Positions 1-64,000 are shown, numbered from the stretch's first letter. The stretch: DNA of 64,000 nucleotides from an uncultured Alphaproteobacteria bacterium (GCA_910577205.1 CAJTMA010000007.1:5373-69372); one strand, 5' to 3'. Numbers and translations are program-made. Notes: generated from the sequence alone by a model not told the origin.

Positions 1-222
1 AACGACACCGACATTGTCTTCTTCGAGGTTAAGAGCCATGCCCTTAACGCCGCTTTCAAACTCTACAAGTTCATTGGACTGAACTTTATCGAGGCCGTAA
101 ACATGGGCAATACCATCACCGACAGACAAAACGCGACCGACTTCCGAAACATCAACTTCGACGTCGGCATTCGCAATTTTATCTTTGATGATGGAGGATA
201 TTTCGCTTGCATGTACAGACAT
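1..222 (-). CDS. atpA: ATP synthase F1 alpha subunit, 5' portion only (runs off window start); N-term [44 protein letters not shown]
   Basis: My translation of the reverse strand from 222 gives a canonical AtpA N-terminus. The ATG overlaps the atpH stop as TAATG. Confidence 0.8.
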
Positions 223-776
223 TATTGTCCACCTTTCATCATAATTTCCAAACGATTTAATTTTCCGCGAATTGAATCATCAATCATGGAAGAACCAAAT
301 TTTACAATCAGCCCGCCCAAAATTTCAGGACGGATTTGATAATTGACAACCACTTTTCCAGAAAGCATTTTTTCCAAAGCCGCGGTTAAACTTTTATCCT
401 GAGCCGGACTTAGCGCACCGGCAGACTGAACTTCCACCTCCACAATGCCGTTTTTCCGATACCAGATATGCTTAAACTCATCCAGAATCGGAAGCAGTTC
501 GGCAAATCGGTTATTGGATGCAATTATATCAAGGCAATTCAGAGTTTCTTTATCCAGCTTCAGCTTAGCAGCAATCTCGGCCAACGCCTGTTTTTTAGAA
601 TCCAAATTCCAGACAGGGTTTGCCAGATGCTTAACCATTGTTTCATCAGCATGAAAAATTTCGCTCAGGCATTTGACATCCTCAAAAACCTGAGAGACTG
701 CTTTTTTCTCCTCCGCAGCGCCATACAAGGCTTCAGCGTAAGTAGAAATAACTTTGGCTTTTGAAATTTTCTTCAC
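222..776 (-). CDS. atpH: ATP synthase F1 delta subunit (OSCP)
   Basis: 184 aa ORF with OSCP-like sequence, immediately upstream of atpA on the same strand. Confidence 0.8.
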
Positions 777-844
777 GGCTCTCTCATTTCAGTTTTTTAA
801 TTGAGGTTATCATAAGGGGTAATTCTTTCTAATTTATTAACTTC

Positions 845-3022
845 TCACATAAAACTATAGGGGTCGACATCTATTTCCACACGCACATTTGAAGGGGGCG
901 AAACTTTCCGCAGCCATTCGCGCAAAACATCTTGAATCTTTATGGTTTTAGCGGTTTTCAAGAGCAGGCGGTAACGGAATTTTCCCCGCAGCATATATAC
1001 CGGCGCAGGAGCTGGGCCCAGTGTGGAAATATAGTCATTATTTGGGGCTGTCTGCCCTAGCAAAATGGCTGTTTTTTCGGCTGCGTCACGGTTAGCACCG
1101 GAAACGATTAATGCCGCTAACTTGCCAAAGGGCGGCATCCGCAGCAGGCGGCGGCTTTGCTTTTCCAAGTCAAGGAACTGACTGCGGTCATTTGCCAGCA
1201 AGGCCTTTAATACGGCGTTATCAGGATAGAGAGTTTGCAAATAAACAACGCCTTTTTTAGCGGCACGACCGGCGCGCCCCGAGACCTGCGATAAGAGCTG
1301 ATAAGTTTGTTCTGCCGCTCGCAAATCACTCCCCATCAACCCCAAATCGGCATCTACAATCCCGACCAAAGTCAAACTGGGAAAGTGATGCCCTTTGGCC
1401 AAAATCTGCGTGCCGATTAAAATATCGACCTCGCCTTTTTCCATACGTTCAAACACGGCGGAAACCTCTGCCAGAGATGAGGTTATATCACTGGAAATAA
1501 CGGCAATACGCGCGTCAGGAAAACGCTTTGAAACCTCTTCGGCAATGCGCTCCACTCCCGGCCCGCAGGCGGTCAATCCCTCTTCAGAATGACATTCGGG
1601 ACACATCTTGGGAATCGGCATTGAATAACCGCAGTGGTGGCAAATCAGCCTGCCGGTTTTTCGGTGTTCCGTCAGCCATGCCGTACAATTCGGACACTGG
1701 ATACGATGGCCGCAATCACGGCAAATCGTTAAAGGGGCGTAACCGCGACGGTTCAAAAACAACATGGATTGTTCATTTTTTTCAAGGTTTGCTTTAAGAG
1801 CCTCCACTAATACCGGCGACAACCAAGAAACTCCCCAAACGCCTTTCTGCGGCTTGTCCTTTTTTAAATCGATGACATTAATTTCCGGCATAACCGCGGC
1901 GGCATAACGGCTGGTTAATTTTACGCAACCGTATTTGCCCTCTTCAACATTGCAAACAGTTTCCAAATCAGGCGTAGCGGTTGAGAGAATCAGCGGAAAC
2001 TTTTCAAGCTTGGCGCGCACTACGGCCATATCCCGCCCCTGATAATTAACAACATCTTCTTGTTTAAATGAATGGTCGTGGCTTTCATCAATAACCATCA
2101 GCCCCAAATCGGCATAGGGCAAAAACAAAGCCGACCGCGCCCCGACAATGACTTTCACACGGTTTTCAATAACAGCTTTCCAAGTATCTATTCTTTCCCG
2201 CTGTCCAAGACCGGAATGCCAGCAGGCCGGCTTAACGCCGAATCGTTTTTCAAAACGGCCGAGCCATTGCGTCGTCAGCGCAATTTCAGGCACAAGAATT
2301 ACCACCTGTTTTCCCAACTCCAAAGCGCGGGCAACAGCCTCAAAATAAACCTCGGTTTTGCCCGATCCGGTGACACCGTCAAGCAGTGTTACAGAAAATC
2401 CGGCACCGACTTTTTGCACCAGTTCAGCTGCCGCCATTTCCTGTTCCGCGGTTAATTCTACTTTGGAGAAGCTGCCCAGCGGCTTGTCATAGACTTTCTT
2501 TTTCGGGCGGATAATCGGCTGCAACACCCCGGCTTGTATCAGTGTATTGACAACGCCAAGCCCAACCCCTGCCCCTTGGCAAATTTCCTTGCGGGTATAA
2601 GGAGCATGGCGCAGCAAATCCATCACATGCCAGCGGGCATCCGAATTTTTAAGCTTAGCTTCGGCCAGCGTTTTGCCGCTCAGCGTATAAAGGGTTTCCA
2701 CCTGATTGTCATCAAATACGGCGCGCACGCTGATAACCATTTTCAGCACCAAACCGACAAAAGCCATATTATATTCGGCAACAAATTTGATTAATTGCAA
2801 CAAGGCTGGCGACAGTGCCGGAAAATCCAACTTTTCAATGATTGGCTTTATCTTACCTTCGGGCAAATCTGAAGAGCGGCCATGTTTCCACACGACGCCA
2901 ACCTGTTCCTCACGTCCAAAAGGGACACGGACAATTGTGCCGAGCGGAAGCTCCTCTTCAACTTTATAGTCAAAAGGTTCATTAAACGGCAGCGGCAGCA
3001 TTATTCCGACAACGGAGGTCAT
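845..3022 (-). CDS. priA: primosomal protein N' (replication restart helicase PriA)
   Basis: 725 aa. Walker A GVTGSGKTEVY, DEAH-like motif DESHD, Cys4 zinc-finger cluster (CRDCGH...CPNC...CHHCG), helicase C-terminal motifs. Confidence 0.9.
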   Translation of the reverse strand: MTSVVGIMLPLPFNEPFDYKVEEELPLGTIVRVPFGREEQVGVVWKHGRSSDLPEGKIKPIIEKLDFPALSPALLQLIKFVAEYNMAFVGLVLKMVISVRAVFDDNQVETLYTLSGKTLAEAKLKNSDARWHVMDLLRHAPYTRKEICQGAGVGLGVVNTLIQAGVLQPIIRPKKKVYDKPLGSFSKVELTAEQEMAAAELVQKVGAGFSVTLLDGVTGSGKTEVYFEAVARALELGKQVVILVPEIALTTQWLGRFEKRFGVKPACWHSGLGQRERIDTWKAVIENRVKVIVGARSALFLPYADLGLMVIDESHDHSFKQEDVVNYQGRDMAVVRAKLEKFPLILSTATPDLETVCNVEEGKYGCVKLTSRYAAAVMPEINVIDLKKDKPQKGVWGVSWLSPVLVEALKANLEKNEQSMLFLNRRGYAPLTICRDCGHRIQCPNCTAWLTEHRKTGRLICHHCGYSMPIPKMCPECHSEEGLTACGPGVERIAEEVSKRFPDARIAVISSDITSSLAEVSAVFERMEKGEVDILIGTQILAKGHHFPSLTLVGIVDADLGLMGSDLRAAEQTYQLLSQVSGRAGRAAKKGVVYLQTLYPDNAVLKALLANDRSQFLDLEKQSRRLLRMPPFGKLAALIVSGANRDAAEKTAILLGQTAPNNDYISTLGPAPAPVYMLRGKFRYRLLLKTAKTIKIQDVLREWLRKVSPPSNVRVEIDVDPYSFM

Positions 3023-3105
3023 TCTCTATCCTTATCCATAACGGCTTCATCATAATGCGAAAGGAAAAAAAACAAAAGCCTGCCTCCTGATTATCCCCAC
3101 AAAAA

Positions 3106-3132
3106 AACGGGAGGAATTAATCCGCCCGTTTT
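3106..3132. terminator. putative intrinsic terminator hairpin (aacgggagg..ccgcccgtt + T-run)
   Basis: Imperfect GC stem-loop flanked by an A-run and a T-run. Confidence 0.35.
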
Positions 3133-3140
3133 ACTCTTAA

Positions 3141-3443
3141 TCATTTTCTCATCTGCCAACAATGAATATACAGCAGCGAGATAAAAGTACCAACAGAGAT
3201 ACACATCCCCATCAACATTTGCGCTTCTACGCTCAAAGAGAAATACTTCACCAACAAAGCAATGAAAGACAGTGTCAATACACCCGTCCACACGGCAAAA
3301 AAACTGAGCAAGCTGAATGAATTCAGAACACATAGTTTCTTTTGCATCAAGATGCGAACATAAATTATTCCCATAACAAGCGCAAGCGCCAGGCATATCC
3401 ATACTCCGTATGCAGATGCCGCAATCATCTCAATCGAATTCAT
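3141..3443 (-). CDS. hypothetical small membrane protein (100 aa, about 3 predicted TM segments)
   Basis: Hydrophobic ORF. No recognisable family. Could be spurious. Confidence 0.3.
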   Translation of the reverse strand: MNSIEMIAASAYGVWICLALALVMGIIYVRILMQKKLCVLNSFSLLSFFAVWTGVLTLSFIALLVKYFSLSVEAQMLMGMCISVGTFISLLYIHCWQMRK

Positions 3444-3564
3444 AATAAGTAAAAATTTAATGATAAAGGTTTGCGGCCATTATATCCCCCAATTGCTTTT
3501 TGTCAATTTTTTTATAAACGGAATTTTAAGCAGTCTTGGTTAAACTCAAATAAAGGATAAAAAC

Positions 3565-4512
3565 ATGAAGACTAATATAGAATTTAAAGTTTCGGCAGGG
3601 CTTAAAAAGCACATCAAAGAATGGCAGAGCTGGCTGCTTGACGAACGGCGCTATTCACCGCATACGCTGGATGCTTATTCTCGGGATTTGGCTGAGTTTT
3701 TTGATTTTTTAAGTACTCACCTCAGCAAAGAGCCGGATATTGATGACCTTGCTCAGTTGGAGGTCCGTGATTTCCGGTCTTTTTTAAGCTTCAGAAGCGG
3801 ACAACACATAGATAAAGCTTCTCTGGCGCGTGAATTGTCATCGCTCAAAAATTTCTACAAATGGCTGGCACGGCATGATATTCTTAAAAATCCTGCAATA
3901 TCAGTAATTTCTGCACCAAGGAGGCCTAAAGTTTTGCCTAAAGCTTTGGAAGCAGACCAGACATTTAATGTTATCGAGGTGGCGGGAGAATTTGCCACAA
4001 ATTCATGGCAGGGCTTGCGAGATACTGCAATATTTACATTATTATACGGTTGCGGGTTGCGTATTTCTGAAGCCCTGTCTTTGAATGTGGGAGATGTGAA
4101 TGACAACGATTTTCTGCGCATCAAGGGCAAAGGCAACAAAGAAAGGATCGTTCCCTTACTGCCCATTGTGGCCGAAAACATTAAAAAATATGTCGCAGAA
4201 TGCCCTTATCAATTCAGGCACGGAGAACCCTTATTCGTGGGCGCTCGCGGCGACAGGCTTGTGCCAAGAATTGTCCAGCGGCAATTGCAAAAAATCCGGG
4301 CATATCTGGGACTTTCCGATAATTTGACTCCCCATGCCCTGCGGCATTCTTTTGCAACCCACCTCTTGGCGGAAGGGACCGACCTGCGCTCAATTCAGGA
4401 ATTATTAGGCCATGCGTCCCTGACCACGACCCAGCGCTATACAGATGTTCAGACTGAAACCATCAGAAAAGAATACGAAAAGGCAGGACTGTTAAGCTCG
4501 TCCGAAAGCTGA
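3565..4512 (+). CDS. xerC: tyrosine site-specific recombinase XerC/XerD family
   Basis: 315 aa. C-terminal motifs HALRHSFATHLL...IQELLGHASLTTTQRYT (R-H-R-Y catalytic signature). The RHSFAT/QELLGHA variant resembles XerC more than XerD. Confidence 0.8.
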   Translation: MKTNIEFKVSAGLKKHIKEWQSWLLDERRYSPHTLDAYSRDLAEFFDFLSTHLSKEPDIDDLAQLEVRDFRSFLSFRSGQHIDKASLARELSSLKNFYKWLARHDILKNPAISVISAPRRPKVLPKALEADQTFNVIEVAGEFATNSWQGLRDTAIFTLLYGCGLRISEALSLNVGDVNDNDFLRIKGKGNKERIVPLLPIVAENIKKYVAECPYQFRHGEPLFVGARGDRLVPRIVQRQLQKIRAYLGLSDNLTPHALRHSFATHLLAEGTDLRSIQELLGHASLTTTQRYTDVQTETIRKEYEKAGLLSSSES

Positions 4513-4524
4513 ATATAAAAAGAA

Positions 4525-4551
4525 AAGGGATGCCAGACGGCGTCCCTTTTT
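4525..4551. terminator. bidirectional intrinsic terminator between convergent xerC and rpmG
   Basis: aagggatgcc-agac-ggcgtccc stem with a following T-run and a preceding A-run. Confidence 0.5.
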
Positions 4552-4577
4552 AATCTTTCTCTGAAAACTGAAGATGA

Positions 4578-4745
4578 TTACTTCAATTTCTTTTCAACGA
4601 ACTCTTCGTGCTTTTTAGACTTCTTGTCATATTTTTTCAAAGTCAATTTTTCCGGATGAGTCCGAGGATTTTTTTCAGCAAGATAAAAGGTACCGGTGCC
4701 GGCAGTGCTTTCCAATTTTACTTTTACTTTAATTGCTTTTGCCAT
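4578..4745 (-). CDS. rpmG: 50S ribosomal protein L33
   Basis: My own translation of the reverse strand gives MAKAIKVKVKLESTAGTGTFYLAEKNPRTHPEKLTLKKYDKKSKKHEEFVEKKLK (55 aa). This ORF is below the length cutoff of the ORF track. Confidence 0.85.
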   Translation of the reverse strand: MAKAIKVKVKLESTAGTGTFYLAEKNPRTHPEKLTLKKYDKKSKKHEEFVEKKLK

Positions 4746-5011
4746 GATTCTATACTCTTAAAATTAGGTTATATCAAAACATTTAGGCGTAATATACAGT
4801 TTTTGAAACGTTTGTCAATAAGATTTTTAGGTTACAGAAATATGAAACCTGATAAATTTTGCGAAAATTTATTATTTTGTCTATTGTGTAACGAGAAAAA
4901 TTATGCTATGGTGGCGTTCTAAAATATATTATTTGCCTATTATGATGCCTTATCTCATGGTGACATATCAGGTGAGATTTATTCGGAAATATTAACTAAA
5001 AAAATAACAAT

Positions 5012-5236
5012 ATGGAAAAGAAAATTATTTCCGCAGCAATTGCTGTGGTTGCCGCAGTCATTATTTATTTCGGCGGTTGGGAGATTATCAAATTCATTGG
5101 CAGCAATGTGTTCGAATTTCCTTGGAACTCAGCGGCTATTCTGCTTCTCTCGCTCTGCACCATTGTGCTGATGTTTTGTACGGTGTGTCTTCCCTACAAA
5201 ATTTATCTCAAACTGATAAACACCAATGAAAAATGA
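5012..5236 (+). CDS. small membrane protein (74 aa, 2 TM)
   Basis: Hydrophobic ORF. Its stop overlaps the next start (ATGA), suggesting a coupled pair. Confidence 0.35.
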   Translation: MEKKIISAAIAVVAAVIIYFGGWEIIKFIGSNVFEFPWNSAAILLLSLCTIVLMFCTVCLPYKIYLKLINTNEK

Positions 5237-5505
5237 AAAAAACATTCTTCATCTTACTGATAGCGGCGGCAGCAATTGCTGCCAATATCATTTTCCCCGG
5301 AAGCAAACTTGCCGCCATTATTTTGGCTGTGATTTTGTTTATCGGCGTTCTCCCCAAGCTGATTCTTTTTGCACTCCGCATGGATGAGAAATACGATCCT
5401 ATCAGGCGCAAAAGGCTGATGGAAAAAAGAGCCAAAGAAAAGATGGAACTAGAAGAAAGATTGAACAAAATCTGCCGCGAAGTGCCGCAGGAACACCTTC
5501 CCTAA
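5233..5505 (+). CDS. small membrane protein (90 aa, 2 TM, basic/acidic C-tail)
   Basis: Translationally coupled to the previous ORF and followed by two terminators. Confidence 0.4.
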   Translation: MKKTFFILLIAAAAIAANIIFPGSKLAAIILAVILFIGVLPKLILFALRMDEKYDPIRRKRLMEKRAKEKMELEERLNKICREVPQEHLP

Positions 5506-5527
5506 CTTTCGCTTTTCTCTCCTCTAA

Positions 5528-5557
5528 AGACCGGAAATTATCTTTCCGGTCTTTTTT
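5528..5557. terminator. intrinsic terminator (agaccggaaa-ttatc-tttccggtct + T6)
   Basis: Perfect 10 bp stem followed by a T-run. Confidence 0.6.
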
Positions 5558-5568
5558 ATGCTTCAAAC

Positions 5569-5600
5569 AAAACCGTCCGGCGGATAAACCGGACGGTTTT
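5569..5600. terminator. bidirectional intrinsic terminator (aaaaccgtccgg-cggataaa-ccggacggtttt)
   Basis: Perfect 12 bp stem with A/T runs on both sides. It serves the convergent HTH gene. Confidence 0.6.
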
Positions 5601-5702
5601 CAGATGGCGGTAAGCTGTGTCTTATTTTGAACGTTCAGTTATCCGCTTTGCCGCAATCCGTCCCCGAAAATTCTCTCCCGCTTTTCGGGGATAAAAACTT
5701 TA

Positions 5703-6023
5703 TCAGGCTTCCAAAACCACGCTGACATTAAGCTGATAATAATCCAGCAGGTAACCGATATCCATATTGGTTATGGCGGCGCGCCCGCTTTCTATTTTCT
5801 CCAGGCTTTTAAAGTTAACTTTGGTTTCGCGGCAGACTTGCTCCCGGCTGATGTTGCGCTGTGAGCGTATCATCAACAACCAAATACCGAGCGTCCGCCC
5901 GATGGTGGTTTGCAAATCTTTGGGTGTGATTTGCAGCGTTACTTTTTCTAACATTCCAAGCTCCTTTAGGTTTATTAATCCCCGCTCCTTAGAATTGAGG
6001 AGAGGCTTTAAAACAAAAACCAC
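5703..6023 (-). CDS. XRE-family helix-turn-helix transcriptional regulator
   Basis: 106 aa. HTH_3-like segment ISREQVCRETKVNFKSLEKIESG. Confidence 0.55.
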   Translation of the reverse strand: MVFVLKPLLNSKERGLINLKELGMLEKVTLQITPKDLQTTIGRTLGIWLLMIRSQRNISREQVCRETKVNFKSLEKIESGRAAITNMDIGYLLDYYQLNVSVVLEA

Positions 6024-6227
6024 CTTTTTGGAAAAAAGGTGGAGGAGCTGAAAAACTGCAAAGATACAGTCAGTCTTATTCGTGCTTACGCCTTATATCG
6101 ACCACTCCTCCGAAAAGAGGATATTTTATCTTTGAGATGTTTTTCAGACACCACAATCAGTCTCCCGATTGCGAGAGTTATATTAGGTGATTATTTTTAT
6201 TTTGCAATCAAAATATTGCAATTGTTT

Positions 6228-6680
6228 GGTTGGGAAGAAAGTCGGCTGATGGGGTGGTGAATATTGGGAGGGCGTCTGGGGTGAGTGGCGTATATGGATG
6301 GTCAGGTGTTGAGATGGTGGTGAAAACATGGCGGCAAATATTGGAGCAATGAGTGGTGTGCGGAGGGAGAGAAGGAAAAGGTGATGCAAAGAGCAGTAGG
6401 AGGGAAGAGTGGCTGGCGCAAAAAGGTGGAAGAGTCATTCTGAGGAGCTATGTGACGAAGCATCCATGCTTAAGCAGCCGCACTGTTGGCATCGTGCCGG
6501 TTTGAATATGGATCTTTCACCGCGTTGCGGCTCAGGATGACGAACAAAAAACTGCGGTTCGGGATGACAGATAAAAAAATGGAGAATGGCGCGGAAGAAA
6601 GCGGCGGCTGAAAAAAGAGGAGAACAGCAGCAAGAAAGGTAGAATTTCCGCCGGCGATTTAAGCTGATGCAAGAACAAGA
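6228..6680. other. about 450 bp purine (G+A)-rich, C-depleted noncoding tract on the + strand
   Basis: Long runs such as ggtggtgaatattgggagggcgtctggggtgagtgg...gagggagagaaggaaaaggtg. No credible ORF; only low-complexity Pro-rich antisense ORFs. Confidence 0.4.
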
Positions 6681-6701
6681 GCGACCTAGACCTTAGACTT
6701 T

Positions 6702-7823
6702 TCAGTTCTTTATATTCTGTTGCAGATATGTGTGAGCAACATCAATATCCAAATCAGATGAGCCTCGTTCTTGCCGAACACAAATGGCTGTCTTTTTATG
6801 ACGTTGTATTATTTTTTCAGGGTCTGTCGTTTCCAATTCCCCTACCGTGCAAATATCCGGCATAATGCCTTCGCCTGCTACTTTTTTTCCTGAGGGCAAG
6901 AAGACCAAAGCATTCGTTAAAGCCAGGCGGCTGTGATTAGGCAGTTCAGTTAATTTCTGAACGCTGCCTTTGCCGTAGCTCCGCGCACCGACGACAACAG
7001 CACGGCTTTGTTCCTGCAACGTTCCGGCCAGCACCTCGGCAGAAGATGCCGTTTGGCCGTCAATCAAAACCGCAATGGGTTTATCCCCCAATATATCTCC
7101 ATCCGGCGCATCATAGATTTCTACCGAATCGTCCTCTTTCCCTTGCACCGACGCAACAATTCCGCCGTCTAAAAACATTCCGGCTATTTCAACAGCTTGT
7201 TTAAAAGCGCCACCCGGATTGCCCCGCAAATCTAATATAAGGCCTTTCACTGCCGGATATTTTCTGATACCCGTTGCTAAAGCTTCGCGGCTGAATTTGT
7301 TCATTGCCCCCAAACGGACATAAAGGATGCCGTTATCCATTACCCTCTCGGAGTAAGCGCGCAGAACTTTGCCGGAAGATGCCGGAGAGCGGCTTAACTC
7401 CAAATCAGGATAATAAGTTGAGTCGACATCAAAATCTTTGATACCGTAAGCTAATATTGTATCCACAATTTCAAAATCTTTTCGCATCAACTCGGGAGAG
7501 GCTTTTTGCGCGGCTTTAATCAGTTTTTGCGTTAAAGCAGCCCAAGCTTTGGCATCCTGCCGGTTTTCCGGTTTACGTTGTGTTGTCTGCAATCTGCCAT
7601 TGGCATAAAGGGATAAACGCCCGCCGTCATCCCCTACCCTGATGCGCGAATCAATTTCTTTTAAGGCTTTCAGTGAGGGCACGGCCAATTGCTCTATTTT
7701 TGCAGGAAGGACATATTCATCGCGAACCAACTGATAAACCTGCTCCAGGACTTCGGTATCTCCCGCATAAACCGGAGCGGCTTTCAATAATGATAAAAAT
7801 GTGAAGCAGACTAATCTTTTCAT
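6702..7823 (-). CDS. ctpA: S41-family carboxy-terminal processing protease
   Basis: 373 aa. Signal peptide, GNPGG motif, catalytic region TASSAEVLAG...SYGKGSVQ. Confidence 0.8.
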   Translation of the reverse strand: MKRLVCFTFLSLLKAAPVYAGDTEVLEQVYQLVRDEYVLPAKIEQLAVPSLKALKEIDSRIRVGDDGGRLSLYANGRLQTTQRKPENRQDAKAWAALTQKLIKAAQKASPELMRKDFEIVDTILAYGIKDFDVDSTYYPDLELSRSPASSGKVLRAYSERVMDNGILYVRLGAMNKFSREALATGIRKYPAVKGLILDLRGNPGGAFKQAVEIAGMFLDGGIVASVQGKEDDSVEIYDAPDGDILGDKPIAVLIDGQTASSAEVLAGTLQEQSRAVVVGARSYGKGSVQKLTELPNHSRLALTNALVFLPSGKKVAGEGIMPDICTVGELETTDPEKIIQRHKKTAICVRQERGSSDLDIDVAHTYLQQNIKN

Positions 7824-9886
7824 TGTTTTTGTTTCGCTTTTTTACGATTATTTTGTTTTAATTTTTGTTTGCGCTGTTTCTTTGACAGCTTGTTCTTCTT
7901 TTTGAACTTTTTAGGGGGCGCAAGTTCACACGCCTCAGCCAAAACAAAAGTCAGCGCGCCATTTAATGCCGAAGCTTCCGTCAGGCAGGCTGTCAACATA
8001 TCTCCGAGAATAAAACGCCGTCCGGTCTTAAGTCCGACCATTTCGGCATTTCCCTCAGAAATACAATAGGTATCTTTGGGCAGAGTACGCATTGGTATCA
8101 AACCGTCTGCTCCCAGATTTTCAATAGATACAAAAACGCCGGCATTTGTCAGCCCCGAAATTCTGACTTCAAAATCAGCCCCGACAGATGGCTGTAAATA
8201 AGCAGACACATAGCGGGCTATCGAATCGCGTTCGGCTTGTGCGGCGGTACGTTCAGTTTCACACAAATGTTCGCCAATTTGCTTAAACTGCCCTACGCTT
8301 GCACCATCTTCCAAAGCGCCGGCATCGGGCATCCCGCAAGCTTTAATCAGTGCGCGGTGCACCAACAAATCCGCATAGCGGCGGATTGGCGATGTAAAAT
8401 GCGCATAATCGCTTAATGCCAAGCCGAAGTGGCCGATATTTTCAGGGCTGTATTTTGCCTGACATTGCAGGCGCATAATCATGCTGTTTATGCCTGCTCC
8501 CATATTATGCTTGCGACTTTCATCCAACACCTTGTTTAAATGCGATGGCTTGAGCGACGGATAATTAGGAAGTTTCATATGCAAGCTGTGCAGCAAAGGA
8601 GCAAAATCTTTAAGTTTTTCTTCCAACGGTTTATCATGCACACGGAACATAACCGGCAGCTTACTTTGCTCCAAACGTTTGGCCGCAGAAACATTGGCGG
8701 CAATCATAAATTCTTCGACAATTTCGTGGCTCAAAAAATGTTCGGCACGGCCAACACAAAGTATGTTGCCGCCGGCATCGAGCTTAACCTTAACTTCTAC
8801 CGGATCAAGCTCCAAAGAGCCCCGCCGTTCTCTGGCCTTGCGTAAGGCAAAATAAGCTTCATAAAGCGGCTGGATAACGGTTTTAAATAACCCTTGTGTC
8901 TGCAGCGAATGTCTGCCCTCAAAAGCATTTTGAACTTCACGATACGTCAGGCGGGCGGCTGACTTCATTAAGGCGCGGCAAAACTCATAAGACAGAAGAT
9001 TGCCGTCATTGTCTATTTGCATTGAGCAAGCCAAGCAAGGGCGAATTTTTCCGGGGCGCAGAGAGCAAAGATCATTACTCAATATTTCCGGCAGCATAGG
9101 CACAACCAGCCCCGGCAAATATACCGAATTGCCGCGGCGGTATGCTTCGCGGTCAAGTTCAGCCCCGGGGCGCACATAACAGGCTACATCGGCAATCGCC
9201 ACGACCAAATGAAATCCGCCGTTTGTTTTTTCGGCATAGACTGCATCGTCAAAATCTTTGGAATCATCACCATCAATTGTAACCAGCGGCAGACGGGTCA
9301 AATCTTCCCTTCCGGCCGGGCAGTACCCCTTAAGGCGCGAAGCTTCTTTAAGAACACTCTCAGGAAAGACATCGCTGATGCCATATTTTTCCAATATGAT
9401 TAAATCGGTGGCTTTACTTAAATTAAAGCGCCCATAATTTTTAATGATTTTTGCCTGCTTGAATTTGCGTTCGCCAATGAGCGCTACTTTTACAAAATCT
9501 CCGGTTTGAGATGAGCCGATTTCATCCAGCAGATAATCCATGCGGGAATTTTTTTCGGCTGATTTGAGGTAGTATTTTCCGCCGCGTTCTTCAATCACAC
9601 CGTGAACCTGTTCAACTTCGCAGCCGGCGGCTTCAGTCCGCGCCAAAGGTTTTGCCCACCACACATCTTTTCTCAGCGACAAACGTGCAATAAAACGATC
9701 CCCCTCGGCAAGAGCCGGTTTGATTTTTCCATTACCAGAAAGATAGATTTTGTGCCCGAAAGGATTATCCTCGGGGTCAACGGTTACGGCCATTAAATCG
9801 CCATCTTCAGATATTCCGCTGACTTCCATCAGGCAATTGTCCGGAAGGCGGTTCTTTTTATTCTTCTTATATTTTTTATTACTCAT
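7820..9886 (-). CDS. rnr: ribonuclease R (VacB), with Lys-rich basic C-terminal tail
   Basis: 688 aa. RNB-domain motifs (DGDDSKDFDDAV), C-terminal S1-like region and a KKFKKKNKLSKKQRKQK tail. Confidence 0.85.
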   Translation of the reverse strand: MSNKKYKKNKKNRLPDNCLMEVSGISEDGDLMAVTVDPEDNPFGHKIYLSGNGKIKPALAEGDRFIARLSLRKDVWWAKPLARTEAAGCEVEQVHGVIEERGGKYYLKSAEKNSRMDYLLDEIGSSQTGDFVKVALIGERKFKQAKIIKNYGRFNLSKATDLIILEKYGISDVFPESVLKEASRLKGYCPAGREDLTRLPLVTIDGDDSKDFDDAVYAEKTNGGFHLVVAIADVACYVRPGAELDREAYRRGNSVYLPGLVVPMLPEILSNDLCSLRPGKIRPCLACSMQIDNDGNLLSYEFCRALMKSAARLTYREVQNAFEGRHSLQTQGLFKTVIQPLYEAYFALRKARERRGSLELDPVEVKVKLDAGGNILCVGRAEHFLSHEIVEEFMIAANVSAAKRLEQSKLPVMFRVHDKPLEEKLKDFAPLLHSLHMKLPNYPSLKPSHLNKVLDESRKHNMGAGINSMIMRLQCQAKYSPENIGHFGLALSDYAHFTSPIRRYADLLVHRALIKACGMPDAGALEDGASVGQFKQIGEHLCETERTAAQAERDSIARYVSAYLQPSVGADFEVRISGLTNAGVFVSIENLGADGLIPMRTLPKDTYCISEGNAEMVGLKTGRRFILGDMLTACLTEASALNGALTFVLAEACELAPPKKFKKKNKLSKKQRKQKLKQNNRKKAKQKQ

Positions 9887-10683
9887 TTATCTCTTATTTC
9901 CGCAATCAGGGCTGTATGGTCAGACGGCTTTGAACCGGCTCGCGGCGATTTGTCGACACTGCAGGCAACCAAACGGTCAGCAGCTTTCGGGGACAGCCAC
10001 AAGTAATCAATGCGCAGCCCCATGTCATTAGCAAACGCCCCTCCGGCATAATCCCAATAAGTATAACCGTTGAGCGGCAGCGGATACAACGCACGAAAAG
10101 CATCTGTCCAGCCTTGATATTCAATAGCTTTTAAGCGCTGGACAACCTCAGGGCGAAACAGCGCATTGTTTCGAAACAGCTCGGGATTATAAACGTCATT
10201 ATCCGTTAGAATAACATTAAAATCTCCCCCAAGGATGACCGGTTCCTGCACGTGCAGCAATTCATCGGTATGTTTAAACAAAGCTTCCATCCAGCGCAAC
10301 TTATAGGCAAATTTAGAAGTATCGTCCGGGTCGTTATAAGGCGGGTTGCCGTTGGGCAGATAAATGGACGCCACGCGAACATTTTCACCATTGACAGCCA
10401 CAACGGCTTCAAGGTAACGCGCCTGATCATCCTCAAACCCGGGAAGTCCCTCTCTCACGACTTTGATTTTATGCCGGCTCAACACTGCCACACCATTATA
10501 ACTTTTCTGCCCCCAAATTTTGGCATCATATCCCACAGTCTGAAAATCAAAAAACGGAAAGCTGTTAAACTCGGTTTTAATTTCCTGCAGCAAGACGATA
10601 TCCGGCTGGACCTTTTCCAGCCAGGGCAGCAGGTTTTCCAAACGAGCATTAACAGAATTGACATTGAACGTGGCGATTTTCAT
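9883..10683 (-). CDS. xthA: exodeoxyribonuclease III
   Basis: 266 aa. MKIATFNVNS...LQEIK and the C-terminal SDHTALIAEI motif of ExoIII/AP endonucleases. Confidence 0.9.
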   Translation of the reverse strand: MKIATFNVNSVNARLENLLPWLEKVQPDIVLLQEIKTEFNSFPFFDFQTVGYDAKIWGQKSYNGVAVLSRHKIKVVREGLPGFEDDQARYLEAVVAVNGENVRVASIYLPNGNPPYNDPDDTSKFAYKLRWMEALFKHTDELLHVQEPVILGGDFNVILTDNDVYNPELFRNNALFRPEVVQRLKAIEYQGWTDAFRALYPLPLNGYTYWDYAGGAFANDMGLRIDYLWLSPKAADRLVACSVDKSPRAGSKPSDHTALIAEIRDK

Positions 10684-10749
10684 TTTATACCTTTTTTAAA
10701 CTGTTTGTTATAATGTAATGCAAAATTATATCGTTGGAAAGGGAAAAAT

Positions 10750-11904
10750 ATGGAACTTGCAAATTATGCTTTAACTCCTGAAAAAAGCAGGGGGCGTTTG
10801 TATGCGGATTTTACGAATGTCATCCGCTCTCCTTTTCAACGTGACAGGGACAGGCTGATCCATTCTTCGGCATTCCGTCGTTTGGACGGGAAAACCCAAG
10901 TGTTTGCCTACCACGAGGGCAAGAATTACCGCACACGGCTGACACATAGTATTGAAGTTGCCCAAATCACCAGAACGATTTGCAAATCGCTTAACCTGAA
11001 CGAAGAACTCGGCGAAGCTATCGCGCTGGCCCATGACCTCGGCCATTCGCCTTTCGGCCATGCAGGAGAGCGCGGTTTACAAAATGCCATGTCGAAATTC
11101 GGCGGATTTGACCACAACATCCAATCTCTCAAAATCATGACCAAGCTTGAAAGGCATTATCCGGAATTTCCCGGACTGAACCTAACATGGGAAACACTGG
11201 AAGGCACGGTTAAACATAATGGCCCGATTAAAAAAGTCACTAATGACTATTTGAAAAACTTTAACAAACAATATGATTTGGATTTGAAAAATTATCCGTC
11301 TATGGAAGGGCAAGTCGGCGCAGCGGCAGATGATATCGCATATAACAACCATGATATTGATGATGGTTTCAACGCCGGATTTTTCACCATAAGCCAACTG
11401 CGGGAGCTGCCGTTTATTAACCAGATTCTTACTGATTTTGAAAAAAGCAATCCCGGGAGCGATGACAAGCTGAAGATTTACGCCGTCACCCGCAATATGA
11501 TTGCACGAATGATTTTTGATGTGATGCGCAACACCAAAAATAATTTGAAAAAATTTAATATCCAAAGCGATGCTGACGTACGGAAGCAAAAATCGCTGAC
11601 AGTAGATTTCTCCGCGGAAATGAAAGATGAAATCAAGCAACTGCGCTCTTTCCTCAAAGAATATTTTTATACCCACACCAGTGTTGCGCGAATGGATATG
11701 AAATCGCAGAAAATTATTGAAGAGCTGTTTAATGTTTTTATGAATGACTATAAATTATTGCCTATGGATTTGCGCGGCCGCCTTTCCTCCTGCCGCAAAG
11801 ATGCCGAAGCAGCAGAAATCATTTGCGAGTATATTGCCTGCATGACTGATATGTCCGCCGTTGAAGAACACCGCAAACTCTTTGACGTTCATACCAGATT
11901 TTGA
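10750..11904 (+). CDS. dgt: dGTPase-like deoxynucleoside triphosphate triphosphohydrolase (HD domain)
   Basis: 384 aa. HD motif HSIEVAQI...AHDLGHSPFGH. Confidence 0.85.
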   Translation: MELANYALTPEKSRGRLYADFTNVIRSPFQRDRDRLIHSSAFRRLDGKTQVFAYHEGKNYRTRLTHSIEVAQITRTICKSLNLNEELGEAIALAHDLGHSPFGHAGERGLQNAMSKFGGFDHNIQSLKIMTKLERHYPEFPGLNLTWETLEGTVKHNGPIKKVTNDYLKNFNKQYDLDLKNYPSMEGQVGAAADDIAYNNHDIDDGFNAGFFTISQLRELPFINQILTDFEKSNPGSDDKLKIYAVTRNMIARMIFDVMRNTKNNLKKFNIQSDADVRKQKSLTVDFSAEMKDEIKQLRSFLKEYFYTHTSVARMDMKSQKIIEELFNVFMNDYKLLPMDLRGRLSSCRKDAEAAEIICEYIACMTDMSAVEEHRKLFDVHTRF

Positions 11905-11980
11905 GAAAATGATTAAGGGCTTGTAAAGGATTTTTGTTTATAGTAGCAGAAAAAAGTATTGCATTAACAGGAGACAACAT

Positions 11981-12928
11981 ATGTTTCAGGAATTTCCGGA
12001 AGACAATAAGGGCGATGATTTTTTGAATGAATTTCGCCAGAAAATTGCCGATCAATCCTCAGCTAATCTTGAAGAAAGACGCAACGAATTGAAACGCTCA
12101 AAAAGCGTGTTTATCGGCGCTGTTTCCGGCGTGGCATTGGCCGGCGTTGTCGGCTGGTTTATTTTGGCGCCGCAATATGCCGATAATGGCAATGTCGAAA
12201 TTCCGGTTATCCGCAGACCGCAGACGGCCGTTAAAGTTCAGCCGAGCGAGCCCGGAGGAATGGAGATTCTGAATCAGGACAAGAGTGTTTATGACATCAT
12301 TGAAAAGAAAGACAATGAACCTGTCGTAGAAAATCTGCTGCCGCCGCCCGAACAGCCGAAGCTGCCGGAAATCATTGCCAGCGCGCCATTACCGATTGAA
12401 CCTGCTGTGGTAAACACTGCAGACAACCAATTGCACAGCAATGATATTGCTCCTGAAAAAACGATTGGTTCTGCGCCGGTTCAAGCCGTCAGAGAAAACG
12501 TGCCGGCTGCCATTTCTCAACAGACTGGGGATGCTCCTGAAGCCAAAGTTGTCGGCTTAAAAGAAGTTGTTCAGCAGGAAAATGCCAAAGCGGCAAATAA
12601 CGTTGTTACCGTTCCGGCAAAAGCTCCGGAAATCGTTCAGGCTGAACCTAAAAAAGCGGAAGCTCCGAAGAAAGCAGTCACCGGAATGTGGCAGATTCAG
12701 CTGATGTCTTCTCCGAATAAACAAGCTGTCGAGAAAGCATGGGTTTCTTTGACAAAGAAATATAAAATGCTGGCTAACCAGCCTCATGAAATTGAAGCCG
12801 CGGACTTAGATTTTGACAAGACATTTTATCGTTTGAAAGCTGGCGCTTTCGCTGACCGCAGCGGTGCTGATGAATTATGCAAAGACATCAAAGCTCTCGG
12901 CGGAACTTGTATCGTAAAGAAAAAATAA
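11981..12928 (+). CDS. SPOR-domain cell-division/peptidoglycan-binding protein
   Basis: 315 aa. One TM segment, a Pro/Ala-rich linker and a C-terminal SPOR-like domain (WQIQLMSSPNKQAVEKAW...YRLKAGAF). Confidence 0.65.
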   Translation: MFQEFPEDNKGDDFLNEFRQKIADQSSANLEERRNELKRSKSVFIGAVSGVALAGVVGWFILAPQYADNGNVEIPVIRRPQTAVKVQPSEPGGMEILNQDKSVYDIIEKKDNEPVVENLLPPPEQPKLPEIIASAPLPIEPAVVNTADNQLHSNDIAPEKTIGSAPVQAVRENVPAAISQQTGDAPEAKVVGLKEVVQQENAKAANNVVTVPAKAPEIVQAEPKKAEAPKKAVTGMWQIQLMSSPNKQAVEKAWVSLTKKYKMLANQPHEIEAADLDFDKTFYRLKAGAFADRSGADELCKDIKALGGTCIVKKK

Positions 12929-12929
12929 G

Positions 12930-13586
12930 ATGTGGAACGACCTGGTTTTTAAATTCATTCCCCTGATGGCAGCGATAATTCTGCATGAAGTTGCCCATGG
13001 TTATGCGGCATTATGGATGGGGGATGACACGGCTCAGAAACAAGGGCGTTTGTCATTTAACCCGCTTAAGCATATTGACCCGTTCGGAACAATCTTGCTG
13101 CCATTAATGTTATGGATAGCCCATGCCGGAATTATTCTCGGCTGGGCTAAGCCTGTTCCTGTCGATTTCAGCAATCTGAAACATCCCCGCAAAGGGATGT
13201 TTTGGGTGTCTGCCGCAGGGATTATCATGAACATCTGGCTGGCAATCATTTCAGCCTTGCTTATGCTGTTGATTCCATTTGTTCACAGCCCGTATATGCA
13301 AATGGTTTTGAATTTATTCTTCCTGAACATGATTGTTTATAACATTGTCATCGCCTTATTTAACGCTTTGCCCATTCCGCCGCTGGACGGTTCTAAGATT
13401 TTCTTTGGCTGGATTAACAAACCTTGGGCGGTCAAATATATCAATTCAGGTAAAACCGGACTGGCAATCATTGTTTTTCTGGTTTTCATTCTGCCGGAAA
13501 TCGGACGGGCATTTGGCTGGAACTGGAATCTATTCCGCCATTATATTATTGGCTCTACCCGTTTTTTAACTTCCCTTTTGGTATAG
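12930..13586 (+). CDS. site-2-protease-like membrane Zn-metallopeptidase (M50 family)
   Basis: 218 aa polytopic protein with HEVAHGY (HExxH) in the first TM region. Confidence 0.7.
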   Translation: MWNDLVFKFIPLMAAIILHEVAHGYAALWMGDDTAQKQGRLSFNPLKHIDPFGTILLPLMLWIAHAGIILGWAKPVPVDFSNLKHPRKGMFWVSAAGIIMNIWLAIISALLMLLIPFVHSPYMQMVLNLFFLNMIVYNIVIALFNALPIPPLDGSKIFFGWINKPWAVKYINSGKTGLAIIVFLVFILPEIGRAFGWNWNLFRHYIIGSTRFLTSLLV

Positions 13587-13595
13587 GATGCAGAT

Positions 13596-14666
13596 ATGGA
13601 ACAGCCGATTTTAGCAGCAATGCTTTCTCTTTCATCCACACGTCTGGGGGATGATGAAAAGCGGCTTTTAGCAAAATACAATCCTCTGGGCATCAGTTTA
13701 TTCGGAAGAAATATTGAAAATCTGCCGCAAGTTAAGGCTCTGGTTAAAGAGATAAAGGAAACCATCGGCAGAGATGACATCCTCATTGCCGTTGATCAAG
13801 AAGGCGGGCGAGTTTGCAGGCTGCAGGGCGATGGTTTTTATCCGCTGGCCTCAATGCAGCAATTAGGCAAAATTGCCGCAGAAAAGTCAATGGAACTTGC
13901 CACAGTAACGGCAGCGCAGCACGTTGCCTTAACTTGCTGTGATTTGAAAAAATCCGGAATTAATTTTAATTATGCTCCGGTATTGGACAAGGCTTATCCC
14001 GATACAACTCCTGCCCTGCGCAGCCGCTGTCTGGGCGAAGATGAAAAACTGATTGCAAAGCTTGGCAGAGCTATGCTGCAGGAATATGCCGTTAACCACA
14101 TTTGCCCTTGCATCAAACATCTGCCCGGCCATGGGCGGGCTGTCGTTGACCCGCATTTGCATTTGCCGGTTATTCATGCGTCGCTGAAAGAATTAGAAAA
14201 AGATTTTTATCCTTTCCAACAGTTAAGCGATGCGCCGGCAGGTATGACGGCTCACGTTGTTATTGAAGCCGTAGACAATTTGCCGGCAACGCAATCGCCA
14301 AAAGTTATTAATGAAATTATTCGCGGCGCAATCGGATTTGACGGGTTGTTGATTTCTGATGCAATTGACATGAAGGCACTGACAGGAACAAGCGCAGAAA
14401 AAGCCGCCGCTTCACTGGCTGCCGGCTGTGATGCCGTTTGCTACTGCTCGGGAAATATTAGTGAGATGGAAAGCGTTTGCCGAGCTTGCACAAATTTAGC
14501 GGATAAATCATTAATTCGGTTTGCCAAAGTGAAAAATATCATACAAAGTGAAGTTAACATAAATGCGTTAGCTGATGAGTATTACCGGACTGTCGGCACG
14601 ATTGAAACTTATGACAGCCAGTATGATGCCACAGAAGTATTACACCAAATGCAACAAAAAAATTAA
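13596..14666 (+). CDS. nagZ: beta-N-acetylhexosaminidase NagZ (GH3)
   Basis: 356 aa. AVDQEGGRV and KHLPGHG motifs of GH3 NagZ. Confidence 0.85.
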   Translation: MEQPILAAMLSLSSTRLGDDEKRLLAKYNPLGISLFGRNIENLPQVKALVKEIKETIGRDDILIAVDQEGGRVCRLQGDGFYPLASMQQLGKIAAEKSMELATVTAAQHVALTCCDLKKSGINFNYAPVLDKAYPDTTPALRSRCLGEDEKLIAKLGRAMLQEYAVNHICPCIKHLPGHGRAVVDPHLHLPVIHASLKELEKDFYPFQQLSDAPAGMTAHVVIEAVDNLPATQSPKVINEIIRGAIGFDGLLISDAIDMKALTGTSAEKAAASLAAGCDAVCYCSGNISEMESVCRACTNLADKSLIRFAKVKNIIQSEVNINALADEYYRTVGTIETYDSQYDATEVLHQMQQKN

Positions 14667-14680
14667 ATAAGGAGAAAGAG

Positions 14681-14917
14681 ATGTTTTCAGGTTTTTGGGG
14701 CTGGTTTTTAGTTGTTGTTATTGTTGCCGTCATCTTTGGGGCGGGCAAGCTTCCTGACTTGCAAAAAGAAGCAGAAGAAAAACTAAAATTAGGTTTGGCC
14801 GCTTTGGAAAAAGGCAAAGAAGAATTAAATAAAAAACTTGCCGAGAAAGCTCAAAAAGCCAAAAATAATTCTAAAAATGACTCCCCTAAGAATGATAAAA
14901 CGACTGATGGCGAATAA
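14681..14917 (+). CDS. tatA: twin-arginine translocase subunit TatA/E
   Basis: 78 aa. N-terminal TM helix followed by an amphipathic helix (WFLVVVIVAVIFGAGKLPDL), with a Lys-rich tail. Confidence 0.8.
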   Translation: MFSGFWGWFLVVVIVAVIFGAGKLPDLQKEAEEKLKLGLAALEKGKEELNKKLAEKAQKAKNNSKNDSPKNDKTTDGE

Positions 14918-14938
14918 GAAATCCGCATTAAAAAATTC

Positions 14939-14971
14939 AAGCTGTAACTTAATTGGTTACAGCTTTTTTTT
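14939..14971 (+). terminator. intrinsic terminator after tatA
   Basis: aagctgtaac-ttaattg-gttacagctt stem followed by T8. Confidence 0.6.
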
Positions 14972-15055
14972 ATTATCTGCCACAAAAAACAAAAAAAGAT
15001 GGATTTTCAACTATATTTATGCTAGCATAACAGTATAAACCATTGGAGAAGAGCA

Positions 15056-15493
15056 ATGAGTGTATCGGCAACCAGTAAAGTGTCCAGCTCTTCCTCCCCG
15101 CTGAAACGCACAGAACGTCGTTATGGCACAGGGGCTGAAGGGAATCCTTTTGTGGAAAACATTGACACCACAAATAATGTTTTGGTTCGGGATGAATCCG
15201 GCGAAGACAGACAACAAAAATCAGCTTATGACAATCAGGAAAAAGAAACCAAACGGGACAGCATTTCCGCTTCTCCGGCTTTTGTGTCTTCTGCGGCTAT
15301 AGAAGCTCTCAGCGCCAGCGGCGTTTATGAAATTTCTGACGAAGCAGTTGATTCTGCCCACCATAAAGTCAATGTATATGATAACAACAAAGCAATTATC
15401 GGGGATGACAACGATAATGCCGCAGATAACCCCTATCTAAAACACTTATACGAAAAAAACAAAATTTTAGAAGAAGTCGACGAGTTTGTTTGA
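15056..15493 (+). CDS. hypothetical acidic protein (145 aa)
   Basis: ORF with reasonable composition. No recognisable domain. Confidence 0.35.
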   Translation: MSVSATSKVSSSSSPLKRTERRYGTGAEGNPFVENIDTTNNVLVRDESGEDRQQKSAYDNQEKETKRDSISASPAFVSSAAIEALSASGVYEISDEAVDSAHHKVNVYDNNKAIIGDDNDNAADNPYLKHLYEKNKILEEVDEFV

Positions 15494-15555
15494 ATGTTTT
15501 GCACTAGACGTCATTGCCCTAAAACCAGCGCAAAGCTCATTTAAAATACAGCTTT

Positions 15556-16538
15556 TATCACCTAATTATCTATCTCCTTTAGACCAACAAAAAATCGCCC
15601 CTCATTAATGATTGACAGATTACTTTCGATGTGCTATTCTACATTCAGGCTTTGATTCAGTTATATTTGTGAGGTGTATTATGAAAATAATCAGCAAATC
15701 TTTGTTATGGTCTTCGGCATTCTCCTTAGTTCTGCCGCAGACTGCTTTCGCTTCCTTATCTTCGGCGTATGCCTCCCTCGTAGACACAAGCCAAAACCAA
15801 GCCTTTGAATCAAGGCCTGCACAATTTCTTAAATTAGCGGCGGTGCATTTTATCACCAATGACGGCGGTTTGAACTTTGGCGGAAGCAATCCCGGCGGAC
15901 AAGAGTTTAATCCCGGTGACTTATGCAAATCACGGGGCTATTTGCATAAAGGCTGTCCTGCCGGATATATTCCCGGTGAAGCCTGTACCGAAGACAGCTC
16001 CTTTGTTAAAGAATGCATTGACCCGGACACCTGGTGTCGCGGCAATGGATATAATGTAACGTCTTGTACCTTGCCTAAATATTTGTCCGGCAAATGTCCG
16101 CACAGCTCAACCTTATATAAATCCTGTGAAACAGATAATGCCCGGGCTTGCCGAGATGCCGGATATGCCTCCAGTTGTGAGGTCGGCAAAATCGGGGACA
16201 GAGCTTGCCCTTATGACAGTAAATACAAGACTTGCGTGTGTAATCCCTGCGCGGGGTTTGCCTATACCTCAGCACAAGCTTCGGCGCAGGGTTACGTCCC
16301 GGGTGAAGTCTGTAACTCCTGCGGCACAATGAAATACAAACGCAGCGAAGCGCCTTGCGATGGCTTCAAGACTTGCGACTGCGGCGGGGCGACCGGCGCT
16401 AAAACTTGCTGGAGCGGCACGGTCAAAAAGTTTGACACCTGCAAGGAGTGCTGCGACACGTCGAAATATAAATATGATTCTTCAAACTGCACCGGAGGCA
16501 ATCAGCTGGCAGGTAATTCCTGCGGCGGGAAATATGAC
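15556..16538. repeat. left arm of an about 0.98 kb inverted repeat (promoter/5'UTR plus first 930 bp of the Cys-rich paralog gene)
   Basis: Near-identical to the reverse complement of 54099-55085. The encoded N-terminal 309 aa differ at only a few residues. Confidence 0.85.
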
Positions 16539-17156
16539 ACCTGTAAAGCTCCGTTACAGTATTTGTATTCCGATAAGACATTAAGCTCGGAAGTTATTCC
16601 CAGTAAAAGCATTATTGGTATTGCCGTTGATCCCGAAAACAGGCTGGCGGTCGCCATTGATTACATCAAAGGCAAAGAATGGGGCGGTTACAAAACAGAT
16701 ATTCCAACTTTGGAAAATACGCCCAAAGCCGGGGCTGGTGTTTATGTCAGAGAAGAACGGAAAACTTATGGTATCAGAGATGGTAAGGCCAATACCGCTA
16801 AAATACTAGCTTACGGACGAACCAGCGGTACACCATATCCTATGGCTGAGGCTGCGAATAATTATCAGCCCAGCGCTTGTTCTGCAAGCAGCTGGTGCGG
16901 CAAGGGGAATTGGTATTTACCGTCAAACTGGCAGGTATTCCCTTATTTTGACAACCGAGAAACCATTCTTAATATGTTGGAAGCAATTGGTAAGTTACCG
17001 AATGACTGGTGGTATACAAAAGATGATTTTTATATTCAAACCTCTAATGAAATTAACGCCAGTGAAGCCGGATTTATTTACATCAATATCGGGCTAATGG
17101 CCCATGGCGCTAAAAACAATGACCAAGCGCTAGGATTAATATATATAACTTATTAA
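15681..17156 (+). CDS. secreted Cys-rich protein, paralog A: signal peptide, about 200 aa Cys-rich module, C-terminal DUF1566/Lcl-C-like domain
   Basis: Start placed at MKIISKSLL with RBS gaggtg. The signal peptide ends at FASL. About 40 Cys in the N-terminal half. C-terminal GNWYLPS..W motif resembles the DUF1566 W-x-LP-(S/T) signature. Confidence 0.7.
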   Translation: MKIISKSLLWSSAFSLVLPQTAFASLSSAYASLVDTSQNQAFESRPAQFLKLAAVHFITNDGGLNFGGSNPGGQEFNPGDLCKSRGYLHKGCPAGYIPGEACTEDSSFVKECIDPDTWCRGNGYNVTSCTLPKYLSGKCPHSSTLYKSCETDNARACRDAGYASSCEVGKIGDRACPYDSKYKTCVCNPCAGFAYTSAQASAQGYVPGEVCNSCGTMKYKRSEAPCDGFKTCDCGGATGAKTCWSGTVKKFDTCKECCDTSKYKYDSSNCTGGNQLAGNSCGGKYDTCKAPLQYLYSDKTLSSEVIPSKSIIGIAVDPENRLAVAIDYIKGKEWGGYKTDIPTLENTPKAGAGVYVREERKTYGIRDGKANTAKILAYGRTSGTPYPMAEAANNYQPSACSASSWCGKGNWYLPSNWQVFPYFDNRETILNMLEAIGKLPNDWWYTKDDFYIQTSNEINASEAGFIYINIGLMAHGAKNNDQALGLIYITY

Positions 17157-17166
17157 TTGCCATATT

Positions 17167-17198
17167 AAAACTCCGGGAAAATTCCCGGAGTTTTGTTT
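17167..17198. terminator. bidirectional terminator (aaaactccgggaaaattcccggagtttt)
   Basis: Perfect palindrome between convergent genes. The core is shared with the terminators at 53370 and 63885. Confidence 0.6.
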
Positions 17199-17199
17199 T

Positions 17200-18843
17200 T
17201 TATTTGCCCAATCGTTCCAAGTCATAAGGATAGTTGACATCAAGCAAAATATTCTCATCACCTTTCACTAGTTTTGTATAATCTGAATGCTCCATAAACA
17301 CCGGACGCAAATCAGCATTTTCCGGAACTAAATCCGCCACATCATAAAGTGATTTGCTCCAAATAGCCGGGTTGGATTTAATCCCTTTGACAGCTGCGGT
17401 TACCAGCTGTTTTTCTGCTTTTTTATCAAAAGTCTTAATCATTTTATTGATAAGTTCCGGCGTTATGTTCGGCATATCTGCCGGCAACAGCAAGACACCA
17501 TCGCAAAAACCCGGCACGGATTTGACACCCAATGCAATGCTGGTACGAAGCCCCGAACGATAACCTGAATTATAAATAATGTTGACATCGACATCTTCCA
17601 AAGCTTCTTCTAATTCTGCGGCATGGTCGCCGGTAATAACAAAGACAGGACTGGCCTGAGAACGTACCGCGGCTCTGACTGCCCGCAGAAACAAAGGCTC
17701 TCCCTCAACATCATACAAGAGTTTATTGCGTCCGGTCCGGCGTCCCACTCCGGCAGCCAAAATCACCGCTGCAATATTAGCACTCCCCGGTTTGGTTTTA
17801 GTATTGGCACGGATTAAATCCGCATCAGCGTCACCGTTGAATTTCTGTCCCGGATTAAGCCGGATATTCTGCGGATGTTTAAAATCCGCCGGGCTGATTT
17901 TCTCATTTACCAATGCCAGTTTGATATAATGATCGGCCAATGCGCTGTCTGTACTGTCATAATTAAATGGCAGCATAATGATTTTTTTATCGCGTTTACT
18001 GGCAATCAACAAATCTGACGCTCCGGTTTGGGGAATGGCATAAGCCGCAACTTCATCCGCCACACTGCGGACTGCCGTTGCAACAGTATCGTCCTGACAG
18101 CTGTTTCTTCGACCCGAAATGATAAAAACAACTTGGGCATCACTTTTTAAAGCCGCTTCCAAAGCATCGGCAATTTTTTCAACTTCATGTGGCGCTTGAT
18201 ACTCTGCCCCAAAGCCGAGTTCCAGCAGTTGAAACTGTTTTACCAATTTGGTGACAACTGCTGTCAAATGCACTGTTTCGGCGTTATCATTATAAAATTT
18301 GGTATAAAGCAGCGCTGCTTTTTGTTGTTGAGGCTGCATGACGCTTAACAGCGGCGTATTACCTGACAGGCTGAAGATAATATTATCTGTCTGTTCCACT
18401 GAAATAACCGGAATAGTCAACTCCAGTTGCGCAATTATATCACCTTTTTTTACCGACGTATAAGGCGGTAACGTATTCAGGATAACCTCCGGCGCAAGAC
18501 GATTAAATTTGGCTATCCGGTCATCCGCGGCAACAAATATGCCGTCGCTGTCAGCAACAATTGAACTTATACCGCTGTTTTCTGTCGCAAAGGCCGTATT
18601 TGCGCCGCAGAGTTTACCGCTGATAATACCCAAGGCCGTCACATTATCCAAATCATTTTCGTCCATCTCCGCGCCGAAAATACGTTTAATCCCCGAAAGT
18701 TTGAGCTGGAGAATATCTTCATCGTCAAGTTCATGGCCTTTGGGTAACACCATTCCGTCAAGACGCACCGGCTCAGACAAACGGATGCCTTTCGCCTGAT
18801 TGACATTATATTCTTGATATTTCATGTTCTGCCTTTGCTGCAT
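17200..18843 (-). CDS. fusion protein: N-terminal molybdopterin-binding-like region plus C-terminal MobA/MocA-like nucleotidyltransferase
   Basis: 547 aa. The C-terminus AAVILAAGVGRRTGRNKLL...LLPADMP matches the NTP_transf_3 (MocA/MobA) signature. N-terminal assignment is weak. Confidence 0.45.
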   Translation of the reverse strand: MQQRQNMKYQEYNVNQAKGIRLSEPVRLDGMVLPKGHELDDEDILQLKLSGIKRIFGAEMDENDLDNVTALGIISGKLCGANTAFATENSGISSIVADSDGIFVAADDRIAKFNRLAPEVILNTLPPYTSVKKGDIIAQLELTIPVISVEQTDNIIFSLSGNTPLLSVMQPQQQKAALLYTKFYNDNAETVHLTAVVTKLVKQFQLLELGFGAEYQAPHEVEKIADALEAALKSDAQVVFIISGRRNSCQDDTVATAVRSVADEVAAYAIPQTGASDLLIASKRDKKIIMLPFNYDSTDSALADHYIKLALVNEKISPADFKHPQNIRLNPGQKFNGDADADLIRANTKTKPGSANIAAVILAAGVGRRTGRNKLLYDVEGEPLFLRAVRAAVRSQASPVFVITGDHAAELEEALEDVDVNIIYNSGYRSGLRTSIALGVKSVPGFCDGVLLLPADMPNITPELINKMIKTFDKKAEKQLVTAAVKGIKSNPAIWSKSLYDVADLVPENADLRPVFMEHSDYTKLVKGDENILLDVNYPYDLERLGK

Positions 18844-18914
18844 TTATCCTGCTTTTATATAACATAACCACAGAATGAAAAAAAGGAAAGTTCAAAATGA
18901 ACTTTCCTCTCAAT

Positions 18915-19316
18915 TCAGGGTTTGAGCGTAAAGGCCTCCTTTACCGAACCGTTAAAGGTTACCGAAACACCTACGCCTTCCCGAGCACCCAATACAGTTA
19001 CCACAATCGTATGAGTGACAAAACGTCCGGGGATAAACTCATCCGCAACATAGGTTTTCTCAAAGCGGTAAGTTTTAGGCGTATCCCGCGGAATATACTG
19101 ATCTGCTACCCACGCACTGTTTTTATAACGGTAAACTTGCAAATATGTCTCATGGGATTCTATTCGCAAATTTCCCCACTGCAGCGCTACAATTTTATTG
19201 CTGTTGTACTTTTCAGTGGTTACCGTGGTTTGTTTAGACGTGGTATAAATCTGTTGGGCGAGCATACAAGATGCTCCGGCGATGATTAACATCATCGTAA
19301 CTAAAAACTTTTTCAT
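18915..19316 (-). CDS. small secreted protein (133 aa, signal peptide)
   Basis: MKKFLVTMMLIIAGASCMLAQQ signal peptide. No recognisable domain. Confidence 0.4.
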   Translation of the reverse strand: MKKFLVTMMLIIAGASCMLAQQIYTTSKQTTVTTEKYNSNKIVALQWGNLRIESHETYLQVYRYKNSAWVADQYIPRDTPKTYRFEKTYVADEFIPGRFVTHTIVVTVLGAREGVGVSVTFNGSVKEAFTLKP

Positions 19317-19336
19317 AATAATAAAAATTTAAATGG

Positions 19337-19804
19337 TTATTCTAAATCATATTCTTCGGCAATGTGGTTTCCTGCCATTTTGAAGACGACAGCTTCACAG
19401 TCAGCAACGATAATGCCTACCTTGTATGAAACCGTACCGCCGGGAACTTGGGCTTTGGCCGTGTAAATCTGTTCGCTGTCATACAACTTGGAAATCAGAG
19501 CCAGACGGCTGCGACTGCCATTGTATTGGCGATAAACATCTACACGATCTTTACTGTTGACGATAACCATATCGCCGATAGTAATTTTTTTGACTTTTCG
19601 GCCGACTACCCGAACTTCTGTTGTGCCGCGGCTGTATGTTTTCACAGGGGATAATCTTTTCAAATCATTCCCGGTATTAACAACACGACGGCAAGCTTCT
19701 TCAGCTCGGTTCATCTGGCCGATAAAACGGTCAAACTTGTCTTGAGCCGAAAGCGAGAAAATGCTGAGCATCAGTCCCGCCAAGAGAAATAATAGTTTTT
19801 TCAT
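19337..19804 (-). CDS. small secreted protein (155 aa, signal peptide)
   Basis: MKKLLFLLAGLMLSIFSLSAQ signal peptide. Tandem to the previous ORF. Confidence 0.4.
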   Translation of the reverse strand: MKKLLFLLAGLMLSIFSLSAQDKFDRFIGQMNRAEEACRRVVNTGNDLKRLSPVKTYSRGTTEVRVVGRKVKKITIGDMVIVNSKDRVDVYRQYNGSRSRLALISKLYDSEQIYTAKAQVPGGTVSYKVGIIVADCEAVVFKMAGNHIAEEYDLE

Positions 19805-19876
19805 TTTGTAAAATAATTAGTGTTTATGCATAAATTTTAGCACTAATTATCTTATTCGTCCAGTTTTTTAGATAAA

Positions 19877-20707
19877 TCAATCTGTCAAAGAAAAAGCTGG
19901 GGCTGAGTAGTCTGCTTCTGAATTGTTTTCTGCGCCAATCAACAGCGCTGCTGCTTTGTATCCGGCTTGACGCAAATGCACAGCCCCTTGCCCATCAGCC
20001 TCTAGAGAGTTGCCGATACATAGAATTTTTCCCTGCGCAGGTAATTGTTGAAGTATTTGCCGGTAAGATGCTATATGCGGCTTGCCAAATTCCATCACCT
20101 GCCCACCCAATGAACGGTAATAAGCAAGGATGCTTCGGTTTGACAACACCTCGTGATTATTAATCAGCATTTTATCCGCAAAGGACGGATTACCACAATA
20201 TATGACTTTTTCCTGCTCTCTGGCTTGATGTAAAAAATCAGCAAAAGGTTCTAAAGACGCCGCAAAGCCGAGGTTAGAAAGACCGGGAACATTAATCAGA
20301 TTTTCGGGACGCAGATAAGCCAGAGGCAGCCCCGGAATATCCAGGTAAATAAATTCAGCCATTGTCATCTCCGGCATGAAGATTAATCCCGGCAAAGGGC
20401 GGCTACCAAACAAAAAATAACTAAAATATCCCTGCTGTTGTACATGAGCCATGCAAAGACCGAAAGAGGTGTAAAACAGAAAACCTTTATCTGCCCATTT
20501 CCGCCAATGTGGATTGACAAAATGAGCGGCTGGAAGCAAAGACGAATTGTCATAAATAATAACTTGCTTCCCCTGCTCTGCCAAACCAGCCAATGCGTCC
20601 TCAGCTCCCGGATAAAACGCGCCATCGGGAGATGTCAGAACTCCAGAGCTGCCAATGATAAACGTATCATACGCAGCAAACAAATCAGACAAGTGCGTAT
20701 CAGCCAA
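19877..20707 (-). CDS. HAD-superfamily hydrolase (subfamily IIA-like)
   Basis: 276 aa. N-terminal DxD-like motif (YDTFIIGSSGVL) and the overall HAD IIA pattern. Moderate confidence. Confidence 0.5.
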   Translation of the reverse strand: MADTHLSDLFAAYDTFIIGSSGVLTSPDGAFYPGAEDALAGLAEQGKQVIIYDNSSLLPAAHFVNPHWRKWADKGFLFYTSFGLCMAHVQQQGYFSYFLFGSRPLPGLIFMPEMTMAEFIYLDIPGLPLAYLRPENLINVPGLSNLGFAASLEPFADFLHQAREQEKVIYCGNPSFADKMLINNHEVLSNRSILAYYRSLGGQVMEFGKPHIASYRQILQQLPAQGKILCIGNSLEADGQGAVHLRQAGYKAAALLIGAENNSEADYSAPAFSLTD

Positions 20708-20780
20708 TTATAGATTCTCCCCCTTCTGTATAGACGGGAAGTGTAACACGCGGCTATCAAAAAGTAAACGGGAGAAATGA

Positions 20781-20812
20781 AAAAGCCCCTTTGGGGAAAG
20801 GGGCTTTTTGTT
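20781..20812 (-). terminator. intrinsic terminator downstream of ORF 20930-21184
   Basis: aaaagcccctttggggaaaggggcttttt hairpin with T-run. Confidence 0.5.
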
Positions 20813-20929
20813 CATATCGGGTTGACAGGGAGTGAAAACCCGAATCTGACGTTTTAGACGTCATAGGTACGGTGTTTGTAATGAGCTGATGATGTTGAAA
20901 ATAAACAAAAGCATTGTTTTTTCTCCAGA

Positions 20930-21184
20930 TTACAAACTATAAACGTGTTTACGATAATTTTTTAATGAGGTCTGATACAGCAAAACCGGTGAAGCTTTTT
21001 TCATCCAATCTGCTCCATAAACCTGATTCAACTTAGTTTTATATTCGCGAGTCATTAATTCATCATAAATAGCCTGTTGTTCGTCAGTCAGGCGCGCAAA
21101 AGCATCCTGAAAAGAAATTTTATTTTTTTGGGCAATAACCAAACATAAAGTTTCAATTTCTTTTACAGATTGAGCATTCAGCAT
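20930..21184 (-). CDS. hypothetical protein (84 aa)
   Basis: ORF only. It sits at the left edge of the AT-rich island. Confidence 0.3.
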   Translation of the reverse strand: MLNAQSVKEIETLCLVIAQKNKISFQDAFARLTDEQQAIYDELMTREYKTKLNQVYGADWMKKASPVLLYQTSLKNYRKHVYSL

Positions 21185-21353
21185 TTGTTTAAGTCCTTCT
21201 TTAAGTTGAATAACAAATGCAATATACCACTTTTTGACAATTTCGTCAATAATGTGTTTTTGTCAAATTTGTGAAATTTTTGTTACATAAAGCATCCTAA
21301 TTGAGCTTTGCTGTTTCTTTTCTCGGGTTCTCATCCTACTTGTTCAGACATTA

Positions 21354-21387
21354 AAAAACTCCCCTCTGCTAGAGAGGGGAGTTTTTT
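21354..21387. terminator. bidirectional intrinsic terminator (aaaaaactcccctctgctagagaggggagtttttt)
   Basis: Perfect 9 bp GC-rich stem flanked by A6 and T6. It marks the left edge of the AT-rich island. Confidence 0.65.
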
Positions 21388-21618
21388 AATGGTGATGCAC
21401 TTTGCGAACCCATCGAACTGGTCTAACTGTTCGCAAAATGTTGTATATAAACGCCTTGAGATAGGAATATACTTCTGCGAATCAACCGATTTTTCTCTAG
21501 AATCACTTTTCTCGTATCTCGAACTTATCTAAATTCTAAAATATTTTTTAATATATCAAGAGTAAAATAATTCCTGTATTTTTTTGCATATTTCATAAAT
21601 TTATTTTAACAAATTCGG

Positions 21619-22005
21619 TTACATAATTTTTAAATCTTGTTTTATATTACTTATAAGTTTTTCTATTTTATTATAAATATTTTCATCTGGAGTAGTTTGT
21701 ATTTCTTTTTGCAATCTTATGTATTCTTTTGCGATTTTTGAGGATGCATATAACTTAATATAAGGAACTGTGGAATTTATTTTTTCTTTTACCTCATTGC
21801 AAGGATCGCCTTTAAGAAGCCATTTCAAATCTGTACCTATGGAAATAAGGCAATCAATAGCTTTTAAGTATGTTTCTTCCCGTTTCCTAAGGATATATAT
21901 TTCTTGTTCTCTGGCACTTTTTAGATAATCAATAAACAATGTAAAAAAAGCTGTAATAAGTGAACCAATTATTACACCTATCAAACCAATTATAGCCTCA
22001 TCCAT
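21619..22005 (-). CDS. hypothetical membrane-anchored protein (128 aa, one N-terminal TM)
   Basis: N-terminus IIGLIGVIIGSLITAFFTLFIDYL. Located 30 bp downstream of the NucC-like gene in AT-rich DNA. Confidence 0.4.
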   Translation of the reverse strand: MDEAIIGLIGVIIGSLITAFFTLFIDYLKSAREQEIYILRKREETYLKAIDCLISIGTDLKWLLKGDPCNEVKEKINSTVPYIKLYASSKIAKEYIRLQKEIQTTPDENIYNKIEKLISNIKQDLKIM

Positions 22006-22035
22006 TTCTTTATATCTCCGATATTTAAAATTTTA

Positions 22036-22743
22036 TTATTCAGAAAATCCATTAAAATAACGAGGAATATCCATAGCAGGAACCGTTCCCATTTGCTGTA
22101 ATTGATTTAATAATTCCATAAAAAATGATAATAGATAATGCTCTTTATTATTGCACCAAATGTACTTTCCATTATGGAATTTCCAGCAACAATCTTCAGC
22201 ACAACATCCAATATTCAATAATCCCACATTGTTATTTGAAATATTTTGTTTGATAAGGCATTTTTGCCATGAGTTTCTAGTCGTTAATAAACCACCTAAA
22301 ATAGTATGAGGTGTCCTTCCTTGAGTTTTTATACCAGCATTAAAAATAGAAGCACTTGTACGTTCTAAACTCCGAGCCGATGATACTTTTTTCATAGCGT
22401 ATTCAAAATTTTGTTTATTTAGCTCAGGCTTTACTTCAAATACCGCATAAACACTTTCAGCTGGAATAAAAACATTGTCACGACAGTGGAATAAAAAAGG
22501 TGAGAAATAATTATCAAATATTACAATATCTAATTGCTCACTAAGATTATTATTACAGTCAATTATGAATGCTTTTTTTACATCATAACGTTTAGGTAGA
22601 TGGTCTCTAAATAAATTAAGCCATTGTTCTTCAGTGTAATTTCCATTTTCTCCGGGATGCTCTATAGGATTTTGTATCAGAGAAGCTTTCATAGCTTCTT
22701 GTTTTCCCTTAAATAAGGTTTCCAATGTGACAGAACTCACCAT
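22036..22743 (-). CDS. PD-(D/E)xK restriction-endonuclease-fold protein, NucC-like candidate CBASS effector nuclease
   Basis: 235 aa. Putative catalytic segment LDIVIFDNYF...PAESVYAVFEVKPE (D..D...E-V-K) at residues about 72-105, with a Cys-rich C-terminal half. Start overlaps the upstream nucleotidyltransferase gene by 7 nt. Confidence 0.5.
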   Translation of the reverse strand: MVSSVTLETLFKGKQEAMKASLIQNPIEHPGENGNYTEEQWLNLFRDHLPKRYDVKKAFIIDCNNNLSEQLDIVIFDNYFSPFLFHCRDNVFIPAESVYAVFEVKPELNKQNFEYAMKKVSSARSLERTSASIFNAGIKTQGRTPHTILGGLLTTRNSWQKCLIKQNISNNNVGLLNIGCCAEDCCWKFHNGKYIWCNNKEHYLLSFFMELLNQLQQMGTVPAMDIPRYFNGFSE

Positions 22744-23525
22744 ATAATATCTCTCCAGTTTAATCCACCTAAAATAGTCAATCTATTATTTAGGCAATTA
22801 ACCGCTGTTTTTTGAATTATTAGCTTTTCTTGGCGGTTTAACTCATTTGAAATGATATTAGCAGAATTTCCAGGATCTATTATGATATCATCAATAAAAT
22901 CAGTAGCAAAATAATTTAAAACTTTAGTGAATTTTTCCTCAATATTATAAGCCCTATTATATTTTAAGGCATTTATTGTTGCAAATTCAATTAATACAGA
23001 AGGGCATTCAATAGAATGACAATTTCTCCATATTTTAACTAATTTAATAACATCCTGATAAAAAGATTTTTGTATAGTATTGATTTGTAAGCTGACATTA
23101 GTCTGTGTCCGTCGTCCCGTTTTGGATTGATATAGCCAATGGTAACTAGAACCATAAGGCTGTGCTTTAGCTGGGACTAAATCGACATTAATTGGTTGAC
23201 CATTCTTATTTAAATCAATACCAATAGAAACATTTTGTTTCCTTGGATGAAAATTTTTTTCAACCATTTTATTATATAATGTATCGTAAATATCTTCACA
23301 GCTAGTTGGACACTCGTGTTTTATAGATATAAAAATATCAATATCCGATTTTCCTTTTATGGAAGTTCCTTTAGCAGAGGAACCAGATAAAAATATATCT
23401 CTGATATAAGTATTACCCCATTCAGTTAGAGTAGGACGCAAAAATGCTAACACTTCATTATAGAGGTAAGTGTTATTTACATAATATTTTTGTAATACTT
23501 CGTTTAGATAAGACATTTGCTTCAT
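22737..23525 (-). CDS. minimal CD-NTase/SMODS-like nucleotidyltransferase (candidate cyclic-oligonucleotide synthase)
   Basis: 262 aa. GSSAKGTSIKGKSDIDIF fits GS-x11-DhDh (Pol-beta/cGAS-DncV-like NTase motif). The third acidic residue lies in NVDLVPA. A downstream LVKIWRN helix follows. Confidence 0.55.
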   Translation of the reverse strand: MKQMSYLNEVLQKYYVNNTYLYNEVLAFLRPTLTEWGNTYIRDIFLSGSSAKGTSIKGKSDIDIFISIKHECPTSCEDIYDTLYNKMVEKNFHPRKQNVSIGIDLNKNGQPINVDLVPAKAQPYGSSYHWLYQSKTGRRTQTNVSLQINTIQKSFYQDVIKLVKIWRNCHSIECPSVLIEFATINALKYNRAYNIEEKFTKVLNYFATDFIDDIIIDPGNSANIISNELNRQEKLIIQKTAVNCLNNRLTILGGLNWRDIIW

Positions 23526-23604
23526 CCTAATGATATTAATCGTATATATTTATATTATTAAAATAAAGATACAAGCTTCAAATCTTTTTTGAGAGGTGTT
23601 GTAT

Positions 23605-23982
23605 CTAGTCATCTAGACCGTTACTTTTGAGGAATTCTTTGAGCCTTTCCCGGTTTTCATTTTCCTGATCACCCTTATAATAAATCTCAATAAATGAAAT
23701 CAGTTGTTTTTCTTCTTCCCAAACAAAAATAACCCGAATGCCAGATGCAGCTCCTTTTCCCTTTAACGACATACATGAGAATTTACGAACTTTATTTGCT
23801 GTATAATTTTCTCCGCAACACCCTTCTATTGGAACAATGGCATTAGAAACTATTTTATGAATATACAAGGCTTCAATACTGGCCCTTTTCATAATTTCAA
23901 AATCATTAGGTAAAGTTCTGAAGCGTTTTGTGAGTTTCTTAAAATCTTTATCAAATTCAGGAATAGTCAGATAGTTAAGCAT
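23605..23982 (-). CDS. RelE/ParE-superfamily toxin (PanT-like candidate)
   Basis: C-terminal GIRVIFVWEEEKQLISFIEIYYKGDQEN matches the RelE/ParE hallmark. Start chosen at MLNYLTIPEF. The ORF track extends further upstream, so the start is uncertain. Confidence 0.55.
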   Translation of the reverse strand: MLNYLTIPEFDKDFKKLTKRFRTLPNDFEIMKRASIEALYIHKIVSNAIVPIEGCCGENYTANKVRKFSCMSLKGKGAASGIRVIFVWEEEKQLISFIEIYYKGDQENENRERLKEFLKSNGLDD

Positions 23983-24748
23983 ATTCTTCGTCATACTCCC
24001 GTTGAGATGTCTCGGCAGTTCTATAAAAAACGCTTTCATATTCAAGAATTTCCTTGTCCTTTGCAATAATCCAAGGAATGTCTTTATGGGAAAAATCAGA
24101 TAACTCTTTACCTGTTTTATCTGATAGACGTTCTAGTTCTTTATCAATATGTCTTAATTCTTGGGCAGAAAGCAAAGATAAATTAGGCTCCTTAATTGGA
24201 AGATATTTCGTTTGATCTTTCTTAAAATATTTTGTTTTAACTTCTTCTAGTTCTCCGTTTTTTTCCATTTCCTGAATAAGTTTTGCAAAATCCACAGGAG
24301 TAGGACCGTAAGTGTTTTTAATATATTTTAACCCCATAAGCTGTTCCTCATAAAGCTCATAATAGTCAAAATCAATAAAATATAACAACTTATAAATAAC
24401 GGTTTGACCAACATTAGGTTTGGCACCAACTTTATTAAGAATATAAAGTAAAACTTGTTTAAATTTTGTAATATTTTCCCGAGGAATATCAATACGAATA
24501 TCGTTTTGAGTGGAGGAAACAACTTTTTCTATAATGTTATATGTCGGCCTGTTTGGCATTTTATTATCAATAATACACGAGTAATCGACATCAAAAATAT
24601 CCGCTAATTTTTTAATGATATCGATGGGAAGATTGTTTTCTCCATTTTCATATTTGCTTAAGGTTTGGCGCGTTATTCCTAACTGAGACGCCAAATCGTC
24701 CTGTGAGATATTTTTTTCGTCTCTCAGGACTTTCAAAATTTTAAACAT
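23975..24748 (-). CDS. HTH-XRE plus Panacea (DUF4065) domain antitoxin-like protein (PanA-like)
   Basis: 257 aa. N-terminal HTH_3 (LASQLGITRQTLSKYENGEN). Central KLLYFIDFDYY...YGPTPVDF resembles the DUF4065/SocA-type signature. Confidence 0.6.
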   Translation of the reverse strand: MFKILKVLRDEKNISQDDLASQLGITRQTLSKYENGENNLPIDIIKKLADIFDVDYSCIIDNKMPNRPTYNIIEKVVSSTQNDIRIDIPRENITKFKQVLLYILNKVGAKPNVGQTVIYKLLYFIDFDYYELYEEQLMGLKYIKNTYGPTPVDFAKLIQEMEKNGELEEVKTKYFKKDQTKYLPIKEPNLSLLSAQELRHIDKELERLSDKTGKELSDFSHKDIPWIIAKDKEILEYESVFYRTAETSQREYDEEYA

Positions 24749-24791
24749 TTTAAGCTCCTATTTATTATTTATTTGAATATAATACAAAAAC

Positions 24792-24815
24792 GTTAAAATG
24801 TCAATATATTTTAAC
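24792..24815. promoter_or_regulatory. inverted repeat gttaaaat-N8-attttaac upstream of the HTH-Panacea gene (putative autoregulatory operator)
   Basis: Perfect 8 bp arms in the promoter region, with a ttgaatataat -10-like element nearby. Confidence 0.3.
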
Positions 24816-24942
24816 ACATAGGTGTAAGCGGAGTTTAACTTGAATTTGTAGATAAAAAACTCAACCAATCTTTAGGAATGCAAATACTTTTTAATTTTTT
24901 ATATCCGTATTGTATCAAATAATATATTATAAAAAATCTTTC

Positions 24943-26337
24943 CTATTCATCATTTGATAAATATTCCATTTTTTGTTTTAAGTATGGAATTATTCTTTGA
25001 GCATCTATTCCAAATCTACTATCAAGATCATCATGCAGTTGATATACCTTATGATAATCAGTTAGTTCTTTTAGAATTTCATCTTGTGTTATTGGCGTAT
25101 TGGGATTAGTTTGCTTTTCGATATTAAGTTGAGTATTTTTTTCTTTCAACTCATTAATTTTTTTGCATAGATCATTAAAAGGAATCATAGCCATCATTAA
25201 ACAATGTTTTAAACATTTTATATTTTGATCATTTGCATTAACTATTTTTTCAAGTTCCTTCCATAAATCATAAAAAGATATTCTTTCTATGTTTTGGTAG
25301 ATTGAGTATTTTTTATGTTTTAAAACCATTAAGAGTGCAAGTATAGGGCTCATTTTTAAATAATTATCAGGTACAACTTTTTGTATAATTGCAATATCTG
25401 TAAAACATTGGCTTATTTCTCGTAACGATAAATTATACCCATCTGCCAAAATAGAAAAATAATCACAATAACAATTCCATCCGTTTATTATACTATTAGC
25501 ATCATAAGCTTTTTGATTTTTTATACCAAATTTATTCATTAATACTTTGCAAAAAGCTTTTCTATTAGGTTTGGGTAAATGTAATTCTAAATCAACAAAT
25601 CTTTTAAGATAGCCTTCACTATCCATATCAGAACCATATAAAGCTGAAATAGTATGTTTTAATTGTGTCCTATCAATTCCTAAAATAAATATGACATTAG
25701 GGATATCAAATATATGTTTAATTGTTTCTAATACTTCAACAGCATATGTTGGACGACATCTTTCTAATTCATCGACAAATATAAACAGTTTATTATCTTT
25801 TATTTTCTCACAAAGCGTATTTCGGAAATCATTGATAAGTTTTTGTTTGGCTTCATATTGTTCAATTTTATTATCGGGATTTACAATTTGTAATAGCTTA
25901 TCTAATGTACTTTCAGGTCCGCCAACACATTCAATAATCAAATTGCCACAATTTTTTATAGACTTTAATAGTCCTATACTTTTTTCTTTGAGTATTGTAC
26001 CAATACTTTCTGGGAATGAATCTATAATTGTTTTTATAAATGGAACCATAGGGTCTTTTTCCCAATCTGTATTCCATGCATTAAAAAAAGCAACCTGATA
26101 TCCATCTTTTTTTAATTGTTCTCGCCATCTGCTCAGAAAAAAACTTTTTCCCATGCCATATGAAGCATCTACAGAAACGACAAAAGGTTGTTCAACATCC
26201 GCTAATATGCGGGTAAAATCTTCCGCAACTTCTTTGCGGTTAAGAATATCATCTTTCCAAATATCTTGTGTATCAATTTCTAGATCCTGAATTTTTTGGC
26301 AAATACTCATATCGTTTCCTTTTATTGCTATCAACAT
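24943..26337 (-). CDS. KAP-family P-loop NTPase
   Basis: 464 aa. Walker A SYGMGKSFF followed by the FNAW motif typical of KAP NTPases, then a Walker B region IFVDELERC. Confidence 0.7.
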   Translation of the reverse strand: MLIAIKGNDMSICQKIQDLEIDTQDIWKDDILNRKEVAEDFTRILADVEQPFVVSVDASYGMGKSFFLSRWREQLKKDGYQVAFFNAWNTDWEKDPMVPFIKTIIDSFPESIGTILKEKSIGLLKSIKNCGNLIIECVGGPESTLDKLLQIVNPDNKIEQYEAKQKLINDFRNTLCEKIKDNKLFIFVDELERCRPTYAVEVLETIKHIFDIPNVIFILGIDRTQLKHTISALYGSDMDSEGYLKRFVDLELHLPKPNRKAFCKVLMNKFGIKNQKAYDANSIINGWNCYCDYFSILADGYNLSLREISQCFTDIAIIQKVVPDNYLKMSPILALLMVLKHKKYSIYQNIERISFYDLWKELEKIVNANDQNIKCLKHCLMMAMIPFNDLCKKINELKEKNTQLNIEKQTNPNTPITQDEILKELTDYHKVYQLHDDLDSRFGIDAQRIIPYLKQKMEYLSNDE

Positions 26338-26409
26338 CTGTTAAATTAACACAAAATTTTATCTGATAAACTTTAATTTATTAGATATTAAAAGCTTTGT
26401 AGCTAAAAC

Positions 26410-27715
26410 AGCACCAGATTTGGTGCTGTTTAATAATAGATATTCCTTTGAAATACAATAAAATTCTCTTGTAAATATTAATGCAAAGGAGAATAAAAAT
26501 GGGAATGTCAAAATTTACTCAGGAAATTAAAAGTGAAATTGCAGAAAAATACAAAAAAGGAGCGGATGTTATTTTGTTGTGCCAAGAATATGGCATCTCC
26601 AGAAGTTACCTATACAGGATTGTCAAGCTAAAAAAGAAACATCGAAATCCGCATCAAAAAAGCACATATACCCTCTGGGATATAGAATTTATGAAAAGAG
26701 AGTTGATGACGCTTAAAACAGAAAATGAGATTTTCAGAAAAAGCGGTTGTGGATTGAGTGCTTCTAATGATGAGAAAATAGCCGTAGTTGAAAAGTTAAA
26801 AGATGAATATTCCATACATATCATTTGTAAAACGTTAGGATTACTAAAATCAACATATTATCACAGAATAATGAGGGCTCCGGAAAAGAAATGGTATGAA
26901 ATTCGCAATGAAACGCTTAAGCCCGAGATTCTTGAAATATTTAAAGAGAGCAAAGAACGTTTCGGAGCTCCCAAGATAAAAATAAAATTGGAAGAAAAGG
27001 GGATCGCGGCAAGTATTGAAACTGTTGCGAAACTAATGAAAGAAATGGGATTGATTTGCAAACAGAATTGTGTAAAGAAACATAATCCGACAAAAAACTA
27101 TTATGCATCTCCTCTAAACATATTAGAACGAAATTTCAATCCGGATGCTCCAAACAAGTGTTGGGTAAGCGACATCTCTTATATGAATACTGATGGAGGA
27201 TGTTGTTATATCTGTGTTGTGTTGGAGCTTTTTTCAAGAAAAGTTATTGCATATAATGTTTCTGACAGAATTGATACAGATTTGGTTTTAACAACTTTTG
27301 ACAAAGCGTATTTTGACAGGGGCAATCCTAAAAATCTGATTTTTCATTCAGACCAAGGAACACAATATACTTCTTCTAGATTCCAATATGCCTTACAGAA
27401 GAACAATGTTCGTCAATCGCTTTCAAAACCGGGAACGCCGTATGACAATGCGGTAATGGAACGATTTTTCAAATCGATAAAATATGAGTGTTTAAAACAT
27501 AAAACCTTTCAAAACATAGATGAATTGAGGACAACTGTTGAAGAATATATAAATTATTACAACGGAATGAGACCGATGAAAACGCGGGAAAATCTGCCTC
27601 CTAATGAATTTGAACGGCGATATTTTGAGAAAACGGCGTGTTAAGATTATGATTTAAACGAATAAAGCTCCGTAAAACGGAGCTTTATTTTGTAGACCTA
27701 GTCTACTAAAAAGAG
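26410..27715 (+). mobile_element. IS3-family insertion sequence (approximate boundaries)
   Basis: Contains a single fused transposase ORF. Terminal inverted repeats could not be defined by eye; both flanks share a ttgtag motif. Confidence 0.35.
26481..27644 (+). CDS. IS3-family transposase (fused OrfAB, HTH plus DDE/rve integrase core)
   Basis: 387 aa. N-terminal HTH and leucine zipper (ELMTLKTENEIF), HTH_21-like region (ERFGAPKIKIKLEEKGIAASIETVAKLMKEMGL), and a DDE core (WVSDISY, HSDQGTQYTS, MERFFKSIKYE). Confidence 0.8.
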   Translation: MQRRIKMGMSKFTQEIKSEIAEKYKKGADVILLCQEYGISRSYLYRIVKLKKKHRNPHQKSTYTLWDIEFMKRELMTLKTENEIFRKSGCGLSASNDEKIAVVEKLKDEYSIHIICKTLGLLKSTYYHRIMRAPEKKWYEIRNETLKPEILEIFKESKERFGAPKIKIKLEEKGIAASIETVAKLMKEMGLICKQNCVKKHNPTKNYYASPLNILERNFNPDAPNKCWVSDISYMNTDGGCCYICVVLELFSRKVIAYNVSDRIDTDLVLTTFDKAYFDRGNPKNLIFHSDQGTQYTSSRFQYALQKNNVRQSLSKPGTPYDNAVMERFFKSIKYECLKHKTFQNIDELRTTVEEYINYYNGMRPMKTRENLPPNEFERRYFEKTAC

Positions 27716-27740
27716 TCTAAAAAAGCCTCTTACTTACAAA

Positions 27741-27816
27741 TGGTGAGCGCGTCGGGATTCGAACCCGAGACCCTTTGATTAAAAGTCAAATGCTCTACCA
27801 GCTGAGCTACGCACCC
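27741..27816 (-). tRNA. tRNA-Lys (anticodon TTT)
   Basis: Manual fold: acceptor GGGTGCG/CGCGCTC, D-arm GCTC..GAGC, anticodon stem TTTGA/TCAAA with loop CTTTTAA, T-arm TCGGG-TTCGAAT-CCCGA, and an encoded 3' CCA. Confidence 0.85.
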
Positions 27817-27988
27817 GTTAATTGAGATGAACTCAAACAACGAAGTGATATATAGAAGATAAAAAACACTTAGTCAACATAAAAAATGAAATTTATGCAA
27901 AAAAAATAAAATGTAGTATATTTGTTAATAATTATATGCTATCGTTTTTTCAAATTTTGATATTTTAACCAATTGAGGCAGGTAAATT

Positions 27989-28303
27989 ATGGTTCAAGCT
28001 AATAATTCCGAACAAGAAGGCAAATATGATATTTTGCAGAATGCAGCCGGCGAAATCCTAATTATCATCAAATATCATCAAGGAGGCCCGGAAAATCCGC
28101 GTTTCGTATATGATGGCGGTTCAACAGCTCTGCTTTATCGCAGCCGTGAAAGCGCAATTATGTTGGATAATATTAATGATAAAGCCAAAATGCCTTTGAA
28201 ATCCGTCAACGAGTTGTTGATTGTTGAAATTGAGGACGATGATGTGGCTCGTGAATATAAAGTTCCGGTCAGACATATTCAAAGCTTGGATAGATTTCTT
28301 TAA
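27989..28303 (+). CDS. hypothetical protein (104 aa)
   Basis: ORF followed by a strong terminator. No recognisable domain. Confidence 0.4.
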   Translation: MVQANNSEQEGKYDILQNAAGEILIIIKYHQGGPENPRFVYDGGSTALLYRSRESAIMLDNINDKAKMPLKSVNELLIVEIEDDDVAREYKVPVRHIQSLDRFL

Positions 28304-28310
28304 GCCATCT

Positions 28311-28347
28311 AAAAAAACACCCTGTATTAATACAGGGTGTTTTTTTA
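28311..28347. terminator. bidirectional terminator (aaaaaaacaccctgtattaatacagggtgttttttt)
   Basis: Perfect 11 bp stem flanked by A7 and T7. Confidence 0.65.
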
Positions 28348-28456
28348 TGGTTCAAAGAGCTGGCAGATGCAAATATTTCAGCTCAACTACAGGACTTGCA
28401 AGGCCTTAAGACTTGATGGACAAAGAGCAAAATGGTTTTGCTTTGCCGGTAGAAAT

Positions 28457-29056
28457 TTATACTCTTTTTTGCAATCTTGCTGGAACACCATAATAAATTC
28501 CCGGTTCAATCAAATCAGACACTACAACTGAACCAGCACCTATAATTACGTTATCACCTACGTTTATATCCGGCTTAATTGTTGTTCCTGCTCCAACGAG
28601 AACATTGCTGCCTATGCGGCATTTTCCACAAATTGTGCTATTAGGAGCGATATGCGTATAGTCACCAACAATTACCTGATGTTCAACAACAGCTCCGGTA
28701 TTTATGATGCAGCCTTTTCCGATTTGGGTTTCAACAGCGCAATAAGCGTTATGCGCGATAAAGCTTCCCTCACCTATTTGGCAACTGTCAGAAATATACG
28801 CATCTGGTGCAATGATTGTGACACTATTTAATGCACCGTAATCTGCTCTGGTCTGATTATCTCCTGAAGCGACATGAACAGCAGAAATATCTTCCAGCAG
28901 TTCAGTAATAACCGGAAAACCAAGAACTGTTTCACCAGGACGCCCGTATTTATCAACAAAGACTATCGATTTTGCACCGTTTGAGATTAAGACATCTGCG
29001 ACACTTCGCGCATGACCGCCACAACCAATTATGTAAGCTGTTTCAGATTGTTTCAT
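28457..29056 (-). CDS. NeuD/PglD-family hexapeptide-repeat sugar N/O-acetyltransferase
   Basis: 199 aa. N-terminal Rossmann-like YIIGCGGHARSV followed by left-handed beta-helix hexapeptide repeats. Confidence 0.7.
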   Translation of the reverse strand: MKQSETAYIIGCGGHARSVADVLISNGAKSIVFVDKYGRPGETVLGFPVITELLEDISAVHVASGDNQTRADYGALNSVTIIAPDAYISDSCQIGEGSFIAHNAYCAVETQIGKGCIINTGAVVEHQVIVGDYTHIAPNSTICGKCRIGSNVLVGAGTTIKPDINVGDNVIIGAGSVVVSDLIEPGIYYGVPARLQKRV

Positions 29057-29148
29057 TTATAGGGACTCCTTTTTGTCAAATCAGCCCCTATAAAATATAA
29101 AAATAAGCACTTACAAACAACAATTAAATAAAGAATATCCCCGTTATC

Positions 29149-30282
29149 TTAAACTTCCTTTATCAAATTTGCTAAATAGTTTCCTAAGGTTTCCATATTG
29201 GTTTGACTTTTAGCAATCAAGTCGCGAACGGGAATGGGCATATAAGCTTTAGCGACAATCGAACGCATTTGGGCACAAAGGTCTTGAGCATCTCCTGCAC
29301 GAAAATAGAGGATACGATCATAGACAACACCAAGGTTGGTTTTAATATCTGAAACGACAACAGGCACACCTAAAGCTGCGGCATCATAAACAGAACCTCC
29401 GCCTGGTCCGCCTTCAAACAGGGTTGTCTGAATGACAGCTGTTGCCCCTTTCATAATTTGCAATTGTTCTTCTTTGGGAATTAAGCCTAAGAATCTGACT
29501 TTATCTTCAATATTCAGCTCTTTTAGCAAATCTTTCAGTTCCCTGATATATTCCGGCCGGCGTCCGTCTTCCATTGCCCCGGTGAAGATAAATTCCATAT
29601 CTGCATCTGTTTTTAAATACTCGGCAAATGCACGAAAAGCTGTCGGATGGTCTTTATGAATCCAAAACTGGTTAGACATCATAAAATAACGCTTGGGAAG
29701 ATGATATTTTTTTATTTGCCGAGAATAATCTTTGTAATAGCATAAATCAATCTTCGGTGTATAAGGCAATACACAGATTTTCTCCGGAGAAGCCTTAAAA
29801 AATTTTATCAAATCATCTTTTACAGTTTCGGCATTAACGATAATTTTCTGCTGACAATCGACCACATTCTGAAAATAGGCATCTCGGGCTTTAATCTCAT
29901 CATCAGAAAAAAATTCCGGCAAATAACAATGCTGGCAATCATAGAGATAGGCAATAGTCTTGATATCGAGCAGCTTTGTTCCCATATAAGGTAAAACGAC
30001 ATCTAGATTATTTTTCAAAAACGCGCTAGCAAGAGATGAGAAATAAATAAATTTAATATTTTTAAATTCTTTAAAAATGCTTTTAGCTTGCCGTATTTCA
30101 CGCTGCTTAACAAAAAAACGTTTTATTCCCTTGAAATTCCGATAATTAATTACATCAAGCATAATAAATAATTCTAACTGTTGTTTTTTGGCAACACTTT
30201 GCAGAGAAAAAATAATATGTTTCAAAAAATCATTGGCACCGGAAAGGCCGGTAAAATTTTGCGTCAAAATGCCAACACGCAT
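29149..30282 (-). CDS. glycosyltransferase (GT1/GT4-like, GT-B fold)
   Basis: 377 aa. C-terminal E-x7-E-like region TTLFEGGPGGGSVYDAAALGVPVVVSD. Confidence 0.55.
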   Translation of the reverse strand: MRVGILTQNFTGLSGANDFLKHIIFSLQSVAKKQQLELFIMLDVINYRNFKGIKRFFVKQREIRQAKSIFKEFKNIKFIYFSSLASAFLKNNLDVVLPYMGTKLLDIKTIAYLYDCQHCYLPEFFSDDEIKARDAYFQNVVDCQQKIIVNAETVKDDLIKFFKASPEKICVLPYTPKIDLCYYKDYSRQIKKYHLPKRYFMMSNQFWIHKDHPTAFRAFAEYLKTDADMEFIFTGAMEDGRRPEYIRELKDLLKELNIEDKVRFLGLIPKEEQLQIMKGATAVIQTTLFEGGPGGGSVYDAAALGVPVVVSDIKTNLGVVYDRILYFRAGDAQDLCAQMRSIVAKAYMPIPVRDLIAKSQTNMETLGNYLANLIKEV

Positions 30283-30292
30283 TTCATATCTC

Positions 30293-30757
30293 CTATAGTC
30301 TTTTTATGCAAGATAAACGATCCGTTACAAAACCTAATTTTTGATACAGGGAAACTGCAGTTTTATTATCTGCCGACACATCAAGCGATATCTCGGCAAT
30401 TTGTAACTCTGCGGCCAAATCCATTACCGCTGCCATTAATTGTTTTCCTAATCCTTTGCCCGAAAATTCAGGAAGAACAGCAATATGGTTTAGATGTAAA
30501 CGCATTATCCCAAAACAATCTTTGGGGTAGACATAAGCCAAGCCGAGCATTTCCCCTGCGTCAAATAAGCCGAAAACAACAGCTTCTCCGGCGTTCAGAA
30601 AATCTGCGCATTGCTTTACTTTGTCCGCAATGAATTCGTTAGAAAAGACAGCGGCAGGAAATGAATGTTGAAAAGACTCTAAAAAAAGTTCCCTTATTGT
30701 TTCATCATAAACAGAAAAATCTTCTGATTTCAATTTTCTGATATTTATACCAGTCAT
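30293..30757 (-). CDS. GNAT-family N-acetyltransferase
   Basis: 154 aa. Acetyl-CoA binding motif VLPEFSGKGLGKQLM. Confidence 0.7.
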   Translation of the reverse strand: MTGINIRKLKSEDFSVYDETIRELFLESFQHSFPAAVFSNEFIADKVKQCADFLNAGEAVVFGLFDAGEMLGLAYVYPKDCFGIMRLHLNHIAVLPEFSGKGLGKQLMAAVMDLAAELQIAEISLDVSADNKTAVSLYQKLGFVTDRLSCIKRL

Positions 30758-31458
30758 ACCAGCTTTCCTTTGGTAACCATATTTTTGACGGTGTCAACAT
30801 CATTAAACATCAGCACATCGATAATTGACAAGAACGGAACAAACTCTTTCCCAAATTGGGGATAGGCTTCTATTTCTTTTTCTAAGAATTTTAAAGTTAA
30901 ATTTTGCGCCGCAAAATCTTCTCGGTTATAGAGATGCTGCCCGTTTATGTTGTTAATGTATGTTTCCCCATTTAATTTTTGGGTGATGTCAATGATTTTG
31001 CTTTGAGCATTAACATCACGGTTATAATCAATATCTGATGAAAACAACAATTCCGTAGTTATTCCCAGACGGGCGTTAAGGTGTCTGAGGCTATACTCAA
31101 TTAATTTCGGAACATTTCGGTTATCATAATTGACGACATCTTCAATGAGCGAAAATGTTTCCTTAAAATACGGCGCATGGCGATAGGCATTGGCAATCTT
31201 ATTTAAGTAGTCAGCTTTAAGCTCCGGATTTGACGTAAACGACACTTGGTTGATTAAATCCCGAGAGCCATGCTTATCGACAGCCAACGTTACTTTCGTT
31301 TCTTCACCATTTTGCAAAATCGTATGGCGATTAATCCAGCCTCTTATCCATTGAACATCATCATAAAGAACATATACATCCACTGCATTTATCAGTTGAA
31401 AGTAGCCAATATAAGGAAAAAGATATGGCTGCATTACGGCAATTTTTTTATTTGGCAT
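30754..31458 (-). CDS. WbqC-family protein (O-antigen sugar modification)
   Basis: 234 aa. N-terminal IAVMQPYLFPYIGYFQLI is characteristic of WbqC-like proteins. Confidence 0.65.
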   Translation of the reverse strand: MPNKKIAVMQPYLFPYIGYFQLINAVDVYVLYDDVQWIRGWINRHTILQNGEETKVTLAVDKHGSRDLINQVSFTSNPELKADYLNKIANAYRHAPYFKETFSLIEDVVNYDNRNVPKLIEYSLRHLNARLGITTELLFSSDIDYNRDVNAQSKIIDITQKLNGETYINNINGQHLYNREDFAAQNLTLKFLEKEIEAYPQFGKEFVPFLSIIDVLMFNDVDTVKNMVTKGKLV

Positions 31459-32542
31459 AAAATTCTCCTATTTTAGCGCAAATATAATCCACGTCTTTTT
31501 CTTCCAATGCCGGATAGGAGGGCAGATTAATACCGCGCAACGCAATATCTTCAGCTACGGCATGGCGTTCATATTTCTGCGCATAGACCGGCATGGTGTG
31601 AATCGGGTAAAATGTCGGACGGGTTTCAATTCCCTGCTCTTTCAGATAATTACGCAGTTCTTCGCGCTCGCTTTCACTATCGGCCAGAATTGAGCACATC
31701 CACCATGTATGGCGAACCTTGCCGACAGCGTCATGGAATTTGACCGGAAGATTTTTTAATTTTTCTTTATACCATTTGGCAACATTTTGCTTGCGGGCAA
31801 TAAAATCTTCCACCTGCTCAAACTGAGCCAAGCCAATGGCAGCCTGAATATTAGTCATCCGGTAATTATAGCCCATGGTATCATGCCAATATTCCCGATA
31901 TTTGGCCAAGCCCTGTCCTTTGAAATGCACCAAACGACCATACAAATAATCACTATTGGTTAAAACCATGCCGCCCTCACCGCAAGTAATGGTTTTATTG
32001 CCAAAGAATGAGAAGCAGGCGACATCGCCGAAAGAACCGACTTTTTTGCCTTTATATTCCGAGCCAATAGCCTCGGCGCAATCTTCAATAACAAAGAGAT
32101 TATGTTCTTTGGCAATAGCCATAATTGTATCCATATCGCAGGGATGCCCATAGAGGTGGACAACCATAATCGCTTTGGTTTTCGGCGTAATTTTGGCTTT
32201 GACATCTTCCGCATCCAACTGCCAAGTATCCGCCCGGCTGTCAGCAAAGACAGGCGTTGCGCCGACTTGCAAAATCGGATTAGCGGAGGCTATGTAGGTA
32301 AATGTCGGCACAATAACCTCATCCCCTTCTCCCAAACCCAGAGCAACCAAAGCCAAGTGAATGGCAACCGTTCCGTTGCACACGCCGGTGCCGTGTTTGA
32401 CGTCGATATAACCAGAAAAGGCTTTTTCAAAATCATTGACGAATTTTCCCTTTGATGAAATCCATGTTGAATCAAGGCATTCGTTCACATACTTTTTTTC
32501 ATTTCCGGTCAAGCTCGGCTGATAAACGGCATATTTATACAT
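31448..32542 (-). CDS. DegT/DnrJ/EryC1/StrS-family PLP-dependent sugar aminotransferase
   Basis: 364 aa. Fold-type I aminotransferase pattern with the FSFFGNKTITCGEGG (active-site Lys) region. Confidence 0.85.
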   Translation of the reverse strand: MYKYAVYQPSLTGNEKKYVNECLDSTWISSKGKFVNDFEKAFSGYIDVKHGTGVCNGTVAIHLALVALGLGEGDEVIVPTFTYIASANPILQVGATPVFADSRADTWQLDAEDVKAKITPKTKAIMVVHLYGHPCDMDTIMAIAKEHNLFVIEDCAEAIGSEYKGKKVGSFGDVACFSFFGNKTITCGEGGMVLTNSDYLYGRLVHFKGQGLAKYREYWHDTMGYNYRMTNIQAAIGLAQFEQVEDFIARKQNVAKWYKEKLKNLPVKFHDAVGKVRHTWWMCSILADSESEREELRNYLKEQGIETRPTFYPIHTMPVYAQKYERHAVAEDIALRGINLPSYPALEEKDVDYICAKIGEFYAK

Positions 32543-32600
32543 TCAGATATTCCTCCTAAAAGCTATACTATAAAAAAGCAGGATCAGTTTTTATCATCTA

Positions 32601-33434
32601 TCAGCCCCTTACCTTTAATGCCGGAATGAAACCGAAGAGATAATGACGAGATGTTTTATTAAAAGATATAATTCTCCATATCAAAAGCCCACAGAAATAA
32701 TAAGATTTGATTTTATGTGCAAGATTAATATGCTTTTTATAGATTGCAGAATGATCTTTTGCTTGACGGTCCTTATATTTTCGATTAGTGCTTAAACCAC
32801 CGAGTTCAAAATTAGCTATTATTTCATTCAAGTAAGAAACTTTTTTACCTGCAAACTTCCAAGCCCTAATATTGAATTCATAGTCAGCATAAATCGGATA
32901 TGCTAAATCATACCCTCCTAATTTTTCAAAAATTTTTTTATGATAAAAAATAACCTGATGGCAAATACCTTTACGAAATACACTTTTAGCATTTTGAGCA
33001 TAGCCATAGTAATTAACTGTATTACCTTCATGGTAATCACTTGTATCCTCTCCGCTTTCCGGATTTAGAAAAAAGATATCTCCGAAAACAATCAACGGCT
33101 GGGTCTCATTAAACCTATCAACCACTTTTTGGCAAACATCATCTGAATAAAAGCTATCATTAGAATTTAAAAAGTATATAATATCGCCGTGTGCTGCTTT
33201 AATACCTTTATTCATAGCATCATAGACACCCTTATCTGGCTCCGAAACCAAATAACCTAAAAGAGCCTCATACTCTTGAAATATTTTAACAGTATCATCG
33301 TTTGAACCGCCATCGACAGCAATAACTTCAATATTCTGATAGGTTTGCGATTTAATACTCTCCAAAGTTTTTCGCAAAGTAACTGCCGAATTCTTGGTTA
33401 CAACAATAATTGAGATTAAAGGATTATGCTTCAT
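32601..33434 (-). CDS. family 2 glycosyltransferase
   Basis: 277 aa. ISIIVVTKNSAVTLRKTLESIKSQTY...AVDGGSNDDT and a DxD region. Confidence 0.75.
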   Translation of the reverse strand: MKHNPLISIIVVTKNSAVTLRKTLESIKSQTYQNIEVIAVDGGSNDDTVKIFQEYEALLGYLVSEPDKGVYDAMNKGIKAAHGDIIYFLNSNDSFYSDDVCQKVVDRFNETQPLIVFGDIFFLNPESGEDTSDYHEGNTVNYYGYAQNAKSVFRKGICHQVIFYHKKIFEKLGGYDLAYPIYADYEFNIRAWKFAGKKVSYLNEIIANFELGGLSTNRKYKDRQAKDHSAIYKKHINLAHKIKSYYFCGLLIWRIISFNKTSRHYLFGFIPALKVRG

Positions 33435-34489
33435 TGTTTAATATACCATTCATAAAAGTCTTTGATACCTTGTTTGAGGGGGATTTTGGGTGTCCAGCCC
33501 AGAGATTTAATACGGGTAGCATCCATCATTTTGCGCGGTGTGCCGTTTGGTTTGGAAGTGTCATATTCCAGTTTTCCGGCAAAGCCCGTGGCTTCTTTAA
33601 CGATTTCAAACAAGTCTTTTAACTGAATATCATCCCCATTGGTGATATTGACGTGTTCTCCGATATCCTCATAGTCTTTATTTTCCATCAGGTAGACACA
33701 GGCATCAGCCAAATCGTCAGAGCTCATCAATTCACGATAAACAGAACCATCTCCCCAGAGAACAACCTTGTCCCGGAAAGCACCAACTTGATTCAAAGCC
33801 CATTCAAGCGAAGCATTATCGGTATAATTAACTTTCTCATCCAATCCCCAGCCTAATTTATATTTCTGCAAATCGGTGCGGATAGCTTCAAAATTATTTT
33901 CAGACAGCAGCTTAGCTAAATGGAAACGGCGCATAATCATCGGCAGCAAGTGTGCGGTTTCCATATTAAAATTATCGCCAATACCATATTGGTTTGTCGG
34001 CATAACCGAAATATAATTTGTGCCATATTGTTCATTGTAATAACGGCACATTTTTATTGCGGCAATTTTAGCCAAAGCATAAGCTTCATTGGTTTTTTCT
34101 AATTCCGAAGTGAGGAGGCAATCCTCTTTCATCGGCTGCGGCGCCAAACGCGGATAAATACAGGATGACCCCAAGTTCAAAAGTTTTTTAACCCCGGTGA
34201 GGTAAGAACTGTGAATAACGTTAGCATCTATCATCAAGTTTTGATAAATAAATTCCGCCGGATAGGTTTGGTTAGCCATAATCCCGCCGACTTTAGCCGC
34301 GGCCAGAAAGACGTAATCAGGTTTTTCTGCTTCAAAAAATGCTAATGTCGCCGCCTGATTGGTTAAATCCAATTCCTGAGAACTGCGGGTTATGATATTG
34401 GCATAACCCTTTTCTTTCAGTTTACGAACGATTGCCGAACCTACTAACCCTCTGTGGCCGGATACATAAATCTTCGCATCCTTTTCCAT
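33431..34489 (-). CDS. fcl: GDP-L-fucose synthase (GDP-4-keto-6-deoxy-D-mannose 3,5-epimerase/4-reductase)
   Basis: 352 aa. KIYVSGHRGLVGSAIVRKL Rossmann motif and YxxxK. Adjacent to gmd. Confidence 0.85.
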   Translation of the reverse strand: MEKDAKIYVSGHRGLVGSAIVRKLKEKGYANIITRSSQELDLTNQAATLAFFEAEKPDYVFLAAAKVGGIMANQTYPAEFIYQNLMIDANVIHSSYLTGVKKLLNLGSSCIYPRLAPQPMKEDCLLTSELEKTNEAYALAKIAAIKMCRYYNEQYGTNYISVMPTNQYGIGDNFNMETAHLLPMIMRRFHLAKLLSENNFEAIRTDLQKYKLGWGLDEKVNYTDNASLEWALNQVGAFRDKVVLWGDGSVYRELMSSDDLADACVYLMENKDYEDIGEHVNITNGDDIQLKDLFEIVKEATGFAGKLEYDTSKPNGTPRKMMDATRIKSLGWTPKIPLKQGIKDFYEWYIKQ

Positions 34490-34492
34490 GAT

Positions 34493-35560
34493 TTAAGCCT
34501 CTCTGGGGGTTAAAGTTTCATAACCGTTATCGTTCAAAAGCTTTTCTTTCTTGGCCAGCTTCAAATCTTCGGCAACCATTTCTTTAACCAAAGCGGCTAA
34601 ATCATAATTAGGTTTCCAACCCAGTTTTGTTCTGGCTTTGGTACTGTCGCCTAAAAGGAGTTCTACTTCGGCCGGGCGGAAGAAGCGCGGATCAACTTCA
34701 ACCAACACTCTGCCGCTCTGCTTATCAATACCTTTTTCATTAACGCCTTCGCCCTGCCATTCAATATCAATGCCCAATTCTTTGAAAGTCATGCTTACAA
34801 AGTCACGGATTGAAGTGGTCGTGCCGGTCGCCAAAACATAATCTTCGGGTTTGTCCTGCTGCAATATCCGCCACATTCCTTCAACATAGTCTTTCGCGTG
34901 ACCCCAGTCGCGTTTGGCGCTTAAATTGCCAAGGTATAACTTATCCTGCATTCCTAAAGAAATGCGGGAGGCGGCCATGGTAATTTTACGGGTTACGAAA
35001 GTTTCGCCACGACGCGGGCTTTCATGGTTAAACAAAATGCCGTTAGAGGCAAAAATACCAAAGCTTTCGCGGTAATTGACGCAAATCCAATAAGCATAAA
35101 GTTTAGCTACGGCATAAGGCGACCGCGGATAAAACGGGGTGGTTTCGGACTGTATCGGCTCTTGTATCAAACCATATAATTCGGAAGTCGACGCCTGATA
35201 AAACTTTGTCTTTTTTTCCAAACCGCAAACGCGAATGGCCTCTAACAAACGCAATGTGCCAAGCGCATCCGTATCTGCAGTATATTCCGGGCAATCCCAA
35301 GAAACTTTAACGTGCGACTGCGCAGCCAGATTATAGACTTCATCAGGCTCAACTTCTTTTATCAGGCGGATAAGGTTAGAACTGTCAGTTAAATCACCGT
35401 CATGCAGCTTTATTTTTCCGGCAAGGTGGTCAATTCTCCCGGTGTTAAAGAGTGACGACCGGCGTTTTATGCCATGAACTTCATAGCCTTTTTCCAGCAA
35501 AAGCTCTGCCAAATATGATCCGTCTTGTCCTGTAATACCTGTAATTAATGCTTTTTTCAT
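34493..35560 (-). CDS. gmd: GDP-mannose 4,6-dehydratase
   Basis: 355 aa. [19 protein letters not shown] and the conserved SDR extended-family motifs. Confidence 0.9.
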
Positions 35561-36483
35561 TACTTGTCCTCGTTAATTAAGTTAATTCCCATGATACGGA
35601 TGACGCGGCGGCCTTTCCGTAAACGAAAAGTCAACAGCCAATGGCGAAGCTGTTTCAGTTTCTCATAATGTTTCCAATAAAAAAGATATTTGTGTTTGTT
35701 CGGCAGAGAGGTTCGGCTTAAAATTTTAAGCAGCAAACCAAGCGGCATCTTGCGATTATCTTCGATTTCCTGTGCCAGTTCTTTGCTACAGCCATAAACT
35801 TCTCGTTTGACTTCAACACTCTCTGCATTCAACATATCCATATGTGTGCCTGACAAACCGTCTTTGCCGAAAACAGCATAAGATACCGGCACTTTTACAA
35901 AAGAAGCCCCTTTTAACAAACTGCGCAGAATGAAATCATAGTCCGCAGAGATTTTATATTTGATGTTGTGCAATCCGACACGTTCAAACAGGCTGCGTTT
36001 AAACACCATTCCCTGATGGCAGCAAGCCATAGCGCCGAATATGGTTCGAAAATCCATATCTTTTTCATCATTGCCTATGATTTTTCCGCCTTTTTCATAA
36101 CTGACGGGAGAATATGAGAAATCCGCCCGACTGTGACGCAAGGCTTTTACGGCCTCTGCCAAACCAGCCGGATTATTCAGATAGTCGTCAGAATTAATGA
36201 AGCAGACATATTCACCCTGAGCCTTTGCAATACCGCGATTAAACGCATCATAAATTCCTTTGTCCGGCTCAGAGAATATTTTTATCCAACCCTGATTTTC
36301 ATAGGATTTAAGAAAATCAAGCGTTCCATCCGTCGAAGCGCCGTCAATTACCAAGTGTTCGATACGGACATCTTGCTGACTGCGAATACTCTCCAGGCAA
36401 CGGAGCATTTGCTCCCGCCGCCCGCTAGACAACAGGTTAAACGATGCGGTAATCACACTGACATCAAATGGCTTAGGCATCAA
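35560..36483 (-). CDS. family 2 glycosyltransferase
   Basis: 307 aa. VSVITASFN...SIRSQQ...DGASTDGT and a DxD region. Confidence 0.75.
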
Positions 36484-36957
36484 TCAAGCTTCCTTTTTCC
36501 ATTCAGCCAGAATCCATGAAGATGAATTAGCCTTATTTTCACCGCCGACACCAAACGCTAAACTAACATTTAACTTTTGGCAAACCGCAGATTCCGGAAT
36601 ATTATCTTTGGTGCGATCACCGCCATTGGCAAAAACCAAGACGCTGTCTTTATATTTCTCGCGGGCGCGGCTAATGCCGTCACTGGCGGAGTTATCATCA
36701 TCATTGAAAGCCAAAACATCCACAACGCCTTTCAGATTTTCGCAAATCACACGGCGGGTGTGAAAATTCATAAAATTTTTGCCTTTTTTGCGGCACAGCC
36801 ACTCATCTGAATTTAACAGCAGAATCACGCCGTCGCTGGCTGCCGCACTGGCGCGTATCATTTCAATATGACCCTCGTGTATCGGGTCAAAGCCGCCGCT
36901 TACTATGTAATATTTTTTAGCAGAAGCTGCGTCATTATTCTCAGGGTGACGATACAT
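36484..36957 (-). CDS. cytidylyltransferase-like nucleotidyltransferase (HldE domain II / glycerol-3-phosphate cytidylyltransferase-like)
   Basis: 157 aa. YIVSGGFDPIHEGHIEMI, the HxGH motif of the class-I aaRS-like NTase family. Confidence 0.6.
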   Translation of the reverse strand: MYRHPENNDAASAKKYYIVSGGFDPIHEGHIEMIRASAAASDGVILLLNSDEWLCRKKGKNFMNFHTRRVICENLKGVVDVLAFNDDDNSASDGISRAREKYKDSVLVFANGGDRTKDNIPESAVCQKLNVSLAFGVGGENKANSSSWILAEWKKEA

Positions 36958-37263
36958 ATCTGTTTTCCTCTTAACTATTACAAAAAACCACCCAAAGGGC
37001 GGCAGAGTTTTAAACAGGTATGCAATAAGATTAGGACGAATCCCACTTTAACAAGCTCTACATCAGAGCAATCAATTTTCTATCCGATTACAAAAGCCGT
37101 TCAAAGCTCCGGGCGGGATGCGCCCTAAACAGCAGGCTCATTCCCGCGGTTTGGACTAATAATAACGGAGGGGGCAAAGTTTTTCAAGCAAATTTTAGCA
37201 ATTATGCTATTAATCAGAGAAAAAATTTAAATATATCCATCTAATGGAAAAACTCTGGTTTTA

Positions 37264-39093
37264 CTATAAGTTTTCCAGCTTTTCAGAAAATTCCAGCCAA
37301 GCATCTTCCGCCGTCTGCAGCTGGACGGCAATATCCGACAGCTCCTTTTGAGCCTGAATGCTTTGTTCAACCGTCAAGGGCGTGTGAAAAAGGTTCTCCA
37401 GACGTTCCTTTTCAGCTGTGAGCCGCTGTATTTCCTTTTCCTGGCGGCGTATTCCACTTTGCAGCTGCTTTTTCTCCAAACGGGAATCGGTTTTGGAGAC
37501 CGATGGTTTTGGCTGGGCAACGACCGCAGGTTCTGCATTAAGAAGAAGATTTTTATAGTCTTCCAAATCGCCGTCATAGGGTTTACATAAACCGTTTTTA
37601 ACCAGCCACAAATCATCAGCGACCAGTTCAATCAAATGCAAATCATGGGTAATCAGAATGACCGAGCCGCGATAATCGTTCAGTGCTTTAATCAACGCCT
37701 CGCGGCCATCAATATCCAAATGGTTGGTCGGCTCGTCCAAGATGAGCAGCTGCGGCGCATTATACGTCATCGCCGCAAACAGCAGGCGCGCCTTTTCTCC
37801 GCCGGAAAGCTTGGCGATGACCGTCAGAGCCTTTTCCTGATTAAGGCCAAACCGGGCAAGATGCACCCGCACCTGCGTTTCGCTTTTATCCGGCAGCAGC
37901 GAAGACATAAATTCCGCGGCAGTTTGCTCCAGCGGCAATTCCTCAGCCTGATGCTGGGCAAAATAGCCGATTTTCAGTTTGGATGACACCCGGCGAGTAC
38001 CTGACAACAACGGCAAGCGTCCGGATATTACCTTTGCCAAAGTGGACTTACCATTGCCATTTGCGCCTAACAGGGCTATCCGGTCATTATCGACAATCTG
38101 TAAATTTAAGCGCCGCAGCACAGTTTTATCGTCATATCCGGCAGTGCCGTCTTCAACAGACAACAAGGGCGGCGGCAGTTCATTCGGTTCGGGAAAGTCA
38201 AAAGAGGTGGCGGCAGCATCTTCCAACAAGGTAACCGTTTCAAGCTTTTCAAGCATTTTTATGCGGCTTTGCGCCTGTTTGGCTTTGCTTGCCTTATAGC
38301 GAAAACGATCAACAAAAGACTGCAAATGACGGCGTTTTTCTTCCTGGCGTTCGGCTTGGCGCAGCAGGACTTCCTTTTGCATCGCGCGGGCAGAACGGAA
38401 AGCATCATAATTACCCGAGTAAGAAACTAATCTGCCGTTATCAAAATGGATAATATGATTGCACAGCAAATTGAGAATATTGCTGTCATGGCTGATTATC
38501 AGCAATGTGCCGCGATATTTGGCAAGGTGATTTTCCAGCCAGAGAGACGCTTCCAAATCAAGGTGGTTGGTTGGTTCATCCAACAGCAAAATATCTGACG
38601 GACGGAACAACGCCGCGGCCAAAGCCAAGCGCATCCGCCAGCCACCGGAAAACTCACAGACTTTCCGCGCCAAATCATCCGGAGCGAATCCCAAACCGTG
38701 TAAAATTTCTGCCGCCCGGGCTTCCGCCGAAGCCGCTCCGATAATATTCAGGCGTTCATGAATGGCGGCTAATTCAGCAGCGGCAGCTGTTTCAAGGCAC
38801 TTCAGCAAATCTGCGCGTTCTTTGTCTTGAGCTAAAACAAAATCCAGAATCGGCATATCCAGGCTGGCAGCGGAAAACTCCTGCTCGACAAAGACCACCT
38901 GATATCCGCTGGGGAAAAAGACACTGCCGGTTTCAGTTTCCAACTCGCCTTTAAGCACGCGGAATAAAGTGGATTTACCGCAGCCGTTAGCTCCAACCAC
39001 GCCAACTTTCCAACCATCAGAGATATGCGCTGAGGCATTCTCCAACAAAACTTTAGAGCCGATGCGGACGGTTATGTCATTAATGTCTATCAT
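37264..39093 (-). CDS. ABC-F family ATPase (Uup/YheS/EttA-like), two ABC domains plus a C-terminal coiled coil
   Basis: 609 aa. Two Walker A sites (GANGCGKST, GANGNGKST), two LSGG signatures, no TM domain. Confidence 0.85.
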   Translation of the reverse strand: MIDINDITVRIGSKVLLENASAHISDGWKVGVVGANGCGKSTLFRVLKGELETETGSVFFPSGYQVVFVEQEFSAASLDMPILDFVLAQDKERADLLKCLETAAAAELAAIHERLNIIGAASAEARAAEILHGLGFAPDDLARKVCEFSGGWRMRLALAAALFRPSDILLLDEPTNHLDLEASLWLENHLAKYRGTLLIISHDSNILNLLCNHIIHFDNGRLVSYSGNYDAFRSARAMQKEVLLRQAERQEEKRRHLQSFVDRFRYKASKAKQAQSRIKMLEKLETVTLLEDAAATSFDFPEPNELPPPLLSVEDGTAGYDDKTVLRRLNLQIVDNDRIALLGANGNGKSTLAKVISGRLPLLSGTRRVSSKLKIGYFAQHQAEELPLEQTAAEFMSSLLPDKSETQVRVHLARFGLNQEKALTVIAKLSGGEKARLLFAAMTYNAPQLLILDEPTNHLDIDGREALIKALNDYRGSVILITHDLHLIELVADDLWLVKNGLCKPYDGDLEDYKNLLLNAEPAVVAQPKPSVSKTDSRLEKKQLQSGIRRQEKEIQRLTAEKERLENLFHTPLTVEQSIQAQKELSDIAVQLQTAEDAWLEFSEKLENL

Positions 39094-39095
39094 CG

Positions 39096-40913
39096 TTACT
39101 TAAGCTGGGTGCGATAAAGCGAGCGGTAAACGCTGTCTTCTTTCTGCATCAATTCGTCATGGCTGCCCATTTCAACCAATTCGCCATAATTGACGACGAC
39201 AATTTTATCCGCATTACGGACTGTCGACAAACGGTGGGCAATGATAAATACCGTCCGGTCAGCCATGAGGTTATCAATTGCCTGCTGCACAATAGCTTCG
39301 GATTTGTTATCGAGCGCAGAAGTAGCTTCATCCAAAATAACAATCGGCGCGTTTTTAATAAAGGCACGGGCAATCGCAATACGCTGCTTTTGGCCGCCGG
39401 ACAGAAGCACGCCGCGTTCGCCGATTTCGGTATCCAGTCCTTTTTCCAAGGACGCAATAAATTCCTCTAGGCAGGCAGATTTAACCGCGCGGTCTATCTC
39501 GTCCTGCGTTGCATTTTCGCGACCGAGGAGGATATTTTCGCGGATTGTGCCGGCAAACAGGAAATTGTCCTGAAAAACGATGGCAATCTTATCGCGTAAC
39601 GAATCGAGTTCAATGTCGCGCACATCAACGCCGTCAATCTTCACCGAACCGGACATAACGTCATAAAAACGCGGCAAGAGGTTAACCATTGTGGTTTTGC
39701 CGCCGCCGGAATTACCGACAAAGGCAATCGTCTGCCCAACGCCAACTTTCAGATTGACGTGTTTTAATATCGGTTTGCCCGGAACATATTCAAAGCAGAC
39801 GTCCTTGTATTCAATCGTTTTTTCGATTTTTTGAAGCGGTTGAGCATCAGGTTTGTTGGTAATCGCCGGTACTTGTTCCAGCAACCCGAAGACCCGTTCC
39901 ATTGCCATCAGTGACAACTGGACGCTGTTGAAGTTATTGCCGATACTTTTAATCGGGTTATAAAGCATTATCAGCGCGGTGATAAAAGACACAAAGTTAC
40001 CGGCAGAAATCTGTTTAGTGACAATCAGATAGCTGCCAAGCCAGATAATCAGCGCAATACCAAGAGAAACCACAAAGTGCATCAGCGGCGACATCAATCC
40101 GGTACGCTGAATCATCTTAATCCCCAGCTTGAACACACTGTTGAGCGTGTTTCTAAAACGCAGCAATTGATATTGATATAAGTTATAGGATGTCACAATA
40201 CGGTTGCCGTTAAAGGTTTCATTATAATGGGTCATTACTGCCGAACCGGAGAAAATAGTTTTATCCATCAGGCTTTTAATGCGGCGGCGGACAGTCGTTA
40301 AAGGATAAAGAGCTCCCAGCAGCACAACGATTGCAACAATTGCCAACTGCCAAGAGTTATAAATCAACACACCGATTAATGACAGAGAAGAAAAAACACG
40401 GGTTGTAAACAGTTTCAGATTAGACAACAACCCGGCACAGGCCATATCAACATCATAATTAAAGCGGAAAAGAATATCCCCTGAAGTTGATTTGTCAAAA
40501 AATCCGGCGTCATAACGCATCAGCTTTTCAAAAAGGGTAATTTTCAAACCTTGGGAGATTTTCTGCCCCACCCAGGTATTCAGATATGTTGCCGTGTAGT
40601 TTAACAGACTTTGCAAAGAGCTGAAGAGGATAATCAACAACGGAATGTAAGACGTTGAAGCCGTGTTTTTTTCCACCATAACAATATCCATGTACGGCTT
40701 CAAAGACCATGCGATAACAGCATCCATTGAGCCGATGGGAATCGTAATCAACACACCGAGCAAACCGCGAATCCAATATGGTTTCACATAGGGCAGGATT
40801 TTGCAGTAATTACTGATGAGATAGGATGATTTGATTTTTTTTAACAATTTTGCGAACATCATAAACCTTGTTGCGATATTATAAATTACCCACAACATAG
40901 TACATTCTGCCAC
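39096..40913 (-). CDS. MsbA-like ABC exporter (fused permease and ATPase)
   Basis: 605 aa. Six TM helices in the N-terminal half. Walker A GNSGGGKTT, LSGGQKQR signature, Walker B ILDEATSALD. Confidence 0.8.
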   Translation of the reverse strand: MAECTMLWVIYNIATRFMMFAKLLKKIKSSYLISNYCKILPYVKPYWIRGLLGVLITIPIGSMDAVIAWSLKPYMDIVMVEKNTASTSYIPLLIILFSSLQSLLNYTATYLNTWVGQKISQGLKITLFEKLMRYDAGFFDKSTSGDILFRFNYDVDMACAGLLSNLKLFTTRVFSSLSLIGVLIYNSWQLAIVAIVVLLGALYPLTTVRRRIKSLMDKTIFSGSAVMTHYNETFNGNRIVTSYNLYQYQLLRFRNTLNSVFKLGIKMIQRTGLMSPLMHFVVSLGIALIIWLGSYLIVTKQISAGNFVSFITALIMLYNPIKSIGNNFNSVQLSLMAMERVFGLLEQVPAITNKPDAQPLQKIEKTIEYKDVCFEYVPGKPILKHVNLKVGVGQTIAFVGNSGGGKTTMVNLLPRFYDVMSGSVKIDGVDVRDIELDSLRDKIAIVFQDNFLFAGTIRENILLGRENATQDEIDRAVKSACLEEFIASLEKGLDTEIGERGVLLSGGQKQRIAIARAFIKNAPIVILDEATSALDNKSEAIVQQAIDNLMADRTVFIIAHRLSTVRNADKIVVVNYGELVEMGSHDELMQKEDSVYRSLYRTQLK

Positions 40914-40947
40914 TGTTTGGCAAGCGGAATTAGCTAAATATCAATTT

Positions 40948-41892
40948 TTAATTGGATATTTCTAACCCTGACAACAGTACAGGCGAAATATCATAAACTT
41001 GCAGAAAGCCTGTTGCGTCTTTCTGACAAGCCCGCGGGTGGCTGTTGGTGCAGCGGACACCTGAGATTAAGCCGGAATCTTGCATCCGTTGCAGCGCGCC
41101 GTCAATAAATACACCATGGACAACGGCAACATAAACTTCTGCCGCTCCGGCATCTTTGTAAGCACGCGCAGCATTGATAATCGAACTTCCCGAGCGTATC
41201 ATATCATCATAGATAACCACTCTGCGACCGGAAACATTCGCATTAAGTGCCGTCACTTCCGTATGCGTACCGGACAAGCGTTGTTTCATAATATAGGCAC
41301 TGTCTAACCCCAGACGTCCGCTCATTTTCTGCACCCATTTGGCTCGCCCCATGTCTGCCGTTGCCAGAACAATATCCGGTCCGATGTCTGACAGCATTCG
41401 AGCCACAACAGGCTCCGCCGTCAGGTGAACCGGACGCACTGAACCTTCAAAGTAATATTGTGTTCCCAAGGAGTGTAAATCCATCATATAGATAAAATTG
41501 CCATTGGCCGAACGGGGAATGGAGCTTAGCAGCCGGGCAATATTTTTGGCAATCACAACCTCACCCCGTTTGGTTGACCGCTCCATTGTCGAATATCCAA
41601 AATATGGTATTACGATATGCAGAGAAGAGCACTGTTCCATAACCAGTGCGCTGCAAATATTATAGAGTTCAAGAATCGCGGCATCGTCAATTGTCCCCGC
41701 CACATAGACTGCCGGACGGTTCAAAATCTCTTTGGAATTCAGCAGACGGTAATAATTTTCACCGTCCGGAAAAAGTTTGTGTTCAAATTCTCCAGGACAA
41801 AGAGAAAATAAGGCATCGGATGTTCCTGCCATTTTTTCAGCCAGATACGCATAAGCCTGCGATGAAAACAAATTTGCAACTTTATCGCTCAT
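40948..41892 (-). CDS. prs: ribose-phosphate pyrophosphokinase family protein (PRPP synthetase-like)
   Basis: 314 aa. PRPP-binding loop VVIYDDMIRSGSSI and an N-terminal Prs-like domain. Confidence 0.7.
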   Translation of the reverse strand: MSDKVANLFSSQAYAYLAEKMAGTSDALFSLCPGEFEHKLFPDGENYYRLLNSKEILNRPAVYVAGTIDDAAILELYNICSALVMEQCSSLHIVIPYFGYSTMERSTKRGEVVIAKNIARLLSSIPRSANGNFIYMMDLHSLGTQYYFEGSVRPVHLTAEPVVARMLSDIGPDIVLATADMGRAKWVQKMSGRLGLDSAYIMKQRLSGTHTEVTALNANVSGRRVVIYDDMIRSGSSIINAARAYKDAGAAEVYVAVVHGVFIDGALQRMQDSGLISGVRCTNSHPRACQKDATGFLQVYDISPVLLSGLEISN

Positions 41893-42070
41893 GATATTCC
41901 TTTCCTGATGTGAGATATTAATTTAATCTGATAAACTTTAATTTTCAGCTAATAATTATGCTTTATCTTATTGATAATTTAAATTATAGTATGTCGGTCA
42001 AAGAAAGTAAAAACTTTGAATTTTTATATTTCTTTGGTGAATGTAACTTTCAATTCACTATGAGGAAAAA

Positions 42071-43147
42071 ATGAAAATATTAGTCGGAATGAGCGGCGGA
42101 GTTGATTCTTCCGCGGCTGCTTTGTTGTTAAAGAAAGCCGGGTACGACGTTATCGGCGCAACAATGTCTATTTGGGATAAATCTCAAAATTTTGCAGGCA
42201 TGACAGGAAAAGAAGGGTGTTTCAGTCCACATGAAGAACAGGATGTGGAAGCGGCGAAAAAAGTTTGTGCCAAGCTTGATATTCCTTACCATGTTATTGA
42301 CTGCACCGAGGAATATAAAAAAATCGTCTTATCCAATTTCAAATCGGAATATTTGGCAGGAAGAACACCGAATCCTTGCGTTTTATGCAATGCAACCATT
42401 AAATTTGCAGCTCTTCCCCGCGCTGCCAAAGCTTTGGGACTGGAATTTGATAAATTTGCAACCGGGCATTATGCCGGATTAGGCTATGATGAAACCACAA
42501 AACGTTACCAGCTGCATTGCGGCAAAGATTTACGCAAAGATCAGGCTTATTTTTTATATCGTCTGACACAAGAGCAGCTTTCTGAAATTTTATTGCCCCT
42601 CGGCGACTACAGCAAGCAGGAAATCCGCGATTTGGCCAGAGAAGCAGGCTTAGAAGTTTGCGACAAACCCGACAGTCAGGATTTTTATTCCGGTGACATC
42701 AATGATATCATTCAAGAAGAACCCAAAACAGGAAATTTTGTTGACAAGGACGGAAAAATCCTCGGGCAGCACCATGGCTTTTGGAACTTTACCATCGGGC
42801 AGCGCCGCGGATTGGGAATCGCTGCGGAAAAGCCGTTGTATGTCATTGAACTGCGCCCTGAACAAAATGAAGTGGTATTAGGATTTGCTGACCAAACGCT
42901 GCAAAAAGGCCTCGAAGCTAACCGGCTCAACTGGGTTTCAATTTCCAAACCCTCTGCACCGTTTTGCTGCCAAGCGAAAATCCGCTCATCTCAGAAAGCA
43001 GTTCAAGTCCGTGTTTCCCCTCTTGGGAATGACAGTGTCAAAGTGGAATTTGAAGATTTACAAAAAGCATTAACTCCCGGACAATCCGTCGTTTTCTATG
43101 ACGGGAGCTTATTGCTCGGCGGCGGATTTATCACGGAAGCTTATTAA
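42071..43147 (+). CDS. mnmA: tRNA-specific 2-thiouridylase MnmA
   Basis: 358 aa. PP-loop VGMSGGVDSS and the catalytic Cys region NPCVLCN. Confidence 0.9.
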   Translation: MKILVGMSGGVDSSAAALLLKKAGYDVIGATMSIWDKSQNFAGMTGKEGCFSPHEEQDVEAAKKVCAKLDIPYHVIDCTEEYKKIVLSNFKSEYLAGRTPNPCVLCNATIKFAALPRAAKALGLEFDKFATGHYAGLGYDETTKRYQLHCGKDLRKDQAYFLYRLTQEQLSEILLPLGDYSKQEIRDLAREAGLEVCDKPDSQDFYSGDINDIIQEEPKTGNFVDKDGKILGQHHGFWNFTIGQRRGLGIAAEKPLYVIELRPEQNEVVLGFADQTLQKGLEANRLNWVSISKPSAPFCCQAKIRSSQKAVQVRVSPLGNDSVKVEFEDLQKALTPGQSVVFYDGSLLLGGGFITEAY

Positions 43148-44031
43148 AATTTGACGTTCAGCAGAACTTTGCGGTAAAATTCTAAAACAGCGCGAATCTT
43201 TGGAATATCTTTGGTTAAACGGTGCGCAACCAGATAAAATGTCATTTGCGGTTTCATGGTGATATTCTTTAAGCGGACTAAATCCGTATCGCGGGTTTCA
43301 TCGTGAACCATAATTCCAATGCCGCCACCGCTGCGGACAACATTGGCAATAGAATGGTTAGAGTTTGAGGTAAAACTGATGTAAGACCCTCTGCTCATAA
43401 TATCTTTCCATTCTTTCAAGTAACGGTAATTAATCAGCTTGCCGCAAATACGGTGATTTTGAATGAGGTCTTCCAAATCTTTAGGTTCGCCATACTTTGC
43501 CAGATAAGAGGGCGCGGCCACAAAGCTACAGCTAATCACTTTGCTTTCGACGATAACCAAATCAGAACCGCTCGGCGGCTCCAGCATAAAACCTAAATCA
43601 ACGTCCAAAACATTAAGGTTTGGCGATTGGTAATGGGATACAGATTCGATACGGATATTGGGATAATTTTGCCAGAATTCATCAATTCCATCAGCGTGCA
43701 AAACGGAAGCAACAGCCAAAGGCAAGCCGACCCGCACCACACCGGACATGGTATTTTTATGAGAGGCAACAACATCTACGCCGCGGATAACCTTTTTGAC
43801 ATCAAATCCCATTTTGATAATATGCTGCGCTTCATGCGTCAGAACCGATCCTCGCCCATTGCTGGTTACCAGTTTGATACCCAGCTCTTTCTCCAAATCG
43901 GCCAAATACTTATTAAGCGTATCAACTGACAGGCTGAGCGACTCGGCTACTTTTTTCTTACTATTGTTCTCTGCAAGGGCAACCAACATCAACAGCCCTT
44001 CCAGTTTAGCAATATCCTGTTTGCTAATCAT
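43144..44031 (-). CDS. LysR-family transcriptional regulator
   Basis: 295 aa. N-terminal HTH (LVALAENNSKKKVAESLSLSVDTLNKYLADLEKELGIKL) and a C-terminal substrate-binding domain. Confidence 0.8.
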   Translation of the reverse strand: MISKQDIAKLEGLLMLVALAENNSKKKVAESLSLSVDTLNKYLADLEKELGIKLVTSNGRGSVLTHEAQHIIKMGFDVKKVIRGVDVVASHKNTMSGVVRVGLPLAVASVLHADGIDEFWQNYPNIRIESVSHYQSPNLNVLDVDLGFMLEPPSGSDLVIVESKVISCSFVAAPSYLAKYGEPKDLEDLIQNHRICGKLINYRYLKEWKDIMSRGSYISFTSNSNHSIANVVRSGGGIGIMVHDETRDTDLVRLKNITMKPQMTFYLVAHRLTKDIPKIRAVLEFYRKVLLNVKF

Positions 44032-44063
44032 TCCGCCTATCCCCGCCTGTCAGCCACAGTCTG

Positions 44064-44576
44064 TTAGACTTCCCAACTACGGGAAAACTCTTCGTCTTTA
44101 AATAACGATGCCAAGCCGGTTATTTGTTTGAGGCGCAGCACTTCATCGGCAGACATTCCGATATTGCGGCAAATCCACGAATCGCTTTTGCCCATTTCCA
44201 ACAACTCGGCAACAATGTTGCTCATCAAATCTACATTGTGACTACCGCGCGCACGGTTATGGCGGATGGTAGAAGCCATACGATCGCCCAGCGGTTTGTC
44301 AATCACAACAACAGGCATCAAGCCGCGTTCCCGCTCATAAATACGCGGGCTGGTCATCATTGTGGTATAGCGGTGGAAGCCGTCAACGACGATATATTCA
44401 TCATTTTCTTTATCATAATAACAAACAATCGGCTGGGTATAACCATCCTCCCAGATGGAAATTTCCAGCAATTTCATTTCCGGAGGAGCTACACGGTTCG
44501 GGTTGTAGTCGTTAGCTTTAATTTTTTCGACTGGAATAGCCTGTACATTATAGACCGGACTCTTAAATTCACTCAT
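44064..44576 (-). CDS. ParB-like nuclease domain protein (IbrB/YbdM-like)
   Basis: 170 aa. ParB-N/sulfiredoxin-like core VEKIKANDYNPNRV...IVVDGFHRY. Confidence 0.65.
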   Translation of the reverse strand: MSEFKSPVYNVQAIPVEKIKANDYNPNRVAPPEMKLLEISIWEDGYTQPIVCYYDKENDEYIVVDGFHRYTTMMTSPRIYERERGLMPVVVIDKPLGDRMASTIRHNRARGSHNVDLMSNIVAELLEMGKSDSWICRNIGMSADEVLRLKQITGLASLFKDEEFSRSWEV

Positions 44577-44586
44577 TAGTCATTCC

Positions 44587-45924
44587 TCACAAATTACGAT
44601 ATTTTTCCATTAATTCCCGTTCACGCTCCGCCTGTTTTTTGGTTTGGGTAAAGCCCATATATTTGCAGAGGTGGTCATTTTTCAAGATACAGACCGCCAT
44701 ACGCTTCCATGACGGAATGTCGATAGATGATTTGATGTCATCCGTGTTGTCCGGCGTTCCGAGAAAACGAATTTTATCGCGCGTTTTATTGTAACCGCTC
44801 GGACCGTTATGGCGGATGGGATAGTTACAATCCTCCAATTCTTTCAATGCCGCTTCATTAACCACGCCGCCTTTTTTCCACCAAAAACGAATGGAGGTTT
44901 TGAATTTGGCAACATAGTTCTGGCGCATACTTTCAGGAAGCGTCGCCAGCAAAAACTTGACATAAGAACGCCAGGTATGCCCCGGAGGAAGCGTAAACTT
45001 GCGAGCGCCTAAAGCTTTGGTATTGCCATAAATAGCTCCAAAATTAGCACCCTGCACCCGCCCGACAACGCGAATCCATGTATCCGGCTCTAAGACGCGA
45101 TATAAGTTCAAGCTGTCTTTGGCACTTTCATGGTAAGGGCTGGCAACGCGCATTTGGTTAATTGACAAACCGGCCTTATAGAAGAGGTCATAAATGTGGT
45201 TATAATCATAGTCATATTTGCCGTTAGCGACCCAGACATCCTTGGTTGTCCAGTCATACAGCGGATAAGCATGGTAGAAGTCCTTGCCCATTTTAGTCGT
45301 CCATTTGCCTTCGCCAAAACTGGTTTTCCGTTCGTTGGCATAGGCTCTGTATCGGTTCAGGGATTCATCGGCGCGAATGCCCAGCAGGCAGATTGTTGTC
45401 CCTTCATGCTGTCTGGCATACCATCTGCCAAATTCTGCATAAAAGTCTTCCTGCGGCATTTTATATTTATAAAAATCAAAGTTATGGTTTTCCAACTTGA
45501 TAATGTAGTCCTGCTTAGGCATAGAGCGCACCCAGGCGGCTTTTTTATCCGGGTCCCATGTATACCAATACATTTGGTAATTGCTTACAGCACAGCGCGA
45601 GGCCTGCGGAATGCAGACCCAATAAGGCTCAATATCATTAATATTGTTTTCAAACATACGGGTAACATAATCCGTTGTTGTCTGGTATTGCGCTTCAAAA
45701 TCCTGGTGGAAAACGCCGATTTTCTTCTGGATATTATTACGGCGTTTATAATCCAGCACCATGTTGAGCAGCAGGCCGCTGTCTTTGCCGCCGGAGAAAG
45801 ACACATAAATATTGTCAAAGTTATCAAATATATATTTCAAACGAGCCTGTGTCGCCTCGTACACATTGATATCCAAATATTTTTTCACAGTCGCAATGCC
45901 TCCTCTTTCGTAATCATATGGCAA
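44587..45924 (-). CDS. PAPS-reductase-family ATP pyrophosphatase, IbrA/YbdN-like (DUF3440-like C-terminus)
   Basis: 445 aa. PP-loop SFSGGKDSG near the N-terminus, with a long C-terminal extension. Gene order with the ParB-like and LysR genes mirrors E. coli ybdN-ybdM-ybdO. Confidence 0.65.
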   Translation of the reverse strand: MPYDYERGGIATVKKYLDINVYEATQARLKYIFDNFDNIYVSFSGGKDSGLLLNMVLDYKRRNNIQKKIGVFHQDFEAQYQTTTDYVTRMFENNINDIEPYWVCIPQASRCAVSNYQMYWYTWDPDKKAAWVRSMPKQDYIIKLENHNFDFYKYKMPQEDFYAEFGRWYARQHEGTTICLLGIRADESLNRYRAYANERKTSFGEGKWTTKMGKDFYHAYPLYDWTTKDVWVANGKYDYDYNHIYDLFYKAGLSINQMRVASPYHESAKDSLNLYRVLEPDTWIRVVGRVQGANFGAIYGNTKALGARKFTLPPGHTWRSYVKFLLATLPESMRQNYVAKFKTSIRFWWKKGGVVNEAALKELEDCNYPIRHNGPSGYNKTRDKIRFLGTPDNTDDIKSSIDIPSWKRMAVCILKNDHLCKYMGFTQTKKQAERERELMEKYRNL

Positions 45925-47141
45925 ACGTTTGACAGAACGTTCTTTTTGCGTTCAAGGTTATCATTAATCAGTTGTTCCAAATTGGTTTTTACCCAAAAGT
46001 CATAAATGTTTAGTTTACGGGCAATGCCTTTGCTGCTGATGCTGTCCAACCCTTCCACCTTACATTTATAATCAAAAGTCTGTGAAAAATATATAATATT
46101 ATTACACAATTGCATATCTAAACCGAATTTATCAACACCATAAGTGCAAAACATGATATCGGCATGACGCTCAAACTCTTTGATGGCTTTACGCTTGTTG
46201 GATTTGCCGGTTAACTCGACAAATTTGACATCCCCGAAAAATTTACTTTCTTTGAAAAAAGTAATTTCATCTAAAAACTTAATAAAAATAATAACTTTTT
46301 CCCCTCTGGCCAAAATCTGTTTAACCAGCTCCCGCAAGGCTTCCAGCTTGTTTTGTGACAGCGTATACATCCGCTGGAAATTTTGCACAACATCCATAAA
46401 CGCTACCTGTTCCCGCTCTTGCAGAAAGAGATTTTTTTCATCATTATAACTTTCTTCTTCACGCGGTGTCAGTTCAAAATATTGGTTCCTGTGGGTAATT
46501 TCGATTTCTTCTCCGAAATCATACCCCAAGACATAGGGTTTTATGTATTCAAAAAGGCGTTGTTCGTCTTCAGGGCGCGACCACTGCTTTATGACAAGAT
46601 AGTTACTATAGCTGGAAGGCATAAAGATATGACCGAACTGGTTTTCATTCATACGCAAAATCCGCGTATCCAGAAATTCTATTTGCGAATATAAATCAAT
46701 TAATCCCTGTGTCAACGGTATACTGCTCAATATCAGGCGGTAACTGAATTTAGAACTTAAGGAAAGAAGGCGCTGTGTTCGGCCAGCTTCTGTGTTTTTG
46801 ATGGTAATACTTTCGTCTACAACGCAAAAAATTTTAAAATTATGGATTAAATTATAAAGCTCTAGGTACTTCTCATCAGAAACAGACACACTCTCTATTG
46901 AATAAAAATATATGCGGTGGCGGAAAGTGCGGTTGTTCTTTTTAATCTCATTCATATAAGAACGAGTCGCCAGAAATCCTGACGGGGCTATCCAAATAAT
47001 AAAATCAACCTCGTCCAGTTTTTCTTCAACCAAAGCCAAGGCCATTTGAATTTTTTTAACGGCTTGGTTTATGAATAAAATGCCCGATCGCAAATCGCTT
47101 AATTTTTGGTGAGCTGCCATCAATACATCATCTTTTATCAT
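45885..47141 (-). CDS. SNF2/DEAD-like helicase core fragment lacking motif I (possibly N-terminally truncated)
   Basis: 418 aa. DExx box CVVDESI, SNF2 motif III-like LILSSIPLTQG, and helicase-C motifs (KVIIFIKF..., VELTGKS, FCTYGVDKFGLDMQ). No Walker A. Only 147 bp separate it from divergent flgI. Confidence 0.5.
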   Translation of the reverse strand: MIKDDVLMAAHQKLSDLRSGILFINQAVKKIQMALALVEEKLDEVDFIIWIAPSGFLATRSYMNEIKKNNRTFRHRIYFYSIESVSVSDEKYLELYNLIHNFKIFCVVDESITIKNTEAGRTQRLLSLSSKFSYRLILSSIPLTQGLIDLYSQIEFLDTRILRMNENQFGHIFMPSSYSNYLVIKQWSRPEDEQRLFEYIKPYVLGYDFGEEIEITHRNQYFELTPREEESYNDEKNLFLQEREQVAFMDVVQNFQRMYTLSQNKLEALRELVKQILARGEKVIIFIKFLDEITFFKESKFFGDVKFVELTGKSNKRKAIKEFERHADIMFCTYGVDKFGLDMQLCNNIIYFSQTFDYKCKVEGLDSISSKGIARKLNIYDFWVKTNLEQLINDNLERKKNVLSNVCHMITKEEALRL

Positions 47142-47288
47142 AGTCGTTTCCTTAAGTTTATTAGTACCTATCTAATATATAATATCACAATAAAAACTTC
47201 CAAGCTTCTCTTAATAGTTGCCAATAGCGTTTTTGGCACGGATATTGCATATGCTCACACAAGTTTATTGTATTTTTGGTAGGATGTT

Positions 47289-48419
47289 ATGGTTATGACA
47301 ACTCTTTTATTTAAGAAATCTGCGGTGTTCAGCATTGTTTGCGCTATGTGGCTGGGAATAGCACCTTCCGCAGCAGCAAGCTCGCGAATAAAAGATATTG
47401 CCGACTTTGAAGGAGTCAGAGAGAACCAATTGGTCGGTTACGGCCTGGTTGTGGGTTTAAACGGCAGCGGCGATAACATCAAATCCATCAATTTCACCAA
47501 GGAAAGTTTAATCAGTATGCTCGACCAACTTGGCATTAATGCCAGAGATGGGCAGCTGAAGTCCAAAAACATAGCCGCGGTGATGGTTACGGCCAGCCTG
47601 CCGGCTTTTGCCCGTCAAGGCAGCCGGATTGACGTTATGGTCAGCGCTATGGGCGATGCCAAGAGCCTGCAAGGCGGTACTTTGGTTGCCACGCCGCTGG
47701 TCGGTGCCAATGGCGAGGTATATGCTGTTGCGCAAGGGCAAATAGCAACCGGCAGCGTCGCCGCACAGTCCGGCGGCACTTCGGTTACCCGCGGTGTTCC
47801 GACATCGGGAAGAATCGCCAACGGCGCAATTATTGAAAATGAAATTCAATTTGCTTTGGACAGCCTTGATAATATCCGCATTGCCCTGCGCAATCCGGAT
47901 TTCACCACCGCACGCAGAGTATCCGATGCGATTAACGCCATGTTGGGGCAGCCGGCAGCAAAAGCTACTGACCCGGCAACTGTCGACCTGCAAATTCCGC
48001 AGGAATATCAGGACAAGGTGGTTGATTTGATGACAAAAATCGAACAGTTGCAAGTCCAGCCGGATCAGCTAGCCAAAGTTGTCATCGACGAAAGTTCCGG
48101 CATTATCGTTATCGGCAAAGATGTTAAAATTAACAAGCTGGCAATTGCCCAAGGAAACCTGACCATCAAAATTTCTGAAATTCCGTTGGTTTCCCAGCCC
48201 CTACCCTTTACCGGCGGCACAACAATTACCCGTAATGTGACGGCTATTGACATTAATGAAGAGGTTAACAGCAAACTGAGCGTGTTGGATACCGGCGTAA
48301 ATCTGCAGGAACTGGTAGACGGACTGAATGCATTGGGCGTTACCCCGAGGGATTTAATCAGCATTTTGCAAGCGGTTAAGGCCAGCGGCGCATTACAGGC
48401 TGACATAGAGGTTATTTAA
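47289..48419 (+). CDS. flgI: flagellar P-ring protein FlgI
   Basis: 376 aa. Signal peptide, then RIKDIADFEGVRENQLVGYGLVVGLNGSGD. Confidence 0.9.
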   Translation: MVMTTLLFKKSAVFSIVCAMWLGIAPSAAASSRIKDIADFEGVRENQLVGYGLVVGLNGSGDNIKSINFTKESLISMLDQLGINARDGQLKSKNIAAVMVTASLPAFARQGSRIDVMVSAMGDAKSLQGGTLVATPLVGANGEVYAVAQGQIATGSVAAQSGGTSVTRGVPTSGRIANGAIIENEIQFALDSLDNIRIALRNPDFTTARRVSDAINAMLGQPAAKATDPATVDLQIPQEYQDKVVDLMTKIEQLQVQPDQLAKVVIDESSGIIVIGKDVKINKLAIAQGNLTIKISEIPLVSQPLPFTGGTTITRNVTAIDINEEVNSKLSVLDTGVNLQELVDGLNALGVTPRDLISILQAVKASGALQADIEVI

Positions 48420-48420
48420 G

Positions 48421-48783
48421 ATGGAAAACGCGCAGATTAACAGTTTTGACACGGCGGCGTTGGCTTTATATCAAAAGCCGAATACGTCACTGACGGGAAA
48501 GAAAACGGTCAGTCAGGAAGAAGCAGAAAAGGCAGCTAAAGACTTTGAGGCTTTTTTCATCAGCCGAATGATGGAAACAATGTTTGAAGGGATTTCCACA
48601 GACGGAATGTTTGGCGGCGGTCAGGCGGAAAAAGTTTACCGCTCGCTATTGATTAACGAATATGGCAAAGCTATGGCCAAAACCGGAAGCATCGGTGTTG
48701 CCGACGAGGTTATGCGTTCAATTATCGAAATGCAGGAAATGGCTTCGCAAGGCTATATCAACGGTACTAATGCAAGACAGTGA
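48421..48783 (+). CDS. flgJ: flagellar rod-binding protein (FlgJ N-terminal-domain-only type)
   Basis: 120 aa. Rod_binding-like FEAFFISRMMETMF...GGGQAE. No muramidase domain. Confidence 0.65.
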   Translation: MENAQINSFDTAALALYQKPNTSLTGKKTVSQEEAEKAAKDFEAFFISRMMETMFEGISTDGMFGGGQAEKVYRSLLINEYGKAMAKTGSIGVADEVMRSIIEMQEMASQGYINGTNARQ

Positions 48784-49247
48784 GGTGTGAGATGGAACAT
48801 TCAGGACAACAGATTGATGTTCAGCAGAAGATAAGCGATTATCAGGAAATTATCCATACTTTTGCCGCTCTGCTGCAAGAAGAAAATCAGGCTTTACGCG
48901 ATTATGACGTTGTGAGCGTCAGCGAACTGTATGAGCAAAAAGCACAGATTGTAACCGTTTATCGCAATTTGGTAGCTTTTTTCATCAAACATCAGGAAAT
49001 TTTGGCATCTATGGAAAGTACAGCCAAAGCCAATCTGAAAGAAGCCTCTCTGAAGCTTGATGCCCTGCTTCAGGAAAATAACTTATTATTACAAACCAGA
49101 ATGGAAACCAGCAAATCGGTTATCGGCACGATTGTCAATGTTGCCAAGATGACAACGAAATCCAATTCGACATCTTATGGCGCGCAGGGGCAGTTCTCGC
49201 CGCTTGATAACCAACACAGCGCGCTGGCCGTCAACAGAACTTTATAG
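48780..49247 (+). CDS. FlgN-like flagellar export chaperone (putative)
   Basis: 155 aa alpha-helical protein sitting between flgJ and flgK. The assignment rests mainly on its position. Confidence 0.35.
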   Translation: MRCEMEHSGQQIDVQQKISDYQEIIHTFAALLQEENQALRDYDVVSVSELYEQKAQIVTVYRNLVAFFIKHQEILASMESTAKANLKEASLKLDALLQENNLLLQTRMETSKSVIGTIVNVAKMTTKSNSTSYGAQGQFSPLDNQHSALAVNRTL

Positions 49248-49257
49248 GAGTTGAATC

Positions 49258-51450
49258 ATGGTAATGCTCTCAGGATTACAGACCGCCCTCAGCGGCATGA
49301 AAGTTGCCCAAAACCAGATGGATATCATCGGGCGCAATCTGGCTAATATTGATACTGTCGGCTATACGCGCAAGACTGCACTGCAAAGCAATGTTGTTTT
49401 GGGCGGACAAAGTGCCGGCGTGCAAATCGGCGATATTACCCGCACGGTCAATGAAGGGCTGCTTAAAAGCTATCTGGCCTCCAACAGCACAACCGGCAAT
49501 CTTAATGCCAAGCAGCAATACCTCGGTAAAACCGAAACATTGCTGGGCACGCCGCAGGGGAACAACTCCATTGCCGCTAACGTCGGCAATCTGCAATCGG
49601 CATTTGAATCTTTCGCTTCAGATGTTACTTCGGCAACCAGCCGTTATAATTTGCTAAATAATGCGGATACCGTTGCTTCCCGTTTGAATTCGCTGACAAC
49701 GGAAATTCAGAAATTGCGCGGCGATGCTGACCTCAATATCAGCGAGGCTTGCGATCAGGTTAATGACTATCTTGATAAATTACAGGCTCTTAACGACCAG
49801 ATTGTCAAATATAAGGTTTTGGGCTACGAAGGCGTTGCCGATTTGGAAGATCAGCGCGACCAGGCATTGCGCGAATTGAGCGGACTTATGGACATCTCCT
49901 ATTTTAAGCGGGAAACCGGTGAAATCGTTATTCAGACGACTAACGGTGTCACACTGCTTGACCGTTATCCGCATCATTTGTCACATAATGCCGTGGCACA
50001 AGCCAGCCCGACAACGTCTTATGCCGGCGGCGGCATTGGCGGCATTTATGTTGACGGCGAAGATATTACTTCTCAAATTCGTGATGGCGAAATCAAAGGC
50101 TTGATTGATATTCGCGACAACCAGCTTACGTCGTTGCAGAGCCAATTAAATGAATTGGCCTCAACCTTAAAGGAAAGCATCAACCAAATTCATAACCGTG
50201 GGACGTCTTTCCCCAATGCACCGTCAGAAATGACCGGGACAAGACGGTTTATTGATCCGGCAAACCAAAATATTCAGATTTCTAACGGCGATGTACGCTT
50301 TACAATTTTTGACTCTGAAGGCAAACAGGTTGCGACAACCACCCTGCTCGGCGGATTAGGTTTTCCTGATGCCGGCGGCAGCGTCACCGACATGGTCAGC
50401 CGTATTAACGACTGGCTGACTTCTGCTGATGGAGCTAATCTGCCGCAAGCTTATGCCGAAATCAACAAAGACGGACAGGTTGTTATTAATACTGGGGACA
50501 GTAATTATTCTTTCTCCATTCGCGATGAGGCTTCTTCAACGCCGGGCAGCGCCCAGCAGGATGTTTCCATCAAGTTTGATGTTAACGGCGATGGCGCATT
50601 TGACCGTTCATTTGAGGGATTTTCTTATTTCTTTGGAATGAATGACTTTTTCACAAACACCACAAATGAGCATATTTATGATTCCAAGGTGATGAGCAAA
50701 AACGCCAATTTGGGTGTAAGGGAAAAAATTACCCTGAACTTTGCTACCGGCAACAATCCGGCTCTGGGTTCTATTACCATTAACACCAATGACAGCCTGC
50801 AGGATATTGTTAACAAAATTAACAGCGATGAGGCTCTTAATGCCCAAATTAAAGCTTCGCTCGTGCCTAACGGCAACGGTTATGTGTTGCAGATTAATAA
50901 TACCTCGGGCGAACAGCTGGAAATCAGCGAAGCCGTTAACCCGGCCAGCGGCACGACCAGCGGCTTTTTGGAGCGTATCGGGCTGCACCCGTCTAATGCT
51001 GACAGTGCCGGTTCTTTGAAAGTTCGCGATGATTTGATGAGCAATCCTTCCGGGATTGCGTCAGGTACGCCTGAGTTTAATCCCAATTCCGGCGTATATC
51101 AGCTTAATCCGGCAGCCAATGACATCGCCAATGCCATGGCTAAAGTATTCAGCGAATCTCAAGATTTCGGACAAGCAGGGACTATTGCCAAAACCAGCAC
51201 CACTCTGGCAAATTATGCGGCAACCTTTGTCGGCGCTATCGCGACAGAAGCCAACAGCGCAGAAGCTAATCTGGGATATCAGCAAGAACTGACAAACTCG
51301 ATTTCGCTAAAAGAAGCTAAATTAAGCGGTGTCGACCGTGATGAAGAATTAGCGCAGCTGATTGTCTTTCAACAGAGCTATGCGGCCTGCGCCCAAACTT
51401 TTACAGCGTCCAAAGAAATGCTGGATATGCTGTTGAATATGGTTAACTAG
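49258..51450 (+). CDS. flgK: flagellar hook-associated protein 1 FlgK
   Basis: 730 aa. N-terminal LSGLQTALSGM...NIANIDTVGYTR and a C-terminal flagellar basal-body-rod domain (FQQSYAACAQTF). Confidence 0.85.
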   Translation: MVMLSGLQTALSGMKVAQNQMDIIGRNLANIDTVGYTRKTALQSNVVLGGQSAGVQIGDITRTVNEGLLKSYLASNSTTGNLNAKQQYLGKTETLLGTPQGNNSIAANVGNLQSAFESFASDVTSATSRYNLLNNADTVASRLNSLTTEIQKLRGDADLNISEACDQVNDYLDKLQALNDQIVKYKVLGYEGVADLEDQRDQALRELSGLMDISYFKRETGEIVIQTTNGVTLLDRYPHHLSHNAVAQASPTTSYAGGGIGGIYVDGEDITSQIRDGEIKGLIDIRDNQLTSLQSQLNELASTLKESINQIHNRGTSFPNAPSEMTGTRRFIDPANQNIQISNGDVRFTIFDSEGKQVATTTLLGGLGFPDAGGSVTDMVSRINDWLTSADGANLPQAYAEINKDGQVVINTGDSNYSFSIRDEASSTPGSAQQDVSIKFDVNGDGAFDRSFEGFSYFFGMNDFFTNTTNEHIYDSKVMSKNANLGVREKITLNFATGNNPALGSITINTNDSLQDIVNKINSDEALNAQIKASLVPNGNGYVLQINNTSGEQLEISEAVNPASGTTSGFLERIGLHPSNADSAGSLKVRDDLMSNPSGIASGTPEFNPNSGVYQLNPAANDIANAMAKVFSESQDFGQAGTIAKTSTTLANYAATFVGAIATEANSAEANLGYQQELTNSISLKEAKLSGVDRDEELAQLIVFQQSYAACAQTFTASKEMLDMLLNMVN

Positions 51451-51462
51451 GAGGACTGAATT

Positions 51463-53367
51463 ATGCGTGTACCTACTTATGCAACTTATATGAATATGGC
51501 CAATGCAACGATTAAGAATAAAAACATGGTCGATTTATACAGTTTTCAGTCCATCACCGGCCTGAAATCAATGAACTATTCCGGTTACGGCATGAGCGCA
51601 TCCAGTATCGTTTCGCTGGAAGCTTCGCTGGGCGTAACCAATACTTTTATGGAAAACAACAAAATTACCAATGTTGAAATCAAAACCATGAATACATCTA
51701 TGGATGCTATTCAAAAAGCGATTAATGATTTCAAAAGCACATTAACCAATGCCAGCGGTATGGATTTGGACAAGATTACACCGGATTATACCGGCGGAGA
51801 AATCTCTTTTACCAATAATAATACGGCTGATTATCTCGGCAAAACCATTACCGTCAACGGCACTCAATATACATTTGCCAACGACGGAACAGGCAACAAT
51901 ATCGACATCAGCGGCGCAGCTAATGCCCAAGATGTTATGGCTGCTCTGAAAAATAAACTGCCGGCCAATGTTGACTTCAAGTTTGAAGACAACAAGTTCT
52001 CTTTTCCGCTGTATACGATTGATGGTACTTCCAGCGTATTAAATGTGGACGGTGTCAAAACCGGCGAACCGCATACCATGAGCGGCGACCAATACCGCGA
52101 AATGCAGCAACTGCAAGCGCAGGCATTTTCTGCGCTCAAAATGCTGGTGGACAGCCTAAATACCTTTGCCAACGGCAAATATCTGTTTGGCGGCGGCGTT
52201 TCCAATGAACCACCGGTGAACTTCCCGTTTAAAACGCTTGATGAATTTCAGGCTTATTATGACGGCATGAACATCAAATATCCGTCTAATGCCAGCGCAG
52301 ATTTATCTAACTTTTCGATTAACGCGGAAAACACCGGAGATATATCCCTGAAATTAAACGGTTCAAACACCAATCAGGGAACGATTACCGCAGCTAAGGA
52401 CGGCGGCTTTTTGAAACCGGCAATTACAGCCAATGCAAAAACAACCGGCAAAGTGACATTTAACAGTGACAAAAACACTGTTAACGCGACAGAATATGGC
52501 GCTTTTAACACCTTCAGCCCCGGAGATACCGTGGTAATGGGCGGCGATGCGGCGGGAGCCAATGCCAAAGCCTATATTGTCAAATCAGTTTCTGCTGACG
52601 GTAAAACCGTGACCTTTGAGGAATCAACTCCGGTGATGACAGATGATGTGATTACGCCGGATAATGATGTGACTTTCAGCAAATCTTTCCCTGTCGGATC
52701 TGTAATTAACATGAACGGCTTCGGCAATAGCAATTTGGCAGGACAAGTTCAGGTTACAGGTATCAGCGATGACGGTACAGAACTATACGTCACGGTTGAT
52801 CCGGCTCGTTTCCCCGATATGACTATTCCGGCTTCCAGCTCTTGGAGCTTGTCAAATGAATCTTATTATCATGGCGGCGATTTGAGCTCAGAAAAACGGA
52901 TTTCCGAAAACCAGTCATTGACCTTTGATGTCAACGCCAATGACCCGGCATTTGAAAAGCTGTTCCGGGCATTAGGCTCTATTGCGCAGGGAAATCTGGT
53001 AGATACCCGCAATCCGGCAGACGAAATGATTGGCACTATCAACCAAGAAAGCGCCTTGGACAGGATTAACGAGGCTCTGGACCTGGTCAGCGATGCCTTG
53101 TTTAATGCCGGGCAAAATTCGACAGTTAAAAATGCAGATATTTATACGGTGTCGGCGAAGATTAATGCCAACTATGTGGTTCTGAACCAGACGACAGAGA
53201 ATCAGACAAATATTGCAGCCAATCTTCAGAATAACATTACCTCTCTGAAAAATGTCGATAAAACCGAAGCAGGCGTTAAGCTGCTGCTGGCCTCGCAAAA
53301 TCTGGAAGCCTCTTATGCGGTTTTGCAACAGGCCATGAGTTTAAGTCTGCTGAATTATTTGAAATAG
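51463..53367 (+). CDS. flgL: flagellar hook-associated protein 3 FlgL (unusually long, 634 aa)
   Basis: Flagellin-like N- and C-terminal helices (LLASQNLEASYAVLQQAMSLSLLNYL) with a large central insert. Position follows flgK. Confidence 0.7.
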   Translation: MRVPTYATYMNMANATIKNKNMVDLYSFQSITGLKSMNYSGYGMSASSIVSLEASLGVTNTFMENNKITNVEIKTMNTSMDAIQKAINDFKSTLTNASGMDLDKITPDYTGGEISFTNNNTADYLGKTITVNGTQYTFANDGTGNNIDISGAANAQDVMAALKNKLPANVDFKFEDNKFSFPLYTIDGTSSVLNVDGVKTGEPHTMSGDQYREMQQLQAQAFSALKMLVDSLNTFANGKYLFGGGVSNEPPVNFPFKTLDEFQAYYDGMNIKYPSNASADLSNFSINAENTGDISLKLNGSNTNQGTITAAKDGGFLKPAITANAKTTGKVTFNSDKNTVNATEYGAFNTFSPGDTVVMGGDAAGANAKAYIVKSVSADGKTVTFEESTPVMTDDVITPDNDVTFSKSFPVGSVINMNGFGNSNLAGQVQVTGISDDGTELYVTVDPARFPDMTIPASSSWSLSNESYYHGGDLSSEKRISENQSLTFDVNANDPAFEKLFRALGSIAQGNLVDTRNPADEMIGTINQESALDRINEALDLVSDALFNAGQNSTVKNADIYTVSAKINANYVVLNQTTENQTNIAANLQNNITSLKNVDKTEAGVKLLLASQNLEASYAVLQQAMSLSLLNYLK

Positions 53368-53369
53368 CC

Positions 53370-53399
53370 AAAGCCCGGGAAATTCCCGGGCTTTTTTTT
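53370..53399. terminator. bidirectional terminator (aaagcccgggaaattcccgggcttttttt) between convergent flgL and Cys-rich paralog B
   Basis: Perfect palindrome. Same core as the terminators at 17167 and 63885. Confidence 0.6.
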
Positions 53400-53405
53400 C
53401 GACAG

Positions 53406-54956
53406 CTAGTATTTTATCATTGGAAGGACATGACTTGAGTACATACTTTTAAACAGTTCAGATGTTTCTCCCATTTTCATATTGAAATTACAATAATAAT
53501 TATATTTGCTATTGTTGTGATTAGAGGACATATAGCCGTTCATATAGTCATCAAAAACAATATCTTGGGCTTCTGGTATTAACTTTAAGGTGTTTTTGGT
53601 TGTTTCCTTATTGTTGTAGAATATTTGCAATTCATGGAGGCTTGGCACAAACCAATTTCCTTTGCTGCACCAACTGCCGGAGGAGCATCCCTTTGCCGGC
53701 TGATAATTGTTGGCAAATTCGGCGGCATTAAAGGTTAAACCACTTGTTTTTCCATAAGCCAGTATTTTTGCTGTATTGTCTTTGCCGCTGGAGGCAACGC
53801 AAGAAACGCTGCATTCGGGGCAATCTTCTAAGCCCGGAATATCCTTATAATCGCCCCATACTCGGCGCGCACTTCCACATAAATATAAACAATGTTTTAT
53901 AGCTCTTTCTTCTGTAACACCTTTCTTATTTTGCTCATAGCAATTGTCAAATGTTGTTTGGTCATATGAGTAATAATTAATCGCAGCGGCAATTCTAAGG
54001 TTTGCATCAACCACAACCCCGATGGCAATTTTATTGGGCAGATATTGGCTGGATGTTGTGCGGTCGGAATAAAGGATTAAGCCCGGTTTGATACATTTGT
54101 CATACTTCCCGCCACAGGAATTACCTGCCAGCTGATTGCCTCCGGTGCAGTTTGAAGAATCATACTTATACTTCGACGTGTCGCAGCACTCCTTGCAGGT
54201 GTCAAACTTTTTGACCGTGCCGCTCCAACAGGTCTTAGCGCCGGTCGCCCCGCCGCAGTCGCAAGTCTTGAAGCCATCGCAAGGCGCTTCGCTGCGTTTG
54301 TATTTCATTGTGCCGCAGGAGTTACAGACTTCACCCGGGACATACCCCTGCGCCGAAGCTTGTGCTGAGGTATAGGCAAACCCCGCGCAGGGATTACACA
54401 CGCAGGTCTTGTATTTACTGTCATAAGGGCAAGCTCTGTCCCCGATTTTACCGACCTCACAACTGGAGGCATATCCGGCATCTTGACAAGCCCGGGCATT
54501 ATCGGTTTCACAGGATTTATATAAGGTTGAGCTGTGCGGACATTTGCCGGACAGGTATTTAGGCAAAGTACAGGAAGTTACGTTATATCCATTGCCGCGA
54601 CACCAGGTGTTCGGGTCAATACATTCTTTAACAAAGGAGCTATCCTCGGTACAGGCTTCACCGGGAATATATCCGGCAGGGCAGCCTTTATGCAGATAGC
54701 CTCGTGATTTGCACAAGTCACCGGGATTAAACTCTTGTCCGCCGGGATTGCCGCCGCCAAATTTTAATCCGCCGTCATTAGTGATAAAATGCACTGCCGC
54801 TAATTTAAGAAATTGTGCAGGCTTCGATTCAAAGGCTTGGTTTTGGCTTGTGTCTACGAGGGAGGCATATGCCGAAGATAAGGAAGCGAAAGCAGCCTGC
54901 GGCAGAACTAAGGAGAATGCCGAAGACCATAACAAAGATTTGCTGATTATTTTCAT
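53406..54956 (-). CDS. secreted Cys-rich protein, paralog B: signal peptide, Cys-rich module, divergent DUF1566/Lcl-C-like C-terminus
   Basis: Start placed at MKIISKSLL (54956). The first 309 ORF residues are nearly identical to paralog A. C-terminal GNWFVPSLHELQIFY matches the DUF1566 W-x-LP-(S/T)-x-x-EL motif. Confidence 0.7.
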   Translation of the reverse strand: MKIISKSLLWSSAFSLVLPQAAFASLSSAYASLVDTSQNQAFESKPAQFLKLAAVHFITNDGGLKFGGGNPGGQEFNPGDLCKSRGYLHKGCPAGYIPGEACTEDSSFVKECIDPNTWCRGNGYNVTSCTLPKYLSGKCPHSSTLYKSCETDNARACQDAGYASSCEVGKIGDRACPYDSKYKTCVCNPCAGFAYTSAQASAQGYVPGEVCNSCGTMKYKRSEAPCDGFKTCDCGGATGAKTCWSGTVKKFDTCKECCDTSKYKYDSSNCTGGNQLAGNSCGGKYDKCIKPGLILYSDRTTSSQYLPNKIAIGVVVDANLRIAAAINYYSYDQTTFDNCYEQNKKGVTEERAIKHCLYLCGSARRVWGDYKDIPGLEDCPECSVSCVASSGKDNTAKILAYGKTSGLTFNAAEFANNYQPAKGCSSGSWCSKGNWFVPSLHELQIFYNNKETTKNTLKLIPEAQDIVFDDYMNGYMSSNHNNSKYNYYCNFNMKMGETSELFKSMYSSHVLPMIKY

Positions 54957-55085
54957 AATACACCTCACAAATATAACTGAATCAAAGCCTGAATGTAGAA
55001 TAGCACACTGAAAGCAATCTGTCAATCATTAATGAGGGGCGATTTTTTATTGGTCTAAAGAGGATAGATAATTAGGTGATAAAAT
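54099..55085. repeat. right arm of the about 0.98 kb inverted repeat
   Basis: Reverse complement of 15556-16538 (promoter plus 5' coding region). Confidence 0.85.
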
Positions 55086-55112
55086 TACACGGCAGATTGT
55101 GCTTCTGCCGTG
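55080..55112 (-). terminator. intrinsic terminator downstream of malQ
   Basis: acacggcaga-ttgtgcttc-tgccgtgt hairpin followed on the minus strand by a ttttat run. It abuts the repeat arm. Confidence 0.5.
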
Positions 55113-55146
55113 TAAATATATTTATCAGAATTGCAAAGCGCCGTTT

Positions 55147-57339
55147 TTACCTTTCGCGGCGGATAGCGTTAATATTGCGGATATAGGCAATATCACTTTC
55201 CAGACGTTCCAGGCTGACCGGCAATTTACGCCGCCAGTTGGGATGCTTGTCCCTATCTGTTCCCGGCAGGTTTTGCAGCTTTTCAACGTGCAGGATATCT
55301 TCCAATTGCGCCAGAAAAACTTTGGACGCCGTGCGGGCGGCAAAGCGGTGAACCGCCTCTTCTATTCCCTCAGGATAAGCCTGCCCGTAGATATAATTAT
55401 CTTTGCGCAAGTTGTCTTCCGGCCAACAACCGTTATTATCCAAGGCAGATAAAAGTTTCCAGCGGTCAAGTTCCCGTTTATGGTAAGCGCCGTTTTTGTC
55501 GTCCTCACTCATTAAACCGAGCGAAGCCATGACCTCAATATCATAGCCGAACCACCACATCCGCAGCGGAGCCATGTCATGTGTTCCGACTGACGTAAAT
55601 GCCGCAACAGGATATTCTGACGGAGAATTAAAATCGCCCCAGCCCGCGTCTTTGCGTTCCGCCCAGAGCACGCTCAAAGCAAAGATGTTTTTCTCGGCTA
55701 ACGTTTCCAGAAAACCTTCCGGCACATTACCGATACTTTCGCCGACAATCTGGCACTGATTGCGATAACTTTCGATAGCCACGATGTTAAGCATATCCTT
55801 AAAGTTATACATCATGTAAGTTCCCTCTTCGCCATTATCGGGAATCACATAAAGCCGCATTAAGCCCATTACATGGTCGATACGCAACGCGCCGGCAGAA
55901 CGCATATTGGCACGGAGAATTTTAATAAACGGTTCATAGCAGCGTTCTTTTAACACGTAAGGATTAAACGCGCCAAGACACCATTTTTGCCCTGCCGGGA
56001 AGAATGCGTCAGGCGGCGCACCGGCTCCGACATCTTTGATAAATAAATCATAGTCAGACCAGAGTTCGGCACTGTCTTTGCCGACGCCTACTGCCAAGTC
56101 ACGATAAAGACCGACTTTTAATCCATATTCTTTAACCTTATTGCTGGCTAAATTAAATTGCCTGTCGGCTTCAAACTGCAAATATTTGAAAAAGCGGATA
56201 CGGTCGGCATATTCTTCGGCAAATTTGCGTACGGCCGGAGAATACGGATTTTGAAATTCATCTTCCCATGCGCGCCAACCGCCCCAAATATAGGTGCTTT
56301 TAATGTCATATAAGGTCTGGAACAGCGCCAGTTTGTGCAAGTCTTCGCCCTCGGCCTCGACATAAGCGCGGAAAGCCTGCTGGCGTTCGCTGTGCAAATC
56401 AGCCATAAAACGTCCGTAAAGTTTTTCCAGAACGGCAATTTTCAGTGGATAAACTTCACCGTACTGAATCAACTCACTATTACGCAATTCAGTGATTTTA
56501 TCGTTGATGTCATTTTTATCTTCCGGTTTAAATTCCGGCACAGCTTCAATATCAATGTAAATCGGATTCAGGTACAAGCGGCTGATAGAGCAATAAGGGC
56601 TGGCTTCTTCCGGGTAAGTATGCACCAAAACGTTTAGCGGGTTCAGGCCGATGATATCTGCGCCGCTGTGTGAACAGACTTTGATGAAATCTGCCAAATC
56701 CGTAAAGTCGCCGACACCCCAGTTGCGTTCGCTGCGCAGAGAATAAAGCTGCAACGCATAACCCCAGATTTTGCCATCTTTCAGGGCTTGGTTTTCATAA
56801 CAGCACCGGGGCGCTACCGCCAAAGTACTCTTGTAACTTTTATCGCCGACTTTAAATGTCAGGTTATAATAGCCGACAGGCAAATCGCCAGTCACCGCCA
56901 CCAAAAGCTTTACATAAACCGTTTTGCCGATGGTATAAGTTTCATCCGTCGGATGAACATCAAAAGTCACATCAGAGCGAATGCCCGTATCTTTATTTTC
57001 AATTTGCAAAGCAAAAAAACTTTGTGCCTGATCGGCAGGAATGACTGCGTCAAAATGCAGTTTTCCCTGTTCGACAACATAAATATTTTCCAAAGTTTGC
57101 TGCCAGCGGCGCTTGTCAAAATCAGCCAAGGATTTTTCGACTTCTCCACGATTGCCTGCCTTATATCCCAAACGTTCGGCAATAAAGCGGATAACGCCCT
57201 CACTGATTTCATAGTCTTTCTTAGACATTCCGGCATCGCTGAATTTAGTGACGATACCAAGTTTGTCCGCCAGTTTTTGCAGCATTTCTTCCATATTTAT
57301 GCTCCTTATTTTTTGATTTCGTAGACCAGAACGCTCCAA
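55147..57339 (-). CDS. malQ: 4-alpha-glucanotransferase (amylomaltase, GH77) with N-terminal extension
   Basis: 730 aa. GH77 catalytic region (ALRIDHVMGL, ...GESIGNVPEG) and an about 200 aa N-terminal domain. Confidence 0.85.
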   Translation of the reverse strand: MERSGLRNQKIRSINMEEMLQKLADKLGIVTKFSDAGMSKKDYEISEGVIRFIAERLGYKAGNRGEVEKSLADFDKRRWQQTLENIYVVEQGKLHFDAVIPADQAQSFFALQIENKDTGIRSDVTFDVHPTDETYTIGKTVYVKLLVAVTGDLPVGYYNLTFKVGDKSYKSTLAVAPRCCYENQALKDGKIWGYALQLYSLRSERNWGVGDFTDLADFIKVCSHSGADIIGLNPLNVLVHTYPEEASPYCSISRLYLNPIYIDIEAVPEFKPEDKNDINDKITELRNSELIQYGEVYPLKIAVLEKLYGRFMADLHSERQQAFRAYVEAEGEDLHKLALFQTLYDIKSTYIWGGWRAWEDEFQNPYSPAVRKFAEEYADRIRFFKYLQFEADRQFNLASNKVKEYGLKVGLYRDLAVGVGKDSAELWSDYDLFIKDVGAGAPPDAFFPAGQKWCLGAFNPYVLKERCYEPFIKILRANMRSAGALRIDHVMGLMRLYVIPDNGEEGTYMMYNFKDMLNIVAIESYRNQCQIVGESIGNVPEGFLETLAEKNIFALSVLWAERKDAGWGDFNSPSEYPVAAFTSVGTHDMAPLRMWWFGYDIEVMASLGLMSEDDKNGAYHKRELDRWKLLSALDNNGCWPEDNLRKDNYIYGQAYPEGIEEAVHRFAARTASKVFLAQLEDILHVEKLQNLPGTDRDKHPNWRRKLPVSLERLESDIAYIRNINAIRRER

Positions 57340-59387
57340 GCCGGAACTTGAATAGTCTGTTCCGCTCCCGCTTTGGCTTCATCCTTAAATTTTGACGAAC
57401 TGTCGAGCAGCAAATTCCATGTATATTTTCCATCCATGGCCGGCAGCTTCCACGCCACGTCATTGTAATTGGCATTGAAGATTGCCATCACAAAGCGGCT
57501 GCCGGTATAAACGCAATATGACAAAGCCTTGCGGTTGCCGTCATGCCAGTCCTCAGTCGTAAATTCTGTTCCGCGCTCATTATACCAAGTGATGTCCTTG
57601 CAACTGTTTTTAACTGTTTTACCGCAGAAGAAATGACGGCGGTTAAAGATGCGCAGTTTCTTACGCAGGGCAATAACGCGGCGAATAAATTTAACCAGTT
57701 CTTTGTCTTCTTTAGAAATGCCTTCCCAAGCAATCCAAGTCAGCACATTATCCTGACAATACGGGTTATTATTACCAAACTGAGTATGGGCAAATTCGTC
57801 ACCGGCCACCATCATCGGCGTCCCGAAAGACAACAGCAAAGTGCTGGCCAGCGCTTTTAATCGCTGACGGCGGTTTTCCAGTATTATGGCGTTATCAGTT
57901 TCACCCTCTGCGCCGGAATTCCAGCTCCAGTTGCTGTCTGTACCATCCCGGTTATTTTCACCGTTGCTCAAATTATGTTTGCCGTTATAGCTGACCAAAT
58001 CCTGCAGGCTAAACCCGTCATGGGCCGTCACAAAATTAACACTGGTCCAGATATCGCGGTTTTGATAATTGAACACATCGCTAGACCCCGCCAATCTACT
58101 TGCAAGCTCCGGCGTTTGATACTGATCGCCTTTCCAAAAGCGGCGGACGGTATCACGATATTTGTCATTCCATTGCGCCCAGCCCGGCGGGAAAGCGCCG
58201 ACCTGATAACCGCCGTAACCAACATCCCACGGTTCTGCAATTAACTTGACTTGGCGGGTTTTGGGATCTTGTCCCGTGGCATACAAAAAGCCGCTGTCGA
58301 GTTTAAATTCCATATTCTGACGGCAAAGAGAAGTTGCCAAGTCAAAACGGAAACCGTCAACGTGCATTTGTTCAATCCAATAACGCAGGGAATCCATCAC
58401 CAAAGTCAGCACATTGGGGTTTTGAACATTAAATGACGCGCCGCAACCGGTGCTGTCATAGTAATAGCGTTTGTTATCAGGATTAAGCGTATAATAAGAC
58501 GCGTTGTCTATGCCGCGGTAACACAAGGTCGGGCCCATCTGGTTGCCTTCGCCGGTATGGTTATAGACAACGTCAAGAATAACCTCTATGCCCTTGGAGT
58601 GCAGAGTTTTAACCATCTGCTTAAACTCGTCAATTTCATCAGAGGCCATATAGGTTTGTTCGGGCGCAAAGAAAGTAAAGCTTTCATAGCCCCAGTAATT
58701 GTCCTTGATATACCCTTTTTTGTGACGGTTGCCAAAGAATGCGTGCACTGGAAGCAGTTCAACAGTCGTAACGCCCAGCCACTTCAGATAACTGGTGACA
58801 CTTTTATCGGCAAAGCCGGCAAAAGTTCCCCGTTTGTCGTCTGGAATCTGCGGGTGTAATTTGGTAAAACCGCGCAGCTGGGTTTCGTAAACAATGGTTT
58901 CTTCCATGCTGTAACGAGGGCGGATTTCATCATCATCCCCCCAGTCAAAAGTATTGCCGACAACAACGGATTTGGGTACATAAGGCGCGCTGTCAAGCTC
59001 GGAAAAAGACAAATCCTTATCGGGGCTGTCCCAGTCATAGCCGAAAATGGCCTTATGCCAAATCAGCTTGCCGACCAACTTGCGCCCATAGGGGTCTATC
59101 AGTAATTTATTGTGGTTAAAACGATGCCCTTCCTGCGGCTTGTATGGCCCGTAAACGCGATAGCCATAGACTTGTCCCGGCTCAACATCGGAGAGATATA
59201 TGTGCCAAATGCTGTTATCATTTTCGGTAATGGCATAACGCTCCAGTTCTTGCGAACCGGAAGCGTCAAACAGACAAAGTTCCACCTTTTCGGCATGGGC
59301 AGAGAACAAGGCAAAGTTTACGCCCTTCCCGTCATAAGTCGCACCTAACGGATAAGCTTTTCCGGAATTGGATTTGTAACGAGGCAT
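57306..59387 (-). CDS. glgX: glycogen debranching enzyme GlgX (GH13)
   Basis: 693 aa. N-terminal CBM48-like LGATYDGKGVNFALFS and GH13 catalytic motifs (VDGFRFDLA, EPWD). Confidence 0.85.
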   Translation of the reverse strand: MPRYKSNSGKAYPLGATYDGKGVNFALFSAHAEKVELCLFDASGSQELERYAITENDNSIWHIYLSDVEPGQVYGYRVYGPYKPQEGHRFNHNKLLIDPYGRKLVGKLIWHKAIFGYDWDSPDKDLSFSELDSAPYVPKSVVVGNTFDWGDDDEIRPRYSMEETIVYETQLRGFTKLHPQIPDDKRGTFAGFADKSVTSYLKWLGVTTVELLPVHAFFGNRHKKGYIKDNYWGYESFTFFAPEQTYMASDEIDEFKQMVKTLHSKGIEVILDVVYNHTGEGNQMGPTLCYRGIDNASYYTLNPDNKRYYYDSTGCGASFNVQNPNVLTLVMDSLRYWIEQMHVDGFRFDLATSLCRQNMEFKLDSGFLYATGQDPKTRQVKLIAEPWDVGYGGYQVGAFPPGWAQWNDKYRDTVRRFWKGDQYQTPELASRLAGSSDVFNYQNRDIWTSVNFVTAHDGFSLQDLVSYNGKHNLSNGENNRDGTDSNWSWNSGAEGETDNAIILENRRQRLKALASTLLLSFGTPMMVAGDEFAHTQFGNNNPYCQDNVLTWIAWEGISKEDKELVKFIRRVIALRKKLRIFNRRHFFCGKTVKNSCKDITWYNERGTEFTTEDWHDGNRKALSYCVYTGSRFVMAIFNANYNDVAWKLPAMDGKYTWNLLLDSSSKFKDEAKAGAEQTIQVPAWSVLVYEIKK

Positions 59388-59417
59388 TGTTCTCTCCTTT
59401 TAATCTGCCGAAAGGGA

Positions 59418-61619
59418 TTAATCTCTAATCGGTTTCAAAACGATAGTCGACAACGGCGGCAAAGTCACTTTTACCGAATAAGGCTTGTTATTCCACTCGC
59501 CTGCTTCTGCCGGGAGCAGACCTTCATTTTTCACGCCGCTGCCCCAATAGTTGACATCGTCACTGTTGAAGATTTCCTGGAAGCGGCAACCTTCATTGAC
59601 ACCAATCCGGTAATCATGGCGTACAACAGGCGTAAAGTTAGAAATAACTACCATATAGTCACCCGGATTATGCCCTTTGCGCATATAAGAAATAACGCTG
59701 TCGTCTGCGTTTGAATGGTCAATCCATTCAAAGCCGCGGTAGTCAAAATCTTCCTCATAGAAAGCAGGATTGCCTTTATACATCAGGTTCAAATCACGAA
59801 CGCAGTTCTGCATTCCTTTGTACATCGGGTGTTCCAACAAATGCCAACGCAGACTTTCTTCAGAATTCCATTCCCAATCCTGACCAAACTCGCAGCCCAT
59901 GAACAACAGCTTTTTACCCGGATGGGTATACATAAAGCCGTAATAAGCGCGGAGGTTGGCAAATTTTTGCCATTCATCGCCCGGCATTTTGCCCAACATT
60001 GACCCTTTGCCATGAACAACTTCATCATGAGAAATCGGCAAAATAAAGTTTTCATTGAAAGCATAGAGCAAACCAAAAGTGAGCATACCGTGGTGGTATT
60101 TGCGATGAATCGGTTCGTGGCTGATATACTTCAAAGTATCATTCATCCAGCCCATGTTCCATTTGTAGCCAAAGCCCAAACCGCCCATAGATGTCGGACG
60201 AGAAACCATCGGCCATGCGGTAGACTCTTCGGCGCAAGTAACGCCACCTTTGCATTGGCCGTAAACCAGTTCATTCATCTTGCGCAAAAAGGCAATAGCT
60301 TCGATATTTTCGTTGCCGCCGTAAACGTTGGGAATCCATTCGCCGTTTTTACGGGAATAATCCAAATACAGCATGGAAGCAACCGCATCTACACGCAAGC
60401 CGTCAATGTGATATTCTTTCAACCAATACAAGGCACTGGCACAGAGGAAGTTGCAAACTTCCGTACGACCGTAGTTATAAATTTTTGTGCCCCAGTCGAT
60501 ATGTTCACCTTTGCGCGGATCAGCGTGTTCATAAAGGTGTGTGCCGTCAAACTCAACCAACCCGTGACCATCTTTGGGGAAGTGCGCCGGAACCCAGTCC
60601 ATAATAACCGCAATACCTGCCTGGTGGAATTTATCAATCATATAACGGAAATCATCCGGCGTGCCGAAACGGCTGGTCGGAGCAAACATTCCGATAACCT
60701 GATATCCCCAAGAGCAATCAAGCGGATGTTCGGCCAGCGGCAAAAATTCAACATGGGTAAAGCCCATATTAACCACATAAGGCACTAAGTTGTCTGCCAG
60801 TTCGCGATAGGTTAAAAATTCAGAACCGTTTTCGCCTTTGCGTTTCCAAGAACCGAGATGGACTTCGTAAATAGACATCGGCTTATCAAAGGCATTATAT
60901 TCCTCACGATAACCCATCCAATTTTGATCCTGCCAATTGTAATGATTCAAGTCATAAACAACGGATGCCGTTTTCGGGCGGACTTCGCTCCAGAAAGCAA
61001 GCGGGTCGGATTTAACCAGGATATAATCTTCCTGCGTTTTGACTTCAAATTTATAAACTTCGCCTTCGTTCAACCCCGGAATAAAAATATCCCATACGCC
61101 GCAGGTCGGATGCTTGCGCATAACATTAACGCGGCCATCCCAATTATTGAAATTTCCGACCACGGAAACACGTTTGGCATTCGGTGCCCAAACGGCAAAA
61201 CTAACACCGCGAACGCCGTCCATTTCTGTGACGTGCGCGCCGAGTTTTTTATACATATCAAGATGATTGCCTTCAGCCAGAAGATAGATGTCAATATCGC
61301 CGAGAATAGAGGAGAAACGATAAGCATCTTCAAGTTCGTAGACCTGCCCCTTATCATTTTCAATACGGAATTTATATGCAAAATTTTCAATTTGCCCGAG
61401 GTTAATCTGATAGAAACCGCGATTATCAAGTTTGCTCATTTTTCCCAAAGACGAACCGTCTTTTTTGAGGAGTTCGACAGACTTGGTATTCGGCTGGTAA
61501 GTGCGGATAAATACCTCTTTGCTGCCTTTGTCACGGTGGATACCCAAGACAGCAAAAACATTGCCGTGATCACCGTTTATTACTGCGTTCATTTCTTCTT
61601 TAGATAATAAGTTTTCCAT
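59418..61619 (-). CDS. glgB: 1,4-alpha-glucan branching enzyme GlgB (GH13)
   Basis: 733 aa. GH13 branching-enzyme motifs (DWVPAHF, GLRVDAV, CEFGQ). Confidence 0.9.
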
Positions 61620-61862
61620 TCGGTAGCCCCCTATTAGACTATATTAACATAATTAGATTTTTGATAATATTCAAACGACTTAGTTTATAAGACTCTATCA
61701 TTCGTTATCTATAATTCATATAGTTTTAAATGCAAGCAAATTGCTTAAGCGTTTTGATAATATTTATAATTCAAATAAAAAACAACCTTTTATTATTGAC
61801 GTATTAATTTTTGATTGTATATTAAACAGTGTTTACCAAACATTTTTTATTTGGAGTTAGTT

Positions 61863-62096
61863 ATGGTTAATAATAGTAATGAAAATGCAATCAGAGAAGC
61901 TGCTTACTTCATCTGGCAAAATGCAGGCTGCCCTTCCGGCAGAGATCAGGAATTCTGGGCTATGGCCGTTGAACAATTCAACTGCTGCAACAGCAAATCT
62001 TCTTCTAAAAAGTCTTGCTCCAGCAGCAAAAAATCAACGACTGCTACCTGCAAATCTACAACTGCAAAAAAGACTTCTTCTAAAAAATCTAAATAA
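61863..62096 (+). CDS. DUF2934-family small protein with Ser/Lys-rich tail
   Basis: 77 aa from MVNNS (RBS ggag). REAAYFIWQNAGCPSGRDQEFWAMAV matches the DUF2934 signature. Confidence 0.55.
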   Translation: MVNNSNENAIREAAYFIWQNAGCPSGRDQEFWAMAVEQFNCCNSKSSSKKSCSSSKKSTTATCKSTTAKKTSSKKSK

Positions 62097-62129
62097 TTTT
62101 CAGATTAAAGAAAAGAAGAAAAAAAATTA

Positions 62130-62161
62130 AAAACCTCTTTGTTTCAAAAGAGGTTTTTTTA
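62130..62161. terminator. bidirectional terminator (aaaacctctttgtttcaaaagaggttttttt)
   Basis: Perfect 9 bp stem with A/T runs on both sides. Confidence 0.6.
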
Positions 62162-62181
62162 TGAAAAAAATCTGACTTAAA

Positions 62182-63690
62182 TTATTCTTTCACAGCCGAA
62201 ACCATATAGCCCCAGACTTGGCTGTCACCTTCATTTCGCAAACGTTCGCGCTCAAAAAATTCTTCTCGCAGCCCGCATTGTTTGAGAACTTTTTTTACAT
62301 AATTTTTGTGATGCAGATAACGCCCTGACGGATGCAAAAAATAGTCGTTTTTATTCTCGTTATTTTCACTGACAGTGAAAATAATTCTGCCGTTTTTTTT
62401 CAGGTTTGAAGCTATGCCGGCAAAGAGATTTTGCAGATCTCCGAAATAAGTAAAAACATCTGCCGAAACTATCAAATCAAACGGCTTTTTATTAGATGAA
62501 AAATAGCTCTCAAGTTCCGCGCGAATCAAACGGGAATAACATTTTTTCGCCTTCGCCTGCTCTAACATTTTTTCTGAAATATCTACACCATACAAACCAA
62601 ATATGCGACTGTAATTTTGCAAAAAAACACCACAGAATCCAGTGCCGCAGCCGGCATCCAGAATCCGCAGTCCGGGGTTCTTTTTCTCCGGATAAATCCG
62701 TACCAAACATTTGCGAATCAATTCAGGAGCCTGATAATCCAAACCAGTTAAAACCTGCTCAAAATCGGGGGCGAAAACATCAAAAATATTTGTCAGATAT
62801 TCATTATTGGCGCGCAGGGGAATCGAGTGGTTTAACACCGCATTTCCCATATGTTTTGCCACAGAATTTTCCGGGTATTTTTTCAACCATTTTTCTGCAT
62901 ATTCTTTTAATAGGGAATCCTTTTTGCCAAGTGAAGATTCATACAGCAGATAACCGAAATTTATATGCTGAGAATCCTCGCCGCCGCTCAGCTCTAAAGC
63001 CTGCCAGCCTTCGGCAAAAGCCTGCTCCCAGTTTTCCATTTTCTGCCAAACCTGACTAAGATAATTATGCAGCCAAAAATCTGAAGAATCCAATTTAACG
63101 GCCTGCTGAAATGCCCGCAGGGAATCCGAAAAATTTTCCTGTTCCAGCTGCGCGTTTCCGAGAATAGTCCAAGCGGTTACGCTGGAAGAATCCAGTTCTG
63201 TGGCAAACGATGCAAACTTCGCCGCCTCTGTATAATTTTTTAAATCTATATATGTATTGGCCAAATTAACTGCCGCAATATAATAACCGGAATTAATCTC
63301 ATAAGCACGGCGATAAAAAGACAGCGCCGAATCATAATTGCTTTGCTGATAAAAGATGTTTCCCATATTTATCAAAGCAGGTAAATTTTTATCATCTAAT
63401 TTTAACGCCTGCTTACAAAATTTTTGCGCTTTGGCATAACTTCCGGTTTCGTACAATACCGTTGCCAAATTAGTCAGAGCCAATAAGGAATGGGGATTTT
63501 GACGGCGGGCTTTATCATACCATTCTGCTGCGGCATTTTTATCCCCCTGCCCGTCATAACAATTTCCCAACATTATCATTAGATTGTCATCATGAGGGTT
63601 ATTTTTCAGAAGCTTATCATACATTTCACGCGCCGCAGCATACTCATGTTGCGCATATAAATTGCGGGCTTGGCTCTCGATTTCAGACAC
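62182..63690 (-). CDS. TPR-repeat protein fused to a class I SAM-dependent methyltransferase
   Basis: 502 aa. Multiple TPR units (AWTILGNAQ..., YYIAAVNLANTY...) then SAM motif I ILDAGCGTGFCGVFL. Confidence 0.75.
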   Translation of the reverse strand: MSEIESQARNLYAQHEYAAAREMYDKLLKNNPHDDNLMIMLGNCYDGQGDKNAAAEWYDKARRQNPHSLLALTNLATVLYETGSYAKAQKFCKQALKLDDKNLPALINMGNIFYQQSNYDSALSFYRRAYEINSGYYIAAVNLANTYIDLKNYTEAAKFASFATELDSSSVTAWTILGNAQLEQENFSDSLRAFQQAVKLDSSDFWLHNYLSQVWQKMENWEQAFAEGWQALELSGGEDSQHINFGYLLYESSLGKKDSLLKEYAEKWLKKYPENSVAKHMGNAVLNHSIPLRANNEYLTNIFDVFAPDFEQVLTGLDYQAPELIRKCLVRIYPEKKNPGLRILDAGCGTGFCGVFLQNYSRIFGLYGVDISEKMLEQAKAKKCYSRLIRAELESYFSSNKKPFDLIVSADVFTYFGDLQNLFAGIASNLKKNGRIIFTVSENNENKNDYFLHPSGRYLHHKNYVKKVLKQCGLREEFFERERLRNEGDSQVWGYMVSAVKE

Positions 63691-63795
63691 GAATATAACT
63701 TCCTTTTTAAATTATTTTAAATTTATAGCTTTTTTAAGTAAAAAAACTATTGACGTGGGCAAAATATTATTATATTTATTCCTCATGATTTTGAT

Positions 63796-63881
63796 GGGGG
63801 TATGGCGGAACTGGTAGACGCGCTAGACTCAAAATCTTGTTCCCTCTGGGAGTGTCAGTTCAAGTCTGACTACCCCTACCA
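63796..63881 (+). tRNA. tRNA-Leu (anticodon CAA), long variable arm
   Basis: Manual fold: acceptor GGGGGTA/TACCCCT, anticodon loop CTCAAAA, variable arm TCCC-TCT-GGGA, T-arm GTCAG-TTCAAGT-CTGAC, and an encoded 3' CCA. Confidence 0.8.
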
Positions 63882-63884
63882 ATT

Positions 63885-63916
63885 AAAAGCTCTGGAAATT
63901 TCCGGAGCTTTTTTGT
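63885..63916 (+). terminator. intrinsic terminator after tRNA-Leu (aaagctctggaaatttccggagctttttt)
   Basis: Near-perfect stem plus T6. Same ggaaatttcc core family. Confidence 0.5.
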
Positions 63917-64000
63917 TTTCATATCTGCTCATTGTTCTAATTTTTCGGACACTGTGTCAGAAATTTTGTTGTTTATTTTTTTCATAAAATCTGTTTTTCT

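Follow-up and report, generated by a model that had tools for sequence, protein, structure and literature searches.

In this study, we analysed a window of 64,000 nucleotides of DNA from an uncultured Alphaproteobacteria bacterium (GCA_910577205.1 CAJTMA010000007.1:5373-69372), whose lineage has Candidatus Scatocola (Rhodospirillales) as its closest named relative. A three-gene locus beside flgI, encoding an SNF2-like protein and members of the IbrA/YbdN and IbrB/YbdM families, is very probably the vertically inherited, chromosomally fixed descendant of a mobile phage cassette that has lost a small protein and its ATPase motifs. The reading of its function that we favour, at a probability of about 0.45, is a complex bound to DNA, within which IbrA, a PP-loop enzyme, would modify DNA, in this lineage in a local or regulatory way.

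Organization of the locus

The window ORF map and a Pfam search confirmed that the four ORFs described in the first-pass annotation, and their domains, are real; all four run in the same direction on the minus strand, between mnmA and flgI (Table 1). The longest ORF containing IbrA spans 44587-45924 (-), and the 40-nt overlap with the helicase gene that had been reported is an artefact of that ORF. IbrA starts at GTG 45888, about 10 nt downstream of a GAGGAGG ribosome-binding site (GAGGAGG-N10-GTGA), and the SNF2-like gene stops at TGA 45885-45887, giving a true overlap of 4 nt; the gene calls of relatives agree, with an IbrA of 433 aa and the same 4-nt overlap. The GTGA overlap, taken together with the ribosome-binding site, indicates that the two genes are translationally coupled. 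IbrB follows IbrA after 10 nt, and the LysR gene, also on this strand, follows IbrB after 32 nt. The promoters of the SNF2-like gene and flgI are presumed to lie within the divergent intergenic region. A promoter scan of this region found 16 against 10.3 +/- 3.6 in shuffled sequence, which is not above expectation, and so we claim no specific promoter.

Table 1. Features of the locus, with positions counted from the first letter of the window
Feature	Position	Strand	Basis
SNF2-like gene, 418 aa	45885..47141	-	Pfam SNF2-rel_dom and Helicase_C
IbrA/YbdN-family gene, 433 aa from GTG 45888	44587..45888	-	PAPS-reductase-type PP-loop and DUF3440
IbrB/YbdM-family gene, 170 aa	44064..44576	-	ParB_N; YbdM homology
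LysR-type regulator gene, 295 aa	43144..44031	-	Pfam HTH_1 and LysR_substrate
GTGA start/stop overlap of SNF2-like gene and IbrA	45885..45888	-	Direct sequence reading
Divergent intergenic region of SNF2-like gene and flgI, 147 bp	47142..47288	.	ORF coordinates

The SNF2-like protein is a predicted pseudo-ATPase

The SNF2-like protein matched SNF2-rel_dom (1.2e-7) and Helicase_C (8.6e-5) in Pfam. About 120 full-length homologs with E values down to 1e-256 put the homology far beyond chance, and nearly all homologs of 41-93% identity are 411-440 aa long. A Foldseek search with an AF2 model (pLDDT 81) matched ISWI, Mot1, CSB, Chd1, and INO80 (E 1e-18, TM 0.72-0.79). What had been called a helicase fragment is thus, by the lengths of its homologs and the superposition of the model on whole motors, a complete SNF2 core of two RecA-like lobes. 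It shares this fold and the SNF2-specific insertions with the dsDNA translocases of the group (Sulfolobus Rad54-like 1z63, ISWI, Mot1, CSB, ZorD, and DrmD) but differs from them in being minimal (418 aa), in having no accessory domains, and in the loss of motifs I, III, and VI.

The protein had also been described as being without Walker A. The GxGK[TS] sequence is indeed missing, but the motif has degenerated in place and has not been truncated off: in the alignment, residues 24-32 (INQAVKKIQ) stand opposite the MKxGTGKTx of the phage proteins (Walker A, motif I). A motif table against the phage homologs revealed that motifs I, III, and VI are degenerate, with LDSISSKGIAR in place of the xHRIYRxGQ that carries the arginine fingers of motif VI, and that motif Ia (WIAP) and motif II with its adjoining IKN block are retained. 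Given that the Walker lysine position is still basic and the D-E of motif II is mostly retained, the protein may still bind nucleotide; with motifs I, III, and VI gone, it is not expected to use ATP for translocation. It is likely a pseudo-ATPase. Both GxGK[TS] and RxxRxGQ are missing in the window and in all 70 alphaproteobacterial loci; both are kept in 64 of 67 viral loci and in 10 out of 10 loci from Opitutales, Holosporaceae, and Arcobacteraceae. A neighbour-joining tree placed 74 of 75 ATPase-dead sequences in one pure clade, with intact versions in its sister group, and by this tree the ATPase-dead form has a single origin. The family-conserved residues of IbrA and IbrB are all retained in this clade.

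IbrA and IbrB are full-length homologs of YbdN and YbdM

IbrA matched PAPS_reduct (PF01507, 6.5e-12) in its N-terminal part, which carries the SFSGGKDSG PP-loop, and DUF3440 (PF11922, 5.4e-77) over profile positions 1-181 of 182. It aligned with E. coli YbdN over 420 aa (32% identity, E 2e-73), which bears out the earlier description of a PP-loop protein with a DUF3440 C-terminus. The FSGGKDS sequence is invariant across 240 family members. The only broadly conserved cysteine is the near-universal Cys408, in a C-terminal KNDxxCK motif, and it is lacking in 13% of phage members; the conserved residues include no Fe-S signature, no Fe-S cysteine cluster, and no ECGLH. The absence of this single cysteine from some phage members and the lack of an Fe-S signature weaken a sulfur-transfer model. 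The nearest folds of the N-terminal domain are FAD synthase, APS/PAPS reductases, and CysD, with TilS and TtuA also among them, while no structural relative was found for the DUF3440 half, the model of which is of modest confidence.

The ParB-N domain noted in IbrB was recovered with ParB_N at 3.1e-5, the score of 24.4 being just below the gathering cut-off of 26.3. The protein is a full-length homolog of E. coli YbdM (49% identity, E 1e-52) and matched phrog_2159 at 2.7e-81. Its N-terminal domain is of the ParB/Srx type, with a profile resembling the Noc/ParB/Spo0J N-domain and DGFHR opposite GERR, and its C-terminal segment is helix-turn-helix-like. Three motifs, NxYNPNxVA, VDGxHR, and RHNRARGxH, are invariant.

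The cassette is widespread in phages

Downstream of the short SNF2-like gene, IbrA is present in 80/80 genome loci and IbrB as well in 78 of them, the other two being cut by contig ends. Among viral contigs, IbrA and IbrB accompany the SNF2-like gene in 62 of 67 strong matches (the other five are cut), and none of 13 unrelated SNF2 matches has IbrA/IbrB. The SNF2-like family is a conserved, dedicated partner of IbrA/IbrB, and the suggestion that a helicase gene was added to the trio gives way to that of the family's own partner in an ATPase-dead state. Viewed from IbrA, pairing with IbrB was found in 78 of 79 viral loci, and 62 of these 79 viral loci have no SNF2 partner, which argues that the translocase is not essential for the core activity. 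Of 84 viral loci, 65 also encode a small fourth protein, as do 10/10 intact bacterial loci, but none of the 81 loci in the dead clade does, and it is missing from the entire window. In its mobile form, the cassette begins with the small protein, followed by the short SNF2 ATPase, IbrA, and IbrB.

The carriers include many phages, among them strictly lytic ones, where the cassette is located either between the terminase and portal genes or in an accessory region and has no other sulfur genes in its neighbourhood. Cultured examples are the Streptococcus phage CHPC1148, the Lactobacillus phage CR28, and the Flavobacterium phage FCV-1, and the three proteins belong to PHROG families 62, 2302, and 2159. 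In CHPC1148 (gp26-28), CR28, FCV-1, and FCL-2, the three families of the window recur in an unchanged order, and the genes overlap. The phage SNF2-like proteins are 27-30% identical to that of the window over about 95% of its length; they keep GTGKT, NGTP, and RxYRxGQ and are preceded by a small protein (phrog_5809 or phrog_8389), whereas the window has neither these motifs nor the small protein. The phage cassettes are known from their annotation.

The locus is vertically inherited and under purifying selection

The first-pass annotation had taken a lower GC content as a sign of horizontal acquisition. The lower value holds for the SNF2-like gene only (0.373), with IbrA (0.445), IbrB (0.456), and the LysR gene (0.434) near that of the window (0.424; ORF mean 0.432 +/- 0.055). 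The SNF2-like gene is also low in 61 of 62 relatives, indicating an intrinsic property of the gene. The trio lies divergently beside flgI in each of the 22 relatives whose flgI is within range, the most distant sharing 53% SNF2-like identity, and cassette identity follows FlgI identity (Spearman 0.78-0.88). The flgI adjacency in relatives, the parallel divergence, and the ordinary GC of IbrA/IbrB leave a recent horizontal transfer unsupported, by the very test that the first-pass annotation had set for its proposal. Only one sub-clade shows the adjacency, with 17 of the 80 genome loci in one count, and the neighbourhood of locus L001, for example, is different. Purifying selection is strong on all three genes, with dN/dS values of 0.042 for the SNF2-like gene (against the 93% relative) and 0.009 for both IbrA and IbrB, compared with 0.024 for FlgI and 0.096 for MnmA. 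A real low-GC island, unlike the cassette locus, is present at 20-28 kb of the window.

A model for IbrA-dependent DNA modification

The literature searched contained no published biochemistry or experiment on IbrA, IbrB, or the SNF2-like partner, in keeping with the earlier remark that the biochemical function is obscure. Translational coupling and the fact that the SNF2-like family never occurs without IbrA/IbrB suggest that the three proteins work together in a single complex on DNA. From the domains and the linkage of the genes, we infer that such a complex forms and that IbrB binds DNA: IbrB, with a nucleotide-binding N-domain of the ParB/Srx type and a helix-turn-helix, would attach to DNA and position IbrA. 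The nearest structural relatives of IbrA (FAD synthase, CysD, and APS/PAPS reductase, with DndC by family) all form or cleave an adenylyl-phosphate or adenylyl-sulfate anhydride. By this chemistry, IbrA would spend ATP on activating a phosphate, or some other group, of DNA for substitution, leaving a covalent mark, possibly with sulfur passed via Cys408. A DNA-directed modification role for IbrA/IbrB is plausible. The chances that DNA itself is the substrate appear evenly balanced; IbrA could act instead on RNA, protein, or a small molecule, and a specific adenylation or thiolation chemistry is a tentative proposal.

In phages, an active SNF2 motor would carry IbrA/IbrB along the genome for genome-wide marking; in the window bacterium, the ATPase-dead motor would serve as a static DNA-binding scaffold that confines them to local action. 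Sandt and co-workers are said to have described in 2002 the activation of silent eib genes by IbrAB in E. coli, to our knowledge the only genetic phenotype known for the pair. Local action would fit both this activation and LysR control. More speculatively, the cassette may represent an undescribed PP-loop DNA-marking machine that acts genome-wide in phages (e.g., against host restriction), that long ago became a local epigenetic or regulatory device across a whole clade of gut Alphaproteobacteria by disabling of the motor, and that has YbdN/YbdM as its motor-less endpoint.

IbrA/IbrB (YbdN/YbdM, DUF3440) is a widespread pair that belongs to the E. coli core genome and is often met in phages. 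The locus reveals that the pair has a dedicated partner of the SNF2 type, joined in phages by a small fourth protein. Widespread annotations as 'PAPS reductase', 'partition protein', and 'helicase' are thereby corrected. The series of states, from an active motor (phages) through a fixed ATPase-dead motor (gut Alphaproteobacteria) to no motor (E. coli), offers experimental handles: cultured lytic phages that carry or lack the cassette, strains of E. coli deleted for ybdO, and SNF2 proteins paired as active and dead forms. If DNA modification is true, it would constitute new phage and bacterial DNA chemistry.

Comparison with the E. coli ybd locus and a possible regulatory role

The E. coli proteins IbrA/IbrB (ECOR-9 island) and their core paralogs YbdN/YbdM are encoded, as in the window, by adjacent, co-oriented genes with IbrA before IbrB, and the IbrA member has the same PAPS_reduct and DUF3440 architecture as the IbrA of the window. 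The ybdNM pair is core in E. coli (5,421 of 5,426 genomes), which parallels the chromosomal fixation of the window cassette; the K-12 locus has no SNF2-like gene, whereas the window keeps an ATPase-dead subunit. The view that the window copies the ybdN-ybdM-ybdO arrangement stands for the first two genes but not for the third. The LysR gene shares only 22% identity with YbdO over 77 aa (E 0.015) and lies downstream of IbrA/IbrB, where the E. coli LysR gene is upstream of ybdNM. It was found in the closest relatives only (L012-L014 and L022); most relatives lack it, among them those at or below 78% SNF2-like identity, and L015 and L017-L021 have no such gene at this position. Orthology with the LysR repressor YbdO/CitR was rejected on these grounds, and the LysR gene was added late and in this lineage specifically; it does not belong to the conserved cassette.

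In E. coli, YbdO represses ybdNM, and deletion of ybdO raises expression of the cys and flagellar regulons (PMC9068703), a result compatible with either sulfur use or a regulatory output. The complex might act as a non-covalent transcriptional regulator or anti-silencer, in which IbrB resembles DNA-binding switches of the ParB family (VirB, KorB) and the SNF2-like protein is a DNA clamp derived from a remodeler, opening or counter-silencing specific promoters, perhaps that of the divergent flagellar operon, while IbrA leaves DNA unmodified and serves to provide or sense a nucleotide ligand. The strong flagellar induction that coincides with ybdNM derepression, the rise of Ralstonia IbrAB alongside motility genes, the divergent position beside flgI in 22 relatives, the repeated recruitment of LysR regulators, and an ATPase-dead SNF2 suited to static binding all agree with this. 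We nevertheless consider it unlikely, as the intact PP-loop signature of IbrA and its very low dN/dS point to catalysis, a role at host promoters is less obvious for a cassette of strictly lytic phages, and flgI adjacency is limited to one sub-clade.

Relationship to defence systems and to sulfur metabolism

PAPS-reductase and ParB-like proteins are found in Dnd, BREX type 4, and Dpd, and a 2026 preprint predicts NAP-linked 'PAPS reductase (+ParBc)' defence clusters. The locus, once proposed as a defence module, could by analogy be anti-phage or restriction-modification-like, with IbrA/IbrB marking self DNA and the SNF2-like protein sensing or attacking unmarked invader DNA. PADLOC gave partial and weak matches throughout: ZorD (9.5e-10), DpdE (9.6e-9), and DrmD (1e-4) for the SNF2-like protein, and DndC (1.8e-6) and BrxP (8.7e-4, residues 34-56 only) for IbrA. 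No nuclease or effector gene was present in the neighbourhoods examined, which consist of housekeeping genes (flgI, mnmA, lpxK, Mur ligase, and lon). The locus is not a recognisable defence system, and such a role is improbable for a syntenic, vertically inherited locus of ordinary GC, unlike the 20-28 kb island, that has lost its SNF2-like ATPase motifs and whose family is common in phages, lytic ones included.

The likeness to DndB/DndC, namely the pairing of a PP-loop enzyme of the PAPS-reductase family with a member of the ParB/Srx superfamily bearing a DGxHR-type motif, is what suggests DNA as the substrate of IbrA in the favoured model. BrxP of BREX type 4 and the Dpd system (DpdB ParB-like ATPase, DpdE, and other helicases) likewise bring a PP-loop or ParB-like enzyme together with SF2/SNF2 helicases on DNA. 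However, IbrA has no DndC cysteine dyad or Fe-S motif, DndC has no DUF3440, and the flanking genes are LysR, mnmA, and flgI and not DndA, DndD, and DndE. Assignment to Dnd (DndABCDE) was rejected on these neighbours and on the DndC score (TIGR03183 17.6 against a cut-off of 290.4), assignment to BREX type 4 on a BrxP match of 23 PP-loop residues with no PglZ, BrxC, or BrxL beside the module, and assignment to Dpd on a partial DpdE similarity with no DpdA/TGT-family gene beside it.

That IbrA is instead a CysH-like enzyme of sulfur assimilation, or a PP-loop enzyme acting on tRNA or a small molecule and unrelated to DNA, is a shade more improbable still. The PAPS_reduct match, the nearest folds, the raised cys regulon on ybdNM derepression in E. 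coli, and the tRNA-thiolating mnmA two genes away would agree with such a role. However, IbrA falls far under the curated cut-offs for CysH (PRK02090, 18.9 against 154, with no C-terminal ECGLH), TtcA (17.5 against 272), and TilS (22 against 93.6). It also has no Fe-S cysteine cluster, is tied to a ParB-like protein in viruses, is accompanied by a dedicated family of SNF2 dsDNA translocases, and occurs in phages carrying no other sulfur genes nearby.

Finally, the loss of the ATPase motifs and small partner protein and the low GC of the SNF2-like gene might suggest a recently arrived, decaying and non-functional prophage remnant, a helicase pseudogene with hitch-hiking genes. The data on selection and synteny already contradict this most improbable reading, the SNF2-like gene being low in GC in nearly all relatives, diverging in parallel with flgI, and keeping a constant length of 416-419 aa at 36-93% identity in at least 70 species-level genomes.

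RESULTS

SNF2L has a complete core and sits in a tightly packed cassette

Between mnmA and flgI lie four minus-strand ORFs, as the first-pass annotation had proposed, and Pfam searches confirmed all the domains that it had named in the trio (SNF2L, IbrA and IbrB) and in the LysR gene beside it (see the table). The same annotation had taken the SNF2-like product (SNF2L, 418 aa) for a helicase fragment without Walker A. We found 184 homologs among 5.8 billion proteins, and the best 120 of these, ranging from 93% to 41% identity, were nearly all 411-440 aa in length; the family is thus naturally short. Lobe 1 is complete in the alignment with phage homologs, and the AlphaFold2 model (pLDDT 81, pTM 0.73) spans both lobes and superposes on the whole two-lobed motors ISWI, Mot1, CSB, Chd1 and INO80 (E ~1e-18, TM 0.72-0.79), so that the fragment reading does not hold. 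Walker A is indeed degenerate, but the alignment shows its position to be still occupied rather than missing. Motif I reads INQAVKKIQ where phage homologs have MKxGTGKTx, motif III LSSIP for LNGTP and motif VI LDSISSKGIAR for xHRIYRxGQ; motif II (VVDESITIKN) is kept in both. By model and alignment, then, the SNF2 core of SNF2L is whole and its catalytic site degenerate.

The sequence around the SNF2L/IbrA junction reads ...AAAGAGGAGGCATTGCGACTGTGAAAAAATAT.... The IbrA start GTG at 45888, with a GAGGAGG ribosome-binding site upstream, overlaps the SNF2L stop TGA (45885-45887) as GTGA, and the gene calls of every relative examined likewise make IbrA 433 aa long and the overlap 4 nt. The 40-nt overlap first reported is therefore actually 4 nt, the listed TTG start at 45924 being a longest-ORF artefact. 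IbrB follows IbrA after 10 nt and LysR follows IbrB after 32 nt; together with the GTGA overlap and the ribosome-binding site, these gaps indicate that the genes are probably translationally coupled. Promoter and terminator counts showed no excess over shuffled expectation, and we consequently claim no regulatory site.

Coordinates of the cassette, its flanks and other features (dN/dS computed for the window versus its 93% relative)
Feature	Location	Strand	Domains or setting	dN/dS
SNF2L gene	45885-47141	minus	Pfam SNF2-rel_dom 1.2e-7, Helicase_C 8.6e-5	0.042
IbrA-like gene	44587-45924 (listed ORF)	minus	Pfam DUF3440 5.4e-77, PAPS_reduct 6.5e-12; PP-loop SFSGGKDSG	0.009
IbrB-like gene	44064-44576	minus	Pfam ParB_N 3.1e-5	0.009
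LysR gene	43144-44031	minus	Pfam HTH_1 and LysR_substrate	0.032
mnmA	42071-43147	plus	flank of four-ORF block	0.096
flgI	47289-48419	plus	flank of four-ORF block	0.024
DUF6602 gene	22036-22743		low-GC block; overlaps nucleotidyltransferase gene	
NTP_transf_2/SMODS-like nucleotidyltransferase	22737-23525		low-GC block	
HTH_3 + SocA_Panacea antitoxin (HTH-Panacea)	23975-24748		low-GC block	
KAP-family P-loop NTPase	24943-26337		low-GC block	
IS3-type transposase	26481-27644		low-GC block	
tRNA-Lys(ttt)	27741-27816		end of low-GC block (~20000-27816)	
Polysaccharide-biosynthesis cluster	29149-36483		GT1, WbqC, DegT aminotransferase, GT2, others	
Third LysR, three MAGs	L027:4092-4979, L028:4073-4960, L034:4065-4961		between flgI and trio; 25-26% identity to window LysR	
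E. coli YbdO LysR	L011:6717-7619		upstream of ybdNM	
Small protein, examples	L007:7751-8017, L009:3837-4160, L010:4661-4990		also in 60+ viral loci	
Intact-motif cassette, Holosporaceae MAG UBA3830	L084:3927-5183		directly downstream of phage-type integrase inserted after clpX-lon	

SNF2L is a dedicated accessory of the IbrA-IbrB pair

The flanks of SNF2L loci were scored by profile searches for IbrA and IbrB, using one genome per species (best 80 of 183 relatives) and IMG/VR viral contigs (best 80 of at least 483 relatives). IbrA was adjacent in all 80 strong genomic loci, and both partners were adjacent in 78 (2 were cut by contig ends), invariably in the order SNF2L-IbrA-IbrB. The viral scan gave 67 strong loci, with IbrA adjacent in 64 and both genes in 62 (5 cut by contig ends); the order was SNF2L-IbrA-IbrB in 56, SNF2L-IbrB-IbrA in 5 and IbrA-IbrB-SNF2L in 1. 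None of 13 weak matches to unrelated SNF2 proteins had IbrAB nearby. Viewed from 79 viral IbrA loci, IbrB adjoined IbrA in 78, and the SNF2 partner belonged to the short family in only 8, was more divergent in another 8 and was lacking in 62. These frequencies identify IbrA-IbrB as the core pair, and the short SNF2L is a dedicated accessory that was not seen without it.

Cultured phages carry the same families in overlapping genes. Lactobacillus phage CR28 and Streptococcus phage CHPC1148 keep the window's order, the latter as gp26-28 with endolysin and cro on either side; in Flavobacterium phage FCV-1 (gp07-09) the trio is flanked by terminase and portal, and its order is SNF2-ParB-IbrA. The window trio matched phrog_62, phrog_2302 (1e-109) and phrog_2159 (3e-81). 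Full-length DUF3440-type IbrA occurred in 118 cultured-phage records and short SNF2 in 125, in essentially the same phage groups; the 'PAPS reductases' of mycobacteriophage and Bacillus phage matched the N-terminal domain of IbrA only. Among the viral IbrAB loci L177-L255, no one alternative partner predominated where the short SNF2 was lacking; there a longer SNF2 (~472 aa, intact motifs) was nearby in 13 loci, a DEAD-box-type SF2 helicase (~517 aa) in 11, and an uncharacterised ~137-aa protein recurred in 17.

The cassette exists in an intact and a predicted ATPase-dead state

Walker A and motif VI were both absent from SNF2L in the window and in all 70 gut alphaproteobacterial genome loci ('dead'). 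SNF2L was 'intact', with both motifs present, in 64 of the 67 viral loci and in each of the 10 from Opitutales, Holosporaceae and Arcobacteraceae. In a neighbour-joining tree rooted with unrelated SNF2 proteins, 74 of the 75 dead sequences formed one pure clade, with intact versions within its sister group, a topology that points to a single ancient inactivation as the probable source of the motif loss. Dead-clade IbrA retains all the family-conserved residues (FSGGKDS, DxE, GxRxxESxxR, YPxxDWxxxDxW, KNDxxCK), as does dead-clade IbrB (NxYNPNxVA, VDGxHR, RHNRARGxH); C408 of IbrA is 87-98% conserved across the family.

Many cassettes also encode a small protein of ~90-120 aa, which matches phrog_5809 or phrog_8389 but no Pfam family and whose gene overlaps the SNF2 start; it occurred in 65 of 84 viral loci and in 10 of 10 intact bacterial loci. 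It was found in none of 81 dead-clade loci and nowhere in the whole 64-kb window. The small protein appears to be a fourth component of the cassette, whose loss coincides with inactivation of the motor.

One viral SNF2L, L120 (IMGVR_UViG_3300011188_000232), was the sole viral member without a GxGK[TS] match; it falls outside the dead clade. Its motif may have been lost independently, or the missing match may be an artefact of the ORF or the regex. Among bacterial loci with intact motifs, the position of the Holosporaceae cassette beside an integrase suggests an integrated element. That all such loci are prophage-borne was considered and rejected, as the cassette of a Puniceicoccaceae isolate (L094) lies among housekeeping genes (mcsB-like, clpC, methyltransferase).

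The window cassette is conserved beside flgI

Members of the dead clade are uncultured Alphaproteobacteria of the gut, sampled from humans, chickens and ruminants; the closest named relative is Candidatus Scatocola faecipullorum (Rhodospirillales, 88%). The 93% relative has an order identical to that of the window (flgK-flgJ-flgI, SNF2L-IbrA-IbrB-LysR, mnmA), and the 74-78% relatives have the trio between flgI and mnmA with no LysR. The trio was divergent from flgI in 22 of 22 loci with flgI in range, the lowest SNF2L identity among these being 53%; members that have diverged further occupy other sites, for example beside lpxK in contig L001. Cassette identity followed FlgI identity (Spearman 0.78-0.88). 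The lower GC noted in the first-pass annotation is confined to SNF2L (0.373, about 1 SD under the ORF mean), whereas IbrA (0.445), IbrB (0.456) and LysR (0.434) are ordinary against the window's 0.424. SNF2L was below its flanks in 61 of 62 relatives, which makes low GC an intrinsic property of this gene. The proposed recent horizontal acquisition therefore fails on synteny, co-divergence and composition; synteny and GC are the grounds that its proponent had itself named for refuting it.

SNF2L has diverged more quickly than IbrA and IbrB: over 78 genome loci, its median identity to the window protein was 49.9%, compared with 76.8% for IbrA and 83.5% for IbrB. Its length stays within 416-419 aa. 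With a dN/dS of 0.042, the 'dead' gene is faster-evolving yet still constrained, and presumably functional.

Unrelated LysR genes accompany chromosomal IbrAB

Window IbrA and IbrB are homologous to E. coli YbdN (32% identity, E 2e-73) and YbdM (49%, E 1e-52), and this much of the suggested copy of ybdN-ybdM-ybdO stands. The LysR part does not: window LysR is only 22% identical to YbdO over 77 aa (E 0.015), its best NCBIfam match is YafC (weak), and in K-12 (order citR(ybdO)-ybdN-ybdM) the LysR gene lies upstream of the pair, which no SNF2 gene accompanies. The LysR association thus arose independently in the window lineage and E. coli. A DNA search of E. coli for IbrAB, in which the best place per record was ybdNM, showed the pair to be core (5,421 of 5,426 genomes). 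On at least three occasions an unrelated LysR gene has come to lie beside IbrAB: on the downstream side in the window lineage, in the flgI-trio gap in three MAGs, and upstream in E. coli, where YbdO represses ybdNM (PMC9068703). Recruitment of such regulators time and again suggests that IbrAB must be tightly controlled when carried on a chromosome.

DISCUSSION

The locus is real, and it is more orderly, but less exotic in origin, than first proposed: its SNF2 gene is no fragment, it was not acquired recently, and it cannot be recognised as a defence system. The idea of a defence module found little in PADLOC, which gave weak, partial matches only (SNF2L to ZorD, DpdE and DrmD; IbrA to DndC and BrxP), and we therefore do not file the locus as a defence system. 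In NCBIfam, IbrA scored far under every curated cut-off for CysH, DndC, TtcA, TilS and LarE. IbrA and DUF3440 go unmentioned in both the Dnd reappraisal and the BREX survey, and a 2026 preprint describes NAP-linked 'PAPS reductase (+ParBc)' clusters as predictions only.

We favour a model in which a DNA-bound complex would allow IbrA to adenylate, and possibly thiolate, a DNA group. DndC and DndB likewise pair a PAPS-reductase-family enzyme with a DGxHR ParB-like protein, and with a dedicated SNF2 partner the likely target is double-stranded DNA. In addition, the IbrB profile can be aligned with the N-domain by which Noc, ParB and Spo0J bind nucleotides, DGFHR then falling on the GERR box. ParB/Srx-fold kinases are matched too, and the C-terminus of IbrB has an HTH-like segment. 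In phages, an active SNF2 motor might spread IbrA activity along the genome. In the window lineage, SNF2L would be a scaffold unable to hydrolyse ATP, and for that reason IbrA would act locally.

The chief alternative is that the cassette acts non-covalently, as a regulator or anti-silencer, and three observations hint at this. In E. coli lacking ybdO, ybdN (log2 5.5) and ybdM were up along with the whole cys (sulfate assimilation) and flagellar regulons (PMC9068703 Table 1), and in Ralstonia lacking rprR, IbrAB rose together with fliC and flgE (bioRxiv 10.1101/2025.06.11.659228); the window trio, too, faces the flgI operon. These joint rises may mean that IbrAB is functionally tied to sulfur demand or to motility, or they may be coincidence.

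Apart from the YbdO regulon study, the literature searched on IbrA/IbrB, DUF3440 and ybdN/ybdM contained annotation-level mentions only, with no account of a dedicated short SNF2 partner, a fourth small protein or an ATPase-dead domesticated form. Within that literature, the short SNF2 partner, the small protein and the ancient ATPase-dead form in gut Alphaproteobacteria appear to be new. The locus places IbrA/IbrB, a long-standing but uncharacterised gene pair, in a clear evolutionary series and provides systems in which the pair is open to experiment.

Elsewhere in the window, GC falls to 0.28-0.37 in 2-kb bins in the block at ~20-28 kb, in contrast to the cassette, and this block resembles a mobile or defence-type island associated with a tRNA gene. 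The polysaccharide-biosynthesis cluster has a moderately low GC of ~0.37-0.39.
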